In this document: positions 1 to 64,000 of the stretch, piece by piece
How positions within the stretch are numbered: the first letter of the stretch is position 1
How the letters are laid out: each line of letters opens with the position of its first letter
DNA from: Candidatus Hydrogenedens sp.
Lineage (GTDB): Bacteria > Hydrogenedentota > Hydrogenedentia > Hydrogenedentales > Hydrogenedentaceae
Assembly (NCBI GenBank): GCA_049968235.1
Contig: JBMFRC010000009.1
Span: 32,001-96,000 of the forward strand
DNA: 64,000 nt
Reading direction: 5' to 3'
Notes under the pieces: generated by a model
What the model was told of the DNA's origin: nothing
Seen by the model: only the letters and a program-made list of their open reading frames with translations
Databases searched by the model: none
Program-made: the position numbers and the translations under genes

Positions 1-323
1 GTCGGAATGGAACCTGATGCAGAACCACTTAATTTATCAAATTCTGTTAGGGATGTTTTAATATTCCCACCCGTTGGTTCAGGCACCACAATATCTATAT
101 CACTTATGGGTGGCAGTCCACCTTCAAAATCATCACTCCCCTGTGATTTTTTGAAAGCGTCAGAATCGAAAGAAGATAGCGGTGGAAGTTGACTACTTAT
201 GTCAGAAACTTCCCCTGTATCAAAATCGCTCAAAGGAGGAAGATTTCCTAATCCGGAATCTGCACTGGGAATTTCTTCCTTTTTCTTTTTTTCTTCGGAA
301 GGGTTGTTTTTAAATTCAGCCAT
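1..323 (-). CDS. Hypothetical acidic protein, partial (C-terminal part runs off the window start); repeated LPPLS/LPPIS motifs
   Basis: Complement ORF open from ATG (revcomp of cat at 321-323) to position 1 with no stop. GGAG sits 7-8 nt upstream of the ATG. Translation MAEFKNNPSEEKKKKEEIPSADSGLGNLPPLSDFDTGEVSD... The +strand ORFs 7..192 and 199..441 are antisense to it. Confidence 0.4.
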   Translation of the reverse strand, partial: MAEFKNNPSEEKKKKEEIPSADSGLGNLPPLSDFDTGEVSDISSQLPPLSSFDSDAFKKSQGSDDFEGGLPPISDIDIVVPEPTGGNIKTSLTEFDKLSGSASGSIP

Positions 324-484
324 GTTTCATCTCCATAATTATAATTCGTTTGTAATCTTCTATTTTAGTTTATTTTTAAATTCTATCATTTTTTATATCT
401 TTTGTCAAGAAAATTGTCAACAATTAATAATATATTATTAGTCTATTTTAACAAAAATTGCAATCTATAAACGAATAATTAAAT

Positions 485-907
485 TTAGGGTTTTACTACG
501 CCAATAGTCAACAATATATTTGCATAAAGGCGTTGGTCCCCTGTAACAATTTGCAGACAGGTATCTGATGAGGATGCACAATCATAAAAGTCAAATCTTT
601 CTAATTTAATCAATGATAAATGAGGCAGAGATTGACGAAATGCTTTGTAAATTTCAGGTTCGTCTCCGGTATTCGGTGTCATTACATACGCTTCTTCTAT
701 TTCTACTGCAGTAAGTAAAGTATCAAGAACCTCAGTTACTTTAACGAGTCCCGGAGCTAGGTTCAAGTAGACAGTTTCTGCGGATACCCCTTCTTTTGTA
801 CTGGCAGGGTAATTACCATCTGTGATTAAAATTTTTGAGCCATGACCAGCACCCGCAATAGCGTAAAGAATTTCAGGATGTAAAAGTCTGTGTTTAAGCA
901 TATCCAT
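485..907 (-). CDS. RbsD/FucU family sugar mutarotase (L-fucose mutarotase / D-ribose pyranase-like)
   Basis: 140 aa; aligns along its length to FucU (..AGAGHGSKILITDGNYP.., C-terminal ..TGDQRLYANILLTIGVV resembling FucU GERAKYGNILLKKGV). Confidence 0.75.
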   Translation of the reverse strand: MDMLKHRLLHPEILYAIAGAGHGSKILITDGNYPASTKEGVSAETVYLNLAPGLVKVTEVLDTLLTAVEIEEAYVMTPNTGDEPEIYKAFRQSLPHLSLIKLERFDFYDCASSSDTCLQIVTGDQRLYANILLTIGVVKP

Positions 908-925
908 TCCTTTTATTTTATGGTT

Positions 926-2806
926 TTAGTTTTCAATAGGCATATATGAAGATACTGACAATTTTCCACCTACAGAAATTTTTTGTATCTCTTTTAATAA
1001 TTTTTTGTCTGCAGTTTGTATTCTGGAAGAAATCATTTGATATGTTTTTATATCGCCTAAGGCAAGGGAAGACTGGGCAATATACCACAATGCTTCAATT
1101 CCATAAGGAACGAAGTTCTTCTGTTTTACCAGAAAACTTACGGGTGTTAGATGTTCGATGGATTCATTAAATTTTCCCATATAAAACAAAGTTTTGCCAG
1201 ATGAAAGCCATGTCTCGATTTCTTCTTCATTCATAAAGGAGATTTGCTTCTCTGAAATTCCAGTTTTTTTCTTAATCCTATCATAAGTTTTTATCAATTC
1301 CTGATATTCCCTTTTTGCTCCGGGATAGTTTTTCATTATTTCTTCGTAAGTTACCGCGAGGTTATATCGAACGCGCGTTGTATTGGGATTATAATGCAAT
1401 GTACTGCGGAATATAGTCTCATTATCTTTCCAGTCCTGATTGCGGAGATAGGTTAGATAAAAATAGGATAGGGTTAGAATAATGAGTAAAATATTCATCA
1501 CAGGCAACATATATTTTGTGTGAGAATTTTGAAAGGATAAAGATTTTATAAAATAGTGAATTAATTCAAAAACACACCACCAGAAACCAATCATCGGTGT
1601 ATACATCCAATGTTCTGCCTGGGGTGCGTTCAATGTGAAAAAACCGGAGATAGGAAACCATGTGATTAAAAACCATAGAATACCTGTCAATATCTGATAA
1701 AGGTTATTTTTCCATGCCCAGTAGCCAATAATACCAATAATTATTAAAAAAGAATATCCAGGTAGTGCTGTCCAATAAGGAGTGTTTTCAAGCGTTTGTT
1801 CCATATGTAAGCCAAAAGGAAAAAAAAGAATTCGAATATAAAAGGCGAAAGATTGTCCAATTTCTACAACTTTATCGCTCCATGTTTTTATAATAGAAAC
1901 CGATTTTTCAGAAAAGTTTAATATGGACATTCGAAGTAGAATATAGATTGTAGAAACTATTATAGAAAGTAAAAGGGGAAACCACTTTTTTATCTGATAC
2001 CCTGTTGCCGGCTGAGAATTCTGGATACGGGATGTTAGGGGTATTATGAACAAAATTAAAAGAGGAAAAATATTGCTGGATTCTTTGCTGAGTAGTCCCA
2101 GAGCAAAAAATAATGGACAGGCAATTAAATATAAATTTTTTCGTAATCTTTTTTCTTCCTGTAAATATTGAATGCATGAAAGAACCCCTCCTAAGAGGAA
2201 AACTGCGGACATCATATCTGCTCTACCACTGATATAAGTAACCGCTTCGGTAGGGATGGGATGAACAGCATAAACTACACTTGTCCAGAAAGAGACAAAA
2301 AAAGGTGCTTTTAATTTGCTTAATAGTAAAAATACAAGGATAACTACACACGCATGCCATAGACTATTTGTGATATGGAAAATTAAAGGAGAAATAACAG
2401 GAATTGAAGAATTTTCTTGTTCATGCTTATAGGATAACAGGTAATCTACCATAAAAGAAACAGAAACCAGAGGACGATAAAAATTGCCCTTCCCTCTTCC
2501 GAATGCATGTTGGTCTTCGAGAAAAAGCTGGAAAATTTTCTCAGGATTCTGCACATGTTTATGCATAAGTACTGACGAAGCATCATCCCAGACCCAGTCA
2601 TTATTTAGTGTATTTGCATAAGCGAGAAATGTTATACAGATTAAAAGAAAACAATAAAAAATCTTTTCATATAAGGAAAGAACTATACCTTCTTTTGTTT
2701 GTTCAAAATGGTTACAAGTCTCTTTCGACAAATCATCAGTCATCTTTAAAATGTGTTTTCTAATCGATTTTATTAACCTTTGTTTTTGGGTCCGGGAACA
2801 ACCCAT
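926..2806 (-). CDS. Polytopic membrane protein with C-terminal TPR-like region (PMT/TMTC-like, DUF1736-type glycosyltransferase-like)
   Basis: 626 aa. More than 10 predicted TM helices across the N-terminal two-thirds, followed by a soluble helical repeat region. True start is probably the internal M (MTDDLSK..), because the listed start overlaps the upstream lipoprotein gene by 34 nt. Confidence 0.5.
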   Translation of the reverse strand: MGCSRTQKQRLIKSIRKHILKMTDDLSKETCNHFEQTKEGIVLSLYEKIFYCFLLICITFLAYANTLNNDWVWDDASSVLMHKHVQNPEKIFQLFLEDQHAFGRGKGNFYRPLVSVSFMVDYLLSYKHEQENSSIPVISPLIFHITNSLWHACVVILVFLLLSKLKAPFFVSFWTSVVYAVHPIPTEAVTYISGRADMMSAVFLLGGVLSCIQYLQEEKRLRKNLYLIACPLFFALGLLSKESSNIFPLLILFIIPLTSRIQNSQPATGYQIKKWFPLLLSIIVSTIYILLRMSILNFSEKSVSIIKTWSDKVVEIGQSFAFYIRILFFPFGLHMEQTLENTPYWTALPGYSFLIIIGIIGYWAWKNNLYQILTGILWFLITWFPISGFFTLNAPQAEHWMYTPMIGFWWCVFELIHYFIKSLSFQNSHTKYMLPVMNILLIILTLSYFYLTYLRNQDWKDNETIFRSTLHYNPNTTRVRYNLAVTYEEIMKNYPGAKREYQELIKTYDRIKKKTGISEKQISFMNEEEIETWLSSGKTLFYMGKFNESIEHLTPVSFLVKQKNFVPYGIEALWYIAQSSLALGDIKTYQMISSRIQTADKKLLKEIQKISVGGKLSVSSYMPIEN

Positions 2807-3513
2807 GTATCATTTGCAGGAATGTAAAGTAGCTCGACGGATTGTTGGTCGCCGATTACCCGAACTATACGAAGTTTCGCTGATTCTTTTTGTTTTGTCT
2901 GTGGATTTACAGGCTCATAAAATTCTTCACCTTCACGGACTTTAAAATTTTCTGTTTTATTTGTTTTTGTATCCGTTACAGTAAGGAATACATATAAATC
3001 ATTTTCTGCTTGAAGAAAACCTGTAACTTCGACACGAGGTCGAGAGAGCATAAGTTCTGCCCGTTCTTTTAATCGAGCATATTTCCCATCCGGTGCTGAC
3101 GCGCCAGGCCTCAAAACATCATAAATATTTATTCCAGCGATAACTAATGCCCATCTCTGTTTGTCCCTTGCCTGCCTTATTGTTTCTTCAATGTCCGGCG
3201 CAATTCGACTCATGGCTATTTTGCCATTCTCAATGGCAGAATATTTCGCTTTGATACCGCGGAAATTATTTACAATTGTATCCTGCTGGTCCTGTGGAAG
3301 ACGGCTATTATTCACAACCGCATCTATCCATGGTTGAATTGCAGAACGCATTTCAGATTGTATTTGTTCTGGACTTGGGGGGGGAGGTTCTTGTGGAGGA
3401 GGGGGGGGAGGTGGTGGTTTAGAGCAGTTTATAGTAGAAAGAGAAATAATTCCAATTGTAATAAGTATAAATGCATAAGAAAATCGTTTTAAAGACAGAT
3501 TCCTTTTCTTCAT
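2773..3513 (-). CDS. Lipoprotein with poly-proline linker (hypothetical)
   Basis: Signal peptide plus lipobox-like ..SLSTINC SK.., followed by PPPPPPPPQEPPPPSPEQ. The DNA carries two C8 homopolymer tracts on the coding strand. Confidence 0.5.
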   Translation of the reverse strand: MKKRNLSLKRFSYAFILITIGIISLSTINCSKPPPPPPPPQEPPPPSPEQIQSEMRSAIQPWIDAVVNNSRLPQDQQDTIVNNFRGIKAKYSAIENGKIAMSRIAPDIEETIRQARDKQRWALVIAGINIYDVLRPGASAPDGKYARLKERAELMLSRPRVEVTGFLQAENDLYVFLTVTDTKTNKTENFKVREGEEFYEPVNPQTKQKESAKLRIVRVIGDQQSVELLYIPANDTWVVPGPKNKG

Positions 3514-3733
3514 ATTTTGTCAATCCTCTATTGAAGTTTTTTTCTTCTATTTAATGTTATCATAGAAAAATGTTATATCACAAAATATGAATTGAATTTA
3601 GTAATGAAAGAATTGTATTGGGAATAAATAAACTTAACAAAAAATGATTTTATTATGTATAATTTTGTAAAATCATATGTATTTATAAGTCTTAATTATT
3701 TTTTAATTTAAGATAATTAAAGAAAGGGAACAA

Positions 3734-4666
3734 ATGAGGATTTTAGTTGTTGATGACGATTTCGACTTAGCAGAATTGATAAAGACAAAACTACAAAGTG
3801 AAGGACATCAGGTCGATGTCATAAACACCGGGGAAGGGGCTTTTGAACGGGCGAAAAGTTTTAAGCCTGATGTAGTGCTTCTGGATATCATGCTCCCCGG
3901 TGTGACGGGTTATCAGGTATGTCGTAAAATCCGGAGAGACCCCGAAATTTACAAAACCGCTATACTTATTTTAACAGCATTAGGGGAAGAACCTGAAGTT
4001 TTGCATGGATTGGAACAGGGGGCAGATGATTATCTGGTTAAACCATTTAAATTAGAACGATTAATGGATAAGATTTCATCCTTAGGTGTATTAATAGCCT
4101 CTGTAAATAGTCGAAATCAAATAACAAATTTTCCCGGTACAGATGCAATCAAAAGGGAAATTAACCACAAATTAGCAAGGGGAGAACAAATAGCGGTTAT
4201 ATATATAAACATGACAGGATTTAAACCTTATTGTGTTTCACGGGGTCCGGAAGGACAGAAACGAGCATTAACTTTCCTTTCAGAACTTTTGATAGAGGTT
4301 AAAAAGAGTCTGGGTATATATGAATCTTTTGTGGCACATATGGGAGGAGAACATTTTGTTATATTATTAAATGCTTCGGATGCAGAAAAGTTTTGTGAAG
4401 CCTTAATTTCATATTTTGACCAGAAGAAGAAAGACTTATATACTTCGCAAGAATATGAACATGGATATATTCTCGCAGTAGATAGAAATGGAATGGAAAT
4501 AAAATGCCCGTTGATGGCACTATCGTTAGGGGTTGTACACAACCAATTCCGTCCCTTCCGAAATGCGAAAAAAATGTTTGAAGTCCTTGCACAGGTTCGA
4601 CAAAAAGCTCAGCCTGTAAATGGGAAAAGTGTCTATTTTATAGACCGCAGACATACAGACCGGTAA
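3734..4666 (+). CDS. Response regulator: N-terminal REC domain + C-terminal degenerate GGDEF-like domain (GGEHF)
   Basis: REC signature DD..D (MRILVVDDDFDLAEL..LLDIMLPGVTGY..KPF). C-terminal ..FPGTDAIKREI..VIYINMTGFK..AHMGGEHFVILL.. resembles a GGDEF fold with the signature motif altered. Confidence 0.6.
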   Translation: MRILVVDDDFDLAELIKTKLQSEGHQVDVINTGEGAFERAKSFKPDVVLLDIMLPGVTGYQVCRKIRRDPEIYKTAILILTALGEEPEVLHGLEQGADDYLVKPFKLERLMDKISSLGVLIASVNSRNQITNFPGTDAIKREINHKLARGEQIAVIYINMTGFKPYCVSRGPEGQKRALTFLSELLIEVKKSLGIYESFVAHMGGEHFVILLNASDAEKFCEALISYFDQKKKDLYTSQEYEHGYILAVDRNGMEIKCPLMALSLGVVHNQFRPFRNAKKMFEVLAQVRQKAQPVNGKSVYFIDRRHTDR

Positions 4667-4712
4667 ATAATCTACATATAACTACTAAATACATCAGGAG
4701 AAAACACTTTTT

Positions 4713-5321
4713 GTGTTGAATATCAGAGAAATTCGGGAAGCAGATATAGACAAAGCAGTAGAATCTTTAGTCTATGCTTTTTTTGATGATGGATTGGTTT
4801 GTTATATGTTTCCCGAAGAGAAATTTCGCAAAGAATTTATAACATGGACATATGAGCGTTGGCTTCGACTTTTAATGATATTTAACTCAGTATTTGTAGA
4901 TGAAAATGTCCAAGGTGTTGCAGGTTGTATCCCACCCTCTCTATATCCCCATATCCCTTTTCGCTATATTATGCGGGCAGGATTTTTCCGGGCTATTCCT
5001 AAATTAATATGTCGAAACTTCTGGCGACCTTTGCGTGCCTATTGGGATAATCAGAACAGGACACGAAGTGAAGTAAAAGAACCTGCATGGATTTTGGACA
5101 TTCTGGGAGTTCATCCCTCTGCACAGGGAAAAGGAATTGGTAGTGCTTTGGTTCAGCATGTAATTTCCTGTGCAAATCGGGATAAGGTTCCTGCTTATGT
5201 GATTACTCATAAAGAAAAAAATATTATCTTTTACGAAAAAAATGGGTTCAAACTTCTAAATAAGAAAAATTTCCTCCCTGGGGGTCCTCCCACCTGCTCC
5301 CTGATTTACAAACCTTTCTAA
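4713..5321 (+). CDS. GNAT family N-acetyltransferase
   Basis: Motif A ..LGVHPSAQGKGIGSALVQHV..; GTG start. Confidence 0.6.
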   Translation: MLNIREIREADIDKAVESLVYAFFDDGLVCYMFPEEKFRKEFITWTYERWLRLLMIFNSVFVDENVQGVAGCIPPSLYPHIPFRYIMRAGFFRAIPKLICRNFWRPLRAYWDNQNRTRSEVKEPAWILDILGVHPSAQGKGIGSALVQHVISCANRDKVPAYVITHKEKNIIFYEKNGFKLLNKKNFLPGGPPTCSLIYKPF

Positions 5322-5461
5322 GAATATTTGCGAATTTATTAGACCGCAGAAAAGAAAAAATTTCCTTTGAAAAGGGAAAAAAATATCTTTGTTTTCAAAT
5401 ATGAAAAAAGTGAGTTTGATTAAGTAATTGATTTTTAAGTAGATATGAAAACTTATCTATG

Positions 5462-5477
5462 TGGCATATCATTTGCT
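5462..5477 (+). promoter_or_regulatory. Sigma54 (RpoN)-type -24/-12 promoter upstream of flgB
   Basis: gTGGCATatcaTTTGCT matches the TGGCAC-N5-TTGCW consensus with the exact GG-N10-GC spacing. It lies ~37 nt upstream of the flgB start. Confidence 0.45.
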
Positions 5478-5513
5478 AAATAAAAAAACAAAACCGAAAG
5501 GTAATTACAATAA

Positions 5514-5915
5514 ATGGTCAATGGAATAGGAAAAATAAGTGCCGAAACAATGCTAATTTCTGCAATGAAAGTAGCAGAGATTAATCATCGGTATATTGCT
5601 AATAATATAGCCAATGCGGATACCCCTGGATATACGCAAAAGGAATTAGATTTTCAGAAATCTCTCAACGCCGTATTGCAAGGGCGAGGGGGTATCGTTC
5701 TCCGCACGAACCACCCTCGCCATATCCAGGTAGAAAAAGAAGGAGTTGTTGTAGAAAAGAGAAAGAATGTACTGAAAAACGATTTTAATTCTGTGGACAT
5801 TGATGAACAAATTACAAAACTAACAGAGAATACAGGAAAAGTTACTGTTTATACTGCATTGTTAGCCAAGAGATTTAATCAGTTAACAACCATTATTAAC
5901 GACTTGAAGAGATAA
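5514..5915 (+). CDS. flgB: Flagellar basal-body rod protein FlgB
   Basis: 133 aa; rod-protein N-terminal motif ..NIANADTPGY..; first gene of the flagellar cluster. Confidence 0.85.
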   Translation: MVNGIGKISAETMLISAMKVAEINHRYIANNIANADTPGYTQKELDFQKSLNAVLQGRGGIVLRTNHPRHIQVEKEGVVVEKRKNVLKNDFNSVDIDEQITKLTENTGKVTVYTALLAKRFNQLTTIINDLKR

Positions 5916-5924
5916 GATAATAGT

Positions 5925-6350
5925 ATGCGAGTTGAAGGAATTTCTGCATGGGATATAGCCCTTAGTGGTATACGGGCTCAACGGCTGAGAATGAATATTA
6001 TTTCAAATAATATTGCTAATGCGGAAACAACCCGAACTGAAAAAGGAGGTGGTCCATTTCGCAGGCAGATGGTTCTGTTAAAGGGTTATGAATTAGGCAA
6101 GAATGTAACATCAAAACAAGCAGGAGTAGAAGTAAAGTCTGTAATTTATGATATGTCCCCATTTAAAGAAGTGTATGAACCAGAACATCCCGATGCTAAT
6201 AAACAAGGTATTGTAAAATATCCGAATGTCCAACTTGCGAATGAAATGGCAGACCTTGTGTCTGCACAACGAGCATACGAGGCCAATATTGCGGTTTTTG
6301 TGGCAAATCGGCAAATACGACAAAGAGCATTAGAAATTTTACAAAGATGA
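5925..6350 (+). CDS. flgC: Flagellar basal-body rod protein FlgC
   Basis: 141 aa; ..NIANAETTRT.. plus C-terminal ..QRAYEANIAVF.. Confidence 0.85.
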   Translation: MRVEGISAWDIALSGIRAQRLRMNIISNNIANAETTRTEKGGGPFRRQMVLLKGYELGKNVTSKQAGVEVKSVIYDMSPFKEVYEPEHPDANKQGIVKYPNVQLANEMADLVSAQRAYEANIAVFVANRQIRQRALEILQR

Positions 6351-6439
6351 GTAATATAAGATTTTTTTATGATAAAATAATGATATGATATAGAGTAGAA
6401 ACAAAAAATAAAAAGGAAATAATAACGAGGTAGTATCCC

Positions 6440-6757
6440 GTGGATAATATTGATTCTATTCACCAAATAGGTCCGGTAAAACCTAAAGTAGATATACCCT
6501 CTGTAAGTCCTATTAGGACTACACCGGTTGAAAATAAAACTTCTTTTAAGGATATATTAGTTGATGCTGTATCTGAAGTTCAGAAATTACAGGATGAAGC
6601 AGATACAACTATTAAAAAATTAGTTTCGGGCGAGATAAAAGATGTAACTGAAGTAATGGTGGCGGTTCAACGGGCAGATACTGCTTTTCAAACCCTGATG
6701 GCAGTTCGAAATAAAGTAATAACGGCGTACGAAGAGATAATGCGAATGCAAATTTAG
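6440..6757 (+). CDS. fliE: Flagellar hook-basal body complex protein FliE
   Basis: 105 aa; ..FKDILVDAVSEVQKLQDEAD.. and C-terminal ..VITAYEEIMRMQI typical of FliE; position after flgC. Confidence 0.8.
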   Translation: MDNIDSIHQIGPVKPKVDIPSVSPIRTTPVENKTSFKDILVDAVSEVQKLQDEADTTIKKLVSGEIKDVTEVMVAVQRADTAFQTLMAVRNKVITAYEEIMRMQI

Positions 6758-6859
6758 TATTTGACATGAGGTCAATACCCTGTGATTTGAAAAATCAAAT
6801 CCAGGAAAGAGCGGAGGTAAAAATTGAATAATTTCCCTAAAAAAATTTATTAAAAATTC

Positions 6860-6888
6860 TTGACATGATACACTATATATTGTATTAT
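6860..6888 (+). promoter_or_regulatory. Sigma70-like promoter inside the fliE-fliF gap
   Basis: TTGACA (6860-6865), 17-nt spacer, TATTAT (6883-6888); ~100 nt upstream of fliF. Confidence 0.35.
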
Positions 6889-6988
6889 ATAAACAAAAGT
6901 GATCTATTAGTTTGGTTTTGTTTGTTGTGTTACATTAAAATATATACAATAAGTTGATGAAAAATAAAAAGAAATATATAGTGTATTT

Positions 6989-8545
6989 ATGGAAACGATT
7001 TTACAATTCATAAATGGAATAAGAGAATTCTGGGCTAAGTTAACACTCAGTGCTAAAGTTATTATCGGGGTTTCTTTCTTTATAGTTTTTTTAGGTCTGT
7101 TATTAATTATATTCATTGGAGCACAGCCCCAATATACGGTTTTATCTGCGGGACTTTCGCCTCAAGAGATTTCTAAAATAACAGATGTATTATCCCGTCA
7201 GGGGATTCGATACCAGTTAGGAGACAACAATACAAGTGTATTAGTTCCCGTAAATGAAAGAAGTAATGCACAATTATTACTGGCACAGAGCGACTTGCCT
7301 GTTGGAAGACCTGTTCCTCCGGGCTGGGAATTATTTTCCACAACGGAATTAATGACCAATCAGTGGTTGCAGAATGTAAAATTTATGAGGGCTCTTCAAG
7401 GAGAGATACAAAAGCAGTTAAATGCTTTTGATTTTGTAAATGATAGTTATGTTCTTATCCGTGAAGCAAAAGAAGAGTTATTTGTGTCGGAACAAAAACC
7501 GTCAGAAGCGGCAGTTACGCTTGATATAAATAGACCCCTAACCAAACAGGAAATAAAGGCTATAGTTAGTATTGTAGACCATGCTGGCGGAGCCAATCTT
7601 CACCCTGGGAACATTACCATAGTGAGCACAAAAGGAGATGTTTTATACTTACCTCCCCAGTCTGGATTTGCTTCTCTTGCAAGTTCCAAATTGGAATTAT
7701 TGACCGAATGGGAGAAACAGCGAGAGATGAAAGTAATGAATAAATTGCGGGAATTAGGAGTTCGGGGGACTGTCTCCGTGAGTGCTAAGATAAACTTTGA
7801 TAGTTCTGAAGAGATAGAAGAAAAAGTAAGTGAAGGAACTGAAATAAGCACTTCAACGACAGAGACAAGCAGTGAGACGAACGAAAAACCACCTGAAGGT
7901 GCTCCGGGTGTAGTTGCTAATGTCCCTGAAGCCACAGTTCCTGGGGCTACTTCTACTAAAGAGACGACGACAGAGGAAATTGCAAACTATGAACCCTCTC
8001 GTTTAACGAGAAAAAAGAAGAAAGAAGGAGGAAATGTTGAGAAATTCCTTGTGACTGTTATTGTGGAAGGAGATTATCAAGAAACACAGGATGAGCAGGG
8101 TAATAAGAAGCGAAATTATATAGGTCTTTCCGAAGAGCGGAAGAAGATGTTTCAAGATTTTGTGATGTCTGCAGTAGGTGAAGGAGAAGTCCCCACAGAG
8201 GTATTGGTTTACGACCAGCCTTTTGGCATTTCGGAATTAGAGACCGGAATTCCCAAATCGGAAGAAATGCCATTCCAGTGGAGAACATGGCTGACACCCG
8301 TTACAGTCATTATTCAACTATTCGTTATTTTTGTAGTCTTTCTATTATTAAGGTCGTTTTTAAGGAGTACAGTAGTGGAGAAGAAAGAAATAGAAGAAGA
8401 AGAGGAACCGGTTGAGTTACCGGGTGTTTCCAAAGAAGATTTACGAAGACAAGAAGTGGCTCGGGAAGTGGCTCGGGTATCTATCGAGGAACCCGAAACC
8501 GCAGCTGCTTTAATTCGTTCATGGTTATCAGAAGGAGAAGAGTAA
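6989..8545 (+). CDS. fliF: Flagellar MS-ring protein FliF
   Basis: 518 aa; N-terminal TM, large periplasmic region, second TM near the C-terminus, acidic C-terminal tail; position in the operon. Confidence 0.85.
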   Translation: METILQFINGIREFWAKLTLSAKVIIGVSFFIVFLGLLLIIFIGAQPQYTVLSAGLSPQEISKITDVLSRQGIRYQLGDNNTSVLVPVNERSNAQLLLAQSDLPVGRPVPPGWELFSTTELMTNQWLQNVKFMRALQGEIQKQLNAFDFVNDSYVLIREAKEELFVSEQKPSEAAVTLDINRPLTKQEIKAIVSIVDHAGGANLHPGNITIVSTKGDVLYLPPQSGFASLASSKLELLTEWEKQREMKVMNKLRELGVRGTVSVSAKINFDSSEEIEEKVSEGTEISTSTTETSSETNEKPPEGAPGVVANVPEATVPGATSTKETTTEEIANYEPSRLTRKKKKEGGNVEKFLVTVIVEGDYQETQDEQGNKKRNYIGLSEERKKMFQDFVMSAVGEGEVPTEVLVYDQPFGISELETGIPKSEEMPFQWRTWLTPVTVIIQLFVIFVVFLLLRSFLRSTVVEKKEIEEEEEPVELPGVSKEDLRRQEVAREVARVSIEEPETAAALIRSWLSEGEE

Positions 8546-8546
8546 T

Positions 8547-9584
8547 ACGGCACCGAAAAAAGATACAAAAGAACCTGAGAAACTAACAGGTCGAAAAAAA
8601 GCGGCAATTCTGCTGGCATGTTTGGGTCCAGAACATGCGAGTAATATTCTTGCTCATTTAAGAGATGCTGAAATTGACCGCCTCACGCTGGATATTGCTT
8701 CTCTGGGAACTATTGACCCGGAGATTAAGGCAAAAATATTTGATGAGTTTTTCCAGATGGTAGAGGCAAAACGGTTCGTAGCAGAGGGAGGAATTGAATT
8801 AGCCAAGGAATTATTAGAGAAATCCTTTGGTGCACAAAAAGCGGTAGAAATATTGAGTCGTTTACAAAGTTCCTTGCAGGAAGTTCCTTTTCAATTTTTA
8901 AAGAAAGCAGACCCATCACAAATCAGTAGTTTTATTCAGGAGGAACACCCTCAAACCATTGCATTAATATTAGCCCACCTCGACCCTAAAGTTTCTGCTC
9001 TGGCTCTCTCTTCATTACCTCCTGAGACACAAACCGATGTAATTTATCGTATTGCCACGATGGATCGAACCGCTCCTGAAATTATTCATGAGGTAGAACG
9101 GGTTCTGGAAAGAAAAATGGCAGCGGTTTTCACACAAGGATTTACTTTTGCTGGAGGTGTGAAAGAAGTAGCAGAGATACTCAATCTTGTTGAACGGTCT
9201 GCTGAAAAGAGTATTATGGAAAAATTGCAAGAAAAGGACCCGGATTTAGCAAATGAAATCAATAAATTAATGTTTACTTTTGATGATTTGATTTATGTTG
9301 ACGATGCAGGTATTCAAAAGGCATTGAGAGAAATTGATTCTAAGGATTTGGCTTTAGCTTTGAAATCATCTACGGATGAAGTCAAAGACAAAATATTTAA
9401 AAATATGTCAGAACGTGCTCGGGAAATGTTGAAAGAAGAGATAGAATTTATGGGTCCTGTTCGACTTAAAAATGTGGAAGAGGCTCAACAACGAATTGTG
9501 GCAGTAATACGCCGATTAGAAGAAGCAGGTGACCTTATTATCACAGGAAGAGGAGAAGGTGGAGGCGAAGAAATTCTTGTTTAA
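8547..9584 (+). CDS. fliG: Flagellar motor switch protein FliG (start codon unclear; N-terminal LTGRKKAAILLACLG segment lies upstream of the first canonical start at 8622)
   Basis: FliG signatures (..MFTFDDL.., ..EIEFMGPVRLKNVEEAQQ..). The conserved N-terminal helix is encoded in frame upstream of TTG 8622 with no ATG/GTG/TTG available. AAGGAG (8532-8537) precedes an ACG codon at 8547, overlapping the fliF stop. Confidence 0.8.
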   Translation, partial: TAPKKDTKEPEKLTGRKKAAILLACLGPEHASNILAHLRDAEIDRLTLDIASLGTIDPEIKAKIFDEFFQMVEAKRFVAEGGIELAKELLEKSFGAQKAVEILSRLQSSLQEVPFQFLKKADPSQISSFIQEEHPQTIALILAHLDPKVSALALSSLPPETQTDVIYRIATMDRTAPEIIHEVERVLERKMAAVFTQGFTFAGGVKEVAEILNLVERSAEKSIMEKLQEKDPDLANEINKLMFTFDDLIYVDDAGIQKALREIDSKDLALALKSSTDEVKDKIFKNMSERAREMLKEEIEFMGPVRLKNVEEAQQRIVAVIRRLEEAGDLIITGRGEGGGEEILV

Positions 9585-9592
9585 CAATCAGG

Positions 9593-10303
9593 ATGGATAT
9601 ATTTATGTCTAAGGTTAAGAAAACACAAAAAGTTATTACTGAAAATACAGAAATAAAGTTTCTATCTCGTAATGATTTGAAAGAATTTCCGAAAGAAAAA
9701 GAGATTTCTGACGACCCTTTAAGCATGTATTCTCCGGAGGAATTGCGTGCTTTAGTGCTAGAACAGGCTCAACTGGAAGCGGAGGAAATGAAACGGAAAG
9801 CCTATGAAGAAGGATACAATGCAGGCAAATTACATGCTGAAAAGGAATTCCAACAATTCCTTGAGGAGATGAATAAAATTGTTCAAGAAAGTATAAAAAC
9901 AATTACTCAAGCAAGAACCAGCTTCCTTGAGCAATTGACTCCTCAAATCCTTAAAATGGTTTTTCAAATTTCTGAACAGGTAATCTCTGCTCAAATCCAA
10001 ATAAAGTCAGATATTGTTGAGGTTATTATAAGAGAAACATTAGAGGAATTAATAGATAGTCAGGAGATATATTTACATATTCATCCGGATGATTATGCAT
10101 TAATTGAAGCGGAAATCAAATCGCAATTGGAGGGTGGTAGCATAATGCAAAAGGTTATTTTTGTCCCGGATGAAACAATAGAAAGGAGTGGATGTATTGC
10201 GGAAACTAAAACACAATTTATAGATAATCAAATTTCTTCACGATTAAAACTAATCATTGAGAAGATAGTTAACCTTGCGAGGGAAAATGGTGTTGACATT
10301 TAA
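9593..10303 (+). CDS. fliH: Flagellar assembly protein FliH
   Basis: 236 aa; E-rich coiled-coil N-terminus; lies between fliG and fliI and overlaps fliI. Confidence 0.6.
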   Translation: MDIFMSKVKKTQKVITENTEIKFLSRNDLKEFPKEKEISDDPLSMYSPEELRALVLEQAQLEAEEMKRKAYEEGYNAGKLHAEKEFQQFLEEMNKIVQESIKTITQARTSFLEQLTPQILKMVFQISEQVISAQIQIKSDIVEVIIRETLEELIDSQEIYLHIHPDDYALIEAEIKSQLEGGSIMQKVIFVPDETIERSGCIAETKTQFIDNQISSRLKLIIEKIVNLARENGVDI

Positions 10304-11597
10304 GCCTTATATCGATATTGTTCAAGGGACAAAGCCATTTCAAATTTGTGGCAAGGTTAAAAATATTACGGGGTTAACTATTGAAGTTACGGGTCCAGAA
10401 ATGAGAGTTGGGGACCTATGCTATATATCATCAAGGGACAGAAAAAATCTGATACCTGTGGAAGTGGTTGGTTTTAGAAATGACCATTATCTTGTAATGC
10501 CTCTGGATGAGATTCAAGGGTTAGGACCGGGCTATATTTTAATTCCAACTTTTCAGTCACGAAATGTCCCTGTTGGAGATGCCTTTTTGGGAAGGGTTAT
10601 TGATGCTCTCGGTAATCCTATGGATGGAAAGCCTTTCCCTAAAGTTAGTGAAAAGAGGTCGCTATATACATGCCCTCCATCTGCAGTGTTTCGTCCTCGA
10701 ATAACAGAACCATTAGCGACAGGGATAAAATCCATTGATGGATGTACTACCTGTGGTAAAGGACAGCGTGTAGCAATTCTTTCCGGAAGTGGTGTGGGAA
10801 AAAGCAAATTGATTGGGATGATTGCACGGAACACCAATGCGGATATAAATGTAATCGCTCTTGTAGGAGAACGAGGGAAAGAAGTTCGTGAGTTTATCGA
10901 TTTAGATTTAGGAGAAGAAGGACTGAAAAGGTCTGTGGTTGTTGTGGCAACATCACACGAGTCTGCATTAAGACGAATTAGCGCTGGCTATGTAGCAACA
11001 ACAATTGCAGAATATTTTCGTGACCAGGGTGCAGATGTATTGTTGATGATGGATTCTATAACAAGGTTTGCTATGGCACAACGCGAAATAGGTTTATCTA
11101 TTGGAGAGCCTCCAACAACGAAAGGATATACACCGTCCGTGTTCAGTCTTTTGCCCCGTCTATTGGAACGGGTAGGGACATCAAAGAAAGGAACTATAAC
11201 AGGTTTTTATACAGTTCTTGTAGAAGCAGATGATTTGAATGACCCCATAGGCGATGCTGTTCGTAGTATTACGGATGGGCATATTTCTTTATCACGGAGT
11301 TTAGCATCTCGTGGACATTATCCTCCGGTAGATGTTCTGGAAAGTATTAGCCGTTCCATGCTGGAAATTACATCGTCGGAACATCGTGTACTATCAAATA
11401 AAATACGAAGTATTCTGGCTATTTATCGTGATGCCGAAGATCTGGTAAATATTGGGGCTTATGTTACAGGGTCAAATAAGGAGATTGATGAGGCGTTACG
11501 GCTTATGCCGAAAATAAGAAAATTTTTAATCCAGGATTTGTATGAAAAGGTTTCCTGGGACCAAATTTTACCCTTAATGAAGGAGGCACTTGGTTAA
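10275..11597 (+). CDS. fliI: Flagellum-specific ATPase FliI
   Basis: Walker A GSGVGKS; F1/T3SS-ATPase-like ..MDSITRFAMAQREIGL..; 440 aa. Confidence 0.9.
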   Translation: MRGKMVLTFKPYIDIVQGTKPFQICGKVKNITGLTIEVTGPEMRVGDLCYISSRDRKNLIPVEVVGFRNDHYLVMPLDEIQGLGPGYILIPTFQSRNVPVGDAFLGRVIDALGNPMDGKPFPKVSEKRSLYTCPPSAVFRPRITEPLATGIKSIDGCTTCGKGQRVAILSGSGVGKSKLIGMIARNTNADINVIALVGERGKEVREFIDLDLGEEGLKRSVVVVATSHESALRRISAGYVATTIAEYFRDQGADVLLMMDSITRFAMAQREIGLSIGEPPTTKGYTPSVFSLLPRLLERVGTSKKGTITGFYTVLVEADDLNDPIGDAVRSITDGHISLSRSLASRGHYPPVDVLESISRSMLEITSSEHRVLSNKIRSILAIYRDAEDLVNIGAYVTGSNKEIDEALRLMPKIRKFLIQDLYEKVSWDQILPLMKEALG

Positions 11598-11602
11598 TTG
11601 TC

Positions 11603-12061
11603 ATGAATCCGAGAGAGTATCAACGATATGACCCTTTATTAAGAATTCGTAAAACACAAGAACAACTGTGTGCACAGAAATTGGCAGAAACAATGATGAA
11701 AATAAAAAACATTGAACAGGAAATTAAAAACACGGAGCAATTGCAAAAGGACTATATGTCGCAGGTTCAGACCATGCAAAAAAAATCGCATAAAGTAAAA
11801 GAAATATCAGATTCATTTGAATATATAGTATTTTTAGGGAAGCAAAAGGAGTTGCTAGATAAAAAGAAAGGGGAATTGGAAGATATAGCCCAAAAGCAGA
11901 GAAAAGAATTAGAGCAAATTATGATAGAAGAAAAAATGCTCCAAAAACTAAGAGATAATAGAGAAAGAGTTTTCCGTAATTGGGTGAGAAAGGAAATACA
12001 AAAGGACACAGATGATTTAAGTGGAACACGATTTTCAATGAAGAATAAAGAAGCCATATGA
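11603..12061 (+). CDS. fliJ: Flagellar export protein FliJ (coiled-coil)
   Basis: 152 aa fully helical, charged protein directly after fliI. Confidence 0.55.
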   Translation: MNPREYQRYDPLLRIRKTQEQLCAQKLAETMMKIKNIEQEIKNTEQLQKDYMSQVQTMQKKSHKVKEISDSFEYIVFLGKQKELLDKKKGELEDIAQKQRKELEQIMIEEKMLQKLRDNRERVFRNWVRKEIQKDTDDLSGTRFSMKNKEAI

Positions 12062-12099
12062 TTATAAATATATGGTATTGAAACATAGGAAACGAGAAT

Positions 12100-12675
12100 A
12101 TGCGATTTCTCTTGATTATTATATTAGCAATTATATCTTTTGTGGGGACACTGGTAGGAATATTAGCCGTTACAGGAAATCTATCCGGAGAATCTCTCCA
12201 GAAATTAGTTGCCCCTTCTCCTGCTACCCCAAAGGTAACAATACCCCAGCACAATATTCATGAAGATTCCATTGCTACATTGATTGAGCAGATTCAGAAG
12301 AAGGAATCTTTATTAAAGCAAAAGGAAGAGGAAATAAAGAAAAAAGAGGAAGAGATAAATGCAAAATCTCAAGAATTGCAACAAATGCAAACGAAAATAG
12401 AGTCCATACAAAAAGAACTGAGTTCCAAATTAGGGGAGGATAAAAAAGAAAAGGCAGTGCAAATGCAAGCCATTGCAGTTACGCTTAGTGGTATGAAGCC
12501 GGATAAGGCGGCAGAACGATTGAAAACAATGAATCCAGATGAAATTGCAGAAATTCTTTCTTATGTCAAACCTAAGGAAAGAGGGAAAATTGTAGAAGCC
12601 TTAGATGCTCAATTAGCAGCACAGGTACTTCAAGCTCTGCAAAAAGTGCAACCTCCTTCTCCTCCCTCCTCATAA
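12100..12675 (+). CDS. Flagellar operon protein with MgtE_N-like domain (YlxF/FlbB/MotE-like)
   Basis: N-terminal TM, coiled-coil, C-terminal ..ERLKTMNPDEIAEILSYVKPKERGKIVEAL.. (MgtE intracellular N-domain-like); same position as B. subtilis ylxF between fliJ and fliK. Confidence 0.5.
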   Translation: MRFLLIIILAIISFVGTLVGILAVTGNLSGESLQKLVAPSPATPKVTIPQHNIHEDSIATLIEQIQKKESLLKQKEEEIKKKEEEINAKSQELQQMQTKIESIQKELSSKLGEDKKEKAVQMQAIAVTLSGMKPDKAAERLKTMNPDEIAEILSYVKPKERGKIVEALDAQLAAQVLQALQKVQPPSPPSS

Positions 12676-12767
12676 AATTCATTCCTTAATAAACTAATCT
12701 AATTCGAATTCAAAACTTATTCCTTGATTTGGTTGAAATATTAACTCTTTTTTTAAGGAGAGGATTT

Positions 12768-14264
12768 ATGATTGATAATATAATGAATGTTCTTTTCCCT
12801 GTAGTGTCCGGGGAAATCACAAAAACAGAACCAGGTGCTCAGGAGAATACAAACCCTAATGGGAGCAATTTCGGGCAGGTCCTGAGTATATTGATGGCTC
12901 AAATGGGATTAATAGCAATACCCGTTCAACAGGATGGTAATACTTCTTTGTCAGAAACAGAAATCCATTCAGATGCACAGGTAAATAATGTCTCTTCATT
13001 TATTACAAACCCGAATAATATAGAATTGCCTTCTACCATAGAAGGTACGGTTACTCAGGAACTAGTTCAATTACCGGATTCTGGTATCGAAATTGATTCT
13101 ATTACAGGACAGGAAGATGTGCAAAACAAAAGTTTACCTGTTGTGGATACAGATGCAAAACAAGATAATCCTATTATTTATGAGTGTCAGGATGAATTGT
13201 TATTGCAATTAGGTACTAATATAGAACAGAGAATTGCAAAAGTACAATCTGGACAACCTAAGACAAAACAATCGGGTGTGGGAATAAAAACTTTAACATC
13301 TCTTAATTCCTCACAAAAAGGAAATTCATCCATTGGTAGTGAAAATGTAATTACACCGATGGATACAGAACAAATGGGCAAAATAGAGACGGTAGAATTA
13401 CCTCAAATTACAGAAAAATTACACATTAAGAATATAGGATTATCTACCATTTTGAATCCTGAAGAACAGCAAGAACAGGTCCTCTTAAAATCAGGACAGG
13501 TATCAAATGATAAAAACATTCAGAATGGTGTGATGGGGACCCCGTCAAATACACAACAAAAATATACAGATATACTGGCAGATTTAAAACACGATTTACC
13601 AGAAAATATGGATGTAGAAATGAAAGGAAATATATTTTCTAAAGTTCCGGAAACGAAATTAATTTCTAATTCCGGTGAACAAACCAATTCAAGCTCTCAA
13701 CATAAATCTGATTTGCCAAACTCAAATCCTCAATTAGGAATTTTCACCGAAAAGTACATGAAGATAGGAAGTGAAGGAGCCTCTGCTAAAACACCTTCTG
13801 TAATCCCGGCAGAATCCAAAGATGTTGTTGCTACATTATCCTCATTGAGGGCTGTTCTGACAGAACAGATAAAGTTTGCAGTTCGCTCAGAGACAAAAAC
13901 GATTACTGTAAGATTAGAACCTGAGTCGTTAGGGCTCATGGAGGTTAAAGTTCAGGAATATTCCGGTAAAATTGGAATTCAACTTACTACTTCTAACAAT
14001 GAAGTCCATAAAATTCTAACACAAGGTCTACCTCAATTAAGGGAAGCCCTGAAACAGGAAGGTATTTTTGTTAAGGATGTACAGGTTATTTCCACAGGGA
14101 CAGCAAGCCTTATGTTAAATCAGGATTTCAGTTCACATTCCTTTTCAAGGGAACTTCACATAGAACCTGTCTTATCTCATTTTAATAGTAACACGCAACA
14201 AATAACAGAGGAAATAAAACCCTTAACAGATTACCATAATGGAACATTAAGTTTATGGGTATAG
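12768..14264 (+). CDS. fliK: Flagellar hook-length control protein FliK
   Basis: C-terminal Flg_hook-type domain (..ITVRLEPESLGLMEVKVQEYSGKIGIQL..). Long S/T/Q-rich N-terminal region. Start taken at ATG 12768 preceded by AAGGAG; the ORF track starts earlier at 12729. Confidence 0.7.
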   Translation: MIDNIMNVLFPVVSGEITKTEPGAQENTNPNGSNFGQVLSILMAQMGLIAIPVQQDGNTSLSETEIHSDAQVNNVSSFITNPNNIELPSTIEGTVTQELVQLPDSGIEIDSITGQEDVQNKSLPVVDTDAKQDNPIIYECQDELLLQLGTNIEQRIAKVQSGQPKTKQSGVGIKTLTSLNSSQKGNSSIGSENVITPMDTEQMGKIETVELPQITEKLHIKNIGLSTILNPEEQQEQVLLKSGQVSNDKNIQNGVMGTPSNTQQKYTDILADLKHDLPENMDVEMKGNIFSKVPETKLISNSGEQTNSSSQHKSDLPNSNPQLGIFTEKYMKIGSEGASAKTPSVIPAESKDVVATLSSLRAVLTEQIKFAVRSETKTITVRLEPESLGLMEVKVQEYSGKIGIQLTTSNNEVHKILTQGLPQLREALKQEGIFVKDVQVISTGTASLMLNQDFSSHSFSRELHIEPVLSHFNSNTQQITEEIKPLTDYHNGTLSLWV

Positions 14265-14276
14265 AGGAGAAATACT

Positions 14277-14903
14277 ATGAATGCAATGGTGCAATTTAAA
14301 TCAAATGTTTTGGGGATAAATTCTCCGACATCTGCTCAACGAACGGAAGTAATCAAAGAAATGAGTTCTTTGTATCAAGCGAAAAGAAAAGGATTACTTC
14401 AAAATTACCTAAAGAAAGTTATTGAATCAACAGATGCAAAAACTTTATCGGTTGCAAAGTCTGTTGATACGCCGTCCACCAGTAATAATACAGGGACAAT
14501 TCGAACTCCATCAAGAGAATTAAGTTCAGATACATTTTTACAATTACTTGTTATGCAAATGCAATATCAAGACCCATTGGAACCTGTTCAAAATACAGAA
14601 ATGCTTGCCCAATTAGCTCAATTTTCAGCACTGGAACAAACCATTAAAACAAATACAAATATAGCATTATTACAGCAAGAAATCCAGACTTTATCCCAGA
14701 ATGTGCAATTTATGTCTATGAACGCCAGTCAACAGATGATTGGTAGATACATTGAAGGTTCTTCACAAGATGGAACATCTGTAAAAGGGAAAGTGGATGC
14801 GGTATCCATTGAGAATGGGACAGTCTTTTTAAATGTAGGTTCGGATAAAGTTCCTATTACTCAGGTTCAAAGTGTCCGAGTAGAACAACCCAATACAAAG
14901 TGA
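14277..14903 (+). CDS. flgD: Flagellar hook capping/assembly protein FlgD
   Basis: ..DTFLQLLVMQMQYQDPLEPVQNTEMLAQLAQFSALEQ.. is the FlgD signature; AGGAG RBS. Confidence 0.85.
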   Translation: MNAMVQFKSNVLGINSPTSAQRTEVIKEMSSLYQAKRKGLLQNYLKKVIESTDAKTLSVAKSVDTPSTSNNTGTIRTPSRELSSDTFLQLLVMQMQYQDPLEPVQNTEMLAQLAQFSALEQTIKTNTNIALLQQEIQTLSQNVQFMSMNASQQMIGRYIEGSSQDGTSVKGKVDAVSIENGTVFLNVGSDKVPITQVQSVRVEQPNTK

Positions 14904-14977
14904 CGAAACATTCATCTGAAATGAAAAGAAGAGTCCTAAATATAAATTAAACCAATAAACCATAAGGAGATATAACT

Positions 14978-16237
14978 ATGGGAATGGCAATGTTAACAGC
15001 AGTAACAGGCTTACAGTCGCATCAACGACGGTTGGATGTAATTGCAAACAATATTGCAAATGTAAACACTGTAGGTTACCGTTCTTCTCGTGTTCTTTTT
15101 CAGGATTTGTTTTCTCAATTGTTAAGAGGTGGTTCTGCTCCGGTAGGGAATTTTGGAGGTTCCAATCCGCAACAGGTGGGGTTGGGTGTGCGTATCGCAA
15201 GTATTGATGTCAATCATCAACAAGGGTCACTTTTGTCTACCGGAGTTTCTTCGGATTTGGCAATACAGGGCAATGGTTTTTTTGTGTTGAGTGATGGACA
15301 AAAAATTGCTTTTACGCGGGATGGCTCCTTTGATTTAAACTCTAATGGGTTGCTTATTGACCCTGCTACTGGTATGCGCGTGCAAGGATATATTGCAGAT
15401 GATACCGGTGTTGTCAATACAGACCAGCCAGCACAGGATATTTCCATCCCCATTGGAAGTGCAGGGATTGTTCGTTCTACTACCAATGTGTATCTTATTG
15501 GAAATCTAAATGCGAATGCTCCTACGACTCCTACTCCAACTACAGTAACAAGGACAGTAGAGGTTTACGATTCTTTAGGTACTGCACAATTGGTAACTTT
15601 ATCATTTACGAAACAGGCAACCCCTGCAAACCAGTGGACATGGGAAGCTTCATACGACGGAAATACTGTAGGTAGTGGAGCATTAACATTTAGTACTTCT
15701 GGCACATTACCATCAGGCACTACAGGAACGATAACAATTCCTGGTGCATTAATGAATACAACAGGTTCTCAACCCAATGATTTAACATTCAATATTGATT
15801 TTAGTGAAATCACTCAATTGGCAACAGATAGTAGCACAGGTAGTGATGTTACAGTTCGTTCACAGGATGGTTTTCCAAGAGGTGTCCTTGAAAGTTTTAA
15901 TATCGGTGCCAATGGTGAAATTGTAGGAGTATTCAGCAACGGACTTACCCGCGTTTTTGCTCAGGTAGCCCTGGCAACATTTTCCAATGTAGGGGGATTG
16001 GTTCGCGATGGGAATAACATGTTCCTTGAAACCCCTGCATCCGGGGTCGCTCAAGTAGGTCCTCCCCGTTCTGGTAGTAGGGGAACTGTTTCCGGTGGTG
16101 TTCTGGAAAGTTCCAATGTAGATTTAGGTACAGAATTTAGTTCTTTAATTGTAACACAACGCGGATTTCAAGCAAATGCCCGAACCATAACTGCTGCGGA
16201 TACACTTCTTCAAGAGACCGTTAATTTAGGTAGATAA
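14978..16237 (+). CDS. flgE: Flagellar hook protein FlgE
   Basis: N-terminal ..NIANVNTVGYRSSRV.., ..GFFVL..; C-terminal ..VDLGTEFSSLIVTQRGFQANARTITAADTLLQETVNL. Confidence 0.85.
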   Translation: MGMAMLTAVTGLQSHQRRLDVIANNIANVNTVGYRSSRVLFQDLFSQLLRGGSAPVGNFGGSNPQQVGLGVRIASIDVNHQQGSLLSTGVSSDLAIQGNGFFVLSDGQKIAFTRDGSFDLNSNGLLIDPATGMRVQGYIADDTGVVNTDQPAQDISIPIGSAGIVRSTTNVYLIGNLNANAPTTPTPTTVTRTVEVYDSLGTAQLVTLSFTKQATPANQWTWEASYDGNTVGSGALTFSTSGTLPSGTTGTITIPGALMNTTGSQPNDLTFNIDFSEITQLATDSSTGSDVTVRSQDGFPRGVLESFNIGANGEIVGVFSNGLTRVFAQVALATFSNVGGLVRDGNNMFLETPASGVAQVGPPRSGSRGTVSGGVLESSNVDLGTEFSSLIVTQRGFQANARTITAADTLLQETVNLGR

Positions 16238-16286
16238 TCTTAATACATGATTTCATTAACAAAAAAATCCTACTAATTCCAAATAA

Positions 16287-16319
16287 GGCTGAGGCTTGAA
16301 AACCTCAGCCTATTTTTTT
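16287..16319 (+). terminator. Rho-independent terminator after flgE
   Basis: GGCTGAGG-cttgaaaa-CCTCAGCC stem-loop followed by tATTTTTTT. Confidence 0.6.
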
Positions 16320-16438
16320 AGTAGAATTGTAATAGCAAAGAGAGATTAAATCATGTTAAAATCAGAGACGAAGAGGTGTTTTATGTTGATGAAAAGAAAT
16401 GAAAATTTCTATATGAATAACATAGAAAAGGGAGTTCT

Positions 16439-17212
16439 ATGGATTTAGCAACTGTAATAGGACTGATTGCAGGTATATCTTTGACACTTATATCTATTCT
16501 GATGGGAGGGTCCATTACAATCTTTATAAATATACCTTCTTTCATTCTCGTTGTGGGAGGGACTATTGCATCTACACTAATTAATTATCCATTGAGCGAT
16601 GTGTTAAAGGTCTTTAATACAGTAAAGAATTCATTCATTCAGAAACTTACACCTGTCGAAACTTTGATTGAAAAGATTATTGAATTTGCCACTATTGCAC
16701 GAAGAGAGGGTATCCTTGCTCTCGAAGGACCTGCATCGGAATTAGACGACGAGTTTTTGCAACGAGGTATACAACTTGCGATTGATGGAACCGCACCCGA
16801 ATTGCTTAAAGACATTCTTACGACAGAATTGGCGTTTATGGAAGATAGACATGCGTTGGGGCAATCAGTTCTTTCTGCGATGGCTGCTTATGCTCCTGCC
16901 TTCGGAATGATAGGAACATTAATTGGTTTGGTGCAAATGCTTGCTACAATGGAAGACCCATCTCAAATTGGTATTGGTATGGCTGTTGCAATCTTAACTA
17001 CATTGTATGGAGCATTAATCGCTAACTTAATTATGTTGCCTCTTGCAGGAAAATTAAAAGTCAGAACCGCAGAAGAACTCCTTTTAAGGGAACTTATTAT
17101 TGAAGGTATTTTATCAATTCAATCAGGAGATAATCCTCGTGTTGTGGAACAGAAGTTAAAAGCATTTATTGCTCCTGAATTGCGAAAACGGATTGTAACA
17201 GGGAAAAAGTAG
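16439..17212 (+). CDS. motA: Flagellar stator protein MotA
   Basis: 4-TM MotA/TolQ/ExbB topology with conserved ..AFGMIGTLIGLVQML.. segment. Confidence 0.85.
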   Translation: MDLATVIGLIAGISLTLISILMGGSITIFINIPSFILVVGGTIASTLINYPLSDVLKVFNTVKNSFIQKLTPVETLIEKIIEFATIARREGILALEGPASELDDEFLQRGIQLAIDGTAPELLKDILTTELAFMEDRHALGQSVLSAMAAYAPAFGMIGTLIGLVQMLATMEDPSQIGIGMAVAILTTLYGALIANLIMLPLAGKLKVRTAEELLLRELIIEGILSIQSGDNPRVVEQKLKAFIAPELRKRIVTGKK

Positions 17213-17218
17213 GACATT

Positions 17219-17956
17219 ATGGCAAAGGAAAGAAAAAAGCAACCTGAAGGAGAAGGGGGAGCCCCTGGATGGGTAGTTACTTACGGAGATATGATGAGCC
17301 TATTACTAACTTTCTTTATTCTCCTCGTATCATTTTCGTCTATTAGTGAAGAAGACTTTAAGAAAGCAATGGGCTCATTGGAAGGCGCTTTAAGTGTGCT
17401 TCCAAAGAATGCAGGTGTTTTAGATTTACAAATGTTGAATCGGAGAGAACAGCAAAGAAAAATGCAGCAGGCAGCACAAAAAATAGCGGAAGAATTACAA
17501 ATTTTGGGACAAGATAAACAGGTCAAGGTAGAATATGATGCAAAAGGAGGAATCAAGATAACCTTTCCTGATTCTGTCTTATTTGATAGAGGAAGTGCAG
17601 ACCTGAAACCCGAGTCTTTTCCTATTATTGAAAGTGTGTCAAAGACATTAGAAGAACTTACGGATGTCTTTGTAGAAATAAAGGGGCATACAGATAATAC
17701 CCCTATAGTGAATAATCCTCGATATAGAGATAACTATGACCTGAGTTATTACCGCTCCGACCAGGTTATGCGTAAAATGCTTTCTATTAGTTCTCTTACT
17801 CCGGAGATGTTTGAAATTACTGCTTGTGGTTCAAGCCAGCCTATATCAACAAATTTAACTGAGGAAGGAAGAAAAGAAAATCGTCGTGTTGAGATTTTCG
17901 TGCGAGGTTTTGTGAGTGAGGAAAAGATGGAAATGATACAAAAGGGTATGCCTTGA
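17219..17956 (+). CDS. motB: Flagellar stator protein MotB (OmpA-like C-terminus)
   Basis: N-terminal ..GWVVTYGDMMSLLLTFFILL.. (MotB plug/TM); OmpA-like ..NRRVEIFV.. at the C-terminus. Confidence 0.85.
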   Translation: MAKERKKQPEGEGGAPGWVVTYGDMMSLLLTFFILLVSFSSISEEDFKKAMGSLEGALSVLPKNAGVLDLQMLNRREQQRKMQQAAQKIAEELQILGQDKQVKVEYDAKGGIKITFPDSVLFDRGSADLKPESFPIIESVSKTLEELTDVFVEIKGHTDNTPIVNNPRYRDNYDLSYYRSDQVMRKMLSISSLTPEMFEITACGSSQPISTNLTEEGRKENRRVEIFVRGFVSEEKMEMIQKGMP

Positions 17957-18022
17957 TTTTATTTTTCAGAATGTGTTTTTCTATTATTACAATGGATATA
18001 AACAGAATAAGGAATAATTTTT

Positions 18023-18571
18023 ATGGCAGATGAAAAACCACCGGAACAACAGGAACAAAAGAAATCATCATCAAGCCTTATAAAATTGCTCCTGATAGGG
18101 GGGGCGAGCGTGCTAATTCCAGCAATTAGTGCAATTGTTGTATTTATGTTTGTTTTACGCCCTATGCTATTAACAGATGACACAGAAGGGAAAGATACAC
18201 CTGCAACTGTTGATACTACTGATGCGATACCTGCAACGGCAGTGATAGTAAAGTTTGATGAGACACAGGCAACGGTAATTACACAAAAGTCAGATGCACC
18301 TGCACCCTTGCTAATTTATCAAGTTGCAATGTCCTGCTCCGGACCCGAGGTATCTGCTGTAATTGAGGGGAAAAAAGAATATTTTACAGCATTGATTAAT
18401 AAAATACATCGGAATCGTTCACGAACCGAACTTAATGACCCCGGTGTCCAGGAAGCATTATTAAGACAGACAAAAAATGAGGCAAATCAATTGTTAAATA
18501 AGTTATCTCCCGGTATTCAGGGGTCTATTCTCGAAGTAATGTATATTAAATATACGATTGTGGACTTATAA
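18023..18571 (+). CDS. fliL: Flagellar basal body-associated protein FliL
   Basis: 182 aa; charged N-terminus, single TM, periplasmic domain; position after motB. Confidence 0.6.
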   Translation: MADEKPPEQQEQKKSSSSLIKLLLIGGASVLIPAISAIVVFMFVLRPMLLTDDTEGKDTPATVDTTDAIPATAVIVKFDETQATVITQKSDAPAPLLIYQVAMSCSGPEVSAVIEGKKEYFTALINKIHRNRSRTELNDPGVQEALLRQTKNEANQLLNKLSPGIQGSILEVMYIKYTIVDL

Positions 18572-18573
18572 TA

Positions 18574-18906
18574 ATGGCTATACAAAATCCCGAAAATATA
18601 TCTGATTTTGTTCCTGATGAAGATTTGGAAAAGGAAACGTCTCCTTCCGCTGTTCATCTAACTCTAAATGATTTAGCAATGATTCCTATTAAGGTGAGTG
18701 CGGAGTTGGGAAGATGCTCTATAAAAATAAAAGATATTCTGAAATTAGATAAGGGGTCTATTGTTACATTAAATAAACAAGCAGGTGAATTGGCAGATAT
18801 ATTTTTTAATGGCATCCTTATAGGTAGAGGAGAGATGATAGTTTTAGCGGACACTTTACATATACGTATAGTTGAAATAGAGGGTTTTAAAAGAGATGAA
18901 GAATAG
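18574..18906 (+). CDS. fliN: Flagellar motor switch protein FliN (SpoA domain)
   Basis: ..IPIKVSAELGRCSIKIKDILKLDKGSIVTLNK..GRGEMIVL.. matches the FliN/SpoA C-terminal domain; 110 aa. Confidence 0.75.
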   Translation: MAIQNPENISDFVPDEDLEKETSPSAVHLTLNDLAMIPIKVSAELGRCSIKIKDILKLDKGSIVTLNKQAGELADIFFNGILIGRGEMIVLADTLHIRIVEIEGFKRDEE

Positions 18907-19705
18907 AAAAAATTTTTTTAGCGTAGTTTTCTTTTTATTCCTGCTATTCTATGGTGTTTATATTTTTGCAGAAAACAATTTTTCATCTGGGAATGACAGT
19001 GTTCTTGACAAATTAAAAGACCCTAAGCAATATGTCGAAAAAAATAATGAAGGCGGTGCCATGTCCACAAAAAATACGGAAGCAGTTCCGGAAAAGGAGA
19101 ATAACCCCTCTAATACGAATACATGGTTTTCCCAACATCAGAAGGTTTGGAGTTCCGAGCAAACAACCACTGGGAATACAGAAGGAGAAAATGTATCTTC
19201 AAATAGTTCCAATACAACGGAGACTTCCTGGATATATTATTTCTTTAGAACACTTGTTGCTCTTATCTTTGTCATCGGTTTAATACTGGTATTATTAGGA
19301 GTACTTCGTTACTTTTCAAACAAAACACATCGAGGGATGAAATCTATTGGAAAAATTGTAGGTGTTCTTTATTTATCTCCGCGTACACGGATTTATTATG
19401 TTCAGGGTGCTGGGAAAGTGTTTGTTCTAGGAGTTTCGGGAGACCAGATGAATTTGTTATTTGTCTTTTCAGAGGATGAATTTTTCGCATCTATTGCAAA
19501 TGAAGATAGTACAGAGTCTTCTTATTCTCAAAAAACATTTAAGAAGGTTCTGGATGATGTAGAAACGAGGATACAATCACAAAGTTCTTCTAAAATGCCC
19601 GAAGTATCAGAGAATATAGACGATGAATTGGCTTCTTTGAAAGTAAATATACAAAGATTACAGCAAGCGATACGAGAAGAAACAAATAATGCATCAGACC
19701 AGTAG
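18896..19705 (+). CDS. fliO: Flagellar biosynthesis protein FliO/FliZ-like
   Basis: Signal-like N-terminus, S/T/N-rich spacer, TM (..LVALIFVIGLILVLLGVL..) followed by ..KIVGVLYLSPRTRIYYVQGAGKVFVLGVSGDQMNLL.. (FliO core); precedes fliP. Confidence 0.55.
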   Translation: MKNRKNFFSVVFFLFLLFYGVYIFAENNFSSGNDSVLDKLKDPKQYVEKNNEGGAMSTKNTEAVPEKENNPSNTNTWFSQHQKVWSSEQTTTGNTEGENVSSNSSNTTETSWIYYFFRTLVALIFVIGLILVLLGVLRYFSNKTHRGMKSIGKIVGVLYLSPRTRIYYVQGAGKVFVLGVSGDQMNLLFVFSEDEFFASIANEDSTESSYSQKTFKKVLDDVETRIQSQSSSKMPEVSENIDDELASLKVNIQRLQQAIREETNNASDQ

Positions 19706-20513
19706 AATTTTTAATATGAGGATAAAAAAAAAGAGTATTTTAAACAATAAAAAAATGGGATTTTTTTTTGTTTGTTTTTCCGTTTTATTGCTATTCGATT
19801 CCTTTGCGCAACCTTCTCGAAATTCAATAACCAATCCCACAGGCATAAATATTGTCGGAACAGCACAGCAAGCAATAGACCCTGAAAATCTATCTACCAC
19901 ATTAACACTGGTAATACTTATTACCGCACTTACATTAGCACCTGCAATTCTCGTATTAACCACATCTTTTACGAGGATAATCGTAGTTCTTGCTTTCCTT
20001 CGACAGGCATTAGCAATACAACAGACCCCTCCCAATCAAGTTTTAATTGGCTTATCTCTATTTTTAACTATGTTTATTATGATGCCAACCTATGAGCGAG
20101 TTAATCGTGAATCGATACAACCTTATATTCAACAGCAAATTAGCCAATCGGAAGCATTTAATCGTGCTTTAATTCCTATCCGCGAATTTATGTTCAAACA
20201 AACAAAGCCTCAGGAACTCAAAACGATGTTGCAAATATCAGGAAGGGGTAGACCCAATACCCCGGATGATGTCCCCACACATGTTCTTATACCTGCTTTT
20301 GTTTTGAGTGAACTTAAAACGGCTTTTATGATAGGTTTTTTATTATATATTCCCTTTTTAATTATTGATATGGTAGTAGCAAGTACATTAATGTCTATGG
20401 GCATGATGATGCTACCTCCAATTTTCGTCTCGTTACCTTTTAAGATAATTCTTTTCGTTCTTGTAGATGGATGGACATTAGTTGTAGGCAATTTGGTAAA
20501 AAGTTTCCAATAG
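19689..20513 (+). CDS. fliP: Flagellar type III export apparatus protein FliP
   Basis: ..TSFTRIIVVLAFLRQALAIQQTPPNQVLIGLSLFLTMFIMMP.. is highly conserved FliP. Real start is probably at the internal MGFFFVCF signal sequence. Confidence 0.9.
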   Translation: MHQTSRIFNMRIKKKSILNNKKMGFFFVCFSVLLLFDSFAQPSRNSITNPTGINIVGTAQQAIDPENLSTTLTLVILITALTLAPAILVLTTSFTRIIVVLAFLRQALAIQQTPPNQVLIGLSLFLTMFIMMPTYERVNRESIQPYIQQQISQSEAFNRALIPIREFMFKQTKPQELKTMLQISGRGRPNTPDDVPTHVLIPAFVLSELKTAFMIGFLLYIPFLIIDMVVASTLMSMGMMMLPPIFVSLPFKIILFVLVDGWTLVVGNLVKSFQ

Positions 20514-20525
20514 AAGGACTATTTT

Positions 20526-20975
20526 ATGGATTTAGCGAAAATAGTTAAAATATTTATAATTTTAGGGATAATTATCATTGGTGTCCCTATTTTAATTCAA
20601 TTTCTCCCTGCTCCACTGAGTATGGAACGTATTATAGAAGGATTTAAAAAATCCGATTTAGGAGTGGTAGAAATACAGAATATTAATCCCCCAATGAATG
20701 AGGCAATTGCTCAAATAAGTTTTAAGGTAGGCGATGCTTTTGTGAATGTGTATCAGTATGATAATGAAGGAACTATTGCACGATATGCGGAGATGTATAA
20801 AAAAGACCCGGGTACTGCAATCGTTGAAGCATGGGGGTTGGCTCAATCATTAGGTGCAGCTCCTTCAAAAAACAAGCCGGAACGCGTAGCACGGCGCAAG
20901 ATGTTTCTTTTAGTTGCACAGGGAGAAGATAAATCGCTATTAGAACATATCGTTAAAATTTTTACAAGTCTGTAA
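20526..20975 (+). CDS. Hypothetical membrane-anchored protein ending the flagellar operon
   Basis: 149 aa; one N-terminal TM then a soluble domain. Not FliQ, which is ~89 aa with 2 TM helices. 12 nt after fliP. Confidence 0.4.
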   Translation: MDLAKIVKIFIILGIIIIGVPILIQFLPAPLSMERIIEGFKKSDLGVVEIQNINPPMNEAIAQISFKVGDAFVNVYQYDNEGTIARYAEMYKKDPGTAIVEAWGLAQSLGAAPSKNKPERVARRKMFLLVAQGEDKSLLEHIVKIFTSL

Positions 20976-21000
20976 AATTGTATCAACAAAATTGTTTTAA

Positions 21001-23040
21001 TTATTCATTCCCCGCTTCACGGGATTTTTCATAGGCAGAGATAATATCTTTCGCAATAAATTCAGGAACTTCATCATAATGGCTGAATTTCAGGTCAAAA
21101 GTCCCTCTACCGCCGGTCATACTTCTTAAATCTGTTGCATAACGGAGAATTTCTGATTCAGGGACCAATGCCCGTATCTGCTGTAGACCACCTCCGATAG
21201 GTTCCATACCTAATATTCTTCCACGACGACTATTTAAATCACCTGTAATATCGCCCATGAACTCTTCAGGAACAGTTACGGAAATCTCCATAATAGGTTC
21301 TAATATACATGGATTTGCTTCACGAACACCCTTTTGTATAGCAAGAGAAGCTGCGATTTTGAAAGCAAGTTCCGAAGAGTCAACCGTGTGATAAGAACCG
21401 AAAAACAAATCAACGACGATATCTACAACAGGATGTCCCGAAATTACACCTTTTGCCAGTGCCTCCTGAGCCCCTTTATCAACAGCAGGAATGTATTGCT
21501 TCGGTACAACACCTCCTACAATGCTATCAACAAATTTATAACCGGCTCCGCGTTCATTCGGTGAAAGTCGAAGATGAACATCGCCATATTGTCCGTGTCC
21601 ACCGGTCTGTTTTTTGTATTTTCCCTGAACTTCTGCTTTACCACGAATGGTTTCTTTGTAGGCAACCTTAGGGAGACGGGTTTCTGCTTCTACATTGTAT
21701 TTCCGTTTCATTCGATTTAATAAAATTTCAATCTGTAAATCGCCCATCCCACGGATTACATGTTCCCCGGTTTCATTATCTCTATAGTGACTGAAGGTAG
21801 GGTCTTCTTCTGCCATACGGTTTAGCGCTTCACCAATACGGTCTTCATCGTTTCTTGATTTAGGAGAAATGGCTAATTTAACCATAGAACGCGGTAATTC
21901 AATTGTAGGAAGTTTTATCTCATTTCCCGAAACAGTCAAAGTATCCCCAAAATGAGTATTCTTCAATTTTGTCATTGCTGCAATATCTCCGGGACCCACT
22001 TCGGCTACCTGCTTTTGTTCCTTTCCTATTAACATTACAATTTTACCAGAACGCTCTTTTGTCTGTGTAGAACTGTTATAAAAATCGGAATCTGACCGTA
22101 GAGTGCCGGAAAATACACGGAAATAAGTAAGATGTCCTACAAATGGGTCCACCATGGAGCGGAATACCTGAGCCACGAAGGGACCATCAGGGTTAGGCGT
22201 TATAACTACATCTTCACCAGCAGAATTCTTCGCCACAACAGTCCGTTCTAATGGATTGGGGAATGAGTTAGCTATAATGTCCAACAATTCTTCATGACCA
22301 ATTCCTTTGGTAACACTGCCTGCGATAATGGGTATAATTTTTCCTGTGCTAATTCCTTTTTGAAGTCCTTTGTCAAATTCCTCCTGAGATAACTCAAAAG
22401 TTTCCAGATATTTTTCCATGAGTGCTTCATCTGTTTCAGCAACCACTTCTACGATGGCTTCTTTTGCCTTTTCTGCTTCAGCACCTAAAACAGATGCATC
22501 TCCTGTAACGATATTAACAACACCACTCAAATTTGCAGATTGTCCTATGGGCATTACAATTGGAACACAGTGTTTACCATAAGCATTCTGAATTTTTTCT
22601 ACAACCTCATTAAAATTGGTATGTTCGCGGTCTAATTTATTAATAAAGATAGCCCGGGGAATTTGTCTCTTTTCTGCATATTTCCATGCTATATCAGTTC
22701 CTACCTGAACACCTGTAGTTGCATCTACTAAAATGACCAATGCATCAAGGACTGTGGAAGATGCACATAATTCCCCGATAAAATCTGTATAACCGGGATG
22801 GTCAATAATATGTATCCGTGTCCCTTTCCAGTCTAAATGAACTAATTTCATAGCAATGGAACACTTGCGTTCTTTTTCATCTTCCAGATAATCACAAACG
22901 GTGTTCCCATCTTCAATGCTTCCTAAACGACTGGTTAATCCTGCGGAATACAATATTCGTTCAATTAACATTGTTTTCCCAACACCACCATGTCCTGCAA
23001 AACCAACATTACGAACTTTTCTCGGGTCAAACTGTGCCAT
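21001..23040 (-). CDS. Elongation factor G family GTPase (EF-G paralog)
   Basis: 679 aa; G-domain with ..GHGGVGKT.. P-loop variant, ..DTPGYTDF.., NKLD; EF-G domain II-V architecture. Confidence 0.8.
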   Translation of the reverse strand: MAQFDPRKVRNVGFAGHGGVGKTMLIERILYSAGLTSRLGSIEDGNTVCDYLEDEKERKCSIAMKLVHLDWKGTRIHIIDHPGYTDFIGELCASSTVLDALVILVDATTGVQVGTDIAWKYAEKRQIPRAIFINKLDREHTNFNEVVEKIQNAYGKHCVPIVMPIGQSANLSGVVNIVTGDASVLGAEAEKAKEAIVEVVAETDEALMEKYLETFELSQEEFDKGLQKGISTGKIIPIIAGSVTKGIGHEELLDIIANSFPNPLERTVVAKNSAGEDVVITPNPDGPFVAQVFRSMVDPFVGHLTYFRVFSGTLRSDSDFYNSSTQTKERSGKIVMLIGKEQKQVAEVGPGDIAAMTKLKNTHFGDTLTVSGNEIKLPTIELPRSMVKLAISPKSRNDEDRIGEALNRMAEEDPTFSHYRDNETGEHVIRGMGDLQIEILLNRMKRKYNVEAETRLPKVAYKETIRGKAEVQGKYKKQTGGHGQYGDVHLRLSPNERGAGYKFVDSIVGGVVPKQYIPAVDKGAQEALAKGVISGHPVVDIVVDLFFGSYHTVDSSELAFKIAASLAIQKGVREANPCILEPIMEISVTVPEEFMGDITGDLNSRRGRILGMEPIGGGLQQIRALVPESEILRYATDLRSMTGGRGTFDLKFSHYDEVPEFIAKDIISAYEKSREAGNE

Positions 23041-23214
23041 CGGATAACTCCATTCTTATTAGGGTTATAGGATTAAAAATTGAATTTAAAAAGAAAAAAC
23101 TGCACGATTATCCATTTTCATTTAAAATCATAGAGTATGTATTATACTTATTACATATACTAATCCTCAAATTCACAAGCAATTAAAAATTTATAATAAA
23201 TAAGGTATAAAAAT

Positions 23215-24237
23215 ATGTCTTCACCTTTTGTTTTAAGAAGAAATACAAAATCAATACTTTGTGTTGCTTCCCTTCTGATGGTATTCCTTACCCCGTTAGG
23301 ATTTTCTGCTGAAAAAATACGACGACCTAATTTTGCCGAGACATTATATCCGGGAGACCCACCGGTACTGAAAGAAACCATTGAAAAATATTTTGCACAG
23401 GTTCCACCATCTCCGAACACAAATCAAAAACTGGTTGCCTGTATTGTTCCGCACTCGGGGTGGGGATTATGTGGAAACCTCATTGCACGTGCTTTTGCAG
23501 AAATTAAAGAAGAGGAATTTGATGATGTGATTATTCTAGCTCCTTCTCATACTGTCAAATTCGGAGGTTGTTCTTTACCTTCTGTGCAGGGTTTTGCTAC
23601 GCCCTTAGGTGTTATTCGCGTTGATTATGGAAAATTAGAGCAGATGGCTCTATCTCCTTACATTGTGATGCAAGCATTGCAAAAAACATTTCGTCAGGGA
23701 AAGACTGCTATTCATGAAAATGAGTATTCTGTAGAAGTCATTTTACCTATGTTACAGTATAAACTAAAATCTACAAAGATTATGCCTGTTCTCGTCGGAG
23801 AATTTATTGATACTTATGGGAAGAAAAGTGAAAATGTTTTTAGAAATATCGTAGAGACTGTGCGGAGATTTATTACCGGGAAAACACTGCTAATTTTAAG
23901 TACGGATTTAACATCGTGGGGTGCATCATTCAATTATACCCCAGCACCTGCAGAACAAATGCTTGAAACTCAAGAGAAACTGGATAAGGAATTAATTGAA
24001 CTCCTGATGAAAAAAGACCTATCAGGTTTGCAAGATTATTTTGAAAGAACAAAGAACCATGTATGTGGGAAAAATGCAATGTATTTATTTGTCGCCCTTT
24101 TGCCTAAGGATGCTCAAGGGACCTTTTTAGGTTATGAACAGTCCGGAAAAAAATTAAATGTCAAAGATACTTCAATAGGATTTACCGCTATTAATTATTA
24201 TCGTTCTATTTCATCCGAAGTGCCTAACAACTATTAA
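23215..24237 (+). CDS. MEMO1 family protein (AmmeMemoRadiSam system protein B-like), secreted
   Basis: ..CIVPHSGWGLCGNLIARAF..VIILAPSHT.. matches the Memo/AmMe B motif; N-terminal signal peptide. Confidence 0.6.
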   Translation: MSSPFVLRRNTKSILCVASLLMVFLTPLGFSAEKIRRPNFAETLYPGDPPVLKETIEKYFAQVPPSPNTNQKLVACIVPHSGWGLCGNLIARAFAEIKEEEFDDVIILAPSHTVKFGGCSLPSVQGFATPLGVIRVDYGKLEQMALSPYIVMQALQKTFRQGKTAIHENEYSVEVILPMLQYKLKSTKIMPVLVGEFIDTYGKKSENVFRNIVETVRRFITGKTLLILSTDLTSWGASFNYTPAPAEQMLETQEKLDKELIELLMKKDLSGLQDYFERTKNHVCGKNAMYLFVALLPKDAQGTFLGYEQSGKKLNVKDTSIGFTAINYYRSISSEVPNNY

Positions 24238-24258
24238 TCTATGGGTAAATGTGCAATA

Positions 24259-24960
24259 TCAACTGTTAAAAAATTCTTTTATAAGTATATTTCGGAATAT
24301 CTGTTCAAAATGAGAGCATGCTTTCTGAGCATTTGCAACGACCTGTTCATGAGTTAAGGGGAAGGATGCAAAACAATTATTCGTAACACAGGAAAACATG
24401 GATGTTTTTATTCCCAATTGTATAGCCCAATATAACTCCGGTCCTCCGCTCATACCGATAATATCACCCCCTAAAGATGTAAATAAGCGGAGTTCAGATT
24501 CCGTTTCGTAACACGGACCTGTTACCCAGATATAAGTGCCTTTGGGTTCGTAGAAATTAAATACCCACGACGGATACAGTATTGATGGGATTGGGAAAGA
24601 GTTATATTGAATAGAAATAAGTTTTTCGACTAAAACGAAATTTCCCACAGGTATATCTTTGTTCAATCCACCCACAGTATTTATTGAGACTAAATGTGTT
24701 ATCCCTTGTTCTTGAAAATAACTCAAAAAGGATTTAAATTTTTCAAATGTATATCCCTCATAAGCATGTATCCTGCCACTACATAATATTGTAGGTATCG
24801 AACCTATAAAACCGTCAATGATTTGATATTTATGTCCTGCTATTTGTGTGTTGATATCCGGAAACACATCAAACAAGGATTTTTCGTGATAACGAACATC
24901 CAGAATGTTTGTAAAATCCAAACCAGAGCCTGTTATGATTCCTAATTTTATATGTGCCAT
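24259..24960 (-). CDS. Nucleoside phosphorylase, PNP/MTAP family
   Basis: N-terminal ..IKLGIITGSGLD.. and ..GMSGGPELYWAIQLGI..SCVTN.. (PNP_UDP_1). Confidence 0.7.
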   Translation of the reverse strand: MAHIKLGIITGSGLDFTNILDVRYHEKSLFDVFPDINTQIAGHKYQIIDGFIGSIPTILCSGRIHAYEGYTFEKFKSFLSYFQEQGITHLVSINTVGGLNKDIPVGNFVLVEKLISIQYNSFPIPSILYPSWVFNFYEPKGTYIWVTGPCYETESELRLFTSLGGDIIGMSGGPELYWAIQLGIKTSMFSCVTNNCFASFPLTHEQVVANAQKACSHFEQIFRNILIKEFFNS

Positions 24961-25988
24961 GGAGAAGGTAAAAACAATTCTTGATATTTATTTAATGCAT
25001 ATTCATCTGTCATACCAGCAAGAAAATCGACAATATTTCTTTCCAGATAATCTTGTGTAGGTTCTTGTTCATTTTTGAATATTTCTTTGGGAGGATTACT
25101 CATAAAATAGTGGAACAATTCTTGAATAATTCTTTGGGCTTTATTAATCTCTCTTACTATTGGTTCTGACGGGTAAAGTTTTTCAAATAAATAGGTTCTT
25201 AATTCAACAATGGCATTCAATACATCAGGAACAATCTGTATATTATCCTGTGTTGAACCTTCAATAACTCCATGAACCATAGTATCAATTTGTTCGGATG
25301 TGGTTTTACCGAGAACGGAAATGGCTTTTGAAGGTAGTTGGTCAATTCTCAAAATTTTTGCACGAATTGCATCATCAATGTCATGGGTAATATAAGCAAT
25401 AACATCGCTTAAACTAACAACAAGAGCCTCATAACTTATATTTTCCGGACAGGGTTGCCCGGAAAGAATGCATTTTCCCCGAGAATGATTTCGAATCCCT
25501 TCTCGAACCTCATAAGTTAGATTTAGCCCTTTTTTACCCTGTCGTCTTTGTTCAAGAACATCCACAACACGCAAACTCTGTTCTGCATGGTTAAAACCCG
25601 ATGATGATAATTCATGAAGCGCCCGTTCCCCTGCATGTCCAAAGGGTGTATGCCCCAAATCATGCCCTAAGGCAATGGCTTCGGTTAAATCTTCGTTTAA
25701 TCTCAGCACACGAGATATAGTACGAGCAATTTGGACGACTTCTAATGTGTGCGTGAGTCGCGTTCGGTAATGGTCTCCTAAAGGGGCAAGAAATACCTGT
25801 GTTTTCCGTTTTAATCGACGGAATGCTTTGGAATGGATTATGCGGTCACGGTCTCGCTGAAAACAGGTGCGAAAAGGGTCTTCCTTTTCCGGTATTTGTC
25901 TTCCTTTTGAATTGATAGCGAGACATGCTGAGGGTGATAGCCATTCTTTTTCTCTTGCTTCATATAATTCACGAAAAAGGAAAGTCAT
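24948..25988 (-). CDS. dGTP triphosphohydrolase-like HD-domain phosphohydrolase
   Basis: ..RDRDRIIHSKAFRRLKRKTQVF..HYRTRLTHTLEVVQIAR..LGHDLGHTPFGH.. (dGTPase family). Confidence 0.8.
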   Translation of the reverse strand: MTFLFRELYEAREKEWLSPSACLAINSKGRQIPEKEDPFRTCFQRDRDRIIHSKAFRRLKRKTQVFLAPLGDHYRTRLTHTLEVVQIARTISRVLRLNEDLTEAIALGHDLGHTPFGHAGERALHELSSSGFNHAEQSLRVVDVLEQRRQGKKGLNLTYEVREGIRNHSRGKCILSGQPCPENISYEALVVSLSDVIAYITHDIDDAIRAKILRIDQLPSKAISVLGKTTSEQIDTMVHGVIEGSTQDNIQIVPDVLNAIVELRTYLFEKLYPSEPIVREINKAQRIIQELFHYFMSNPPKEIFKNEQEPTQDYLERNIVDFLAGMTDEYALNKYQELFLPSPWHI

Positions 25989-26010
25989 AGAAAATAGTCC
26001 TGTTCAAGAA

Positions 26011-27363
26011 TTAGTTTATATATGAAGCGGAAGGAGATGTTTCAACAATGAACATTCCCTGAGCGGAAGAGAGTCCTAAATATTTTTGATAATATTGTTT
26101 TTCAACATGTTCCATAAAATAATCTACCTTTTCACGCGGAACAAGGTTAACAGTGCATCCTCCAAAACCTGCACCTGTAAGACGCGAACCAATAGCACCA
26201 TATTTACGAGCAATCTGGGTAAGCACGTCCAGTTCAGGGATGCTTATTTCGTAATTTTTCGCACAACTGGAATGAGATTCATTCATCAATCTGCCAAAAG
26301 CATATACATCATTTGCCAATAATGCATCTCGGGATTGTTCTACCCGTCTATGTTCTGTTATGACATGTTGAATTCGCAACCTCAAAGGGAAACCCTTTTC
26401 AGGTTCTTCAATCTCACCTAACCACAACTCACGAACATCCTGAGGGGAAATATCCAGAAGATAGGCAATTTCTTTCAGCGAGAGATAGTCTTTAGGAATA
26501 GCCTGTTCGGTAACATCTAAAATTTCTTTGAAGGTAAGGCAGAGATTACCTGACCACAGGTCCCCCAGTCGTTTGATATGCAAGTCATTACCAAATTCAT
26601 TTTGTAAATGCTTTTCTAAAATAGCACATGCCAGAGAACACATACGCGGTCCTGCATTATACCGATGCAGACAAGTTCCTGTTTTTTGAGCGCGTATGGT
26701 AGAATCGCAAACAATAAAAACATGGTCTTCAAATAAAGGAATAAGAGCAGTTCGAATAGGGAAAAAATCAATTTTACAGGCATGTCCCTTTTCCCCGTTC
26801 AATATAACTGTTTGGTCCATTCCTCCACCTTTAGTCCCTACAAAATGTTCGCCTTCCGCCATGAGTTCTGCCAATTCCAAACGTGATATATCTCTACCCA
26901 ATTCCTTCCTCAATATTTTCAAGTACGCAAGTGATGCAGTAATAACAAGAGCGGATGAAGAACTTAAGCCCGTTGCAATTGGTAAAGTGCTATTTATAAA
27001 CAAATTAAACCCCGGAAATGTCCGAACATTAAATTTTTTATTTAAAGCAGTAACTCCTGCTTTAATATAGTTATCCCATGAGCCTGTAGGTGAAGGTGAA
27101 ATTTTAGGTTGATTTAAAAAAGACAGGGGTTGAAATCGAGGGTCTTCATTGAAGAGATGTATTTCGTTATCATCTCGTCGGGAAAAGGCACAATGAACCT
27201 CTTTTTTGATAGTTACAGGAAGCACAGAAAAACCATTGTAATCTGTATGTTCCCCAATCAGATTAACCCTTCCCGGAACTCTACAGAAACCAATATTTTC
27301 AGAATTAAATAAATGACCTGGTAATTTATTTATCATCATTGTTGTTGTTAAAGTATCTGACAT
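26011..27363 (-). CDS. Galactokinase-family GHMP sugar kinase
   Basis: Galactokinase signature GRVNLIGEHTDYNGF; GHMP motif PIATGLSSSSALV; 450 aa with N-terminal extension. Confidence 0.75.
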   Translation of the reverse strand: MSDTLTTTMMINKLPGHLFNSENIGFCRVPGRVNLIGEHTDYNGFSVLPVTIKKEVHCAFSRRDDNEIHLFNEDPRFQPLSFLNQPKISPSPTGSWDNYIKAGVTALNKKFNVRTFPGFNLFINSTLPIATGLSSSSALVITASLAYLKILRKELGRDISRLELAELMAEGEHFVGTKGGGMDQTVILNGEKGHACKIDFFPIRTALIPLFEDHVFIVCDSTIRAQKTGTCLHRYNAGPRMCSLACAILEKHLQNEFGNDLHIKRLGDLWSGNLCLTFKEILDVTEQAIPKDYLSLKEIAYLLDISPQDVRELWLGEIEEPEKGFPLRLRIQHVITEHRRVEQSRDALLANDVYAFGRLMNESHSSCAKNYEISIPELDVLTQIARKYGAIGSRLTGAGFGGCTVNLVPREKVDYFMEHVEKQYYQKYLGLSSAQGMFIVETSPSASYIN

Positions 27364-27530
27364 AAAGGACTCTTCTCTTATAGAAAAATTTGTTATATTT
27401 TTGTTACGAAATGTATTCTTATATGAATATAGAAACTAATTATACAATTTTTTTAAAAGTAAAATTATTATTTTCTTTTGTCCATCCATAGAGAATTGTA
27501 AACAAAGATATTTTATAAGGTAAATATTAG

Positions 27531-28517
27531 TTGAAAAAAAAATTATATATCATTAGCCCCTTTCGTCTGATAGAGTATCCATGGAATTGGAAAGTATATT
27601 ATTGTGTGGAACTTTTTTCAACTTTATTTCAGCAAGGCTACATTATTAATTGGATACAGCCCGGGAAGAACCTTATCAATTTTAGTTTGTTCCCCTCTCT
27701 TTCTCATTGGAAAAATTTTTTTGTGATTAATATTGGAAATTTTTTGACCTATCGCTGGCTAATGCCTTTTTTCCTGTCAAGGTTAAAACAGGTAAGCAAG
27801 GATATAAAACCATTTATGCTGATTGAAATTATCGATGGAAGCCCGTTTCCATTAAATATAGATGAGTCCTTTGTAAATATACCTATTATTTTCTCACTAA
27901 AAAAACAATGGATTGCATCGAACAATTTTCCAGGACCTGTTATTATTCCCGAAAAAAAAATGTTAGAAGATTTAGTCCTCAGGGGAGTACCCGAAAAATA
28001 TTTGAATTATATTCCGATGGGTGTATGTTCTCATAAAAATGAAATAGAACACACAGAAAAACAACTTCAGAAAAGAATACTTATCTTCGATAAAGACCCT
28101 GGAAGACGGTTAAAGCCACTTGCAAAGCAAATAGAAAAGGACAAATCCGATTACGAAGTTGTTTATTTCGGTAATAAAGATTTAAATACTATCCCTGCAG
28201 ATGAATTTTATGTCTGGTTGCATGAGATTATTAAGGATAGAAAAATTATTGTAGTACTAAGTAGAAATATGGAGCATATAGGGATGGAATTTATATCGCA
28301 AGGAGCTATCGTATTTGTTCCCGGGTCCGGATTCTTAGTGAAAGAAGAGAACAAAAATCTATTTTTTTATAACAATCCAATGGACATTCAAGAACAGATT
28401 TATAACTTAATAGAAACACAATCCACATTACTATCTAATAATAAAATATCTTTTCCAACATGGAAAGAACTGTCTATAGAATTGAGCCGGTTATTCGCAG
28501 AATGGATTAACGAATAA
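27531..28517 (+). CDS. Hypothetical protein (possibly GT-B-like)
   Basis: 328-aa ORF with TTG start; no strong motif recognised; codes through A9 tracts. Confidence 0.35.
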   Translation: MKKKLYIISPFRLIEYPWNWKVYYCVELFSTLFQQGYIINWIQPGKNLINFSLFPSLSHWKNFFVINIGNFLTYRWLMPFFLSRLKQVSKDIKPFMLIEIIDGSPFPLNIDESFVNIPIIFSLKKQWIASNNFPGPVIIPEKKMLEDLVLRGVPEKYLNYIPMGVCSHKNEIEHTEKQLQKRILIFDKDPGRRLKPLAKQIEKDKSDYEVVYFGNKDLNTIPADEFYVWLHEIIKDRKIIVVLSRNMEHIGMEFISQGAIVFVPGSGFLVKEENKNLFFYNNPMDIQEQIYNLIETQSTLLSNNKISFPTWKELSIELSRLFAEWINE

Positions 28518-29535
28518 AAACTTTTTGGTTGGTATGTGCAGATTGATAAATAGCGTCCAATACCTCCATATATCTTAGTCCATCTTCAAAATTGGGATGG
28601 TATTCTCTACCCATAGACACGGCTTCAATGAAATCTTTTTCCACACACCAATTTTTTACATCGTAAAAGTCTTCTTCTTGAGGAATTATAATTTTTCTTT
28701 CCCCATTTTTGTTTAATTCATAAAGTTTATCTTCAATTACATCATAATAAAGTGTTTTATTCTGGCTATGAATTTCGACACTTTCCTGTGGATAGTTCGA
28801 CATACCAGATATCGTTATTTGGACTGTGGCTCCGCAAACAAGTTCTAATTGAGCCTGTACCTGGTCTGGAATCTGTACAACAATAATTTCTCCTTCTGAT
28901 GTTTTTCGCGTGGGAGTAAAAATCTGGTAACTTCCCCAAACACTCTTTGTCCACCCAAACCAGCGATGTATTAATTCAATATACATACCTAAAGTTAGCA
29001 CATTCTGTCCAGATAACCGATGGTCTTTACGCCAGTGTAAAGGTTTAGTAGGGTCAAGATTGAAATCATTAAAACTATTTACCTTTACAAAATAGATTTC
29101 TCCAAGTATTCCTTCTCGCCTCATTCGAGCAATTGTCTTATCAAAAGTCATCCCGAATGGCACCGGACACAACCCAGCCACTTTACCCGTTCGAGAAGCA
29201 GTTTCATACATTTGTTGTGCTTCCAAAAGATTCATTGCCATACGAGCCTGACAAAATACATGTTTCCCTGCTTTTAATGCGGAAATACTCACCGGTGCAT
29301 GAAGATAAGGCCAGGTACCAACCCAAACTATATCTATTTCCGGGTCGTTTACTAATTGTTCCCATGACGAATATACACGAGAAATTTTATACTCCTGAGC
29401 CACTTTTTTACTTGACTGTTCTGTGCGATTTATAACGCCGATAATGTTTACATGTGGTAATTTCATTAATCCGGGGATATGTCTCTCTCTGCAAATATTC
29501 CCCAGACCTACAAAAGCAACATTAAATTTTCTCAT
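28507..29535 (-). CDS. Gfo/Idh/MocA family NAD(P)-dependent oxidoreductase
   Basis: N-terminal Rossmann ..FNVAFVGLGNICRERHIPGL..; family-typical length and C-terminal alpha/beta domain. Confidence 0.75.
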   Translation of the reverse strand: MRKFNVAFVGLGNICRERHIPGLMKLPHVNIIGVINRTEQSSKKVAQEYKISRVYSSWEQLVNDPEIDIVWVGTWPYLHAPVSISALKAGKHVFCQARMAMNLLEAQQMYETASRTGKVAGLCPVPFGMTFDKTIARMRREGILGEIYFVKVNSFNDFNLDPTKPLHWRKDHRLSGQNVLTLGMYIELIHRWFGWTKSVWGSYQIFTPTRKTSEGEIIVVQIPDQVQAQLELVCGATVQITISGMSNYPQESVEIHSQNKTLYYDVIEDKLYELNKNGERKIIIPQEEDFYDVKNWCVEKDFIEAVSMGREYHPNFEDGLRYMEVLDAIYQSAHTNQKVFIR

Positions 29536-29559
29536 AGATTAAATTCTCAATAGATACAT

Positions 29560-30369
29560 TTAGTTCCTTTTATTCATTAAAAATTCAGATAACCGTTTTG
29601 GAAAATCTGTATTCAAAAAATCCACGCCTTCATTATACAGAACTTCCCAACATTCCAGAGTTTGATGGGCTCCCCAAAAACGGACTTTTCTGCCTTGTTC
29701 ATGTGATTTTGAGACAATCTCTTTTAATGTATTCAATTCCTGTGGAGGAATTTCTCCTTTGCCTTTCCATGAAAAAATAGATGACCAGTTATTACTTATC
29801 CAGGGAACAAGGTCATTAGAAGGATTTATTTCTAAATCCTGCAACCTCCCGTCAATAAAAACATAACGGTTCTTTTCTTTTTGTATCATTTCTCGCGGAA
29901 CAGCACCAGAAATGACAATGGTTACTGCACCATCCACTTTTTTCCCATTTTCTATGCGAGTAAGGTATTTCTTATAAGGTAATAATTGTTCTTTTAAAAG
30001 GGTATATGTGCTTTCTGGCTCACTTTTTATATCTATCAATAACCAGAATTCAGAAGGGCTTACATACACATGTCCGTTATTTTTCTGGACACGCTTAAAA
30101 ACGGGGTTTAAATACATATTAACAAGGTTCTTTTCGGGTTTGCACTTATCTAAATCATGAGCAACCAATAAATCACCATTAACGATATGTATATCCGCTT
30201 CAACACTACAAAAACCGTTATTTAATGCATCAAAAAGAGGTTGCGGGCGTAAATAATCATTATGTGAATGTGCCCGTTTTAAAGGAACAACATTTTTGTC
30301 CGCAGAACTGGTGAAGGGTATATACAAAAGGATAGAAATAAAAAAATGGATTAATATTTTTTTTTGCAT
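29560..30369 (-). CDS. Secreted PLC-like phosphodiesterase superfamily protein
   Basis: Signal peptide; ..RAHSHNDYLRPQ.. catalytic-His-like motif and TIM-barrel-size (269 aa); assignment tentative. Confidence 0.35.
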   Translation of the reverse strand: MQKKILIHFFISILLYIPFTSSADKNVVPLKRAHSHNDYLRPQPLFDALNNGFCSVEADIHIVNGDLLVAHDLDKCKPEKNLVNMYLNPVFKRVQKNNGHVYVSPSEFWLLIDIKSEPESTYTLLKEQLLPYKKYLTRIENGKKVDGAVTIVISGAVPREMIQKEKNRYVFIDGRLQDLEINPSNDLVPWISNNWSSIFSWKGKGEIPPQELNTLKEIVSKSHEQGRKVRFWGAHQTLECWEVLYNEGVDFLNTDFPKRLSEFLMNKRN

Positions 30370-30389
30370 AATATTCTTTTTGTTGTTTG

Positions 30390-30848
30390 TTATTCTGAGG
30401 TGTTTGAAACAGAATAAGGAGTTACAATTGCATTCGCAAGAGCATGCACTTTCTCACGATAATTCTTGGCTTTTCCCATAAGTAATAATAATTTTCGACT
30501 TTTTGCCGATATAGAGATTTCAAGAGTGAGGGAAGATGAATTGATTGGAATAGGATTAATTAAAGAAAAATTTGTTTGAATGGGAATACATGGACGATTT
30601 GCAAGAGAAAAAGCAAAGCAATAGAAGGCTTCAGTAAATGCAAAGGATAAATATCCCGGATGTAAAAAACCCATGCAATCTTGAAAATGAGGATTGCATG
30701 GTAGAATAAATGAAATACTTTTTCCTACTTGAACTCCAGCCACACTCATTTTCATTTCTAAAAAAGAATGTGATGGCCATTTCAAACTAAGCCCTTCAAC
30801 TTGATATTGGTCAAGAGCCTTAAAAAATTGTTCACTTAAATTATCCAC
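30390..30848 (-). CDS. Hypothetical protein (possible hotdog-fold)
   Basis: 152-aa ORF; weak resemblance only. Confidence 0.3.
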   Translation of the reverse strand: MDNLSEQFFKALDQYQVEGLSLKWPSHSFLEMKMSVAGVQVGKSISFILPCNPHFQDCMGFLHPGYLSFAFTEAFYCFAFSLANRPCIPIQTNFSLINPIPINSSSLTLEISISAKSRKLLLLMGKAKNYREKVHALANAIVTPYSVSNTSE

Positions 30849-30927
30849 ATCTCATATCCCATATTCAATATTTTAATTTTACTATGAGATGTAATTATAA
30901 TCTATTTTTACACATTTGTCAAATATT

Positions 30928-32154
30928 TTATATCTTAGTTATATCAACCTCAGGAGCATCTATTTGTTCATAAACGGGCAAGGGTCCAATTAAAGGACGG
31001 AGATAATTGATATATTCCGCTGTTACTCCATTACCGGTTTCATTAATAAATGCATCGCTCATATATTTGGTCTTATTTGCAATCTCTTCTAATGCTTTTA
31101 ATTCATAGCGAACGACATAATCTGCTATTCGTTGAATAGAGACGGAACCTGTTTTGTTTTGTCCTGCAGAGAATTGCACTGCTTTTTCACCAACTTCTCG
31201 GGCTTCTCGCTGGTCTACTTCACTTACACAGCCTAAGAAACTTCTCTGAGGATAGCCTAATGTATCTGCACGGGCTCTGACTTTCTCGATTTTTAATTCT
31301 TTAAATCTTTCTTTCAAATATATGACCAGGTCATCTCCTAATGCTCCTGTTCCTGATAATTGAACATGTCCAAAGGAATCCATTTCTCCTTTTGTAAAGC
31401 GTTCTGCAATTGTTGTTCCACTTTCATCGTGAACACCTTCAGAAACTGCAACTAAACAACGCCCTAAACGGTCATATACTTCTTTAACATCTTTAAAGAA
31501 CTGGTCAAGTTTTAAGGGTCTTTCTGGTAGGTAAACTAAATGAGGACCATCGTCATTATACTTCTTGGCGTAAGCAGAAGCGGCGGTCAAAAATCCTGAA
31601 TGTCGTCCCATAACTACAACAATGTGAATACCTGGCAGTGCTTTGTTATCCAGATTAATTCCTGCAAATGCTTGTGCCACATATTTCGCCGCAGAAGGGA
31701 AACCGGGACAATGGTCATTAAGGACGAGGTCATTATCAATTGTTTTAGGAACATGGATGAGTCTTAAGTCATAATTTTCACTTTTGGCAGATTCGTCGAT
31801 AATTCTGCATGTCTCAGAACTATCATTTCCGCCGATGTAACAAAAATAACGTATATTATATTTTTTGAATACATTAAAAATTTTTTTACAAAATTCGGCA
31901 TCAGGTTTCTTACGGGTCGATAACAAAGCAGAAGAAGGAGTTTTTGCCACTGCTTCTAATTGATAAGAGGGTAATTCCGTTAAGTCTAATAATTTTTCAT
32001 CAACAATTCCCTGTACGCCATGTTTTGCACCGAAAATATGAGTAATCTGTGTATATTTTCTCGCTTCGGTGATTACACCAACTAAACTTTGATTAATAAC
32101 CGCAGTGGGACCACCACCTTGGGCTACAAGTAAGTTACCCTTTAATGTTGACAT
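30928..32154 (-). CDS. 6-phosphofructokinase family (ATP- or PPi-dependent)
   Basis: ..LLVAQGGGPTAVINQSL.., ..IGGNDSSETC.., ..MGRHSGFL.. PFK motifs; 408 aa. Confidence 0.8.
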   Translation of the reverse strand: MSTLKGNLLVAQGGGPTAVINQSLVGVITEARKYTQITHIFGAKHGVQGIVDEKLLDLTELPSYQLEAVAKTPSSALLSTRKKPDAEFCKKIFNVFKKYNIRYFCYIGGNDSSETCRIIDESAKSENYDLRLIHVPKTIDNDLVLNDHCPGFPSAAKYVAQAFAGINLDNKALPGIHIVVVMGRHSGFLTAASAYAKKYNDDGPHLVYLPERPLKLDQFFKDVKEVYDRLGRCLVAVSEGVHDESGTTIAERFTKGEMDSFGHVQLSGTGALGDDLVIYLKERFKELKIEKVRARADTLGYPQRSFLGCVSEVDQREAREVGEKAVQFSAGQNKTGSVSIQRIADYVVRYELKALEEIANKTKYMSDAFINETGNGVTAEYINYLRPLIGPLPVYEQIDAPEVDITKI

Positions 32155-32300
32155 GGAACTTCTCCTATTACTATGTTTTGCTTTAATTATTTTCGTTGGC
32201 TACAGAATAGGTTTATATTATGCCATGATTGGGACTAAAAATACAAAGAGACCAACGAGACGGTATCTCTTTATATGGTTGGAATAAATTATTTCAAGTC

Positions 32301-33539
32301 TTATGAAAGAACTTTATTTTCCTTTTGAAATTCATTTTCTAATTGTTCCAATGCATGAATACCAATTTCAAGGGCGTTTTTCTGCCGTTCGGTAATCACC
32401 CCTAATTGCTCTTGTGACAACAGATGTAGAATATTTTTTAAGGTTGTTATATAAGTATAAATTTGGGCTGTATGTTGAAGTGATAAATCAGATTGTAGGT
32501 CTTTTAATAACGATATTTTTTTATTAATTTCTTCCTCCCGTTTATGAAGTAATCGTGAAATTTCTTCTAATCTTTTATGCTCCCGTTTATCTATCATAAT
32601 TCCGAAGAAATATTTTCTCTGATTTTGATAAAAAACCTGAATAATGAAATCAACCGGTATTTCCTCCCCTGTAGAAGAAAGAGCAATAGCATTGATAACA
32701 ACATTACTTCTTGACCTCAAGGCTAAAAGGTATTCTCCTATTACCGTATCATCGAAAAATAAACTTCGAATACGCTGTCCTATAAGTTCTGAGGAATCCA
32801 TCTGGAAAAACTGAGATGTATATGCATTGGTGTCTGTTATGATTTCCCTCTCATCAAATACTAAAATGGGACTCTGAATGCTATCTAAAATAGATTTTAT
32901 TATTCCCTGAGTATATAAAAGTTCCTGTTGTACATAATAGGATTCTCTCCGTATCTGTTGAATGTAATTCAATAAGAAATAGCAAAAAATACCCGATAAT
33001 AAAATCATAAAATTCTTCCAAAATAGGTAATATGTAGCGAATTCAAGCCTTTCCCAGAACCATATTCCCATAATGGTAAAATCTAATACAATAACACATA
33101 TAAGAGTTACAAGTAATGGGTGAGGTCTTTTCTGAGCATATATTAAGTTTCCAAAGGTAAGCAGTGGATAGAAAAGTATCAATGGGCTATACTCTTTTTC
33201 TGTTACCACGACAGATGCTGTAATTGTAAGTAGGTGGAAGAAAAAATTCAGAGGATTGGAAAATAAATAATATTGTTTGAGATAGAAAATAATATGTGTA
33301 AAAAGGATATGCAAAATAATACATAGTAAAAAGATAGGAACAAAATATTGCTGTGAAAATGATTCTAATACATAACCTGTAATGACGATAATTAAGATTA
33401 AATATCTAAGGAACAGAGATAGACTTTCAATGGAGGTAATAATTTTTATATTAGGTTCATTAGACATTTCTTCTGGAACAGTTTCTGTTGTCCAGAAACT
33501 AAACATATTTTTTATATTTTTTATCGGTTTTTGAAGCAT
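32301..33539 (-). CDS. Polytopic membrane sensor with PAS domain and C-terminal coiled-coil, no kinase/ATPase domain
   Basis: ~7 TM helices, then a PAS-like block (..ILDSIQSPILVFDEREIITDTNAYTSQFF..LIGQRIRSLF..), then helical region; ends without HATPase_c. Confidence 0.5.
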   Translation of the reverse strand: MLQKPIKNIKNMFSFWTTETVPEEMSNEPNIKIITSIESLSLFLRYLILIIVITGYVLESFSQQYFVPIFLLCIILHILFTHIIFYLKQYYLFSNPLNFFFHLLTITASVVVTEKEYSPLILFYPLLTFGNLIYAQKRPHPLLVTLICVIVLDFTIMGIWFWERLEFATYYLFWKNFMILLSGIFCYFLLNYIQQIRRESYYVQQELLYTQGIIKSILDSIQSPILVFDEREIITDTNAYTSQFFQMDSSELIGQRIRSLFFDDTVIGEYLLALRSRSNVVINAIALSSTGEEIPVDFIIQVFYQNQRKYFFGIMIDKREHKRLEEISRLLHKREEEINKKISLLKDLQSDLSLQHTAQIYTYITTLKNILHLLSQEQLGVITERQKNALEIGIHALEQLENEFQKENKVLS

Positions 33540-33714
33540 TATCCATTAACAAGTGATATATATTTGTTTTAGGTGTTTATTATATACATTTTCATGAAAA
33601 ATATCATATCCTCCAGATGTTTGTAATTCAAAGAATATTTTTATACAAAGGTATTTATGTATAATAGCCATAGATGTATTTATTCATCACAATTAACGAT
33701 ATAGGAGACTTATT

Positions 33715-35151
33715 ATGCCTAAAATCGCAATGATAGGAGCAGGAAGTATTGTTTTTTGCAAAACTTTATTTATGGACCTCGTTTCTGTACCTGCTTTTCA
33801 AGATGCAGAATTTTGGTTCATGAGTCCTACCCGAAAGAAATTAGAACGGATGAAATCCTTTGCTGACCGTGTGGTAAAAGATAACGGATTAAAGGTGAAA
33901 AACTATATTACTCAGGACCGTAGAGAGGCACTAAATCAGGCAGATTATGTAATTGCAATGCTTCAGATAGGAGGTGTGAATGCATTTAAATATGATTATG
34001 AAATCCCATTAAAGTATGGTGTTGACCAATGTATCGGCGATACAATGGGTCCGGGTGGAATTTTTAGGGCATTGCGAACAATCCCGGTGATGATGGATCT
34101 CGCTCGTGATATGCAGGAACTTTGTCCGCAAGCATATCTATTAAATTATGTAAATCCTATGGCAATGGTATGCTGGGCTTTAGGGAAAATTCCAGGACTA
34201 AAGTTTGTAGGTCTCTGTCATGGTATTCAAACAACGCTTGATTTGATTTCAGGTTATGTAGAGGTTCCCAAAAATGAAATTGATTATCTAGTAGCAGGTA
34301 TTAATCACATGGCTTGGTTCCTGCGTATTGAACATAAAGGGAAGGATTTATATCCTCTATTTAAACTCCGTTGTGAACAACCAGAATATTATGTAAATGA
34401 GAAGGTTCGCATTGAGGTTATGCGTCATTTTGGTTATTTTATGACAGAGAGTACAGGACATTTATCGGAATATATACCGTGGTTTCGTAGCCATGAAAGG
34501 ACATTAAAAACATATTGTGATGAACCTTCCTTTGGCGGAGAGTCCGGTGCATATTACAAATGGTGCAGACTAATAGCCGACCGACTAGAAAATGAAGATT
34601 TGTTAGTAAATGAACCGACAAGAATCACTCATCGAAGTGTTGAATATTGCTCCTATATATTAGAAGCATTGCAAACAGGGAAAACTTTCAAGTTTCAAGG
34701 AAATGTACGGAATGACCACTACATTACCAATTTACCAGATGGCTGTTGTGTCGAAATCCCTGTTTTTGCAGATAAAATAGGACTTCATCCAACACATATA
34801 GGTGCATTACCTCCTCAATGTGCAGGATTAAATTTAACAAATGTGAATGTCCAAGGTTTAACAGTAGAATCTGCAATTCAAGGAGACCCGGAACTGGTTG
34901 TTTCTGCCTGTGCTTTGGACCCCCTAACTTCTGCGTGCTTGTCTTTGAAAGAAATTCGTGATTTGGTGGCGGAAATGTTAGAAGCAGAGCAATCATGGCT
35001 TCCCCAATTTGCAGGGAAATCTCTGAAACCAACTCCGATAATATCCATTCCTAAAGATGTGCAGAGGGCAAAAGTGCCTTTGGACCCGGCTCTGGCTGTA
35101 GTTCATCGTTTTGGTGAATTAGCAGACAAGGCAAGTAAAACTACATCATAA
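33715..35151 (+). CDS. Glycoside hydrolase family 4 (NAD+/Mn2+-dependent alpha-gluco/galactosidase)
   Basis: N-terminal ..MPKIAMIGAGSIVFCKTL.. Rossmann motif and GH4-typical length. Confidence 0.8.
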   Translation: MPKIAMIGAGSIVFCKTLFMDLVSVPAFQDAEFWFMSPTRKKLERMKSFADRVVKDNGLKVKNYITQDRREALNQADYVIAMLQIGGVNAFKYDYEIPLKYGVDQCIGDTMGPGGIFRALRTIPVMMDLARDMQELCPQAYLLNYVNPMAMVCWALGKIPGLKFVGLCHGIQTTLDLISGYVEVPKNEIDYLVAGINHMAWFLRIEHKGKDLYPLFKLRCEQPEYYVNEKVRIEVMRHFGYFMTESTGHLSEYIPWFRSHERTLKTYCDEPSFGGESGAYYKWCRLIADRLENEDLLVNEPTRITHRSVEYCSYILEALQTGKTFKFQGNVRNDHYITNLPDGCCVEIPVFADKIGLHPTHIGALPPQCAGLNLTNVNVQGLTVESAIQGDPELVVSACALDPLTSACLSLKEIRDLVAEMLEAEQSWLPQFAGKSLKPTPIISIPKDVQRAKVPLDPALAVVHRFGELADKASKTTS

Positions 35152-35165
35152 GAAACAAAACAGGA

Positions 35166-36476
35166 GTGATACATATGTCTAATAACCGAAACAATGAGGG
35201 ATTTAATAGAAGGAAATTCCTACAAAAAATATCAGGGCTTGCTTTATTAGGAAGTTCTACATATTTTTCAAAGGCATTTGCGGGAAATGTCGGCTTATCA
35301 GATGTAATACATATTGCTGTTATTGGAAATGGAGGTATGGGTACAAGACATATTGAAGCCCTGTCGGTAAACCCTAATTGCCACATAGTAGCCCTGTGTG
35401 ATGTTGCAAAAAGTCGATACTATACCGCTATTGAAACAGTAGAAAAATTAACTGGCAAAAAACCAGAAGGTTTTCAGGATTTTCGTTATCTGTTAGATAG
35501 AGATGATATTGATGCGGTATTTGTCGCAACGCCCGACCACTGGCATGCATTACTAACCATTATGTTTTGCCGTGCTGGAAAGGATGTGTATGTAGAAAAG
35601 CCCGTTTGCACTACAGTCCAGGAAGGGCGTGCAATGGTAGATACATCTCGAAGGTATGGACGCATTGTTCAGGCAGGAACACAACAGCGTTCTATGCCTG
35701 TTTTTCAACGTGCAATGCATATAATTCATTCCGGTGGAATAGGAACAATAACTTCAGCCCGTGCATGGGTTGGTGTAAATGAATGGATTCCCGGGGAAAA
35801 GATAGAACCTATTCCACGGGGATTGGATTGGGATTTATGGTTAGGTCCTGCTCCGTATGTCCCATTTTCCAGAGAACGATTTGGTGGTTTTATGGGCTTT
35901 TTTGATTACGCGAGAGGAGGACAATTAACCAATTGGGGAATACATCTATTAGATATTGTTCACTGGGGGATTCAGCAATCTGCACCTTTAACTATTCAAT
36001 CCGGTGGCGGTAGTTACCGTGTAGGTGCCGGTGCGGATAATTACGAAACGATAGAGTCTGTGATGGAATTTCCCGGGTGCCTTGTAACATGGGAACAAAG
36101 ACATGCCAATGTACATGGAAATAAAGGCTATGGAATTGCTTTTTATGGAACACAGGGTGCCTTGTTTGTAGATAGAAATTCTTTTGTTATCCGATATAAT
36201 GATGGCTCTCGTCCTCCTGAATTTATTGGAGAACCTGAACGTAGTTGGGCGAATACAGACCATCACAATAATTTCTTTGATTGTGTCCGTACTCGCTGTA
36301 AGCCCCATGCGGATATAGAGCAGGGTTTTCGTTCTACTACAACCGTGCTTCTTGCAGGCATATCTTTGCGATGCGGTAGAAAATTGGTATGGAATGCTGA
36401 GGAAGAAAAATTTATAAATGATGATGATGCGAATCGTTATCTTGCCCGAACCTATCGACCTCCATGGCATTTGTAA
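35166..36476 (+). CDS. Tat-exported Gfo/Idh/MocA family oxidoreductase
   Basis: Twin-arginine motif ..NRRKFLQKISGLALLG..; ..IHIAVIGNGGMGTRHIEAL.. Rossmann. Confidence 0.8.
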   Translation: MIHMSNNRNNEGFNRRKFLQKISGLALLGSSTYFSKAFAGNVGLSDVIHIAVIGNGGMGTRHIEALSVNPNCHIVALCDVAKSRYYTAIETVEKLTGKKPEGFQDFRYLLDRDDIDAVFVATPDHWHALLTIMFCRAGKDVYVEKPVCTTVQEGRAMVDTSRRYGRIVQAGTQQRSMPVFQRAMHIIHSGGIGTITSARAWVGVNEWIPGEKIEPIPRGLDWDLWLGPAPYVPFSRERFGGFMGFFDYARGGQLTNWGIHLLDIVHWGIQQSAPLTIQSGGGSYRVGAGADNYETIESVMEFPGCLVTWEQRHANVHGNKGYGIAFYGTQGALFVDRNSFVIRYNDGSRPPEFIGEPERSWANTDHHNNFFDCVRTRCKPHADIEQGFRSTTTVLLAGISLRCGRKLVWNAEEEKFINDDDANRYLARTYRPPWHL

Positions 36477-36491
36477 ATATGTAAGAAAGGA

Positions 36492-38609
36492 ATGGTAATC
36501 ATGATAACTCCCTTATTAACAGCATTTTTTGTTATTTCTGTAATTCATGCACCTGCAGATTTTGACAGGACATTATCCATTGAACAACTGGTAGGAAAAT
36601 TAAATTCAGATAGTCCGCAGGAACATGCAATAGCAAGACAATTATTGCCCTTGAAATCTCCTATGGAAGTTTTACCTAAAATTGTCCCTGCCTTAGGTTC
36701 TGATAATCCCGATATAAGTGGTACCGCAAAAAATATTTTGTTTGATATAACTAATCGTATGGCCAAAGCGGAACAAGCAGAAAAGATGCAATACATTAAT
36801 ATATTGTTAAATTATTTTGCGGATACTTCATTAAAAGATTTATCCCGAGAATATATTTTAAAATCACTATCTCTTATTATGGATGAAGAAACCCCTACTG
36901 AAATTCTCCAAAAATTTCTATTGGAACCTTTGTGGACGGAAAAGGTGCGAACCGCACTTGTTGAAAATGGAACACTGCTATCAGCAAAAATTTTATGCAA
37001 TAGTTTGAACATTCTTTCAGACGAAGGGAAAACCGCTATCCTTCTGGGGTTATATCAGATGGATAAAATTCCATGTATAGAAGAGGTAGTTTCACTTTTA
37101 GATAGTCCCATGATGTCTATAAAGGTTGCTTCCGCACGAGTAATTGCAAATACAGGATTACTGCTTTATGCACCTAAATTATTTGATGTATGCAAATCCA
37201 CTCCGGAAACAGAACCTTTATATCAGGAATTGTGGGACGCTTATATTCGTTTAGCAGAAAAATCCGCTTTGAATGGGGGAAACTGGGATTACACAATTTT
37301 TATGTATCGAAATGTTATTGAAAATTGCAAAATACCGGCAATTATAGAATCGGCTATTACAGGACTTGGGCGATATGGAGACGAAACCATTATACCTGAT
37401 TTAGAAACGATTCTCTTAAATTCGGATAAAGAAATGTTTCATCTGTCTGCATTTCACGCAATAAAAATGTTGAATATACCATCTACTGTCCAACCCGTAT
37501 TAGAGTTATGCTCTAAACTTACAAAAGAAAAACAATTATATTTGTTACCTTCCCTGGTTCAAATAAATGATGAAAGAGGGAAGACAATAGTTCAAAATTT
37601 GTTAGAAGAGTCAGGGAGCAATGGTAAGAGGATGTTATTAAATGCATTTTACGAAAATCCATCTTTGCTATATATTAATTATGTTCCAACAATAATGGGA
37701 AATCTTGAGGAGTCCGAAAAACAAAAATTGGTGGAATGTCTCTGGCGGGTTGTAGCCTCTTATCACGAAGTAGAGGATTCCGAAAAACAATTTATGGGAA
37801 AGGCGTATTTGTATCTATTTAAATTATGCCCTCCAGAAGAACGAGAAATAGTTATGGATAGGATAAAAAAGTTTCCTACCCCTGAAACTGTAGATGTATT
37901 ACTTCCTGAATTGGGCAAAGAAGACCCCAAAAACTTACCTTTCCCCTTACTTTTTGAATTATATAACACACTAACCGATGATAATAAAGAAAAGCGAAAC
38001 CAGATATATGAAATATTGAGAGAACAGTTGGCGACCGTCCCTTTGGAAAAAATTATCAGTAGCATAAGTAATTCAAAAAATCTACCTCAGTTTTGTTCCT
38101 TAGCCGGTTTTGTTAGTAAATGGAACTTACTGGGACCATTTCCATGGAATACACAGGAACCATTTGTTGAAAATTATGGCTTTCCTCAAACGATTTCAAT
38201 AGATACTCCCTATAAATATAAAGACAAAGGGTATGACTGGAAAAAAGATGTTTCAGTAGAAGGTTGGGGATATGTAGGATTGATGGGTTTATGTTCACAA
38301 TCTTCGATGGACTGTGAGAATATATGTGCCTTTGCATACACAAAAATTGATGTTTCTGAAGATACTTCTGCCTTTGCCTGTATAGGTTCTGATGACGGTT
38401 TCCGTCTATGGATAAATCAGGAAGAGATTGTAAATAAGCATGTGGACCGTGGTATGAAAGTAGATGAAGACAAAGCAGAGATTCATTTCAAGAAAGGAGA
38501 AAACACTATCTTGCTCCAAATAACCCAAATAAAAGGAGGATGGAATTTCTGTTTCAGGTTAACGGATGCTTCAGGAAAACCACTTATATTTAATATAAAA
38601 CCTTTTTAG
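36492..38609 (+). CDS. HEAT/ARM-repeat protein with C-terminal PA14-like beta-sandwich domain
   Basis: Long helical-repeat N-terminus; C-terminal ..ACIGSDDGFRLWINQEEIV..GENTILLQITQIKGGWNFCF.. resembles PA14. Confidence 0.5.
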   Translation: MVIMITPLLTAFFVISVIHAPADFDRTLSIEQLVGKLNSDSPQEHAIARQLLPLKSPMEVLPKIVPALGSDNPDISGTAKNILFDITNRMAKAEQAEKMQYINILLNYFADTSLKDLSREYILKSLSLIMDEETPTEILQKFLLEPLWTEKVRTALVENGTLLSAKILCNSLNILSDEGKTAILLGLYQMDKIPCIEEVVSLLDSPMMSIKVASARVIANTGLLLYAPKLFDVCKSTPETEPLYQELWDAYIRLAEKSALNGGNWDYTIFMYRNVIENCKIPAIIESAITGLGRYGDETIIPDLETILLNSDKEMFHLSAFHAIKMLNIPSTVQPVLELCSKLTKEKQLYLLPSLVQINDERGKTIVQNLLEESGSNGKRMLLNAFYENPSLLYINYVPTIMGNLEESEKQKLVECLWRVVASYHEVEDSEKQFMGKAYLYLFKLCPPEEREIVMDRIKKFPTPETVDVLLPELGKEDPKNLPFPLLFELYNTLTDDNKEKRNQIYEILREQLATVPLEKIISSISNSKNLPQFCSLAGFVSKWNLLGPFPWNTQEPFVENYGFPQTISIDTPYKYKDKGYDWKKDVSVEGWGYVGLMGLCSQSSMDCENICAFAYTKIDVSEDTSAFACIGSDDGFRLWINQEEIVNKHVDRGMKVDEDKAEIHFKKGENTILLQITQIKGGWNFCFRLTDASGKPLIFNIKPF

Positions 38610-38619
38610 GAGAAAAGAA

Positions 38620-39780
38620 ATGTTATATATAGCCCTATTCATTATGTCCAGTACGACTGTACTTGGTATGGATGCTGAAAATTATTTGTTCTTCCAACGA
38701 GAACGAATCGGGGAAGGAATCTATGAGTCTGCATCTATTTTTGATGTAAATAACAATGGCATTCTGGATATTTACTCGGGAGAATTCTGGTATGAAGGTC
38801 CCGATTTCAAAAAGGCACATCGCGTATGCGTTTTACAGCCAGTAGACGATTATTATGACGACTTTTCCAATTATCCGATGGATGTAAACGGTGATGGCTA
38901 TATGGATGTTATTACAGGTGGATGGTGGGGGAAAACTTTACGATGGCGTGAAAATCCTCAAGGAAAAGATAAATTATGGACCACGCATGATATAGCAGAA
39001 GTAGGTAATATAGAGCGAGCTATTTTTTGCGATTTGGATAAGGATGGTATTGCAGAAATTATTCCTGTTACAAAGCCTGTATATATATTTAAATTAAAAA
39101 TTTCAGATGATGGGAAACCTGCGGGTGAATTTATTAAGTATGAAATAAAAACAGATGGAGCGGGAGGACATGGTGCAGGTTACGGAGATGTAGATGGTGA
39201 TGGTAATATAGACCTGTTGTACGCAGGAGGTTGGTTACAATCGCCATCGAATCCATTTGATATATCTTCATGGCAGTGGCACCCGGAGTGGAATTTCGGT
39301 TCTGCCAGTGTTCCTATTTTGACCTGTGATATTAATAAAGATGGAAAGAACGATATTTTGGTAGGTTCTGCACATGATTATGGTCTCTTCTGGTATGAAC
39401 AAAAGTGTTCTTCTAATGGGAAAAGGATATGGGGAAAGCATGTTATTGATGAACATCGTTCTCAATATCATGATATTCAACTACATGATATTGATAATGA
39501 TGGTGAATTGGAATTAGTTACCGGGAAACGTTATCGTGCTCATGCCTTCCATGACCCCGGTTCCAAAGACCCCTTAGGTGTATATTACTTCAAGATAATA
39601 AATGGAGAATTTCGTCGTTATACCGTTGATTATGGACCTGCAGGAAAAGCAAGTGGTGTTGGTATTTATTTCTGGATTGACGATGTTGACAAAAATGGGT
39701 GGAAAGACATCCTTGCCCCCGGTAAAGAAGGCGTTTTCTTATTCCGTAATTTCGGACCGATAAAATCTGTTAAAAAATAA
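38620..39780 (+). CDS. FG-GAP/VCBS repeat beta-propeller protein
   Basis: Repeated D-x-[DN]-x-D-G calcium-binding repeats (DVNGDGYMDV, DLDKDGIAEI, DVDGDGNIDL, DINKDGKNDI, DIDNDGELEL). Confidence 0.65.
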   Translation: MLYIALFIMSSTTVLGMDAENYLFFQRERIGEGIYESASIFDVNNNGILDIYSGEFWYEGPDFKKAHRVCVLQPVDDYYDDFSNYPMDVNGDGYMDVITGGWWGKTLRWRENPQGKDKLWTTHDIAEVGNIERAIFCDLDKDGIAEIIPVTKPVYIFKLKISDDGKPAGEFIKYEIKTDGAGGHGAGYGDVDGDGNIDLLYAGGWLQSPSNPFDISSWQWHPEWNFGSASVPILTCDINKDGKNDILVGSAHDYGLFWYEQKCSSNGKRIWGKHVIDEHRSQYHDIQLHDIDNDGELELVTGKRYRAHAFHDPGSKDPLGVYYFKIINGEFRRYTVDYGPAGKASGVGIYFWIDDVDKNGWKDILAPGKEGVFLFRNFGPIKSVKK

Positions 39781-39787
39781 TCACAGA

Positions 39788-40195
39788 ATGCGTAAACTCA
39801 CGGAATCATTTTATAGACATAAAAGATTTGTAAAATTTATACTGGCGGTGATTGTTGCAATTCATTTAGGTCTGCTGGAATCTGCATGGACTACTCCAAC
39901 AGCACCGGGAGCCGTAAAAGCAGAATTGGGAAATTTTGCTATTGCAGTAATTATGGTGATTGTTTGTTTTCCATGGGTATGGTGGGCTTTCGGATTAAGT
40001 ATGCTGGAAGAATTTATTCAAGTGTGGATTGGCAATGAGGGCAGATGGGTTCCCAATTGGGATTGGCTATTTCATCATTGGTCAGCAGGCTATTTCGGTG
40101 TGAACCTCTATCCCGTCTTAACATTTCCTCTGGCGTCAATTCTTATAGAACGCGGTTATTGGATATTTATCAGATATTCAAAACATAAAGAATAA
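39788..40195 (+). CDS. Small integral membrane protein (hypothetical)
   Basis: 135 aa, 3-4 predicted TM helices, Trp-rich; 8 nt after the FG-GAP gene. Confidence 0.4.
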   Translation: MRKLTESFYRHKRFVKFILAVIVAIHLGLLESAWTTPTAPGAVKAELGNFAIAVIMVIVCFPWVWWAFGLSMLEEFIQVWIGNEGRWVPNWDWLFHHWSAGYFGVNLYPVLTFPLASILIERGYWIFIRYSKHKE

Positions 40196-40365
40196 CTAGG
40201 ATAAGTTACAAAAATGTTTGTTTCACAATTTCTTTGACTACTACAATGTAGATAATTAAACGCAAAAAATTATTTTCTATATCATATTAGATGTTGGCAT
40301 AAATTTTGTTCATAACTTTTCAGGTGTGAAGAAAATTAAATAACAAATAAAAAAGGAATGTATAA

Positions 40366-41931
40366 ATGATAAAAAAAATCCTTCTTACACTTTTTATAAT
40401 TTCTTTTTTAAGTGTTTTGTCCTATGGAGAATTGGTTTCTGTTGAAATTGGAGGAAAACTTGAGATTTATGGTTTGTATTACCATGGTTTTATTGAACCG
40501 TCTGACCGGGATAGGATTCCGTCATGGGCTTTATCAGGTAGGACCATAGGACCTGATGGAACATACTCCGCTTATAGGACAGGAAGCGATTCCACTGGAA
40601 GTTCGTATGTTGAACAGAGGACCCGTCTCCATACTCGTGCAATGATGACCGATAATGTTTCCGCTTTTATTGAATTAGATTCAATTGATTCATGGGGAGA
40701 AGATTTTCGTTCTCAAGACTATTTAACAGGAAGAGACAATAGAGGTAATACCATTGATGATATTGAATTATTTCAAGCATATATACAATGTAAAGATATA
40801 GGAACTGAGGGTTTGACACTTACTATAGGAAGGCAAGCCATTGACTTAGGTTCAGGTTGGCTGGTAGGTTCAGACCCGGGACCTAATCCATTTACAGGGC
40901 TAAGTTTTGACGCAATCAGATTACAATATGAACAGGAATCGTATATACTGGATGTTTTTTATGCAAAACTTCTTGAAAGTATGAATTCATTTAATCATAA
41001 CGATGTCGATTTTGCGGGTATGTATTTTACCTGGAAGGAAATTATTGAAGGTAGTAGTATTGACCTTTATTATTTTCTGCTAAGGGATAATCGAAAGAAT
41101 GAAGTGACCTATGGAGACATTTTCCTGGAAACATTTGAGCGAATTTTGGACAGAGATAATCCATCCACCACTTATATTAATACAATAGGCGTGCGATTTT
41201 TTGGTGAATACAACAGCTTTGATTATGAAGTAGAATTTGCATATCAATGGGGAGAAAGTTCTGCTTTTGGTAATTTGTATGTTCCGGTTGATGGAATTTA
41301 TGGCGATAGTGGTGCGGATTGGGCATTACCTGCGGGTCATTTCGAAGTAGGATATACTATAGACGAGAAAAAATGGACACCCCGAGTTTATATAGGAGGA
41401 TGTTATTATGGAGCAGAAGATAATCGTTCTTTCTCATTTGTAGATTGGTTAACGGGAATAGGTGTCGGAGAAGCCAGTCCTTCATTTAATCGCTTATTTA
41501 CAGCAACCCGTGAAGATAATTTCATTGATTTATCCGGTATGACAAACTTCTGGCAATTGTATTCTGGGATATCTGTTGCACCTATCGAAAAAGTAGAAGT
41601 CGGGTTTGAAGTCGCTTATTTGCAAACAGTATCTGCTTTTGATAGACCTTATTCTTTTACAATTGGCAATGCAGAGTTTTATCCACTGAGTCCATTCTCA
41701 TTTTTAACAAGAACGAATAGTAAAGATATCGGCTGGCAAACACTCCTCAGTCTAACATATCAATATAGTGAAAACCTAAGTTTTGAAACCGGCTGGTCTC
41801 ATTTCTTCATTGGCGATGGACTAGTAAAAGGAACCTTTCTGGATAATTACGCTACCTCCTTTGTTTCTACTGTTAATGATGACGATGCCGATTTCTTTTA
41901 TTTATCAACAACAATCGAGTTTAATACTTAA
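40366..41931 (+). CDS. Putative outer-membrane beta-barrel protein (alginate-export/porin-like)
   Basis: Signal peptide, then alternating amphipathic beta-strand pattern rich in Y/G/F throughout 521 aa. Confidence 0.4.
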   Translation: MIKKILLTLFIISFLSVLSYGELVSVEIGGKLEIYGLYYHGFIEPSDRDRIPSWALSGRTIGPDGTYSAYRTGSDSTGSSYVEQRTRLHTRAMMTDNVSAFIELDSIDSWGEDFRSQDYLTGRDNRGNTIDDIELFQAYIQCKDIGTEGLTLTIGRQAIDLGSGWLVGSDPGPNPFTGLSFDAIRLQYEQESYILDVFYAKLLESMNSFNHNDVDFAGMYFTWKEIIEGSSIDLYYFLLRDNRKNEVTYGDIFLETFERILDRDNPSTTYINTIGVRFFGEYNSFDYEVEFAYQWGESSAFGNLYVPVDGIYGDSGADWALPAGHFEVGYTIDEKKWTPRVYIGGCYYGAEDNRSFSFVDWLTGIGVGEASPSFNRLFTATREDNFIDLSGMTNFWQLYSGISVAPIEKVEVGFEVAYLQTVSAFDRPYSFTIGNAEFYPLSPFSFLTRTNSKDIGWQTLLSLTYQYSENLSFETGWSHFFIGDGLVKGTFLDNYATSFVSTVNDDDADFFYLSTTIEFNT

Positions 41932-42530
41932 AACTTATCCTTAATAACAAATTCTTCATAGGGAAGTTGACCGGCACGAGGCCAGGCAGGTTTTATTGCT
42001 TTACCTACTGCGATCATCATAGCAATAACATGGTCAGGTGGAAGATTAATTAATTTACCCACAGCATCAAAGTCAAAACCTACCATCGGACAGGAGTCAT
42101 ATCCCATTGCTTTTGCGGAAAGCATTAATGTTTGCCCCGCTATTCCACAGGAACGCATTGCCTCATCTCTTTGAACAAGTTCTCGCCCACGATAATATTG
42201 GTCTATGGCTGGGATAACAAATTTTTGTATATCTTCAGGTGCATTTCTCCAGTATCGTTCAGGTTGCTTTTCCCATGATTTCACATCTGCACACAGCACA
42301 ACAAGCAGTGAAGCATCGGTTACCTGGGATTGATTCCATGCAACCTCGCGAATCTTCTTTCGTAATTCAGGGTTCTGCACCAATACAAAACGCCAATTCT
42401 GGATATTGAAGGAAGTCGGAGACAAAAGCACCAAAGACATCAACTTTTTTATCTCTTCTTCTGTCATTTTGTGATTTGGGTCAAAATGTTTTACTGCCCT
42501 TCGTTGTTCAATGGCTTCAAAAACATTCAT
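41928..42530 (-). CDS. NAD(P)H nitroreductase family protein
   Basis: ..RRAVKHFDPNHKMTEEEIKKL.. and ..SFNIQNWRFVLV.. nitroreductase motifs; 200 aa. Confidence 0.8.
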   Translation of the reverse strand: MNVFEAIEQRRAVKHFDPNHKMTEEEIKKLMSLVLLSPTSFNIQNWRFVLVQNPELRKKIREVAWNQSQVTDASLLVVLCADVKSWEKQPERYWRNAPEDIQKFVIPAIDQYYRGRELVQRDEAMRSCGIAGQTLMLSAKAMGYDSCPMVGFDFDAVGKLINLPPDHVIAMMIAVGKAIKPAWPRAGQLPYEEFVIKDKF

Positions 42531-42619
42531 TATTTATATTCCTTTTTATACAGTTATAATTTTTGCATTGTTATGGTCTGGATTTATAACAAAATAAAAA
42601 ATGTTTTTATTCAAAAAGG

Positions 42620-44308
42620 TCATTTCACAGTATTTTGAAAATAATCACAACATTTTTTGATTTTCTTTGTCATTAATGTTGAACGCTCATATCCGCCTCG
42701 ATAAATATTTAATGTCTGTTTTGCCAATTCCAGTGGATTACTTCCTTCCAGATTATCTCGTTCAAATTTCGTAACAAGGGTAATAGGTTTTAAATATGAA
42801 TTTAATTCCCCATAGATTCGTATTTGTTCGTCAATTTCGGATAATAATTTAACCTGTTCACGTGCTTTTATAATCTTGCTATCCGCTATAGTATTTTTTA
42901 ATTGTTCTGTAATATGAATTCCCTGTTTATATTTTCCCGCCAATTCCTCAAAAGAATTTCGAAATTCCTTGTTCCATACCGCAAGAGTTTTTGCATCGGG
43001 AGTATTATAAAATTGGAAAAATTTGTGAAGATTATCCGATTCTGTTTGTTTATGGGGATTCACATTAAGATGTTCCAGCCACATTAACCGATAGGCAAAG
43101 CGTAGAAAATCTTTCTCATCAATTTCTCGACGAATAACGGGATAAAATTGCAGACAACCATCGGGAGCAAATTCCGAGATATGAACATTTACATTATCCA
43201 TATCGGGTGTAAGTTCATGCTGAATTAATTGTTTCTTCTTACGCGTGGAGAAAAGCCAATCAATTGCTTTGAGGACCTGCTCAGGTTGTATCTTATCTAA
43301 AGGATGAACATCGGAAGACTTTGAAGAAATATCCATCTTAAAAGAACGTTCTCTCATTTCGATAGCACAATTTCCTACGCCATAGGGACCTGTTTCGCGA
43401 AAATGCACATAGCCAACAGACACAAGCATTACAGGACATTTTACTGCCGATGCAAGATGCATAGTGCCTGTATCATTGGTTACTAATAAATGGGAGCGTT
43501 TTAATAATCCTGCCAACTGTGGAATGGTCGTTTTACCAAAAAGCGGAATTGCCAGACCGGGAACTTCCTTTTGAAATCTTTGACCCAATTCCGCTTCTGA
43601 TGGAATACCTACAAGAAATATCCGTGCCCTGCACTTTTCATGTAACTTTTTCCCTAATTGTGCAAAATATTCCGCAGGCCAACGTTTATTCGTTTCACTG
43701 GCACCCAGTTGCATACATACAACAAAATCTTCGGGTGTAATATGATACTCCGCAAAGAGATGGTCTGTAAATTCCATTGCATTAGAATTCACCTCAAAGG
43801 TGAGTTCTTTTACAGGTTCGGGTATCGGTTCATAGAGTTTGAATATATCGCATAAGTTCAAATCATTATAATCCCGAGAAAGAACGCTGGTAAAGAAGTA
43901 AACCGTCCACGGTCCCCGTAATGTGAATTGCCAATCTTCGGATAAATGTGCCCCGATAACTTTAGGAATTTGTGCCAATTTTAATAACAAAGCGGAAGAT
44001 GTGCTGTGAGTTATGTTATAAGCAATATCAAAGTTCCGTTGTCGTAAATCAAGAATTAACTTTTCTACCTCTTTGTATGCATTTAAATATCGGTCTGAAT
44101 CTCTCGCAATCATATCGGAGAAAATGGGGTCTTCTTGATAAATAATATAATCATTTACATCCGTATTGGCTTTAATAACCTCTTCACTCATTGCCCGTAT
44201 CATAACAGTAATATGGGCATCTGGATATTTAATACGAATCTGACGGAATAGGGGGGTGGTCTGAATTGTATCGCCAATCCTTGCAGTTTGCAAAACAAGT
44301 ATTTTCAC
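42620..44308 (-). CDS. Glycosyltransferase family 9 (heptosyltransferase-like) with ~180-aa C-terminal extension
   Basis: ..MKILVLQTARIGDTIQTTPLF.., ..KRWPAEYFAQLGKKL..IFLVGIPSE.., ..HLLVTNDTGTMHLASAV..PVMLVSVG.. GT9 motifs; 562 aa versus ~330-350 for LPS heptosyltransferases. Confidence 0.7.
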   Translation of the reverse strand: MKILVLQTARIGDTIQTTPLFRQIRIKYPDAHITVMIRAMSEEVIKANTDVNDYIIYQEDPIFSDMIARDSDRYLNAYKEVEKLILDLRQRNFDIAYNITHSTSSALLLKLAQIPKVIGAHLSEDWQFTLRGPWTVYFFTSVLSRDYNDLNLCDIFKLYEPIPEPVKELTFEVNSNAMEFTDHLFAEYHITPEDFVVCMQLGASETNKRWPAEYFAQLGKKLHEKCRARIFLVGIPSEAELGQRFQKEVPGLAIPLFGKTTIPQLAGLLKRSHLLVTNDTGTMHLASAVKCPVMLVSVGYVHFRETGPYGVGNCAIEMRERSFKMDISSKSSDVHPLDKIQPEQVLKAIDWLFSTRKKKQLIQHELTPDMDNVNVHISEFAPDGCLQFYPVIRREIDEKDFLRFAYRLMWLEHLNVNPHKQTESDNLHKFFQFYNTPDAKTLAVWNKEFRNSFEELAGKYKQGIHITEQLKNTIADSKIIKAREQVKLLSEIDEQIRIYGELNSYLKPITLVTKFERDNLEGSNPLELAKQTLNIYRGGYERSTLMTKKIKKCCDYFQNTVK

Positions 44309-44310
44309 AG

Positions 44311-46095
44311 TTATTTCTCCCGTAGCAGATTTTCACCAAAAATACGAACTTCATTCAAATACCAGAATACCTGAACAGGTAATGGAACATTATCATCCAG
44401 AATAGGCAAATGTTTATTAATTTCCTCCTGTAAAAAGGGTATGTCCTGAGGTAGTTTTGCAAGCCATTGTCCCAGAGGGCTATCTTTTCCATATCGTTCG
44501 ATGATTTCTCCTACAGTTCTCTGTATACGCATTCCCTTCCTCATGATTTTTCCACCATAATATTCTTTAATATAATCCAACATTTGATTGGCACGGTGCT
44601 CATAAGTATGCTCTTTTAAAGCCCGTTTTTGTGCATTTTGGGCTATCTGCTTTCTTTCTTCTTCATGTTGCAAAAAATAGTCTATTTTATTCCGAAGTGT
44701 TTTTAAGTCTGTATAGGTAGGGATTTCATTTTGAGTATCAAATAAATTTTCTAATCCCTTACAGGGGTCGCAAAGTTGAAATCCACCTGCTGATGCAATT
44801 TCAAATACGCGGGGATTGATAGCATCAGCCTCCGGGTCAACTCCTTCATGAATGACACTGGAATGAAGGTTTAGGTTAATCTTTGACCCAGCCACAATTT
44901 TCATATATTCTTCTGTATTAAACCCTTTATTCCCTTCTACCACATGAGGGAGCAATTCTAATTCATTCCAGTTTACTCCCCATATTTTTAAGTTGTAATC
45001 AGTTAGTCCTTTTAACATCTTAATACGATTATAATATCCTGCCCCTGCAAAGGATAAATCACACCTGTATTTTTTCTCTTCGTCTGGACTTAAAGAGACA
45101 GGTGCATGAAGTTCCGGATCACATGCGGTAAATATAGGGAAATGGCAATTACAACCAATAGCATCCAATTTGTTATCAAACTCTCCGGGTTGAATATGAA
45201 AAAATAAATTATAAAAAGGTGCTATTTCTTTCCAGTAACTAAGGTGCCGCCAGTTCTCCACAAACCAGAATGCAGTTACAATTCCTCGTTCATTCAATCT
45301 TGAAACAAATAAGTTTGTAACGGGAGCCTGCGCCATAACAATACAAATCTCCGGCTGAAATTCTAATACTTGAGCCAGGCACCATTCAGAAAGAAACTTT
45401 GTATAGAAATCTTCAAGCGAATGAGCAATTCGGGTTGTTTTCAGAGTTTTGCCGATAGCATTAAAGACATTCCACGCTATTTCAGTATCTACAAGAAGTG
45501 TTTGATGACCCAATTTCCGAAAAGCCTGATTTAAATATCGAGTAATAGGAAGAGAACCTCCATACATAGGACCTACAATGGCAATGTTGAAGTGTTGTCG
45601 GTTGAAGCATTCCCGGGATATTCGTTTAATTAACATTTCGCAAAATTCAGGATAAATCCGACTTACAACAGGATGGAAAAAAGGTTGAGGTATTTTATCA
45701 AGATAATCATTGAAGAAAGAATCATTAAAAAGGCAATCTAATGTATCAGGAATGGCAAGTAATAGGTCATCAGGTAATAGATTATTTTGAATGGCTGTAA
45801 ATGCTACGTCTTTATCGGGTTCAATGACAATAATTTTATATTCTTTCTGAATGAGTTCCTGGATATGATAACCCAATCCCAGCCCAACAACAACTACAGG
45901 CCGCTTTTTATCCAGAGAAGAACCTTCTACTAATTTTTTGGCTTCCTCTATGGGATTGTATTGGCTGTGATAAAGAAGTCCTGTTATACGAATTGTTTTT
46001 ATACCTTTGCGTTTTTCGACCAATTCAACGCGTTCACTCCTATAATTTTCAGGAATTTCTTTTCTCCATTCTGCAATAGATTTAAACATCTTCAT
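44311..46095 (-). CDS. Two-domain protein: N-terminal Rossmann-like domain (GLGLGYH motif, possibly Maf/MptE-like) + C-terminal CgeB-family (Glyco_trans_1_2) glycosyltransferase domain
   Basis: ..RPVVVVGLGLGYHIQELIQKEYKIIVIEPDKDVAF..; C-terminal ..KINLNLHS..NPRVFEIASAGGFQLCD.. and ..KEHTYEHRANQMLDYI.. CgeB-like. 2-nt gap to downstream GT9 gene. Confidence 0.55.
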   Translation of the reverse strand: MKMFKSIAEWRKEIPENYRSERVELVEKRKGIKTIRITGLLYHSQYNPIEEAKKLVEGSSLDKKRPVVVVGLGLGYHIQELIQKEYKIIVIEPDKDVAFTAIQNNLLPDDLLLAIPDTLDCLFNDSFFNDYLDKIPQPFFHPVVSRIYPEFCEMLIKRISRECFNRQHFNIAIVGPMYGGSLPITRYLNQAFRKLGHQTLLVDTEIAWNVFNAIGKTLKTTRIAHSLEDFYTKFLSEWCLAQVLEFQPEICIVMAQAPVTNLFVSRLNERGIVTAFWFVENWRHLSYWKEIAPFYNLFFHIQPGEFDNKLDAIGCNCHFPIFTACDPELHAPVSLSPDEEKKYRCDLSFAGAGYYNRIKMLKGLTDYNLKIWGVNWNELELLPHVVEGNKGFNTEEYMKIVAGSKINLNLHSSVIHEGVDPEADAINPRVFEIASAGGFQLCDPCKGLENLFDTQNEIPTYTDLKTLRNKIDYFLQHEEERKQIAQNAQKRALKEHTYEHRANQMLDYIKEYYGGKIMRKGMRIQRTVGEIIERYGKDSPLGQWLAKLPQDIPFLQEEINKHLPILDDNVPLPVQVFWYLNEVRIFGENLLREK

Positions 46096-46120
46096 AAGAT
46101 ATGCCTCTTACTTCAATCTT

Positions 46121-49100
46121 TCATAATGATTCCAATCGTTTTAATTCCTTTCCCAGTACATTATCACTCCCAAATAACGCTATATGCTCCTTTATCATAT
46201 TTACTGCTTCCTTTACCCTGTGATGTTGAGATAGGAAAGTCGAATACTTCAGGATAAGTGAAACATCTCCGGGGTAGAAATCTATAAACGCTTTAATTGT
46301 TTGTTCCGCAGATTCGATATAGCCTAATTGTTCGCATACATAAATATATAGGTCAAGAATCCCCGGATAATCATAACTGTTCGAAAAGGCATAATTTAAG
46401 TGTTTATAAGATTCGTGCATATTCCCTGATTGTAAATATCCCTGTCCCATGGCAAGGTGCAGACGAATATTCTCAGGTTCTTCTTGGAATACTTTTCCCA
46501 ATAATTCTAACGCTGTTTGCGTTTGATTCATTGCTAATAATAGCAGTCCATAATCTATATGTAATTCATTATTTTTTTCAATTTCTAATGCTTTCAGATA
46601 ACATTCTTGTGCTTTTACAAGGTTACCCGTGTGAGCATACGCTTTCCCTTCAATACTGTATCGTTTCCATAGAGGCAAGTCGCTTTCTGTTTTTGCAAGT
46701 TCAAATAACAGGTCCGTTCTCCCTGCTTCCAATAATTTGCGAACCTGTTCATTGATTTCATTTATATCCGAAGGGAGTTTTTGTGCAATAACGATATATT
46801 GGAAGGTGCGGAACACCTCATATTCTTCGTCGCTGATTTTATCAATACAAATTTTACCCATGTGTAAATTCCCATTTTCATCACGGGGTATTATGTCCTC
46901 AGATGCTATGGAAAGAGGTCCAATAGCATTAATCAGGAGACCTGTTTTACGAATAAATTCTTGTAAAGTATCTCTCGTGTAAAATTTCAAATGAGTTATA
47001 TCCTGAATTCCGGAATCACGATAGTCCCACCTCCCAAGAGATAAACCAAAAATAACACCCCAATATTGGACATTAGGAATGCTGATGATAACATAACCAT
47101 ACGGTTTTAGATAACGAATTAAATTTCGCAATGCTTTCTCGGGGTGTTCTGTATGTTCTAATACATCACAACAGGTAATTACATCAAAATAATCATTTTC
47201 AAATGGGAAATCATCCTTCTCAATATTTCCAATAAAAACTTTATCTAAAACCTTTTTGGCAATTTCAGCAATGTCAGGTACAATTTCTATTCCTACCACT
47301 TCCTCCACACCCAATTCACGTTTCATTGCTAATCCAAAATTCCCTGTAGCACAGCCAATATCGAGAACCTTTTTTGTCCCATCGGGAATATATTTTAAGA
47401 CCTCTCTTCTCTCAGAAGAGTAATAGTTTATAGGTTTAATTTCCAATCGTTTCGCTTTTGTTGTATCAATCTTGAAAATTTCCTCTACCTTCTTAATAAT
47501 CTGTTGGCACCTATGGTAATAAGTATGACTCTCTAATACCTTTTGTTGTCCCTGCCTTGCGATTTGCTCTCGTTCCTCTTTATGCTCCAGATAATACCGA
47601 ATTTTTTCAATTAAGTCCTTTTCATTTTCATAAATAACAAGATCTTTACCATCCTCAAACAATTCCAGAATACTATCTGCAGGGTCTGTAACTAGTAAAG
47701 CACCTCCTGCCATACCTTCAAATACTCTCATGTTTAAATCGTAATTAATTGCAGAATTCACAACAATTTTACTTCTTGAATACACTTCCCCCATTTCAAG
47801 AGGCCATTTTTTACCAATATAATGATTTGGAAATATTTCGGCTACTTTCATTAATAACCTTCTTCTTTTATCTCCTTCATCAGGCGATAAACTACCTACA
47901 TAAGAAACATCTATGTCACGAGACAATTCTTTTTGGGGATATAGTTCAGGACAACATGCAAGAGGTAGCCAGAAGACATAACGGACACCCTGCTCCTTAA
48001 AAAGTTTGACATGACTTTGTTGAGCCAGAAACACAATGTCAAAATGCTTTGCTATTTCCAACCGTGTTTGAAAGTCCAGGTGGGTATCAATAAGATACGC
48101 CACACGAGGAATATTGAGCATGTCTATCATAGGGTCAACTGTTTTAAGACCGGAATCAACATAGATATAAAAATCTGATGGATATCCTGATGGAATACCT
48201 GCTAAAAGATTCTCTATGCGTTTATCGCCAAAGGAGGTAGGAATCCTTTGCGGAGGATATGGTGGAGGATTTTGAAATCCCCACTTATATAACAAATCTT
48301 CAGGACATCGAAAACCCGATGTTATAACATCATGGTCTTTTTCAAAGGCAAATTCAAAATATCGGGCTGTTGTGTGGGGTGAAGTTATATAATCTAATAT
48401 AATGCGATAGTGCTTTTTCGCTGTTGATGGTTTTGTTATCTGAATAGAAGTGGTTTCTTTTCCACTTTGTTTCAATATTATCTTCTGCCAATTATCAACA
48501 AATTGAGATATAGGAAATTTCTTTTGAACAGTTTCTCTACCTCGTGTTCCTATTTCCCTGGCTAAGTCCGGATTTCCTAAGAGGAGTTCCAGATATTTGC
48601 GTAGCTGTGCTGGGTCAAAAGAAGTAAAGCCATCTACTCCATTTGTAATAGGAGAAGAACGATTGTTTAGAGCAACCACTGGCATACCACAAGCCATTGC
48701 CTCTAATGTAGAAAGATTATATCCATCTTCAAATTCCTGACGGGTGATATGTAATAGACAGCGGTTCAAACGATATGCAGACAGCAATTCTTCAAAGTTT
48801 ATAGATGGCTTTGAATTTTCAACCCCCGGATTTTCTCCCACAATAATATTGGGTAATCCCTTGCAGAGAGCCTCCTGTAATGGGAAATCAAACATCCAGT
48901 TCCGCACCTGCATATAATTGCCTACTCGCAAAATTACTTCTTTACTCCCCGCATAGCCTCCATATTCTTCTATATCAATTCCGGGTAGAACCACATACCC
49001 CGGATAACCATAATCATCTCTTTTAGAAGGGGAAATAAATACGAAAGTGAATCGTTCAGATAGGATATTTATGACCTTCTCAAAATTATTAACAACAAAA

Positions 49101-49426
49101 ACATCGTTCTTTGGGAGTGTTGTTTTCAGATAGGTTTTTCTGTTATGACATACAAGAATTTTAGGGCAATTTGCTTCGCGAATATCCCAGGCATTTGTTT
49201 CATTATGTGCAATAACAATATCATAATAGCCTTTAAAAACTCGTTCCCGCCACTCATTTTCAGGGACTTCATGTAAATTTTCAGGTATAGGTCGAAATTC
49301 CGTTTTCCACTTTCGAGCAAGCAGTCCCTCGCTATATAACCCCAAATCCATCTCAAACCCTGTTTTTGCCATCAAACACATGTAAGGCTCATGAAAATTA
49401 AAGGTTAAGATTTTAAGTTGTCCCAT
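46121..49426 (-). CDS. 1101-aa multidomain protein: GT-B (GT4-like) glycosyltransferase + CgeB-family glycosyltransferase + class I SAM-dependent methyltransferase + C-terminal TPR repeats
   Basis: ..EDGYNLSTLEAMACGMPVVA.. (GT4 C-terminal motif); ..NMRVFEGMAGGALLVTD..KVLESHTYYHRCQQII.. (CgeB); ..KVLDIGCATGNFGL..FDVITCCDVLEHTEHPEKAL..LKPYGYVIISIPN.. (methyltransferase motifs I-III); TPR-like helical repeats in the last ~250 aa. Confidence 0.7.
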   Translation of the reverse strand: MGQLKILTFNFHEPYMCLMAKTGFEMDLGLYSEGLLARKWKTEFRPIPENLHEVPENEWRERVFKGYYDIVIAHNETNAWDIREANCPKILVCHNRKTYLKTTLPKNDVFVVNNFEKVINILSERFTFVFISPSKRDDYGYPGYVVLPGIDIEEYGGYAGSKEVILRVGNYMQVRNWMFDFPLQEALCKGLPNIIVGENPGVENSKPSINFEELLSAYRLNRCLLHITRQEFEDGYNLSTLEAMACGMPVVALNNRSSPITNGVDGFTSFDPAQLRKYLELLLGNPDLAREIGTRGRETVQKKFPISQFVDNWQKIILKQSGKETTSIQITKPSTAKKHYRIILDYITSPHTTARYFEFAFEKDHDVITSGFRCPEDLLYKWGFQNPPPYPPQRIPTSFGDKRIENLLAGIPSGYPSDFYIYVDSGLKTVDPMIDMLNIPRVAYLIDTHLDFQTRLEIAKHFDIVFLAQQSHVKLFKEQGVRYVFWLPLACCPELYPQKELSRDIDVSYVGSLSPDEGDKRRRLLMKVAEIFPNHYIGKKWPLEMGEVYSRSKIVVNSAINYDLNMRVFEGMAGGALLVTDPADSILELFEDGKDLVIYENEKDLIEKIRYYLEHKEEREQIARQGQQKVLESHTYYHRCQQIIKKVEEIFKIDTTKAKRLEIKPINYYSSERREVLKYIPDGTKKVLDIGCATGNFGLAMKRELGVEEVVGIEIVPDIAEIAKKVLDKVFIGNIEKDDFPFENDYFDVITCCDVLEHTEHPEKALRNLIRYLKPYGYVIISIPNVQYWGVIFGLSLGRWDYRDSGIQDITHLKFYTRDTLQEFIRKTGLLINAIGPLSIASEDIIPRDENGNLHMGKICIDKISDEEYEVFRTFQYIVIAQKLPSDINEINEQVRKLLEAGRTDLLFELAKTESDLPLWKRYSIEGKAYAHTGNLVKAQECYLKALEIEKNNELHIDYGLLLLAMNQTQTALELLGKVFQEEPENIRLHLAMGQGYLQSGNMHESYKHLNYAFSNSYDYPGILDLYIYVCEQLGYIESAEQTIKAFIDFYPGDVSLILKYSTFLSQHHRVKEAVNMIKEHIALFGSDNVLGKELKRLESL

Positions 49427-49465
49427 GTTTCCTTTCTATTCTTTTATCTATGAAAATTAAACATT

Positions 49466-50104
49466 TTAGGTTGTTTTAATAATATATTGGATTGCCAATT
49501 GTTTTAACTGACCCACGATTTCAGGTTCTTTTTCTGCAAGAGGAGCTAATTCATATTCCAGCAAGTCCCCAAGACCAATACAATCGTTATTTTCGAGAGA
49601 TTTATATGCTTCCTCAAGAACATGATTCAATTCGTCATGATGTTCTTTTATCTTCCTTATAATAGGATTCTCTTCCGTTACATGGGAACTCAATATATTG
49701 ATTATAAGTGCCTCTCTTTTTTTAATTTCACTCCATATCTCCGAAAGTTTCTGAAAAGGGTCAAATCCTTCATCCGGATTTTCACTCTGAAATACCCGAG
49801 CAATTTCACAACATAAATCACTTAATTCCGGTGAATATAATTCCAAATCCGCAATACCTTCCTCCACCAATTGGTAAATTGGATAGGTATTAATTTCTAA
49901 TGTCCGTATATTAGAGATATTCATTTCTTGAATAGATTCTAATGACCTACCGGGATATACTTCTTGCTCATTAACTCTTAACTTTACCATTGCCAGTTGT
50001 TGACTATTAAGAAAATTCATAATCTCGTTCAGAGCCGATTGAAGTGTATCCGGCGAATTGGAAAATTGAAATCCTTTTACTCCATCAATGAGCACTTCCA
50101 TCAC
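49466..50104 (-). CDS. Hypothetical acidic protein co-transcribed downstream of csrA
   Basis: 212-aa ORF overlapping the csrA stop by ~20 nt; 39 nt upstream of the big GT/MTase gene; no recognisable domain. Confidence 0.4.
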
Positions 50105-50336
50105 GGGGGTCTCCTTTGTTGGGTTGGAAAACGGGAATATCCTTCGGGGGTTCTACCCGTGCTGCCTCTTCATTTTCCGCTTTGATTGATAGATATACCT
50201 CTTTCCGATGAACAGGAATAGAACGCGGTGCTTCTATCCCTATTTTGACCTGATTTTCCCGTAATTCAAGCACTTTGATTTCGATATTATCGCCAATCAT
50301 TATGCTTTCATCTTCCTTACGCGTAAGCACAAGCAT
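50085..50336 (-). CDS. csrA: Carbon storage regulator CsrA (flagellin translation regulator)
   Basis: [48 protein letters not shown] is canonical CsrA; AGGAGG RBS; start 1 nt after the fliW stop. Confidence 0.9.
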
Positions 50337-50337
50337 A

Positions 50338-50796
50338 TTAGACCTCCTGTCTATTAGTTGGTTGTTCATTTTGGGGTTGCGCAAGGAACCATTGAACAGG
50401 GTAATCCGTTCTGTCCAATACCATTTGCTTTGCTAACCTTGTTTTTGTATTTATTACAATGGGGGCTCTTAAATTTGTCCGGATTTTGGTCGGGTCTTCC
50501 GGAACCACAAGTAATGTATATATGGAAATCTCCTGAGGAGAATCGGCTTGTAATTCATGTAAATCCTGGGGAGTAAAAGAAACCTGATAATCTGGCAAAA
50601 CCTGCAAAGGTTCTAACAAAAGAAAAGCCAATGCACCATCTTCTATAGACTGAAGCCACCAAAGAGGGCTATCTTTAGGTCCTGGCAATAACATAAACTT
50701 CTGACAATTCTGAAATCCTAAAATAGGTTTTACAAATAGAAGAATTTGATTCTCATCAATTTCTATCTCACCGAATCGTGTTGTTTGTAGTTTCAT
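50338..50796 (-). CDS. fliW: Flagellar assembly factor FliW
   Basis: ..[46 protein letters not shown].. and ..[20 protein letters not shown].. match FliW. Start taken at internal MKLQTT; the ORF track extends upstream to 50943. Confidence 0.85.
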
Positions 50797-51460
50797 ATAA
50801 TTCTGTTCATTCCTTTTTGTTTTCAGTATGCAATATTTTATTTTACAATAACAACTCATTATTATAAAAATGTGTAATATCAAATAAACATTTGTAAAAT
50901 ATATCGATATATAATATAATTTACACTTAAATGTTAACATCAAGGAAGTAGTGTGTTTGGAGAAGAAAACCAGATATTGATAAAGGAGATGTTAAGATGC
51001 GACATACTGAAAAAGTAAATGATTAAAAAGAATATAATGCGTTTAAAGAACTTATAAAAGAAAACTTATCAAGGCAGTGGATGATGAGGATTATGAACGG
51101 TTGAAGTTCATATTCTCTATGTTAGAAATGCTTTTCCAGATAAAGGAAAGACTTAATATTTCAGAGAAAGAGAGCAATGAGTTTGATGAACAAGAATTAG
51201 AAGTGATAGAGACGGAAACAGGCAAAGATGTTAAAAAGAACAGAAAGAAAAGAAGTAAACCCTCAGAGGATAAAAAGGATGAAATTCAAGAAACGAAAGA
51301 AGATATGGGTAAAGAAAATATAATTGAAGAAGAGGAAGATGTAATTAAAAAAGAAGCGGTAACATAGGAAGAGGAGAAATCATCAAAGAAAAAGCAATCT
51401 CCACCAGAGAAATTAGCTCGCGGTTTAAAAACACCTGAAAGAGCCTATGTCCTACCGGTA

Positions 51461-51868
51461 GTGGATTCCTTAATGGAATTTGGGGGAACTGCTCCTCGAA
51501 AAGAAGTTGTCACAAGGGTATTTGAAAAAATGAAACATATCTTAAAAGATTATGATTTAGAACCCATGTCATACAATAAATATGTCCCTCGCTGGAAAGA
51601 TACTTTACATTGGGTAAGATTACACTTACTTGAAAGGGGAATCCTTGAGAAAGGAACTGAAAAAGGTATTTGGACTTTAACAGAATATGGTAAAGCCTAT
51701 TACGCTATGCACAAAGATAGAACAGAAGAAAAGAAAGAGGTTGATATTCCTCCATACTCCGAAAAAAGTGAAGAAATGACTAGTGAAGGAACTTTTTCTG
51801 CTCCCGAAAAGCAGGAAGAAAATATAGAACATAACATTAGTGAACCAAGAGATATCTTAAATCAGTAG
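51461..51868 (+). CDS. Winged-helix (Mrr_N-like) domain protein, probably N-terminally truncated; in frame with upstream ORF 51077..51367 across a single TAG
   Basis: ..YVLPVVDSLMEFGGTAPRKEVVTRVFEKMKHIL..VPRWKDTLHWVRLHLLERGILEKGTEKGIWTLTEYG.. matches the Mrr N-terminal wHTH. The first conserved strand (AYVLPVV) lies upstream of the GTG at 51461. TAG at 51365-51367 is in frame. Confidence 0.45.
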   Translation: MDSLMEFGGTAPRKEVVTRVFEKMKHILKDYDLEPMSYNKYVPRWKDTLHWVRLHLLERGILEKGTEKGIWTLTEYGKAYYAMHKDRTEEKKEVDIPPYSEKSEEMTSEGTFSAPEKQEENIEHNISEPRDILNQ

Positions 51869-51954
51869 ATAGAAATTATAGAATAAAAAATAAATCCCGA
51901 TAATTTTACCTCTTTCCCAGAAATACAATCCTTTATTGACATGAAAGTATATCC

Positions 51955-51991
51955 ATAAAAAAGCCTCTCGTAAAAAGAGAGGCTTTTTTAT
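51955..51991. terminator. Bidirectional rho-independent terminator
   Basis: AAGCCTCTC-gtaaaaa-GAGAGGCTT flanked by A6 upstream and T6 downstream; serves the +strand wHTH gene and the -strand tRNA. Confidence 0.55.
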
Positions 51992-52077
51992 GGTGCCCGG
52001 GAGGAGAATTGAACTCCTACCCCATTTCTGGGACCAGATCCTTAGTCTGGCGCGTCTGCCATTTCCGCCACCCGGGC
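51991..52077 (-). tRNA. tRNA-Leu (type II, long variable arm) with apparent anticodon AAG
   Basis: Revcomp folds as GCCCGGG/CCCGGGC acceptor, Leu-type D-arm (UGGCGGAAAUGGCAGACGC), anticodon stem CCAGA/UCUGG with loop CUAAGGA, variable arm CCCAGAAAUGGG, T-arm AGGAG-UUCAAUU-CUCCU, discriminator A and encoded CCA. The annotation track put a spurious ORF (51857..52081) here. Confidence 0.7.
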
Positions 52078-52185
52078 GCATATATTTGAAAAGTGTTTAA
52101 ATTCTATAACAAACAGCAGAAAAATTTAAAGTTAAGGTTCCTTTTAATGTCAGACCTATCGTACTCGTTAGTTTCGTCAGATTTA

Positions 52186-52440
52186 TCAAAGCATAGGTTC
52201 ATGTCTCCCTTTACCAGGACCATTCGGATGACGAAGACAGAAATTCGTAGTCATGCCGGCAATAGAACCGAACTTCTTCCCACAATATTTGCAAATATAT
52301 GTCTCTTTCTCCTCTCCCTCATAAGGTACATGTCTCCCCTTACCGGGACCATTCGGATATCTTATGCATGCGGAAGATGTTAAAGACTGGACACTGGTTG
52401 CTTGTTTCCCACAATATTTACAACGATAAATAGTAGTCAT
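52186..52440 (-). CDS. Small Cys-rich protein with two tandem zinc-ribbon-like repeats
   Basis: 84 aa. Repeat 1 ..YRCKYCGKQATSVQSLTSSACIRYPNGPGKGRHVP.. and repeat 2 ..YICKYCGKKFGSIAGMTTNFCLRHPNGPGKGRHEP... The repeat is also visible at DNA level. 18 nt downstream of the nucleotidyltransferase gene. Confidence 0.5.
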   Translation of the reverse strand: MTTIYRCKYCGKQATSVQSLTSSACIRYPNGPGKGRHVPYEGEEKETYICKYCGKKFGSIAGMTTNFCLRHPNGPGKGRHEPML

Positions 52441-52458
52441 AATTATCTTCCCTGTTAA

Positions 52459-53187
52459 TTAGAGTTTAATACCATGTTCTTTAGCAACGAGAATATTAGA
52501 ACGGAGCAGTGCTTCGAAACTACCACAATCTGCCCACCAACCTTCTAAAACTTCATAAGTCATTGTTCCCCGTCGAATATACTCATTATTTACATCTGTT
52601 ATTTCCAATTCACCACGTGCACTGGGTTTCAATGTCTTACAAATGTTAAACACATCCGCATCATACATATATATTCCGATGACTGCATAATGGGTCGGTG
52701 GAACTTTAGGTTTTTCTATAATCTCTTTCACTTTTCCATTCTCTACTATAGCAACCCCAAATTCCTGGGGATTGGGGACTTCTTTTAAAAAAATCTTTGC
52801 ACCGCAATCTTGTTTTTCAAAATCATCTACTGCATTCTTGATACTACCCTGCGTAAAGTTATCACCAAGGATAACTACCACTTTATCTCCACCAACAAAT
52901 GGTTCTGCAAGTTTAAGAGCATGAGCAATTCCCCCCTCTGTTTTCTGATAAGTATAATGAAGTTGATGTAATCCAAAATCTTCACCATTCCCTAATAACC
53001 GAAGAAAATCTCCCGCATTATTCCCACCTGTAACTATCATAATATCTTTAATACCCGCATCTACAAGTGTTTGTATAGGATAAAAAATCATAGGTTTGTT
53101 ATATACAGGCAATAAGTGCTTATTAGTTACGCGAGTTAATGGTAATAATCTTGTTCCTAAACCTCCAGCCAGGACAACACCTTTCAT
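52459..53187 (-). CDS. Sugar-1-phosphate nucleotidyltransferase (short RmlA/NTP_transferase family)
   Basis: ..MKGVVLAGGLGTRLLPLTRVTNKHLLPV.. signature; 242 aa. Confidence 0.8.
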   Translation of the reverse strand: MKGVVLAGGLGTRLLPLTRVTNKHLLPVYNKPMIFYPIQTLVDAGIKDIMIVTGGNNAGDFLRLLGNGEDFGLHQLHYTYQKTEGGIAHALKLAEPFVGGDKVVVILGDNFTQGSIKNAVDDFEKQDCGAKIFLKEVPNPQEFGVAIVENGKVKEIIEKPKVPPTHYAVIGIYMYDADVFNICKTLKPSARGELEITDVNNEYIRRGTMTYEVLEGWWADCGSFEALLRSNILVAKEHGIKL

Positions 53188-53322
53188 TTAATTTCTCCTT
53201 ATATCTAATTTACAAATTGCATTGTATTTGTCTTATCATTATACAATCTTTTATCTGTATTTAAAACTAATGGTATTATTTATCTCAATTTGATAAAAAA
53301 AGAATCAATAGGAGAATAGAAA

Positions 53323-54045
53323 ATGAAGATGCTAAAAATTATCTTAACTTCTGTAATAATTCTTTTTATACTGACTACTTTTCTTACTTGCACTACAAAT
53401 GGCAGAGAAGAAATTCAAAAGCGAATACCTGTTGGTAAATGTACACCTCCACCCCGTGGTGATGGTTGGATAAATTTATTCTCAGCAGAAAACCAATCTA
53501 AATGGGAAAATGTAACATCCGACAACAAAAAAACAGGATTTGAATTTATGCCTGACAATATATTACATATTTTTGGTTCTAAATCAGGAGGTTATATTGC
53601 ATATATGGGTGAAGAAATAACCGATTTTGAGTTACATATTGAATTTCAATTAACACCAAAAGCGAACAGCGGTGTTTTTTTCCGTTCCGACCTAAAGGAC
53701 CCTGTTCAGAAAGGATTTGAAATACAGGTTTTGGAGGATTATGGACAATCTCCTAACAAACAAGGTTCCGGTTCTTTATACGATGTAGCCACCCCTATGT
53801 TTAATATGTGCTTACCTCCCGGTGAATGGAATTCTTATGATATTACTTGCAAGGGGAGTCATCTCATCGTAATAATGAATGGTTGGAAAGTTATTGATGT
53901 TGATATTTCTCTTATGACAATGCCAATCGGAAAATTTGATACACCCTTAGCGCAACTACCTCAAAAGGGATATTTACAACTTCAGGACCATGGCGGTGAA
54001 GTATGGTATCGAAACGCTTATTATAAAAATATTGCAGGTAATTAA
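53323..54045 (+). CDS. Secreted DUF1080 (3-keto-disaccharide hydrolase family) protein
   Basis: Signal peptide; ..GWINLFSAEN..W..; ..NSGVFFRSD..GFEIQVLEDYG..; ..GEWNSYDITCKG..; ..GYLQLQDHGGEVWYRN.. conserved DUF1080 blocks. Confidence 0.75.
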   Translation: MKMLKIILTSVIILFILTTFLTCTTNGREEIQKRIPVGKCTPPPRGDGWINLFSAENQSKWENVTSDNKKTGFEFMPDNILHIFGSKSGGYIAYMGEEITDFELHIEFQLTPKANSGVFFRSDLKDPVQKGFEIQVLEDYGQSPNKQGSGSLYDVATPMFNMCLPPGEWNSYDITCKGSHLIVIMNGWKVIDVDISLMTMPIGKFDTPLAQLPQKGYLQLQDHGGEVWYRNAYYKNIAGN

Positions 54046-54059
54046 TACAGGAATTCGAG

Positions 54060-55295
54060 ATGTACTCTGGACAACAAAAATACTGGCTAACTCTATTTTT
54101 AATTCCGGGTATTGGTTCTACTACTTTTATTAAATTAATTGCCCGTTTTAGTTCCCCTTCTGAAGTCCTTACTGCATCTGAAAAAGCCCTATCCGAAGTA
54201 GTCGGGAAAACTTTAGCCCATAGAATAGCCCACTATCGGGAAGTTGTTGATGTGGATACCGAATTAAAATTAATAGAAAGTCATAATGTAAAAATTATTA
54301 CTTTAGATGACCCGGAATACCCCGTTTCATTAGCAGAAATTTATGAACCCCCTCTCGTTCTATATTGTAAGGGAAATCTACTCAGAAGAGACCAATATTC
54401 TATTTCCATTGTTGGGACGCGGAAATACAGCCCGTATGGGAGTAAAGCAACGCGATTTTTTGCGCAGGGATTGGTAAACGCAGGTTTTACTATTGTAAGC
54501 GGTCTTGCTTCCGGTATTGATACCATTGCCCATCAGACTGCGCTGGATAATGGGGGTAGAACCGTTGCCTTTTTAGGTTGTGGAATTGATGTGATATATC
54601 CTAAAGAAAACGCGGATTTATATGAGAGGATACAAAATCAAGGAGTAATAATATCTACTTTCCCTATGCGGACAAAACCCTTAGGAAATAATTTTCCAAT
54701 ACGCAATCGCTTTATTAGTGGATTTTCACTTGGAACAATCGTTACAGAAGCAACACAGAATAGTGGAGCATTGATTACCGCACAACATGCAGTTGAGCAA
54801 GGAAAAACCGTTTTCGCTGTTCCCGGTCCTATCGGTTCGTTAAATAGTCAGGGACCGCATGGATTAATTCGACAGGGAGCAAAACTGGCAGAAAAAATAT
54901 CTGATATTCTTGAAGAAATTCCTCAATATGCCCGTGAAAACATTACTGATGACCTCCCGAATATGGATAAAAAAATAACTCAGCCTGCTCATGAAACTGG
55001 AACAGAAAAAATCCAGTTCCCCTTGTCTATGGCAATAAAGCCTTCTGTGGAAACAACCCCTCCAGAACACGAGAGAGCAGAAAAGGTTCCACAACAAACC
55101 CATTTTAGCGAGGTTAGTTCACAAAGTCCACTAGAAGAGAAAATCCTATCTATTTTAAGTCCAGAGGGCTCGTATGTAGATGAGGTTGCCATCTCCTGTC
55201 AGATACCAATTTCCCAGGCACTTTCGACGCTGACCTTGATGGAAATGAAAGGTTGGGTTAAACAATTTTCTGGAAAAAGATTCGCGAAAGCATAA
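54060..55295 (+). CDS. dprA: DNA processing protein DprA (Smf)
   Basis: ..ISIVGTRKYSPYGSKATRFFAQGLVNAGFTIVSGLASGIDTIAHQ.. Rossmann DprA core; C-terminal wHTH-like. Confidence 0.85.
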   Translation: MYSGQQKYWLTLFLIPGIGSTTFIKLIARFSSPSEVLTASEKALSEVVGKTLAHRIAHYREVVDVDTELKLIESHNVKIITLDDPEYPVSLAEIYEPPLVLYCKGNLLRRDQYSISIVGTRKYSPYGSKATRFFAQGLVNAGFTIVSGLASGIDTIAHQTALDNGGRTVAFLGCGIDVIYPKENADLYERIQNQGVIISTFPMRTKPLGNNFPIRNRFISGFSLGTIVTEATQNSGALITAQHAVEQGKTVFAVPGPIGSLNSQGPHGLIRQGAKLAEKISDILEEIPQYARENITDDLPNMDKKITQPAHETGTEKIQFPLSMAIKPSVETTPPEHERAEKVPQQTHFSEVSSQSPLEEKILSILSPEGSYVDEVAISCQIPISQALSTLTLMEMKGWVKQFSGKRFAKA

Positions 55296-55308
55296 AAACG
55301 GAGTTGCT

Positions 55309-56043
55309 ATGATAAAAACAGAAAATTTGACCAAAAAATTCGGCGAAAAAACTGCTGTTAATAAACTCAATATTGAAGTTCCCCGCGGAACTTTTTTTTG
55401 TTTTTTAGGACCCAACGGAGCAGGTAAAACGACAACAATTAAAATGTTGACAGGTCTAATGCGTCCCACTGGTGGCAGAGCGTTTATAGCAGGAATTGAT
55501 ATTCAGCAGGACCCCGTAAAAGCTAAAAAATATATCGGATTTGTTCCCGACCATCCCTTCCTTTATGATAAATTAACAGGAAGAGAATTTCTAAAGTTTA
55601 TTGCAGGCTTGTATCAAATTTCAGAAAAAGAATTTAAAGAACGAACAGAAGAATTGGTCGGCTTATTTGGTTTAAATTCTGTCATAGACCAACTTATTGA
55701 AGATTACAGCCATGGCATGCGACAAAAATTGTCATTTACCGCTTGCTTTTTACATAAACCCGAAATCGTTATCGTAGATGAACCCTGGGTAGGTCTTGAC
55801 CCTAAAAATATAAGATTTGTAAAGGACTATCTCAAAGAAAAAACACGCAGAGAAGGAGTAACGGTCTTTATGTCTACACATACATTAAGTATTGCAGAAG
55901 AAATAGCAGATGTTATTGGCATTATCCATCAAGGAAAGTTATGTGCTTTTGGCTCTGTAAATGACATAAAGTCCCTTTCCAATACACCCGGGAATCTGGA
56001 AGATGTATTTTTAGAGTTAACCAGGGAAATGGATGAAGTATAA
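55309..56043 (+). CDS. ABC transporter ATP-binding protein
   Basis: Walker A GPNGAGKTT, signature ..SHGMRQKLSF.., Walker B ..IVIVDEP.. Confidence 0.85.
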   Translation: MIKTENLTKKFGEKTAVNKLNIEVPRGTFFCFLGPNGAGKTTTIKMLTGLMRPTGGRAFIAGIDIQQDPVKAKKYIGFVPDHPFLYDKLTGREFLKFIAGLYQISEKEFKERTEELVGLFGLNSVIDQLIEDYSHGMRQKLSFTACFLHKPEIVIVDEPWVGLDPKNIRFVKDYLKEKTRREGVTVFMSTHTLSIAEEIADVIGIIHQGKLCAFGSVNDIKSLSNTPGNLEDVFLELTREMDEV

Positions 56044-57742
56044 TAATATGAATCAAATTTCCGCTATCTTAGAAGCAAAACGGAATATCCTGAAACATCA
56101 AATATTAAGCATTCGAAAAGAATCAAAACTAAAAGTTACGGTAATCACATTCTCCGCTATTGCTATCTGGTTAGGAATTTTCTTCGGACTCTATGAAGGT
56201 TTTAACTGGCTATTAACATTCGGTTCACGAGCAGGGATAGAAGTAAACTTTGGTGAATTGCTCATGGCTCGGATGTTTATGATACTTATGAGTGCCGTTT
56301 TCCTGTTCCTTATATTTTCAAATATTCTCATAGCATTTTTTACTTTATATAAAGCCAAAGAAATTCATTTTCTTGTTCAAACGCCTATTCCTTTTCAACG
56401 TTTATTCCTTGTTCGTTTTGTTGAATGTATTGCGTTTAGTTCGTGGTCCGTTGCCTTCTTGGGTGTTCCTCTTATCCTCGCTTATGGATTGAGTCTGAGA
56501 ACCTCTATCTTTTTCTATGTTGCATCCATCATATTTTTTATACCATTTATTATCATACCGGCAAGTTGGGGTAATATTATCACTCAATTTTTAGTGCTTA
56601 TTTCCCCGAAAATAAAATTAAGAACGATGATTTTATTCGGTATTCTCGCAGTCATATTTCTATTCTGGTATCTAACCACGATGTTAAAAGGAACACGAAT
56701 TAATGAAGATACCATTCTACCTATATTTCTAAGTGCTACTTCCCGTGTTCAGTCTCCCATATTTCCACCTTATTGGTTTTCCGAAGGAGTGCTTAAATCC
56801 AAAGACGGATTATTTTCTGAAGTATTATTCTGGTTTTTGCTCCTTATGTCCAATGCATTATTTTTTACCTTTTTATCTTCGCTCATTGCTCAATGGATAT
56901 TTTATCCCGGTTTCTCAGGATTACAAGGTAGTGGACAAAGGAGAGTAAAACTTCCCAACAAAGGGATTTTAGGTCGGCTTGAATCTTTCTTAAATTTTAT
57001 TCCTTACCCTTACAAACCTTTAGTTGTAAAAGATATCCGAATGTTCTGGAGAGATGCCACTCAGTGGTCCCAGTTTATTATATTTTTCGGGATTATGGCG
57101 ATTTATATTGCAAACCTGCGTAATACTACAAAATACTTTGAGCAGGAAATGTGGCGTAGTTTTGTCGCCTGTATGAACATAGCATCATTAAGCCTTATCC
57201 TCGCTACCTTAACCAGCCGTTTCATTTTCCCGCTGATTAGTTTAGAGGGACATCGTTTCTGGATTATCGGTCTGGCTCCAATCACACTTCGACAGATACT
57301 CTGGCAAAAGTTTTGGCTCAGTGTAATGACTTCGGCACCCTTCACAGTGACCCTCGCTATTTTATCCGGATATATGCTTCAACTTGCTCCCCTCTATTAT
57401 GCTATGACGATTTTTAGTATTCTCCTAATGAATTTTGGGCTTTCAGGTCTTGCAGTGGGATTAGGTGCTCTCTACCCTAGTTTTGAGGAAGATAACCCCG
57501 CAAGGATTGTATCCGGATTGGGTGGGACATTGAACTTATTGTTAAGTATATTCTATATAGCTATAGTAGTTACAGCCCAAACAATAATTCTTCAATGGCG
57601 GGTGCTTGAACAGTTCACAAGCCCCGGTTATTTCTGGTTCGCATTGGTATTTGTAATAATTTTAATAGTAACATTAACAGGGATAACCATTGCTCTTCCT
57701 ATGTCTTTAGGATTAAAAAATTTGAAATCACTGGAGTACTGA
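56033..57742 (+). CDS. ABC transporter permease-like polytopic membrane protein
   Basis: 569 aa with >10 TM helices; overlaps the ATPase gene by 11 nt. Confidence 0.6.
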   Translation: MKYNNMNQISAILEAKRNILKHQILSIRKESKLKVTVITFSAIAIWLGIFFGLYEGFNWLLTFGSRAGIEVNFGELLMARMFMILMSAVFLFLIFSNILIAFFTLYKAKEIHFLVQTPIPFQRLFLVRFVECIAFSSWSVAFLGVPLILAYGLSLRTSIFFYVASIIFFIPFIIIPASWGNIITQFLVLISPKIKLRTMILFGILAVIFLFWYLTTMLKGTRINEDTILPIFLSATSRVQSPIFPPYWFSEGVLKSKDGLFSEVLFWFLLLMSNALFFTFLSSLIAQWIFYPGFSGLQGSGQRRVKLPNKGILGRLESFLNFIPYPYKPLVVKDIRMFWRDATQWSQFIIFFGIMAIYIANLRNTTKYFEQEMWRSFVACMNIASLSLILATLTSRFIFPLISLEGHRFWIIGLAPITLRQILWQKFWLSVMTSAPFTVTLAILSGYMLQLAPLYYAMTIFSILLMNFGLSGLAVGLGALYPSFEEDNPARIVSGLGGTLNLLLSIFYIAIVVTAQTIILQWRVLEQFTSPGYFWFALVFVIILIVTLTGITIALPMSLGLKNLKSLEY

Positions 57743-57745
57743 GAA

Positions 57746-58144
57746 ATGAAAACATTCACAATTGCTACTTCAAAGCAAACTCAATTTATACCTTTAGATT
57801 CATATATTCAACAATTTGTTCATGAAACCGGTGTAAAAAATGGAATTGTTTGTGTTTATATCCCACATACCACGGCGGGAATTACTATCAATGAAAATGC
57901 AGACCCGGATGTATTACACGATATCGAACAAATACTGGATAAACTTGTTCCCTGGTATGGAAATTACAGACATGTAGAAGGCAATTCCTCCGCTCATGTA
58001 AAAGCATCTATTATGGGGTCATCTGTCCAGATAATTGTTCAGAATGAGAAATTAGTCTTAGGAACATGGCAATCTATCTTCTTTTGTGAATTTGATGGTC
58101 CTCGAACACGAAAATTTTTTGTCGAAATAATACCTGCCCCATAA
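57746..58144 (+). CDS. YjbQ/UPF0047 family protein (secondary thiamine-phosphate synthase-like)
   Basis: ..GIVCVYIPHTTAGITINENADPDV..VEGNSSAHVKASIMGSS.. matches YjbQ; 132 aa. Confidence 0.75.
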   Translation: MKTFTIATSKQTQFIPLDSYIQQFVHETGVKNGIVCVYIPHTTAGITINENADPDVLHDIEQILDKLVPWYGNYRHVEGNSSAHVKASIMGSSVQIIVQNEKLVLGTWQSIFFCEFDGPRTRKFFVEIIPAP

Positions 58145-58154
58145 GTCTTATTTT

Positions 58155-58364
58155 TTAAGAAAGATTTTTGGAGATTATTTGCTGATAGCAATCCTCACAT
58201 ATTGTATGTGTAAGAGAAGGAATCTGTGTCTGTGTTAGCAACCCATATTTATTAATAACTTGTTCTAATTCTTCCCACTCTGCATCCATTCTGATTCTTT
58301 TACACCATGAACACATTGAAATAAATTCAAAAGACCGCACCGCTTTGGGGTCATGGATATTCAT
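58155..58364 (-). CDS. Small CxxC..CxxC protein (hypothetical)
   Basis: 69 aa (..CSWCKR..CEDCYQ..); in the same frame as the upstream PAS-like ORF, separated by one TAA and 18 codons; no clear RBS. Confidence 0.3.
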   Translation of the reverse strand: MNIHDPKAVRSFEFISMCSWCKRIRMDAEWEELEQVINKYGLLTQTQIPSLTHTICEDCYQQIISKNLS

Positions 58365-58420
58365 ATAATTTTGTGGGACAATTTTTTTGCTTCAGAAATA
58401 AACTTTACAATATTACCATT

Positions 58421-58702
58421 TTAGGGTTTTATTGTCATTTTTAAAAACCTTTTGCATGTAGGGGCATCACAACGAAAGTCAATAGGAATTACATTACCTT
58501 TTCGAGCCTGGTTAATAATATCTAAATATATCTGTTTTACAGTCATATTTTGAATAAAATCAAATAAATTTTTGCCCAAAATCTTCTTGGATATAATTTC
58601 CTCCCCAAAATTATTTAAAGCGAAACGGTCCCATTCTTCATTGACAAAAATAATGTTTTTTTCTGTATCAATTTTATATTCAATTGGGTTCATGTTAGTC
58701 AT
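58421..58702 (-). CDS. Small PAS-like domain protein (hypothetical)
   Basis: 93 aa from ATG (MTNMNPIEYK..) with AAGGA upstream; ..IIFVNEEWDRFALNNFGEEIISKKILGKNLFDFI.. PAS-like. The longer track ORF 58421..58954 runs into tRNA-Cys and is rejected. Confidence 0.35.
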   Translation of the reverse strand: MTNMNPIEYKIDTEKNIIFVNEEWDRFALNNFGEEIISKKILGKNLFDFIQNMTVKQIYLDIINQARKGNVIPIDFRCDAPTCKRFLKMTIKP

Positions 58703-58807
58703 CCTTTTATGGGTGTATAATACCCGGTTTATATAAATATTCTCTATATTTGAATTATGCCACCTTTTCTTTGTAAAATTAAACCACCATGATAATGGTG
58801 GCGGCAT

Positions 58808-58882
58808 GGCGGCATGGCCAAGTGGTAAGGCAGAAGCCTGCAAAGCTTCCATTCCCCGGTTCGAATCCGGGTGCCGCCTCCA
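58808..58882 (+). tRNA. tRNA-Cys (GCA)
   Basis: Acceptor GGCGGCA/UGCCGCC, anticodon stem GAAGC/GCUUC with loop CUGCAAA, T-arm CCCGG-UUCGAAU-CCGGG, encoded CCA. Confidence 0.85.
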
Positions 58883-58895
58883 TCTATTTCGTCGT

Positions 58896-58979
58896 GGGCG
58901 AGTGGTGGAATAGGAATACACGACGGACTTAAAATCCGTTGGCCGTAAGGCCATGCGGGTTCGATTCCCGCCTCGCCCA
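58896..58979 (+). tRNA. tRNA-Leu (UAA), type II
   Basis: Acceptor GGGCGAG/CUCGCCC, anticodon stem ACGGA/UCCGU with loop CUUAAAA, long variable arm GGCCGUAAGGCC, T-arm GCGGG-UUCGAUU-CCCGC; CCA not encoded; followed by T6. Confidence 0.8.
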
Positions 58980-59072
58980 CTTTTTTATTTTTACCTCTCT
59001 TTTTATATAATCTTTGACAGAGGGTTTTCCCAGCCTAACATATAAAAATTAAGTCCAAAAGGATATACCGAA

Positions 59073-60470
59073 ATGGCAGTATGTTTTTTTAATACTATGA
59101 ACCGAAAATTAGAACCGTTTATCCCCTTAGAACCACCTAAAGTAAAACTTTATACATGTGGACCGACCGTTTATAATTTCGCTCATATTGGGAATTTTCG
59201 TGCGTACATCTTTGAGGATTTACTAAAACGTTATCTCAAATTTCGCGGCTATAATGTATTTCATGTTATGAATATTACGGATGTAGAAGATAAATTAATA
59301 CGCACATGTCGCGAAACAGGAAAGTCCCTCAAAGAGATTACGGATTTTTACATTGAAGCCTTTTTTAAAGACCTTGATACCCTTCAAATTGAAAGGGCAG
59401 ATATTTATCCGCGTGCTACGGAACATATACCGGAAATGGTAGCGATTATTAAAAAATTAAAAGAAAAGGGACATACCTACGAACATGAAGGAAGTATTTA
59501 TTTCCGTCTGAGTACTTTTCCAGAATACGGAAAATTAAGTCATATGAACATCGAAGAGTTAAAAGTCGGTGCTAGTGGCAGGGTAGATAGCGATGAATAT
59601 ACTATGGAAGATGCCCGTGATTTTGCACTCTGGAAAGCATGGGATGAAGAGGATGGCAATGTATTTTGGGAAACGGAACTTGGAAAAGGCAGGCCCGGCT
59701 GGCATATCGAGTGTTCTGCCATGAGTATGAAATATCTCGGAGAAAGTTTTGATATTCATTGTGGGGGTATAGATAATATGTTCCCCCATCACGAAAACGA
59801 AATAGCACAATCCGAATGTGCAACCGGGCAACCTTTTGTCAAATATTGGCTCCATTGTGCCCATCTGGTTGTTGATGGTAAAAAAATGTCAAAATCATTA
59901 GGGAACTTTTATACGCTACGAGACCTCCTGGAACGCGGTCTGGAACCTCTTGCTATTCGATGGGTACTCCTCGCTACACATTATCGCCAACCCAATAACT
60001 TTACCTTTGAAACGGTGGAATCTGCTTCCAGCAGTATTCGGCGAATACGCGATTTCCGTTTGCGTCTCAAAGAAATTAAGGGAAGTGGGGACGAACTAAT
60101 GGAAGAATGTTCCCAATGTGAGAAATTATTTATAGATGCACTGGATGATGACTTAAATATTTCATCTGCTCTTGGTGTTTTGTTCGATTTTATAAGAGAT
60201 GTTAATAAAAAAATAGATAACGGCGAAGTGGGGGAGAAGGGGGCTCATAACGCTATCAATCTTCTTAACAAGTTAAACCAGATAACAGGACTATTCAACC
60301 CAGATATGGAAGATGAAATTCCAGCTGAAGTATTGGAAAAAGTTATGCAGAGGCAACAAGCACGGAGAGAAAAAAACTTCACTCTGGCTGATACAATCCG
60401 CAATCAATTACTTGAACAGGGTTGGGTTATTGAAGATACACCTCAAGGTCCACGCGTAAAACGAAAATAA
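59073..60470 (+). CDS. cysS: Cysteinyl-tRNA synthetase
   Basis: HIGH (..FAHIGNFR..) and KMSKS motifs, class I CysRS zinc-site Cys/His pattern; 465 aa. Confidence 0.95.
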   Translation: MAVCFFNTMNRKLEPFIPLEPPKVKLYTCGPTVYNFAHIGNFRAYIFEDLLKRYLKFRGYNVFHVMNITDVEDKLIRTCRETGKSLKEITDFYIEAFFKDLDTLQIERADIYPRATEHIPEMVAIIKKLKEKGHTYEHEGSIYFRLSTFPEYGKLSHMNIEELKVGASGRVDSDEYTMEDARDFALWKAWDEEDGNVFWETELGKGRPGWHIECSAMSMKYLGESFDIHCGGIDNMFPHHENEIAQSECATGQPFVKYWLHCAHLVVDGKKMSKSLGNFYTLRDLLERGLEPLAIRWVLLATHYRQPNNFTFETVESASSSIRRIRDFRLRLKEIKGSGDELMEECSQCEKLFIDALDDDLNISSALGVLFDFIRDVNKKIDNGEVGEKGAHNAINLLNKLNQITGLFNPDMEDEIPAEVLEKVMQRQQARREKNFTLADTIRNQLLEQGWVIEDTPQGPRVKRK

Positions 60471-60555
60471 ATACAAGACAGGTTCATATACCTCTTAAAG
60501 ATGGAACTTTGTTCATAGTAACAGTGTTTAATTTTATAAAAGGTAAATAAAAAGA

Positions 60556-61134
60556 ATGCGTTCCTTAGAGGATTGGGAATTGGTTGCATTAGCAAAACAA
60601 GGAAATCGTGAAGCGTTCCACAACCTTGTAGAACGATACAAATCCCCCATTTACACCCTTTGCCTCTATTTAACAAGAAATGTCCAGAATGCAGAAGACC
60701 TTGTGCAAGAAACATTTATCCGTCTATATAAAAATTTGAACCATATAGAACCTAAGGCTCAATTTAAAACATTTATCCTGGGGATTGCGAGAAATCTTGC
60801 TCTGAACCAGATTCGGAACGAAAAAAGAAAGAATAATTTTTTAGCACGGCTATTTAATAAAATAAATTCCAATTATGAGGAACAAGTAAATTATAAATCT
60901 GAAATGTGGCCTCCCGATGAAAAACAAGAATTTACCGCTGTTGTTCAGCAATGTATGTTAGAATTATCTACTGAACATCGAGAGATATTAATATTAAGAG
61001 AAACCCAGGGACTTGACTATGAAAGTATTGCTAAAATTCTGGGTTGCCGGGTAGGAACGGTTCGCAGTCGTTTAGCAAGAGCAAGAGCACAACTCCGAAA
61101 GATAATACTTGAGAAAGGGATAACAATACAATGA
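60556..61134 (+). CDS. ECF (group IV) sigma-70 family sigma factor
   Basis: Region 2 (..YKSPIYTLCLYLTRNVQNAEDLVQETFIRLYKNL..) and region 4 HTH (..YESIAKILGCRVGTVRSRLARAR..); 192 aa. Confidence 0.85.
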   Translation: MRSLEDWELVALAKQGNREAFHNLVERYKSPIYTLCLYLTRNVQNAEDLVQETFIRLYKNLNHIEPKAQFKTFILGIARNLALNQIRNEKRKNNFLARLFNKINSNYEEQVNYKSEMWPPDEKQEFTAVVQQCMLELSTEHREILILRETQGLDYESIAKILGCRVGTVRSRLARARAQLRKIILEKGITIQ

Positions 61135-61727
61135 CACATTTAACAGATGAACAAATTTCAGAATTACTGGATGGTTTCCGTGTCCTCAATCAGAAACAAC
61201 AAGAACATCTACAATCCTGTCCTGAATGTATGAAAAAATTAAAAGAATGGCGAAGCATTTCCCAATGTGTTCAAAATCTACCCCTTCCACAAGTATCTGA
61301 TGAATTTACATCTCGAATTAACTATAAAATAAATTCTATCCGGGAAGATACACCTAAAAGAGTTTTTCCATCAATCCAATGGAAATATACATTCCTTATC
61401 TCTTCTATTATGGCTATCCTACTTATTGTTTTTGGGAGTTTAATTATTAATTATAATAATTATGAAAATACAAACATATTAAATCATGGTAATGTTCAAC
61501 CTGCTTCTGCCGTAGGTCCGATTGCTAGTAATAATGGTACATCCACGAATAACCTTGCTATAACAGAAGAAATTCCTGGTGAAGAAAATATATTAAATAG
61601 CATTAGCGAACAATACATCAATTCAGAACCTTTTGATGAAGAATTACATAACATTACTATCTCAGAGTTGCTTTTGTCCCTCGCAGAAGAGACAGAAGAG
61701 TATAATATTTCAGATGTATCTCTTTAA
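61131..61727 (+). CDS. Membrane anti-sigma factor (zinc-binding, ZAS-like)
   Basis: Overlaps the sigma gene by 4 nt; N-terminal H-x3-C-x2-C (..HLQSCPECM..); central TM (..FLISSIMAILLIVFGSLII..); extracytoplasmic C-terminus. Confidence 0.6.
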   Translation: MTHLTDEQISELLDGFRVLNQKQQEHLQSCPECMKKLKEWRSISQCVQNLPLPQVSDEFTSRINYKINSIREDTPKRVFPSIQWKYTFLISSIMAILLIVFGSLIINYNNYENTNILNHGNVQPASAVGPIASNNGTSTNNLAITEEIPGEENILNSISEQYINSEPFDEELHNITISELLLSLAEETEEYNISDVSL

Positions 61728-61745
61728 TGCGAACAAATATACATA

Positions 61746-62471
61746 TTGGAGAATGATTTTATGAAAAAATGTATAACAATAATCCTTTTTCTGATTGTGC
61801 TTTTATCCTATTCCAATATAGCAACAGCACAACCTCCTGACACAATGCGTCCTGATTTAGTAAACCCACCTCATCCGGAGGGCTTTCAGCAAGGTATACC
61901 TGCCCCACCTGGGGATAGGAATCCTCCACCACTACCAGGTCCTGGTATATATCCTGAACCCATAGGACCGCCTCCAGAAGGAGATTTACCTGCTCGGGAA
62001 ATACTGGAACAAGTGCTTTTAGCAAAAGTAGCGAAGCAACTAAATCTCAATGATGAACAAACAGTTATACTCGTTCGGAGATTTTACGAGCAGAAAGAAG
62101 TCTTATCCGAAAAAATTCAGCAACGAAACAATTTAGCAAATGAATTACATAAACTAATCCGTGATAAAACGAAAGGGAATCCTAAAGAGTTAGAAGAAAA
62201 ATTCTCCCGTCTCCTAAAAATGGATATGGAATTAGCAGAGTTAAGACAGAAATGGATTGATAATATTTCTATGGAATTACCTTTAGAGTCCAAAATCCAG
62301 TTATATCTACTTATTTCCGATTTCGAGAACGAAGTACGTAAATTTCTCCGTAAAGCCTACGATTGGAAACAAAATAGATTTCCAGATAATAGAGGTGGTT
62401 TAATGCCTCCGGAACAACGTCGCAGTAGGTCTCAAAAACCCAACAATAATCCCGATACAGAAAGTCAATAA
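61746..62471 (+). CDS. Secreted Pro-rich / coiled-coil periplasmic protein (LTXXQ/Spy-CpxP-like)
   Basis: Signal peptide; P-rich segment; ..LNLNDEQTVILVRRFYEQKEVL.. resembles the LTXXQ motif of Spy/CpxP/ZraP; immediately downstream of the ECF pair. Confidence 0.4.
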   Translation: MENDFMKKCITIILFLIVLLSYSNIATAQPPDTMRPDLVNPPHPEGFQQGIPAPPGDRNPPPLPGPGIYPEPIGPPPEGDLPAREILEQVLLAKVAKQLNLNDEQTVILVRRFYEQKEVLSEKIQQRNNLANELHKLIRDKTKGNPKELEEKFSRLLKMDMELAELRQKWIDNISMELPLESKIQLYLLISDFENEVRKFLRKAYDWKQNRFPDNRGGLMPPEQRRSRSQKPNNNPDTESQ

Positions 62472-62793
62472 CTATACACAGTTTTTTTACGATTAAAAGG
62501 TAGCATAATTTTAATGGTCTGAATTACAGAACTTAAGATTTACCTTCTAATTTATTCTTTAGTGTCGTAAACACAATCAACCTATAAACACTGGAAACTA
62601 AAAGAACGGCTACTGTAATTCTTGTATCCAGAAGAAAAAAGTTTCCTACATTCATTTCTTTATTAAAATATTTTTTATATCCGAATTAATTATATAGACA
62701 ATGATATACAGGGATATACAGGATAAAATCGGACCCGAAGTGGCATAAATAGTTTTTCTGGATTTCACTGAATATTAAGAAATTAGTAAATCT

Positions 62794-64000
62794 TTATCTA
62801 CTATGTCGAAGGTCATCAAGACTGGAATCTTTGATAGCATTGTGATTACGAGGCGGAATATTGTAATCAAGAGGAGTCGGTGTCGGATAGTTGTTATCAA
62901 AACATGCAGTACAAAAATGTCGTTTGTCACCAAAAGTTGCTTCGAGAATAGCAGGAATTGTTAGATACGCAAGAGAATCCACACCCAGGTACTTCCGAAT
63001 CTTTTCCACATCTACTTGATTATCTTGCTTCGACATCTTATAAGCAACTAATCGTTCACGATTCGGCGTATCAATCCCGTAATAACAGGAATTTATAATT
63101 GGGGGAGATGCAACCCGGTAATGGATTTCTTTTACCTTGCACCGTCGAAGCATTTTTATAATCTTACGGGAGGTTGTCCCACGAACGATACTATCATCTA
63201 CCAGTACAATCCTTTTTCCTTTTACCGTATCCTTTGACGGATTTAGTTTTATCTTAACGCCAAAATCACGCATCTTTTGGTCGGGTTCGATAAATGTCCT
63301 ACCCACATAGTGATTGCGAATAAATCCCATATCAAAAGGCAAGCCTGATTCATGAGCATATCCTAATGCTGCTGGATTGGATGAATCAGGAACAGCCATC
63401 ACAAAATCTGCTTCAATAGGTGCTATCCTTGCAAGGGCTCTACCTAACTCTTTCCGGACCAAATCAACACTTTTGCCGAAGATTACACTATCCGGTCGTG
63501 CCACATATATATATTCAAATATACATTGTTTCGGAATAACTTTGCGGAAAGGGAAAAAACTTGTTATTTGGTTATTGGCTATATGAACTACTTCCCCGGG
63601 TTCAACTTCACGAATCCATTTGGCTTCTACTAAATCCAGTGCACAGGTTTCACTGGCAAAAACATAAGACCTCCCCTTTTTCCCTATCCATAAAGGACGA
63701 AAACCGTAAGGGTCACGAACAGCAATTAATTCATTATGATTCATTACAAGGACACAAAATGCCCCTTTTACCTGTTTCAAAGCATCAATTACCGATTCAA
63801 CAAAGGTCTTCTTACCAGAACGGGCAATTAAATGAATAATTACCTCTGTATCTGAAGAAGATTGGAAAATGGCTCCTTTTTGTTCCAGTTCATACCGTAA
63901 ATATGCAGCATTTACCAGATTCCCGTTATGACAAACAGCAAGGGAGCCGTTTACATAATTTACTAAAAAAGGTTGAACATTTCGTAAATTACTGGAACCA
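62794..64000 (-). CDS. purF: Amidophosphoribosyltransferase PurF (3' portion; gene continues past the window end)
   Basis: PRTase motif ..RIVLVDDSIVRGTTS..; C-terminal Fe-S Cys (..CTACFD..). The frame stays open from 63781 to 64000, encoding ..GSLAVCHNGNLVNAAYLRYELEQKGAIFQSSSDTEVIIHLIA.. (glutaminase domain). Confidence 0.85.
   Translation of the reverse strand, partial: GSSNLRNVQPFLVNYVNGSLAVCHNGNLVNAAYLRYELEQKGAIFQSSSDTEVIIHLIARSGKKTFVESVIDALKQVKGAFCVLVMNHNELIAVRDPYGFRPLWIGKKGRSYVFASETCALDLVEAKWIREVEPGEVVHIANNQITSFFPFRKVIPKQCIFEYIYVARPDSVIFGKSVDLVRKELGRALARIAPIEADFVMAVPDSSNPAALGYAHESGLPFDMGFIRNHYVGRTFIEPDQKMRDFGVKIKLNPSKDTVKGKRIVLVDDSIVRGTTSRKIIKMLRRCKVKEIHYRVASPPIINSCYYGIDTPNRERLVAYKMSKQDNQVDVEKIRKYLGVDSLAYLTIPAILEATFGDKRHFCTACFDNNYPTPTPLDYNIPPRNHNAIKDSSLDDLRHSR

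Follow-up and report, generated by a model that had tools for sequence, protein, structure and literature searches.

Gene organization of the locus

The window analysed here is a 64,000-nt stretch of a Candidatus Hydrogenedens MAG. Its minus strand carries six tightly packed genes from 50796 to 42620, and the same-strand, near-gapless reading frames of the original prediction were all confirmed at their coordinates. In order, the products are FliW, CsrA, a DUF8042 protein (211 aa), a 1101-aa protein, a 594-aa protein with a Rossmann domain and a GT-B glycosyltransferase, and an extended GT9 protein (562 aa). The features are as follows.

50825..50854, minus: promoter-like element TTGT-N18-(TTG)CATACT, the window's copy of the phylum-wide motif cTTGC-N~14-TTnGTG-CATACT
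50797..50824, minus: probable operon 5' leader, whose Shine-Dalgarno region contains a GGA motif (AAAGGAAT)
50338..50796, minus: fliW (152 aa); Pfam FliW, 1.2e-35
50085..50336, minus: csrA (83 aa); Pfam CsrA, 1e-26
49466..50101, minus: DUF8042 protein (211 aa), proposed adaptor; precomputed PF26154; N-terminal beta-grasp and four/five-helix bundle with a conserved motif
48437..49426, minus: 1101-aa protein, aa 1-330, GT4-like module; Pfam Glyco_trans_1_4 at aa 213-283
47477..48409, minus: 1101-aa protein, aa ~340-650, DUF3880 and CgeB-type glycosyltransferase; Pfam DUF3880 at 456-513, Glyco_trans_1_2 at 522-644 (6e-44)
46907..47449, minus: 1101-aa protein, aa ~660-840, class I SAM-dependent methyltransferase; Methyltransf_23 4.5e-24, Methyltransf_11 7e-17 (aa 675-830)
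46121..46729, minus: 1101-aa protein, aa ~900-1101, TPR domain, candidate acceptor-binding module; TPR_14, TPR_2, TPR_19
45601..46095, minus: 594-aa protein, aa 1-165, Rossmann domain (GLGLGYH) resembling class I SAM-methyltransferases and the Maf N-domain
44311..45588, minus: 594-aa protein, aa ~170-594, complete GT-B (GT4-like, CgeB-type) and helical tail; Glyco_trans_1_2 3e-37, DUF3880
43244..44308, minus: 562-aa protein, aa 1-355, GT9 domain; Glyco_transf_9 1.4e-26 at aa 83-310
42620..43243, minus: 562-aa protein, C-terminal extension (~200 aa), kept in cassette orthologues

From fliW to the GT9 gene the intergenic gaps are 1, -17, 39, 25 and 2 nt. Most starts have a Shine-Dalgarno-like sequence upstream (AGGAGG ahead of csrA), and no terminator-like sites were predicted between the cassette genes. 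The third reading frame had been called as 212 aa overlapping the csrA stop; the overlap stood, at 17 nt, but its start and length are likely different, as ATG 50101 is favoured over GTG 50104 because it gives the MEVL... start seen in homologues. No transmembrane segments or signal peptides were found in any of the six proteins. All are thus predicted to be soluble, and the lack of transmembrane segments fits the expectation for cytoplasmic protein glycosylation.

FliW matched NCBIfam FliW models at up to 2.6e-41, yet under the equivalog cut-offs, and CsrA scored 93.5 bits against NF002469, above its 73-bit cut-off. The CsrA translation contains R6, E46, N55 and a C-terminal extension, whose role in the FliW-antagonised CsrA class is described in PMC11934962. 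The presence of N55 and the extension indicates, at the level of sequence, that the window's CsrA is of this flagellar type. Adjacent fliW and csrA genes and these CsrA features are shared with the FliW-CsrA-flagellin partner switch of B. subtilis, C. jejuni and C. difficile. Unlike those loci, the Hydrogenedens pair is not beside flagellin or flgK/flgL, and leads an operon of enzymes behind a phylum-invariant promoter-like motif of its own.

This motif, TTGC-N-GTGCATACT, is invariant ahead of fliW across Hydrogenedentota. CATACT was unchanged in 58 of 58 distinct loci, with a median of 38 nt from the end of the element to the fliW ATG. TTGC-N15-21-GCATACT was present in exactly one copy per locus in 55 loci, every time upstream of fliW, and TGCATACT occurs once in the window. 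The upstream sequence of the cassette species ranges from very AT-rich to very GC-rich. A GGA motif was found in 53 of the 58 fliW leaders, and a subset contains AGCAnGGATGCCGGAGTG, with two GGA motifs; CsrA possibly binds at this GGA-containing leader.

Domain content of the cassette proteins

As the original prediction had anticipated, Pfam searches matched a CgeB-type glycosyltransferase, GT9, Methyltransf_11/23 and TPR. They detected no PF01973 (Maf/MptE catalytic domain) in any cassette protein. Genes for sugar-nucleotide biosynthesis are absent from the cassette, as are a priming transferase, a flippase, a polymerase and an exporter.

In the 1101-aa protein, the GT4-like module gave EpsE/BshA-type matches, and TreT matches in the PDB; the CgeB-type module is paralogous to the glycosyltransferase module of the 594-aa protein, and the methyltransferase module matched PDB 3CC8 at 1.7e-32. 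The TPR matches span aa ~910-1008. The bipartite FlmG and Maf-1 enzymes also combine a TPR with glycosyltransferase modules in one soluble polypeptide, but in place of a GT41/FlmG or Maf catalytic domain the 1101-aa protein has GT4-like and CgeB-type modules and an added methyltransferase. In known systems, glycosyltransferases owe their flagellin specificity to TPR domains and to a small helix-bundle adaptor (bioRxiv 10.1101/2023.12.03.569772, which for the FlmG TPR quotes PMC7591256 on its role in flagellin binding). By analogy with FlmG and Maf-1, the TPR of the 1101-aa protein would bind flagellin.

A Maf/MptE domain had been among the leads of the original prediction; it gained no support, as PF01973 was absent. 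The family profile of the 594-aa protein's Rossmann domain matched KsgA/Dim1 methyltransferases at 5.6e-7. Maf_flag10_N reached 22.6 bits at aa 52-99, below its 23.5-bit cut-off, and was found in 12 of 75 members of the protein family. Overall, the domain most resembles the class I SAM-methyltransferase fold of the KsgA type. The protein model (pLDDT 93.5) matched GT4 enzymes in Foldseek at 1e-10 to 1e-7.

The 562-aa protein shares the GT9 fold and Pfam family with WaaC/WaaF/WaaQ and TibC/AAH. Its best named models were LPS heptosyltransferases I, II and III, all below curated cut-offs (104 bits for heptosyltransferase II, cut-off 134.6), and it differs from these enzymes in its conserved C-terminal extension, which had no Pfam match; tblastn alignments with orthologues from distant species reach ~aa 550 (43-48% identity). 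A link to TibC/AAH protein heptosyltransferases had also been suggested. PDB matches were limited to 3TOV and WaaF (1PSW), with no detectable sequence match to solved TibC-type enzymes, and the lead gained no support.

The DUF8042 frame as first called had no match in the local Pfam copy; precomputed annotation gave PF26154 and a weak PF27299 TP0873_N. An exhaustive search gave 306 clusters. Its AlphaFold model (pLDDT 90.6) found no specific fold relative in the PDB, with generic helix-bundle or ubiquitin-like matches only. GlfM, which accompanies Maf-2 in the tripartite flagellin glycosylation of Shewanella and Kurthia (bioRxiv 10.1101/2023.12.03.569772), is likewise a small soluble helix-bundle protein, and its gene adjoins that of a flagellin glycosyltransferase without an acceptor-binding domain of its own; D77/E80 of GlfM and the DLLEYE motif of DUF8042 are both conserved acidic residues in the last helices. 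The two differ in size (89 aa for GlfM, ~205 aa including an extra beta-grasp domain for DUF8042) and gene order, as glfM usually follows maf-2 but the DUF8042 gene precedes its enzymes, which are not Maf. On this analogy the DUF8042 protein is probably an adaptor.

Conservation of the cassette and DUF8042 loci in other phyla

The same six genes occur in the same order in about 60 Hydrogenedentota species, and so the arrangement is not due to chance. DUF8042 was found at 30% identity or above in 65 distinct loci. fliW-csrA lies directly upstream of DUF8042 in 55 of the 56 loci with upstream room, and the 1101-aa, 594-aa and GT9 genes are present in 41, 38 and 37 of the 43 with downstream room, the first directly after DUF8042 in 41/43. 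One locus has fliW-csrA-DUF8042 alone. Flanking genes are common to the genus only and differ outside it; among them is a convergent alginate-export-type porin gene just downstream of the cassette.

The window also carries a flgB...fliP operon at 5.5-20.5 kb, and its flagellar genes (flgB, flgC, fliF, fliI, fliK, flgD, flgE, motAB, fliN, fliO, fliP) indicate that the source organism is flagellated. A neighbourhood comparison for co-occurrence with flagellin genes had been proposed as a check. With a flagellin query, tblastn gave no match closer than 10 kb to the cassette, either in the window or in the other Hydrogenedentota loci; in the other phyla the query picked up flagellins easily.

Distant DUF8042 homologues in Firmicutes, Desulfobacteraceae and Spirochaetaceae lie 2-4 kb from flagellin genes, among fliD/flaG, Maf, pseudaminic-acid-type genes, FlmG-like TPR-GT41 and proteins with the 594-aa architecture; flagellin was within ~6 kb in 7 of 15 non-Hydrogenedentota loci. 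The Phosphitispora order is flgK-flgL-fliW-csrA-flagellin-flaG-fliD-x-DUF8042-Maf-Maf-PseB-epimerase-PseC, then a 580-aa protein with Maf_flag10_N (4.6e-11), DUF3880 and Glyco_trans_1_2. A Desulfobacteraceae locus reads kinase/MTase, FlmG-like TPR-GT41, a 593-aa protein of the 594-aa-type architecture, DUF8042, flagellin. In Omnitrophota-like MAGs, distant DUF8042-like genes adjoin the gene of a polytopic membrane protein and lack flagellar neighbours.

Among the closest known systems are the Firmicute late-flagellar/flagellin-glycosylation loci (C. difficile F1-F2; the Phosphitispora and Thermincola Maf/Pse islands), which have fliW-csrA near flagellin glycosyltransferases. Methyltransferases are common in flagellin glycosylation islands, and in type B flagellin glycosylation of C. 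difficile a bifunctional glycosyltransferase also methylates sugars. The Phosphitispora and Thermincola loci additionally share the DUF8042 gene and a Rossmann+DUF3880+CgeB-GT protein. However, flagellin, flaG and fliD separate fliW-csrA from the enzymes in the Firmicute loci, which are dominated by Maf and nonulosonic-acid biosynthesis genes, whereas the Hydrogenedens cassette lacks filament, Maf and sugar-biosynthesis genes and joins fliW-csrA directly to DUF8042 and the enzymes.

A candidate flagellin modification module

We consider it fairly probable that the cassette constitutes a module for glycosylating and methylating flagellin in the cytoplasm, in one operon with the FliW-CsrA flagellin-homeostasis switch; we infer both its functions and its target from sequence. 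The original proposal of a fliW-csrA-headed flagellin-modification operon is supported by the host's flagellar genes, by the cassette being a phylum-wide unit behind one conserved promoter-like element, by the fact that bona fide flagellin glycosylation loci of other phyla contain DUF8042 and the Rossmann+DUF3880+CgeB-GT architecture, and by the lack of transmembrane segments. Counting against a flagellin target are the distance to any flagellin gene in Hydrogenedentota, the lack of sugar-nucleotide biosynthesis genes and of a Maf catalytic domain, the sub-cut-off kinship of the GT9 protein to LPS heptosyltransferases, the Omnitrophota-like and spirochaete DUF8042 contexts, and the global regulatory role that CsrA has in many bacteria.

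The three enzymes could instead build or modify an envelope glycan, either LPS core or a polymer of the capsule or EPS kind, under FliW-CsrA motile-sessile control. In other bacteria CsrA governs polysaccharide synthesis; the GT4- and CgeB-type modules belong to generic classes of polysaccharide enzyme, and the heptosyltransferase-like GT9 and the neighbouring porin point the same way. We regard this as unlikely: every heptosyltransferase model stayed below its curated cut-off, the cassette has none of the priming, flipping, polymerizing, exporting or membrane components listed above, the porin is kept only within the genus, CsrA is of the flagellar type, and DUF8042 and the 594-aa architecture occur elsewhere alongside flagellin, fliD, Maf and Pse genes.

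The cassette might also join two functions, with DUF8042 as a filament-assembly factor or chaperone-like regulator working with FliW-CsrA, and the transferases acting on another flagellar or secreted protein (hook, cap, sheath, pilin). DUF8042 may be a filament factor instead of a glycosylation factor because its spirochaete relative, in a DUF8042-containing protein encoded after flaB-flaB-flaG-fliD, has no adjoining glycosyltransferase. The Firmicutes DUF8042 genes occupy the place after fliD that is usual for fliS/fliT in late-flagellar loci, and the Hydrogenedentota locus with fliW-csrA-DUF8042 alone is also in line with this. It nevertheless seems quite improbable to us, as DUF8042 gave no FliS/FliT match even at E<=10 and only generic bundles in fold searches, and because of its immediate neighbours: the 1101-aa gene in Hydrogenedentota, an extended GT9 directly before it in Desulfovibrio, and, directly after it in 5/5 Firmicutes loci, a gene that matches the 594-aa protein in its N-terminal (Maf_N-like) part and that Pfam identified as Maf in one of these loci. 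That the adjacency is a remnant without regulatory meaning, left when an ancestral fliW-csrA-flagellin-...-glycosylation locus lost its filament genes, would accord with the fuller Firmicutes order (fliW-csrA-flagellin-flaG-fliD-DUF8042-GTs) and with fliW-csrA...fliC-GT in C. difficile, but is very doubtful, since order, overlaps and one invariant promoter-like element are kept across species with very AT-rich to very GC-rich upstream sequence while flanks change, which argues for selection on co-expression; this reading bears less on function than on origin, and a flagellin target would fit it.

If the cassette does modify flagellin, the C-terminal TPR of the 1101-aa enzyme would recognise unexported flagellin, as in FlmG and Maf-1. 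Its GT4-like and CgeB-type modules would add one or more sugars, and its methyltransferase module would methylate the glycan or a flagellin side chain; elongation or branching of the glycan would fall to the GT-B enzyme of 594 aa and the extended GT9. The DUF8042 adaptor would bridge the TPR-less enzymes to flagellin or to the FliW-flagellin complex, much as the four-helix-bundle protein GlfM serves Maf-2. An enzyme operon headed by fliW-csrA is a layout not described before, and the predicted co-transcription, possibly together with CsrA acting on the GGA leader, would match the enzyme supply to the cytoplasmic flagellin pool.

Anatomy and conservation of the cassette

The six open reading frames of the cassette (minus strand, 50796-42620) encode FliW, CsrA, a DUF8042 protein, a 1101-aa protein, a 594-aa protein and a 562-aa GT9 protein, and are separated by intergenic gaps of 1, -17, 39, 25 and 2 nt. 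The original prediction had described six closely spaced same-strand genes, and this description was correct in its ORFs, spacing and Pfam domains. The likeliest start of the DUF8042 gene is the ATG at 50101, which is preceded by GGAG and lies within a 17-nt overlap with the end of csrA. A promoter and terminator scan predicted zero terminator-like sites between the cassette genes; the site count of this generic scan was no higher than in shuffled sequence. Hydrophobic segments of the membrane-span type were absent from all six proteins.

FliW belongs to PF02623 (1.2e-35, 122.4 bits against a 25-bit cut-off), and CsrA matched both its Pfam family (1e-26, 93.1 bits) and NF002469 (93.5 bits against a cut-off of 73). 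Residues R6 and E46 of CsrA serve in RNA binding, and N55 and a C-terminal extension are tied to antagonism of CsrA by FliW (PMC11934962). The translated CsrA has all three residues and the extension, placing it in the FliW-antagonised subclass.

The organism is flagellated, since the same window carries a flagellar operon. The features discussed in this section are:

5514-20513, plus strand, flagellar operon with flgB, flgC, fliF, the fliG/H region, fliI, fliK, flgD, flgE, motA, motB, fliN, fliO and fliP
50797-50824, minus strand, fliW leader with GGA motifs
50825-50854, minus strand, promoter-like motif, the window copy of cTTGC-N~14-TTnGTG-CATACT

Flagellin was not found in the window by tblastn with a B. 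subtilis Hag query of approximate sequence. Inside the flagellar operon, 12100-12675 weakly matched FlbB, a collar protein of the periplasmic flagellum in spirochaetes (63 bits; cut-off 110 bits). Just upstream of the operon (3734-5321, plus strand) lie genes for a GNAT acetyltransferase and for a response regulator in which a GGDEF domain was weakly matched.

We scanned one genome per species with a 42-sequence DUF8042 alignment, which gave 80 loci, and then placed the proteins of the window on these loci. Of the loci, 65 distinct ones had DUF8042 with an identity of at least 30%; most of them are labelled Hydrogenedentota, and some MAG labels read Nitrospirales or FCB group. Where there was room upstream, fliW-csrA lay directly before DUF8042 in 55 of 56 loci. 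Among the 43 loci with room downstream, the 1101-aa gene followed in 41, the 594-aa gene in 38 and the GT9 gene in 37. The six genes recurred, in unchanged order, in several neighbourhoods of 594-aa orthologues, with unrelated flanks outside the genus; loci within the genus had flanking genes in common with the window. As exceptions, three loci stop after the 1101-aa gene and one consists of fliW-csrA-DUF8042 only. In a further Hydrogenedentota cassette (L059, 14018-15942), the 1101-aa and 594-aa genes are separated by two additional ones, of 428 and 213 aa.

An RmlA-like gene, a nitroreductase and an alginate-export porin were considered as cassette members and rejected, because their conservation beside the cassette is limited to the genus. 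The first of these (52459-53187, minus strand, upstream of the cassette) encodes a short RmlA-like glucose-1-phosphate thymidylyltransferase scoring under the equivalog cut-offs, and the enzyme could provide a nucleotide sugar. Divergent from fliW is an apparently degraded Mrr_N-domain gene (51030-51868, plus strand), whose matches to a 301-aa orthologue in scan locus L003 are broken across two frames and give partial coverage only.

A promoter-like element upstream of fliW was common to 58 distinct loci. Its form was cTTGC-N~14-TTnGTG-CATACT, in short TTGC-N~14-TTnGTGCATACT, with CATACT invariant, in loci (L003-L079) with upstream sequences of widely differing composition, some very AT-rich and others very GC-rich. 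The end of the motif lay a median of 38 nt from the ATG. TTGC-N15-21-GCATACT occurred exactly once per locus, always upstream of fliW, and TGCATACT had a single occurrence in the window. The sigma-28 and sigma-54 consensus sequences do not fit the motif, and upstream of fliW the sigma-28 consensus was present in 2 of 56 loci and that of sigma-54 in none of 56.

The short leader that follows usually has GGA in the ribosome-binding region. In a subset of loci (L014, L020, L021, L023, L025, L027 and L040) it reads AGCAnGGATGCCGGAGTG and holds two GGA motifs, one in the Shine-Dalgarno sequence and the second in an AGCAnGGATGC context resembling CsrA sites. L025 lies on OW818658.1, a complete Hydrogenedentota chromosome. 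Because of the resemblance to CsrA sites, autoregulation of the operon by CsrA is possible, as judged from the leader sequence.

Enzymes of the cassette

Pfam searches of the 1101-aa protein identified a GT4-like segment (aa 213-283), DUF3880 with Glyco_trans_1_2 (CgeB type, 6e-44) and TPR repeats. Residues 675-830 form a class I SAM-methyltransferase (Methyltransf_23, 85.5 bits) with the GxGxG of motif I, and this segment matched PDB 3CC8 at 1.7e-32. FlmG had been named as a parallel for its use of TPR. FlmG-type enzymes combine TPR with a GT41/OGT-like catalytic domain; the 1101-aa protein has TPR, but Glyco_transf_41 was not matched in it. In some species the large enzyme is without one or both glycosyltransferase modules. 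The orthologue at L067 (10628-11986) is cut down to methyltransferase and TPR (452 aa), and those at L062 and L071 apparently are without the CgeB-type module.

CgeB-type glycosyltransferases (PF13524 with DUF3880) were matched in the cassette at 149.9 and 128.2 bits. In the 594-aa protein, DUF3880 and Glyco_trans_1_2 (3e-37) were present, and 75 of 75 family members matched the CgeB type. Its orthologues number in the hundreds, are full-length at ~590 aa and share ~50% identity. The predicted model (pLDDT 93.5) has a complete GT-B fold at aa ~170-520, nearest to GT4 enzymes. As these GT4 enzymes swamped the Foldseek search, the N-domain was examined by sequence profile instead. Its GLGLGYH segment scored 22.6 bits for Maf_flag10_N (PF20157), against a 23.5-bit cut-off. 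The profile of the N-domain matched KsgA/Dim1-type SAM-methyltransferases in the PDB (5.6e-7), in an alignment that takes in GxGxG, the acidic residue following strand 2 and the region around motif IV; a solved Maf chain was absent among the matches listed at E<=10. Because the profile match was of the KsgA type and Maf_flag10_N was matched in only 12 of the 75 family members (E<=0.01), we call this putatively a methyltransferase-like Rossmann domain related to the Maf N-domain. The catalytic domain of Maf/MptE (PF01973), for which a search had been suggested, had zero matches across the cassette proteins; the bona fide Maf genes at L082, the scan locus of Phosphitispora sp. TUW77 (Firmicutes), matched it at 1e-36 to 1e-45.

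The GT9 protein has an extension of ~200 aa that is kept in its orthologues. A link to the protein-heptosylating TibC/AAH enzymes was not borne out: searched by sequence against the PDB at E<=1e-3, the protein matched only 3TOV and 1PSW (WaaF). One alternative, unlikely in our judgement, assigns the enzymes a role in envelope glycans under CsrA control, and the WaaF match may be read alongside it. On the other side, the protein was rejected as an LPS heptosyltransferase I, II or III equivalog (best TIGR02195, 104.4 bits against 134.6, the others far below their cut-offs).

DUF8042 and flagellin loci in other phyla

The third cassette gene carries a precomputed annotation as DUF8042 (PF26154), with weak TP0873_N (PF27299) in relatives; this Pfam name points to the same protein type in Treponema. 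A protein identical to the window's copy is on record from a Candidatus Hydrogenedens MAG, and further proteins of the window match NCBI MAG contigs. Local Pfam and NCBIfam scans of the protein gave zero matches even at E<=10, FliS, FliT and FlaG included. The predicted model (pLDDT 90.6) consists of an N-terminal beta-grasp domain (aa 1-75) and a helix bundle (aa 76-209), for which fold searches returned nothing beyond generic four-helix bundles and ubiquitin-like domains. Conserved residues cluster in one segment, and distant homologues share DLL[EQ]YELAP. The family is small: an exhaustive profile search gathered 306 clusters, nearly all of ~205 aa. Literature searches on TP0873 and DUF8042 found nothing, and none of the papers retrieved for DUF3880 concerned flagella by title or abstract.

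Co-occurrence with flagellin genes, the comparison that had been proposed across related genomes, gave a divided answer. Within Hydrogenedentota there was none near the cassette: tblastn with the approximate Hag query detected no flagellin within 10 kb in any cassette locus. In other phyla DUF8042 homologues do lie beside flagellin. These distant homologues (22-30% identity) had flagellin 2-4 kb away in 7 of 15 non-Hydrogenedentota loci, namely five in Firmicutes, one in Desulfobacteraceae and one in Spirochaetaceae.

At L082 the order is flgK-flgL-x-fliW-csrA-flagellin-flaG-fliD-wHTH-DUF8042-Maf-Maf-PseB-like-epimerase-PseC-like, and after these comes a protein of 580 aa that carries Maf_flag10_N (4.6e-11), DUF3880 and Glyco_trans_1_2. 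This is the architecture of the 594-aa protein, with which it aligns co-linearly in the N- and C-terminal parts. At L081, a Desulfobacteraceae MAG locus (3707-9942), a WbdD-like kinase/methyltransferase comes first and a 934-aa TPR-GT41 protein second; next are a protein of 593 aa built like the 594-aa protein, then DUF8042, then a convergent flagellin gene. The TPR-GT41 protein is FlmG-like, having both TPR and GT41. In the spirochaete, flaB-flaB-flaG-fliD precede a protein of 297 aa whose C-terminus is DUF8042, and on a Desulfovibrio contig an extended GT9 gene (537 aa) immediately precedes DUF8042. Like the GlfM adaptor, DUF8042 answers to the description of a small soluble four-helix bundle beside a flagellin glycosyltransferase. 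Alternatively, though less probably, DUF8042 could be a chaperone and the enzymes unrelated to it.

At L074 (8024-10624) and L077 (7718-10624), from two related Omnitrophota-like MAGs, the DUF8042-like gene follows a polytopic membrane protein of 611-630 aa (83% identical between the two, without a Pfam match). Flagellar genes were not seen near the DUF8042-like gene at either locus. This is thus a different DUF8042 context, and it counts against the flagellin link.

Proposed function and significance

What is established is that, in a flagellated organism, the soluble proteins of the cassette are encoded in one conserved block resembling a transcription unit, and that two of the components recur in flagellin glycosylation loci elsewhere. 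FlmG and Maf-1 are described as binding flagellin through TPR domains (bioRxiv 10.1101/2023.12.03.569772). In C. difficile, fliW-csrA lies near fliC and its glycosyltransferases, one of which also methylates sugars, and flagellin glycosylation islands often include methyltransferases. We propose that the 1101-aa enzyme would recognise cytoplasmic flagellin through its TPR, start and lengthen an O-linked glycan and then methylate it, and that the 594-aa and GT9 enzymes would lengthen the glycan further. DUF8042 would serve as an adaptor for the TPR-less enzymes or as a tie to FliW-bound flagellin, and shared expression with FliW-CsrA would scale enzyme amounts to flagellin flux. Taken whole, the proposal that a TPR enzyme and a DUF8042 adaptor modify cytoplasmic flagellin and are co-expressed with FliW-CsrA seems to us somewhat probable. 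That the linkage is purely historical is the weakest alternative, given a gene order kept among unrelated flanks.

Beyond this proposal of flagellin modification, a broader reading is tentative and in our judgement rather unlikely: DUF8042 would be a cross-phylum filament-biogenesis adaptor coupling the FliW-flagellin complex to non-Maf glycosyltransferases, and glycosylation would form part of the FliW-CsrA checkpoint, with a dedicated phylum-invariant promoter and possibly CsrA autoregulation.

Flagellin glycosylation is understood mainly from Maf- and FlmG-type sialyltransferases in few cultured bacteria. Flagellin glycosylation islands and their closeness to fliW-csrA are already known. 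The direct joining of fliW-csrA to non-Maf enzymes, conserved across the phylum, appears undescribed, in agreement with the original prediction that this is not a described canonical locus; the association of DUF8042/TP0873 with flagellin loci across phyla and the invariant promoter-like element upstream of fliW also appear undescribed. The enzymes of the cassette form a compact set that is conserved across the phylum and belongs to another type (GT4/CgeB/GT9 with a methyltransferase), and the cassette bears on how TPR-less enzymes find flagellin and on the timing of modification relative to synthesis and export. DUF8042/TP0873 is a candidate new adaptor family that adjoins flagellin genes in Firmicutes, Desulfobacterota and Spirochaetes. 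That the modification enzymes are directly fused, as genes, to the FliW-CsrA translation switch suggests joint control of flagellin synthesis and modification.

What the first reader, a model, noticed from the sequence alone, without database searches (positions are those of the whole stretch)
46121..49426. Single 1101-aa polypeptide combining two glycosyltransferase domains, a SAM methyltransferase and TPR repeats
Four modules sit in one chain: a GT4-type domain (EDGYNLSTLEAMACGMPVV), a complete CgeB-type domain, a class I SAM-methyltransferase (DIGCATGNFG ... CCDVLEHTEHPEKAL ... YGYVIISIPN) and ~250 aa of TPR at the C-terminus. Two glycosyl-transfer activities, one methyl transfer and a protein-binding repeat could together synthesise and methylate a short glycan on a TPR-bound protein substrate. 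Its position directly after fliW-csrA makes flagellin a candidate substrate.
Basis: partly seen in the sequence, partly recalled or inferred. Interest (0 to 1): 0.6.

Follow-up and report, generated by a model that had tools for sequence, protein, structure and literature searches.

The report
Flagellin sugar-coating enzyme gene cluster
The 1101-residue protein is real and is the largest enzyme of a gene cluster, conserved across a little-known bacterial phylum, that most likely attaches a short methylated sugar chain to flagellin; this is a new variant of a known kind of system, supported here by gene context only.

Summary
The ORF exists at 46121-49426 on the minus strand (1101 aa). It has four confident domains: a GT4-like GT-B (1-324), a CgeB-like GT-B (337-654), a class I SAM methyltransferase (668-885) and TPR (888-1101). 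The quoted motifs are all present. The window comes from a Candidatus Hydrogenedens relative.

The protein is not a one-off. At least 120 protein clusters (40-100% identity) keep the same length and the same Pfam domain families. The GT-GT-MT core recurs at 34-40% identity in Nitrospinota and Desulfobacterales.

It belongs to a conserved module: fliW-csrA-X212 (DUF8042/TP0873_N)-BIG-(Maf-N-like + CgeB-like GT)-GT9-like GT. In Hydrogenedentota-type loci, 47 of 48 have fliW, csrA and X212 upstream. Downstream, 39 of 41 have the two further GT genes.

Elsewhere, X212 relatives sit next to flagellin, or between fliS and a Maf flagellin glycosyltransferase. In a Desulfobacterales MAG the module abuts an flg operon. 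The window itself carries a flgB-to-fliP operon.

Verdict: a cytoplasmic flagellin O-glycosylation island. No flagellin gene was found in any Hydrogenedentota locus. It is a new variant of a known kind, of moderate interest.

The parts
46121..49426 (-). BIG: 1101-aa four-domain enzyme. GT4-like GT-B (aa 1-324), CgeB-like GT-B with DUF3880 + Glyco_trans_1_2 (337-654), class I SAM methyltransferase (668-885), TPR (888-1101).
   Evidence: ORF; Pfam; AF2 model with pLDDT 85.3 and linkers; Foldseek and PDB matches; the best 120 homologue clusters listed keep the same length and Pfam domain families.
49466..50101 (-). X212: 211-aa DUF8042/TP0873_N protein. N-terminal alpha/beta domain (1-74) plus a four-helix bundle (75-210), with invariant D173, D179 and E184 at the start of the last helix. 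Candidate flagellin-glycosylation adaptor.
44311..46095 (-). CgeB594: 594-aa glycosyltransferase. Maf-N-terminal-like region (about aa 1-135), DUF3880 (276-354) and Glyco_trans_1_2 (361-507).
   Evidence: Pfam (Glyco_trans_1_2 3e-37; Maf_flag10_N 22.6 bits against a 23.5 cut-off). tblastn of a genuine Maf N-terminus hits this region in the window (45856-46062, E 7.6e-9) and in more than 60 loci. Follows BIG in 39 of 41 Hydrogenedentota-type loci and in all 21 other loci.
42620..44308 (-). GT9_562: 562-aa GT9-like (heptosyltransferase-fold) glycosyltransferase with a C-terminal extension of about 210 aa that has no family match.
   Evidence: Pfam Glyco_transf_9 1.4e-26. NCBIfam heptosyltransferase II 104 bits, below the 134.6 cut-off. 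Syntenic with BIG and CgeB594. Extension sequence.
50085..50336 (-). csrA (83 aa counted from the Met that aligns with CsrA position 1). Its stop overlaps the start of X212.
   Evidence: Pfam CsrA 1.6e-26; NCBIfam CsrA above cut-off; sequence.
50338..50796 (-). fliW (152 aa from the ATG at 50796, sequence [15 protein letters not shown]...). First gene of the cluster.
   Evidence: Pfam FliW 1.8e-35; NCBIfam FliW models match residues 50-195 of the longer ORF; start read from the sequence.
5514..20513 (+). Flagellar operon: flgB, flgC, fliE, fliF, fliG, fliH, fliI, fliJ, fliK, flgD, flgE, motA, motB, fliN, fliO, fliP. It shows that the organism encodes a flagellum.
   Evidence: Pfam; tblastn.

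Best explanation
The ORF encodes the central enzyme of a cytoplasmic flagellin O-glycosylation island, probably co-transcribed with fliW-csrA, the regulators of flagellin homeostasis.

Shown here:
- A four-domain protein with conserved catalytic motifs.
- A module (X212, BIG, Maf-N/CgeB-like GT, GT9-like GT) conserved across Hydrogenedentota, with its three-GT core also in Nitrospinota and Desulfobacterales.
- Repeated physical linkage of its parts to flagellar filament genes.

Inferred mechanism:
1. Newly made flagellin is held in the cytoplasm.
2. The fast-evolving TPR tail of BIG, the Maf-N-like domain of the next GT, and the four-helix-bundle protein X212 recruit flagellin.
3. Up to four glycosyl transfers follow: two by BIG, one by the CgeB-like GT and one by the GT9-like GT. 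They prime Ser/Thr and extend a short glycan.
4. The methyltransferase domain of BIG O-methylates a sugar, probably as a terminal cap.
5. Sharing an operon with fliW-csrA would supply the machinery whenever flagellin translation is licensed.
For: Architecture and motifs:
- Domains and motifs.
- The best 120 homologue clusters listed keep the same length and Pfam domain families.

Gene context of BIG:
- Synteny counts of 47/48 upstream and 39/41 downstream.
- Intergenic gaps in the window of about 1 to 39 nt, with csrA and X212 overlapping.
- Desulfobacterales L081 has BIG-MT-CgeB-GT9 divergent from flgG...flgI-flgJ-flgM-flgN-flgK-flgL-csrA-fliW.
- Nitrospinae L084 has a Maf/MptE-like gene inserted inside the module and X212 after GT9.

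Gene context of X212 relatives:
- Between fliS and Maf in nonulosonic-acid islands (L085, L088).
- Directly upstream of flagellin (L087).
- After GT9 (L086, L089, L090, L078).

Other evidence:
- The N-terminus of CgeB594 resembles the Maf N-terminus in more than 60 loci.
- The window holds a flagellar operon.
- No transmembrane segment in any module protein.
- TPR is the fastest-evolving domain (23% identity against 43-52% for the catalytic domains).

Literature:
- Maf-1 binds flagellin through a C-terminal TPR, and Maf-2 needs the cis-encoded four-helix-bundle adaptor GlfM, which has an essential Asp in its last helix (bioRxiv 10.1101/2023.12.03.569772).
- GT+TPR is used to call flagellin glycosyltransferases in Clostridium islands that are bounded by fliW (PMC13317340).
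Against: - No flagellin gene is present in the window or in any of the 83 BIG loci (tblastn with B. subtilis Hag).
- No glycan or flagellin data exist for this phylum.
- In Nitrospinaceae the three-GT core sits among housekeeping genes, with no flagellar gene within 10 kb.
- GT9 and GT4 are typical of LPS and polysaccharide synthesis.
- No nucleotide-sugar pathway is encoded in the cluster. An rmlA-like gene lies nearby only in the Hydrogenedens clade.
- No sigma-28-type promoter was found upstream of fliW.
- Homology of X212 to GlfM could not be tested.
- Enzymatic activity of each domain is inferred from motifs only.
Confidence: 0.68

Rival explanations
1. The module builds a non-protein glycoconjugate, such as an LPS-core-like oligosaccharide or another cell-envelope or exopolysaccharide unit. 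Its adjacency to fliW-csrA would then reflect CsrA-type regulation or chance.
For: - The GT9 fold is that of LPS heptosyltransferases.
- GT4 and CgeB-like domains are common in polysaccharide synthesis; NCBIfam lists EpsE and PEP-CTERM glycosyltransferases as weak hits.
- In Nitrospinaceae the three genes stand among housekeeping genes.
- An alginate-export-type porin gene lies at 40366-41931.
Against: - No priming phosphoglycosyl transferase, flippase, polymerase or exporter is conserved with the module.
- All module proteins lack transmembrane segments.
- GT9_562 scores below every LPS heptosyltransferase cut-off.
- The TPR tail, the Maf-N-like domain, an inserted Maf gene and the X212 family tie the module to flagellar filament loci in several phyla.
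- The porin is on the other strand, and the cluster's flanks differ in distant relatives.
Confidence: 0.12
2. The module glycosylates a protein other than flagellin: another flagellar axial protein (FlgK, FlgL, FliD or hook), a pilin, or an S-layer or surface protein.
For: - The TPR and adaptor logic fits any protein acceptor.
- B. subtilis CgeB is linked to spore-surface glycosylation (from my own knowledge, not checked here).
- No flagellin gene is adjacent in Hydrogenedentota.
Against: - FliW is a flagellin-specific partner (established knowledge).
- X212 relatives sit immediately next to flagellin or fliS, the flagellin chaperone gene, and Maf.
- No alternative acceptor gene is conserved with the module.
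Confidence: 0.1
3. The glycosyltransferase reading holds, but the methyltransferase domain methylates flagellin residues directly, as the lysine methylase FliB does, rather than a sugar. This sub-rival concerns one domain only.
For: - Flagellin lysine methylation exists, and FliB is encoded in some glycosylation islands (PMC13317340).
- The closest solved relative, 3cc8, has no assigned substrate.
Against: - The domain is a Methyltransf_23/11-type class I fold with small-molecule and sugar O-methyltransferases among its structural neighbours, such as D-glucose O-methyltransferase 6uv6 and RebM 3bus.
- It is fused in cis between a GT and the TPR in every homologue, which fits processing of the nascent glycan.
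- A FliB relationship was not tested directly.
Confidence: 0.15

Closest known systems
Maf-1 of Shewanella oneidensis (flagellin pseudaminyltransferase with a C-terminal TPR)
   Same: - A glycosyltransferase fused to a C-terminal TPR domain that binds flagellin and sets acceptor specificity (10.1101/2023.12.03.569772).
- Encoded in a flagellar locus.
- Cytoplasmic.
   Different: - Maf uses a MAF_flag10 (GT-A-like) catalytic domain and CMP-nonulosonic acid donors.
- BIG has no MAF_flag10 domain. It carries two GT-B domains and a methyltransferase.
- Only the neighbouring CgeB594 has a Maf-N-like region.
GlfM-Maf-2 tripartite system (Shewanella, Kurthia, Pseudomonas)
   Same: [quoted passage not shown]
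- X212 has a four-helix bundle with invariant D173, D179 and E184 at the start of the last helix.
- In L085 and L088, X212 sits exactly between fliS and Maf.
   Different: - GlfM is 89 aa. X212 is about 208 aa, with an extra N-terminal alpha/beta domain.
- Sequence homology was not testable here because no GlfM sequence was available.
- X212 also accompanies non-Maf GTs.
FlmG of Caulobacter crescentus
   Same: - A modular flagellin O-glycosyltransferase that combines a TPR flagellin-binding module with a glycosyltransferase module (PMC7591256, listed).
   Different: - From my own memory, not read here: FlmG has its TPR at the N-terminus, a single GT domain and no methyltransferase, and it transfers pseudaminic acid.
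- Sequence relationship not tested.
Clostridial flagellar glycosylation islands with GT+TPR enzymes and methyltransferases
   Same: - Variable islands within flagellar loci; in pathogenic C. butyricum strains the conserved cluster is bounded by flgB and fliW.
- They encode GTs with TPR repeats that are taken as flagellin GTs, together with methyltransferases (PMC13317340).
   Different: - There the activities are separate genes, GT2-type or Maf, and highly strain-variable.
- Here GT, GT, MT and TPR are fused, and the island is conserved phylum-wide.
Bacillus subtilis CgeB / Pfam Glyco_trans_1_2 and B. cereus BCE_1332 methyltransferase (PDB 3cc8)
   Same: - Domain 2 of BIG and the C-terminal part of CgeB594 match the CgeB-like family.
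- The methyltransferase domain is 33% identical to 3cc8, with TM-score 0.79 normalised to 3cc8.
   Different: - Both references are themselves biochemically uncharacterised.
- No CgeB-like structure was found in the PDB by sequence.

Membership tests
CAZy GT4-like retaining GT-B (domain 1, aa 1-324) | GT-B fold with two Rossmann-like lobes | tested here: met
   The AF2 model shows alternating beta/alpha elements over 1-324 with pLDDT mostly above 85. Foldseek top glycosyltransferase hits are the GT4 enzymes BshA, MshA, PglA and TarM, E 1e-11 to 1e-10.
CAZy GT4-like retaining GT-B (domain 1, aa 1-324) | E-x7-E motif in the C-terminal lobe | tested here: inconclusive
   phmmer alignment to TreT places D234 on the first Glu and E242 on the second. 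The motif is therefore D-x7-E with an adjacent E233, and all three are invariant in 18 homologues. This is a conservative variant, and its activity is untested.
CgeB-like glycosyltransferase (Pfam PF13524 Glyco_trans_1_2, with DUF3880) | Profile match above the curated cut-off | tested here: met
   149.9 bits against a cut-off of 25, residues 522-644. DUF3880 scores 24.2 against a cut-off of 25.2. NMRVFE..G is invariant.
Class I SAM-dependent methyltransferase | Rossmann-like fold with glycine-rich motif I and an acidic residue at the end of beta-2 | tested here: met
   Methyltransf_23 scores 85.5 bits. D689-x-G691-C692-x-x-G695, E714 and D754-x-L756-E757-H758 (V755 nearly invariant) are invariant. 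PDB 3cc8 matches at E 3e-59 by profile, and at 33% identity with TM-score 0.79 by Foldseek.
TPR repeat domain | Tandem helix-turn-helix repeats matching TPR profiles | tested here: met
   TPR_14 scores 37.1 bits and TPR_2 scores 32.7 bits. There are 13 helices over 888-1100 with pLDDT around 90. Profile hits to the OGT TPR and to designed TPR proteins.
Maf (motility-associated factor) flagellin glycosyltransferases | MAF_flag10 / MptE-like catalytic domain (PF01973) | tested here: not met
   No PF01973 hit in BIG, CgeB594 or GT9_562. Only the Maf N-terminal region is shared by CgeB594 (22.6 bits, below the 23.5 cut-off; tblastn E 7.6e-9). The system therefore works like a flagellin glycosyltransferase system but is not a Maf.
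Flagellar glycosylation island (functional class) | Glycosyltransferase genes physically linked to flagellar filament genes across lineages | tested here: met
   47 of 48 Hydrogenedentota-type loci have fliW-csrA upstream. L081 is divergent from the flg operon. X212 relatives lie next to flagellin or fliS-Maf.
Flagellar glycosylation island (functional class) | Demonstrated glycan on flagellin that depends on the genes | not testable with these tools
   Needs mass spectrometry and genetics. No flagellin gene was even recovered for this organism.
GlfM adaptor family (for X212) | Sequence homology to S. oneidensis SO_3260 | not testable with these tools
   No GlfM sequence was available. Only the fold class (four-helix bundle), the acidic residues in the last helix and the gene position next to Maf agree.
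LPS heptosyltransferases (GT9) for GT9_562 | Score above the equivalog cut-off of RfaC, RfaF or RfaQ models | tested here: not met
   The best score is 104.4 bits for heptosyltransferase II against a cut-off of 134.6, and all other models are further below. Pfam GT9 family-level membership is met (93.8 bits against 22).

The most novel reading that the evidence does not exclude
X212 (DUF8042/TP0873_N; 5344 clusters at 50% identity, all unnamed) may be a widespread, undescribed flagellin-glycosylation adaptor that serves both Maf-type and GT-B-type enzymes.

In Hydrogenedentota it would physically couple the FliW-CsrA partner switch to a multi-enzyme 'glycosylation factory' scaffolded by the TPR tail of BIG. 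Flagellin translation, glycosylation and methyl-capping would then be licensed as one checkpointed step.
Probability: 0.2. Interest if true: 0.7.

Novelty: new variant of a known kind. Interest (0 to 1): 0.45.

Why it matters
Flagellin glycosylation is known mainly from Maf- and FlmG-type sialyl-like transferases in cultured Proteobacteria, Campylobacterota and Firmicutes.

This locus would add four things:
- A different enzyme set (GT4-like, two CgeB-like GTs, a GT9-like GT and a fused methyltransferase) with a fused TPR.
- Conservation across an uncultured phylum, together with Nitrospinota.
- Operon-level coupling to fliW-csrA.
- A concrete, testable role for a large family of unnamed proteins (DUF8042), and a first functional context for CgeB-like glycosyltransferases outside spores.

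The GT-GT-MT-TPR fusion also acts as a natural 'Rosetta stone', indicating which activities work together.

Tried and rejected
- **Flagellin gene near the locus.** tblastn with B. subtilis Hag found none in the window (E up to 10) or in the 83 BIG loci (E up to 1e-4). Queries with flagellar proteins from L081 and L085 hit only flgE in the window.
- **Sigma-28-type promoter upstream of fliW.** A regex for TAAA-N13-17-CGATAW matched 2 of 51 upstream regions, so it is not a conserved feature. The generic sigma-70 and terminator scans were at background level.
- **X212 in local libraries.** There were no hits in the local Pfam or NCBIfam copies. No PDB relative was found by sequence.
- **Literature.** Searches for TP0873, for 3CC8, and for CgeB with flagellin gave nothing useful.
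- **Nitrospinaceae neighbours.** Annotation of conserved neighbours showed only housekeeping genes, which is uninformative.
- **An early note corrected.** I first noted that the methyltransferase is split off in L081. The L081 protein in fact keeps the methyltransferase domain and has only a reduced TPR tail; the extra 276-aa gene is an additional methyltransferase-like protein.
Full report
**1. The observation**

An ATG-started ORF of 1101 codons occupies 46121-49426 on the minus strand.

Pfam finds four kinds of domain:
- Glyco_trans_1_4 / Glycos_transf_1 at 213-283.
- DUF3880 at 456-513, just under its cut-off, followed by the CgeB-type Glyco_trans_1_2 at 522-644 (E 6e-44).
- Methyltransf_23/11/31/25/12 at 675-830.
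- TPR at about 910-1008.

An AlphaFold2 model built on 18 homologues has mean pLDDT 85.3. It shows low-confidence linkers at 325-336 and 655-667, and a low-confidence loop at 801-808 inside the methyltransferase. From these I place four globular units at 1-324, 337-654, 668-885 and 888-1101. The last unit has 13 helices.

Foldseek against the PDB returns two kinds of hit:
- The Bacillus cereus putative methyltransferase 3cc8, at 33% identity and TM-score 0.79 normalised to the target. A profile search matches the same entry at E 3e-59 over positions 658-883.
- A run of GT4 enzymes: BshA, MshA, PglA and TarM.

Domain 2 has no solved relative detectable by sequence.
- The gene is on the minus strand.
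- The TPR part is about 214 aa.
- A 211-aa gene lies between csrA and this ORF.

**2. Catalytic motifs**

I aligned 18 homologues that go down to 40% identity. The following are invariant:
- N10-F-H-E-P-Y15, R167-V-G-N170 and E233-D-G-Y-N-L238...E242-A-M244..G247-M-P249 in domain 1.
- D424-S-G, I446-D447 and H449, W486-L-P-L489 and C491, and N565-M-R-V-F-E570 in domain 2.
- D689-x-G691-C692-x-x-G695, E714, D754-x-L756-E757-H758, and S782-x-P784-N785 in the methyltransferase.

Alignment to the GT4 trehalose synthase TreT puts D234 on the first Glu of E-x7-E and E242 on the second. The motif is thus a conservative D-x7-E variant with an adjacent invariant Glu.

Mean identity of the window protein to the 13 distant homologues differs by domain:

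| Domain | Identity |
|---|---|
| GT-B 1 | 52% |
| GT-B 2 | 47% |
| Methyltransferase | 43% |
| TPR | 23% |

The three catalytic units are under stronger constraint than the repeat tail.

**3. Organism and family**

The nearest database protein is 100% identical and is labelled Candidatus Hydrogenedens sp.. The locus is 87% identical to Ca. Hydrogenedens terephthalaticus (L004). G+C content is about 36%.

The best 120 protein clusters listed are all 1066-1135 aa and carry the same Pfam domain families, at 40-100% identity; 665 proteins reach E 1e-3. A scan of one genome per species found 579 genomes with a relative. The best 80 are Hydrogenedentota, followed by Nitrospinota and two Desulfobacterota MAGs at 34-40% identity over nearly the full length.

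The GT-GT-MT core (about residues 1-890) is 37-39% identical in a Desulfobacterales protein of 960 aa, whose TPR tail is reduced to about 75 aa. It is similarly conserved in a Nitrospinae protein of 1366 aa, which has an insertion of about 300 aa followed by TPR. The trifunctional core is therefore old, and the TPR tail is variable.

**4. Gene neighbourhood**

On the minus strand the window reads as follows:
- fliW (50338-50796)
- csrA (50085-50336)
- X212 (49466-50101)
- BIG (46121-49426)
- a 594-aa CgeB-like GT (44311-46095)
- a 562-aa GT9-like GT (42620-44308)
- a nitroreductase

The gaps up to the GT9 gene run from a 17-nt overlap (csrA/X212) to 39 nt.

I searched the window proteins against 83 related loci by tblastn:
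- In Hydrogenedentota-type loci with enough sequence, 47 of 48 have FliW, CsrA and X212 immediately upstream. The exception, L040, has an insertion of about 1 kb.
- Of those loci, 39 of 41 have the CgeB-like and GT9-like genes downstream. The exceptions are L010 and L017.
- The flanks outside this six-gene block differ between distant members: DNA polymerase III alpha and an EF-hand protein in L001, against rmlA-like and nitroreductase genes in L003. The block itself is what is conserved.
- In Nitrospinota and the other loci, the three GT genes stay together in all 21 loci, but fliW, csrA and X212 are not within 10 kb upstream (0 of 19). In Nitrospinaceae the neighbours are housekeeping genes.

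**5. Links to the flagellar filament outside the phylum**

- (a) In the Desulfobacterales MAG L081, the BIG gene is divergently adjacent to an operon that includes flgG, flgI, flgJ, flgM, flgN, flgK, flgL, csrA and fliW.
- (b) In Nitrospinae L084, and likewise in L078 and L075, a Maf/MptE-like gene is inserted between BIG and the CgeB-like GT. MptE-like is the hallmark domain of flagellin nonulosonic-acid transferases. In L084 and L078 an X212 relative follows the GT9 gene.
- (c) A profile of X212 finds relatives, all carrying the precomputed Pfam labels DUF8042 with or without TP0873_N. Their contexts are:
  - flgK-flgL-flagellin-fliD-fliS-X212-Maf followed by Pse/Leg-type sugar genes (L085, L088)
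  - X212 directly upstream of a flagellin gene (L087)
  - CgeB-like GT-GT9-X212 (L086, L089, L090)
- (d) The first 110 residues or so of the 594-aa GT resemble the N-terminal domain of a genuine Maf in the window (E 7.6e-9) and in more than 60 loci, with E-values down to 3e-13. Pfam Maf_flag10_N scores just under its cut-off.
- (e) The window itself carries a flagellar operon from flgB to fliP at 5514-20513.
- (f) The Nitrospina/Nitromaritima core genome is reported to be predicted to encode flagellar assembly genes (PMC5029188), and Ca. Hydrogenedentes is listed among phyla with flagellin sequences (PMC7018530).

**6. The small protein X212**

The family is large and entirely unnamed. It has 5344 clusters (at 50% identity) at E 1e-3 and 2998 at 1e-10. 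Some variants of 330-347 aa carry an N-terminal TPR.

Unay et al. (bioRxiv 10.1101/2023.12.03.569772) showed two modes of flagellin recognition:
- Maf-1 binds flagellin through its C-terminal TPR.
- Maf-2 needs a cis-encoded 89-aa four-helix-bundle adaptor, GlfM, with an essential Asp in the last helix.

X212 matches GlfM in fold class, in its acidic last-helix motif and in its gene position next to Maf. It is twice as long, however, and I could not test sequence homology.

**7. Most likely mechanism**

The following is shown:
- The domain architecture.
- Motif conservation.
- A conserved module and its repeated linkage to filament genes.
- Absence of transmembrane segments in all module proteins.

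The following is inferred:
- The module is a cytoplasmic flagellin O-glycosylation island.
- Flagellin is recruited by the TPR tail of BIG, the Maf-N-like domain of the next GT and/or X212.
- Up to four glycosyl transfers build a short glycan on Ser/Thr.
- The fused methyltransferase O-methylates a sugar, plausibly as a cap.
- Co-transcription with fliW-csrA ties supply of the machinery to the flagellin translation checkpoint.

Confidence in the flagellin-glycosylation reading is about 0.68.

**8. Rivals**

- Envelope glycan or LPS-like synthesis, about 0.12. The GT9/GT4 families and the Nitrospinaceae context speak for it. The lack of priming, flippase or polymerase genes, sub-threshold heptosyltransferase scores and the filament links speak against it.
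- Another protein acceptor, about 0.10.
- As a sub-question, direct methylation of flagellin by the methyltransferase domain, about 0.15.

**9. Comparison with known systems and novelty**

The logic is that of known flagellar glycosylation islands. These include TPR-bearing flagellin GTs such as Maf-1 and FlmG, the clostridial GT+TPR enzymes (PMC13317340), and the GlfM adaptor.

It is not a Maf system, because no MAF_flag10 domain occurs in BIG or its two window neighbours. The new features are:
- The enzyme set: a GT4-like domain, two CgeB-like domains and a GT9-like GT.
- The GT-GT-MT-TPR fusion.
- Phylum-wide conservation.
- The operon link to fliW-csrA.
- The DUF8042 partner.

I rate it a new variant of a known kind, with moderate interest (0.45). 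All evidence is comparative, and no flagellin gene or glycan data were available for this lineage.

Noticed in passing
window 5514-20513 (+): Large flagellar operon: flgB, flgC, fliE, fliF, fliG, fliH, fliI, fliJ, an MgtE_N/FliG_M-like gene, fliK, flgD, flgE, motA, motB, an unassigned 182-aa gene, fliN, fliO and fliP. It stops at fliP. The next ORF (20526-20975) has no family hit, and fliQ, fliR, flhB and flhA are not in the window.
   Followed up: partly
window 51077-52383, between the rmlA-like gene (52459-53187, -) and fliW: About 1.5 kb holding short plus-strand ORFs, including an Mrr_N fragment (51461-51868), and a strong 17-bp-stem terminator-like hairpin at 51993-51953. In L003 the rmlA-like gene lies about 0.6 kb from fliW, so this stretch looks like an insertion remnant.
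   Followed up: no
loci L007, L008, L010, L014-L017, L024, L025 and others: ENA MAG records titled 'uncultured Nitrospirales/Nitrospiraceae bacterium' carry the Hydrogenedentota-type six-gene locus, with up to 74% protein identity to the window. Their taxonomic labels are probably wrong.
   Followed up: no
window 42620-43260 (-), C-terminal ~210 aa of the GT9-like protein: A helix-rich, charged extension after the GT9 domain with no Pfam or NCBIfam match. It lies within the region matched over about 550 residues in other loci.
   Followed up: no
L085 6383-9595 and L088 4276-7482: Unusually long FliD cap proteins (about 1070 aa) with an inserted F5/8 type C (discoidin-like) domain. They occur in the same islands that hold X212 and Maf.
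   Followed up: no
X212 family (P0280, P0319, P0330 and others): Variants of about 325-347 aa in which only the C-terminal four-helix part matches the profile. One cluster is annotated as a TPR protein, which suggests TPR-DUF8042 fusions.
   Followed up: partly
window 50085-50336 (-): CsrA has an extension of about 25 aa beyond the canonical core (…[28 protein letters not shown]), and its stop overlaps the X212 start by about 17 nt.
   Followed up: no
L081 12849-13679 and 19496-21364: In the Desulfobacterales locus, an extra stand-alone methyltransferase-like gene follows BIG. A sigma-54 activator and a separate 622-aa TPR protein follow the GT9 gene, while the TPR tail of BIG itself is reduced.
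   Followed up: partly

What the first reader, a model, noticed from the sequence alone, without database searches (positions are those of the whole stretch)
51077..51868. Mrr_N-like winged-helix gene split by a single in-frame amber codon from a K/E-rich upstream ORF
ORF 51077..51367 (GTG start, KE-rich, low complexity) and ORF 51461..51868 share a frame, separated only by TAG at 51365-51367. The wHTH domain matches the Mrr N-terminal fold. Its first conserved element (AYVLPVV) lies between the TAG and the first available start (GTG 51461), with no ATG/GTG/TTG in between, so a complete domain requires translation through or from upstream of the TAG. Possible explanations are a recent nonsense mutation (pseudogene), programmed read-through, or a sequencing error. 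The locus is flanked by a tRNA gene and a bidirectional terminator.
Basis: seen in the sequence. Interest (0 to 1): 0.5.

Follow-up and report, generated by a model that had tools for sequence, protein, structure and literature searches.

The report
Recently broken winged-helix gene (pseudogene)
The two ORFs are fragments of a single ~290-codon DNA-binding-protein gene that is intact in related bacteria but here carries an amber stop plus two further disabling mutations, so it is most likely an ordinary, recently inactivated gene and not a case of programmed read-through.

Summary
ORF 51077-51367 and ORF 51461-51868 share a frame and are separated only by TAG 51365-67. The Mrr_N winged-helix match begins 5 codons upstream of the first usable start.

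The upstream ORF is not a separate gene. Ten Hydrogenedentota orthologues (274-403 aa), where enough flanking DNA is held in the same fliW-csrA / tRNA-Leu neighbourhood, encode both halves as one protein: helical hairpin, K/E-rich disordered linker, Mrr_N winged helix, acidic tail.

The ancestral start (ATG 50997, with an AAGGAG ribosome-binding site) is followed by an in-frame TAA (51024-26) and a 1-nt deletion (~51056).

All three lesions are identical in two other MAG assemblies of the same species (99.9% identity, distinct SNPs), so they are not base-calling errors. TAG is a normal stop in this window (5 of 51 long ORFs). Orthologues have a sense codon at the amber site.

Best reading: a recent pseudogene fixed in this population (~0.7). 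The lesions are young, because neither domain shows relaxed constraint.

Minor rival (~0.17): the winged-helix half is still made from an internal start, a TTG present in the sister strains but TTA here.

Interest is low.

The parts
50892..50920 (+). Promoter-like site (TTGTAA-17-TATAAT, 10 of 12 matches), about 77 nt upstream of the ancestral start.
   Evidence: This is a consensus match only. One sister assembly (L002) has a SNP at 50894, inside the -35-like hexamer.
50984..50999 (+). Shine-Dalgarno AAGGAG (50984-89) and the ancestral start codon ATG 50997-99.
   Evidence: The SD and ATG are conserved in the two closest orthologous loci, L003 and L004. It is the best class of SD match among 41 genes of the window; none of the internal candidate starts has an SD.
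50997..51026 (+). First remnant segment, MRHTEKVND, ending in lesion 1: in-frame TAA at 51024-26.
   Evidence: tblastn: P0004 GDSKMTHNNKENDIKDYDAF aligns with window GDVKMRHTEKVND*KEYNAF. Orthologues have ACG, ATA, TTG or ATG at this codon.
51027..51059 (+). Remnant of hairpin helix 1 (KEYNAFKELIK), in the frame of ATG 50997 and not in the frame of the finding's ORFs.
   Evidence: N-domain residues 1-11 match at 51027-51059, frame 3.
51055..51058 (+). Lesion 2: a 1-nt deletion in a short A-run (ATAAAAG) that shifts the reading frame into that of GTG 51077.
   Evidence: In the DNA alignment all four orthologues carry one more base here. The frame switch is seen by tblastn. The run is only A4, and no A8 run lies in the gene.
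51056..51364 (+). Hairpin helix 2 (KAVDDEDYERLKFIFSMLEMLFQIKERL) plus the K/E-rich disordered linker. It contains the finding's ORF 51077-51367.
   Evidence: In the AF2 model of orthologue P0002 the helices span 2-24 and 27-55 and residues 54-136 are disordered. The same 96-aa ORF is annotated 'hypothetical protein' in three NCBI MAGs.
51365..51367 (+). Lesion 3: the in-frame amber codon TAG that the finding reported.
   Evidence: It aligns with CAT (His) in L003 and with variable sense codons in the other orthologues. It is identical in L001 and L002.
51368..51868 (+). Still-open 3' part: end of linker, conserved KL.[KR]GLKTP motif, Mrr_N winged helix (Pfam match nt 51446-51700), acidic tail, stop TAG 51866-68.
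   Evidence: The wHTH in the AF2 model has pLDDT 73-85, and Foldseek returns only winged-helix domains.
51425..51427 (+). Leu codon of GLKTP: TTA here, TTG in the two sister assemblies. That TTG is why they carry a 147-aa gene call (P0001).
   Evidence: Orthologues alternate freely between TTA and TTG at this codon.
51461..51463 (+). GTG, the first canonical in-frame start after the TAG in this strain. It has no SD and falls inside helix 1 of the winged helix.
   Evidence: It corresponds to V146 of P0002, where helix 1 spans 138-151.
51869..51940 (+). Probable former coding tail. It is colinear with the coding tail of L003; the window's TAG 51866-68 and TAA 51884-86 both align with CAG in L003.
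   Evidence: Tail length varies among orthologues, so this may be tolerated variation rather than damage.
51953..51993 (.). Symmetric hairpin flanked by an A-run and a T-run: a bidirectional terminator shared with the convergent tRNA.
   Evidence: It is conserved in L003.
51991..52077 (-). tRNA-Leu (anticodon AAG), the convergent downstream neighbour. It is not a suppressor tRNA.

Best explanation
Window 50997-51868 is one gene that has recently been inactivated.

Its intact orthologues in Hydrogenedentota encode a 274-403 aa protein with four parts. An N-terminal two-helix hairpin is inferred to be an oligomerisation module. A variable K/E-rich disordered linker follows. Then comes a conserved KL.KGLKTP motif plus a Mrr_N-type winged helix, inferred to bind DNA. 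The protein ends in an acidic disordered tail. The gene is a stand-alone transcription unit, transcribed divergently from fliW-csrA and ending at a terminator shared with tRNA-Leu.

In this species the gene carries three disabling lesions: TAA at codon 10, a 1-nt deletion about 10 codons later, and the reported TAG at 51365-67.

Translation from the native SD and ATG therefore stops after 9 codons. The 96-codon 'K/E-rich ORF' and the 135-codon wHTH ORF are leftover reading frames of the same gene.

Shown: the lesions, their reproducibility in three assemblies, the continuity of the orthologues, the conserved synteny, and normal use of TAG as a stop.

Inferred: that no functional product is made, and what the ancestral protein does.
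For: 1. Orthologues are continuous. P0002-P0011 cover up to 100% of the conceptual read-through (E from 3e-91 to 3e-43). The repaired window translation aligns end to end with them. Apart from the window lineage, every lineage whose locus holds both domains has them in one frame, except L005/L014.

2. There are three lesions, placed by tblastn and by DNA alignment against L003-L006.

3. The position is orthologous. In all four loci with enough flank (L001, L002, L004, L005), fliW and csrA lie upstream and a Zn-ribbon gene and an NTP-transferase gene downstream; DUF8042 is also upstream in the three that reach that far. The tRNA-Leu flank is alignable in L003 and L004.

4. The lesions are not sequencing errors. 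L001 and L002 are 99.92% and 99.91% identical to the window, with distinct SNP sets, and carry all three lesions. The only difference inside the gene is A/G at 51427. The 96-aa fragment is on three NCBI contigs. The other 50 long ORFs fill 86% of the window without such breaks.

5. TAG is not reassigned. It ends 5 of 51 long ORFs, and none of the three tRNAs in the window reads UAG.

6. No good way remains to express the fragments. The only strong SD serves the 9-codon remnant. GTG 51077, codon 51425 and GTG 51461 have no SD. GTG 51461 removes 8 of the 14 residues of wHTH helix 1. GTG 51077 removes the whole first hairpin helix.

7. No 8-base A-run that could support transcriptional slippage lies in the gene; the run at the frameshift is only four bases.
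Against: 1. All three lesions lie in the 5' 43% of the gene, and 166 codons containing the whole wHTH remain open. This is roughly p~0.09 if lesions fall at random (my estimate from the lengths).

2. Window-branch substitutions in the wHTH core are 10 synonymous and 8 non-synonymous, the same pattern as in the intact sister L003 (12 and 9). No relaxation is detectable. This fits very recent inactivation, but it also fits continued selection on the wHTH.

3. Two stops imply a neutral divergence of about 3.5% (wide Poisson interval, 172 stop-creating paths). That is somewhat more than the unchanged constraint pattern suggests.

4. 13 of 41 genes in the window have no SD, so SD-less initiation is common in this organism.

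5. Two sister strains have a TTG that would give a complete wHTH.

6. Short natural forms with only a basic tail and the wHTH exist in the wider family, e.g. P0026 at 143 aa.

7. Expression was not measured.
Confidence: 0.7

Rival explanations
1. Gene truncation or fission. The N-terminal hairpin and linker are dead, but the winged-helix half is still translated on its own from an internal start (TTG 51425 in the sister strains; GTG 51461, or re-initiation after the TAG, in this strain). It retains a DNA-binding role.
For: - 166 codons after the TAG are free of stops and frameshifts, while 3 lesions lie upstream.
- wHTH-core substitutions on the window branch are 10 synonymous and 8 non-synonymous, indistinguishable from the intact sister (12 and 9) and far from the neutral ~1:3.
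- L001 and L002 have TTG at 51425, giving a 147-aa product with a complete helix 1.
- Short relatives with a basic tail plus wHTH exist in the wider family (P0026, P0039).
- About a third of the genes here lack an SD.
Against: - In this strain the codon is TTA, and the only canonical start cuts 8 of the 14 residues of helix 1.
- TTA/TTG alternates freely at this Leu codon among intact orthologues, so the SNP looks like ordinary synonymous drift.
- Even the TTG product would lack the invariant K, L and G of the KL.KG motif.
- There is no SD, and no promoter-like site on the + strand inside the gene.
- The N-terminal hairpin shows the same absence of decay (10 synonymous, 4 non-synonymous) although it cannot be translated. 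The conservation signal therefore only says that the lesions are young.
- Every complete orthologue found, and relatives such as P0015, P0018-P0020 and P0023, keep the hairpin and the wHTH in one chain.
Confidence: 0.17
2. Programmed recoding. The TAG is read through (or decoded by a suppressor tRNA, or reassigned), so that the K/E-rich ORF and the wHTH ORF are made as one regulated fusion protein.
For: The frames match and the domain needs upstream translation. The stop is reproducible in three assemblies.
Against: - The amber codon is not conserved: CAT in L003 and other sense codons elsewhere.
- TAG terminates 5 of 51 long ORFs in the window.
- No suppressor tRNA is present in the window.
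- A read-through product from GTG 51077 would still lack hairpin helix 1, because a TAA and a frameshift lie upstream.
- GTG 51077 has no SD.
- No Rfam element or recoding-type structure was found at the site.
Confidence: 0.02
3. Assembly or base-calling artefact. The real gene is intact, and the stops and the frameshift are errors.
For: The data come from MAGs. One lesion is a 1-nt indel in an A-run, a typical error class.
Against: - Two of the three lesions are substitutions that create stops.
- All three lesions recur in three assemblies that differ from one another at other SNP positions.
- The A-run is only 4 bases.
- The remaining 50 long ORFs of the 64-kb window are unbroken.
Confidence: 0.03

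Closest known systems
Pfam PF14338 (Mrr_N), the N-terminal winged-helix domain of Mrr-type (type IV) restriction endonucleases
   Same: The 3' ORF matches the domain above the gathering threshold (41 bits against 29.5) over profile positions 4-84 of 87. All 12 family members match it. The predicted fold is a winged helix.
   Different: There is no Mrr_cat nuclease domain or any other catalytic domain, only a disordered acidic tail. No PADLOC defence model matches the family consistently. The domain lies at the C-terminal side of a hairpin and linker, not at the N-terminus of an enzyme. This protein therefore shares the DNA-binding module of Mrr but is not a restriction enzyme.
An uncharacterised, widespread family of small proteins (~180-230 aa) with an N-terminal helical hairpin, a basic linker, a KKGL[KR]TPE motif and a Mrr_N winged helix. 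NCBI labels members only as 'winged helix-turn-helix domain-containing protein'.
   Same: The order of modules and the motifs are the same (DYE[KR].K hairpin, GL[KR]TPE, PRW...W, GIWE/GIW.LT..G). 673 50%-identity cluster representatives match at E<=1e-10, and some (P0015, P0042, P0103) align across hairpin and wHTH in one stretch.
   Different: The Hydrogenedentota members have a much longer K/E-rich linker (80-200 aa) and a long acidic tail. The window copy is broken. No function is known for either group: there is no NCBIfam model, and only a 16-bit sub-threshold hint to Sso10a chromatin proteins.
Ordinary bacterial pseudogenes created by nonsense and frameshift mutations
   Same: There are disabling lesions relative to intact syntenic orthologues. 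The fragments are annotated as separate small 'genes' (96 aa hypothetical plus 147 aa wHTH) in public records.
   Different: Nothing essential differs. The lesions are young enough that neither domain shows relaxed constraint.
Rescue of frameshifted genes by transcriptional slippage at long poly(A) tracts, as described in insect endosymbionts (recalled from my own knowledge, not checked in the paper library)
   Same: The gene is A-rich, and an independent break of the orthologue in L005 sits in an A8 run.
   Different: In the window the indel lies in an A4 run, no A8 run occurs in the gene, and two nonsense codons could not be rescued by slippage.

Membership tests
Pfam Mrr_N (PF14338) domain | A match to the profile HMM at or above the curated gathering score (29.5 bits). 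| tested here: met
   41 bits, E=2.2e-10, profile positions 4-84 of 87, on the translation of 51368-51865. 12 of 12 relatives match.
Pfam Mrr_N (PF14338) domain | Winged-helix fold. | tested here: met
   The AF2 model of orthologue P0002 has H-E-H-H-E-H at residues 138-237 with block-mean pLDDT mostly 73-85 (two blocks near 55). The Foldseek PDB hits are all winged-helix domains but weak (best E=9e-3).
Mrr / type IV restriction endonuclease | A C-terminal Mrr_cat (PD-(D/E)xK) nuclease domain joined to Mrr_N. | tested here: not met
   No Pfam family other than Mrr_N is consistently found in the window product or the 12 relatives; a weak CsgA match occurs in 2 of 12. The residues after the wHTH are predicted to be disordered.
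Hydrogenedentota hairpin-linker-wHTH family (defined here) | N-terminal hairpin motif (KEY.xFK..IK.E..KA[VI]D.ED.E..K...S.LE...Q.K), the KL.KGLKTP motif and the wHTH, all in the same locus. | tested here: met
   All the motifs are present at DNA level in the window.
Hydrogenedentota hairpin-linker-wHTH family (defined here) | Conserved genomic position: divergent from fliW-csrA, with tRNA-Leu, a Zn-ribbon gene and an NTP-transferase gene downstream. | tested here: met
Hydrogenedentota hairpin-linker-wHTH family (defined here) | A single uninterrupted ORF spanning the hairpin and the wHTH. | tested here: not met
   TAA 51024-26, a 1-nt deletion at ~51056 and TAG 51365-67 interrupt it. The locus is therefore a pseudogenised member.
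Pseudogene | Disabling lesions relative to intact orthologues at the syntenic position. | tested here: met
Pseudogene | The lesions are real: reproducible and not assembly errors. | tested here: met
   They are identical in three assemblies with different SNP haplotypes. Raw reads were not available.
Pseudogene | No functional product is made. | not testable with these tools
   This needs transcriptome, Ribo-seq or proteome data. Indirectly, no SD precedes the internal starts, and the products would have a truncated helix 1 or a truncated hairpin.
Programmed stop-codon read-through or stop-codon reassignment | The stop codon is conserved at the same position in orthologues. | tested here: not met
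   Orthologues have sense codons there: CAT in L003, and variable residues H, E or K in the alignment.
Programmed stop-codon read-through or stop-codon reassignment | TAG is not used as an ordinary terminator, or a cognate suppressor tRNA is present. | tested here: not met
   TAG ends 5 of 51 long ORFs. The three tRNAs in the window have anticodons AAG, GCA and TAA. The rest of the genome could not be examined.
Programmed frameshift or transcriptional slippage | A slippery heptamer or a long homopolymer run at the shift site, conserved in relatives. | tested here: not met
   The shift lies in ATAAAAG (A4). The orthologues are in frame there. No A8 run lies in the gene.

The most novel reading that the evidence does not exclude
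The locus is a gene caught in the act of fission. After the hairpin and linker were lost, the winged-helix module is still expressed alone. The TTA/TTG polymorphism at 51425-27 would then decide whether a strain makes a complete 147-aa wHTH protein (sister strains) or none, or only a truncated one (this strain). Such a natural on/off allele would affect an uncharacterised DNA-binding protein encoded next to fliW-csrA in all four loci with enough flank, and so could expose the function of a widespread unknown family.
Probability: 0.1. Interest if true: 0.35.

Novelty: new member of a known kind. Interest (0 to 1): 0.15.

Why it matters
The main value is as an annotation correction. Public records for this species list a 96-aa 'hypothetical protein' and a 147-aa 'winged helix-turn-helix domain-containing protein'. 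These are two fragments of one inactivated gene.

The result also removes a candidate for stop-codon recoding.

A modest by-product is a description of a Hydrogenedentota-specific protein (hairpin, long K/E-rich linker, Mrr_N wHTH) encoded next to fliW-csrA in every locus with enough flank. It belongs to a large, uncharacterised family of small Mrr_N-only proteins. The fact that one species has lost it shows that it is dispensable in at least that lineage.

Tried and rejected
- **Exact look-up of the 135-aa product.** Not on record. The window's own assembly evidently has no gene call for it.
- **NCBIfam on both halves and on wider relatives.** Nothing useful.
- **PDB sequence search with the family profile.** No hit at E<=1.
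- **PADLOC.** No consistent defence-system match.
- **Literature search for 'Mrr_N' and 'Hydrogenedentes flagella'.** No relevant paper; the first term matched unrelated acronyms.
- **Rfam at a permissive E-value over 50300-52500.** Only the tRNA, plus sub-threshold hits on the terminator hairpin.
- **Scans of genome and metagenome contigs.** Only about 10 lineages were found, none closer than 63% protein identity with an intact gene, so the lesions could not be dated with a near relative.
- **Idea that the TTA-to-TTG SNP is an adaptive new start.** Rejected as unsupported, because orthologues alternate between TTA and TTG at this codon.
- **Idea that SNPs are enriched in the locus as a sign of relaxed constraint.** 3 of 5 SNP positions fall in 23% of the compared length, p=0.08, not significant.
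- **Paralogue in the window.** None found.
- **Relative-rate and syn/nonsyn tests for decay.** No signal in either domain. They date the lesions as recent but cannot separate 'dead' from 'wHTH still used'.
Full report
**1. The observation**

The sequence is as described. ORF 51077-51367 (GTG start, 96 codons, ending in TAG 51365-67) and ORF 51461-51868 (GTG start, 135 codons) are in the same frame. No ATG, GTG or TTG lies in frame between them.

The upstream ORF is 39% K+E overall and 46% in its second half.

The translation that starts right after the TAG matches Pfam Mrr_N (PF14338) at 41 bits (gathering score 29.5, E=2.2e-10). The match covers residues 27-111, i.e. nt 51446-51700, and begins at the Y of AYVLPVV, five codons upstream of GTG 51461.

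The flanks are also as stated. tRNA-Leu(aag) lies at 51991-52077 on the minus strand. A symmetric A-run/hairpin/T-run lies at 51953-51993 (-27.2 kcal/mol, z=-7.4).

**2. The two ORFs are one gene**

I searched with the conceptual read-through product. This returned ten proteins of 274-403 aa that span both halves in a single polypeptide. The closest is P0002: 306 aa, 63% identity, 100% coverage, E=3e-91.

In a multiple alignment the repaired window sequence is colinear with all of them. The family architecture, from the alignment and an AlphaFold2 model of P0002 (hairpin block-mean pLDDT 60-77, wHTH mostly 73-85), is:

- a two-helix N-terminal hairpin (residues 2-24 and 27-55);
- a K/E-rich disordered linker of very variable length;
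- a conserved KL.KGLKTP motif;
- a winged helix (residues 138-237);
- a disordered acidic tail.

Foldseek against the PDB returns only winged-helix domains, all weak (best E=9e-3). Mrr_N is the only family found consistently, in all 12 relatives (a weak CsgA match occurs in 2 of 12), and there is no nuclease domain. The protein therefore carries the DNA-binding module of Mrr but is not a restriction enzyme.

**3.

The orthologues begin further upstream than GTG 51077, with M[KN]EYDAFKQFIK.E..KA[VI]DEED... In the window this stretch is in a different frame.

- ATG 50997 is preceded by AAGGAG at a spacing of 8. This is the best class of Shine-Dalgarno match among 41 genes of the window, and it is conserved in the two closest loci.
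- That ATG opens MRHTEKVND, followed by an in-frame TAA at 51024-26, and then KEYNAFKELIK.
- A 1-nt deletion in ATAAAAG at about 51056 then moves the reading into the frame of GTG 51077 (..RKLIKAVDDEDYERLKF..).

tblastn shows both pieces. P0004 GDSKMTHNNKENDIKDYDAFKNLVKREL aligns with window GDVKMRHTEKVND*KEYNAFKELIKENL. A DNA alignment with four orthologous loci shows the missing base, and shows ACG, ATA, TTG or ATG where the window has TAA. The reported TAG aligns with CAT in the closest locus.

The ancestral gene (50997 to at least 51868) therefore carries three disabling lesions. The 'K/E-rich ORF' is only its second hairpin helix plus linker.

In addition, the present stop TAG 51866-68 and a TAA at 51884-86 both align with CAG in L003, and 51869-51940 is still colinear with that orthologue's coding tail. 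Tail length varies among orthologues, so I do not count this as damage.

**4. Real, and in the orthologous place**

Two NCBI MAGs labelled Candidatus Hydrogenedens sp. hold contigs that are 99.92% and 99.91% identical to the window. These are GCA_049969095.1 (locus L001) and GCA_049971155.1 (locus L002), with 4 and 3 SNPs respectively and partly different SNP positions.

Over 50940-51480 they are identical to the window, including the TAA, the deletion and the TAG. The single exception is 51427, which is A here and G in both MAGs.

The 96-aa fragment is recorded on three NCBI contigs, the longest 132,912 bp.

All four loci with enough flank (L001, L002, L004, L005) show fliW and csrA upstream, and the 84-aa Zn-ribbon gene and an NTP-transferase gene downstream; DUF8042 is also there in the three that extend that far. 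The tRNA flank is alignable as well.

The remaining 50 long ORFs of the window are unbroken and cover 86% of it. A base-calling artefact is therefore very unlikely.

**5. Not recoding**

- TAG ends 5 of the 51 long ORFs in the window (TAA 38, TGA 8).
- The three tRNAs in the window do not read UAG.
- The amber codon is not conserved in any orthologue.
- Read-through of the TAG alone would give a product without hairpin helix 1, made from a GTG that has no SD.
- The frameshift site is an A4 run, and no A8 run lies in the gene, so rescue by transcriptional slippage is not plausible.
- Rfam finds nothing at the site.

**6. What can still be made**

Translation from the native SD and ATG ends after nine codons.

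In this strain the only canonical in-frame start downstream of the TAG is GTG 51461. It corresponds to V146 of P0002, inside wHTH helix 1 (138-151), so 8 of the 14 helix residues would be missing.

In the two sister strains the Leu codon of GLKTP is TTG, which explains their 147-aa gene call (P0001, MKTPERAYV...). Intact orthologues alternate freely between TTA and TTG at this codon, so the SNP looks like ordinary synonymous drift.

None of the internal candidate starts has an SD, although 13 of 41 genes in the window have none either.

**7. Age of the lesions, and the main rival**

With L004 as outgroup, the substitutions specific to each branch are:

| Region | Window (syn / nonsyn) | Intact sister L003 (syn / nonsyn) | Fisher p |
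|---|---|---|---|
| wHTH core, 103 codons | 10 / 8 | 12 / 9 | 1.0 |
| N-terminal hairpin, 43 codons | 10 / 4 | 3 / 12 | 0.009 |

Amino-acid distances to the outgroups show no acceleration in the wHTH domain, and at most about three extra differences in the 43-residue hairpin.

Both domains were therefore under purifying selection for nearly the whole branch, so the lesions are young. Because the untranslatable hairpin looks just as 'conserved' as the wHTH, this test cannot show that the wHTH is still in use.

Some points do favour residual use of the wHTH:

- All three lesions fall in the 5' 43% of the gene (about p=0.09 by length).
- Two stops correspond to a nominal 3.5% neutral divergence, given 172 stop-creating paths.
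- Short forms with a basic tail plus the wHTH exist in the wider family.

I give this rival about 0.17 and plain recent pseudogenisation about 0.7.

**8. Wider context**

A profile search of 1.84 billion cluster representatives shows that the Hydrogenedentota proteins are long-linker members of a large uncharacterised family. 673 representatives match at E<=1e-10. They are mostly 180-230 aa and have the same hairpin, basic linker, KKGL[KR]TPE motif and Mrr_N wHTH.

For these relatives Pfam reports essentially only Mrr_N (one sub-threshold Med29 match aside), and NCBIfam only a sub-threshold Sso10a hint.

Their function is unknown. By architecture I infer an oligomeric DNA-binding protein, either a regulator or a nucleoid-associated protein.

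One other Hydrogenedentota assembly (FWWL01007368.1, locus L005) has the orthologue split by a frameshift in an A8 run of the linker. This may be a second independent inactivation or a homopolymer sequencing error.

**9. Verdict**

This is an ordinary, recently inactivated gene in an uncultivated Hydrogenedens population. Its main use is as an annotation correction and as a pointer to an unstudied wHTH family. Interest is low (0.15).

Noticed in passing
P0014-P0160; sequences: There is a large uncharacterised family of small proteins, mostly 180-230 aa, with an N-terminal helical hairpin, a basic linker, a KKGL[KR]TPE motif and a Mrr_N winged helix. 673 50%-identity cluster representatives match at E<=1e-10. 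Pfam reports essentially only Mrr_N, and there is no NCBIfam model. The Hydrogenedentota proteins are its long-linker members.
   Followed up: partly
L005 4739-4746 (FWWL01007368.1, GCA_900175155.1; same contig as L014): The orthologous gene of another Hydrogenedentota assembly is split into an 89-aa and a 157-aa call by a frameshift in an A8 run of the K-rich linker. This is either an independent inactivation or a homopolymer sequencing error.
   Followed up: partly
window 51866-51940: The gene's present stop (TAG 51866-68) and a TAA at 51884-86 both align with CAG codons of L003. The 70 nt after the stop are still colinear with that orthologue's coding tail, so the acidic tail has also been shortened in this lineage.
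   Followed up: partly
window 52186-52440 (-): An 84-aa protein is made of two copies of a Y.CKYCGK...(C).R[YH]PNGPGKGRH motif (Zn-ribbon-like, with only faint Pfam hits). It sits at the same position next to tRNA-Leu in all four annotated loci with downstream flank (L001, L002, L004, L005).
   Followed up: no
window 50894 (L002 has A, window and L001 have G): One of the very few SNPs between the three near-identical assemblies falls in the -35-like hexamer (TTGTAA, 50892-97) of the best promoter-like site in the fliW / wHTH divergent intergenic region.
   Followed up: no
window 50338-50943 (-) and 49466-50336 (-): The mechanical ORF for fliW (201 aa from a TTG) is longer than the orthologous gene call of 152 aa (50338-50796). 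csrA (50085-50336) overlaps the start of the downstream DUF8042 gene (49466-50104) by 20 nt. A ~1100-aa glycosyltransferase/methyltransferase fusion (46121-49426) follows.
   Followed up: no
window 58421-58954 (-): A 177-aa mechanical ORF overlaps the tRNA-Cys and tRNA-Leu(taa) genes at 58808-58980 on the opposite strand. It is probably spurious.
   Followed up: no
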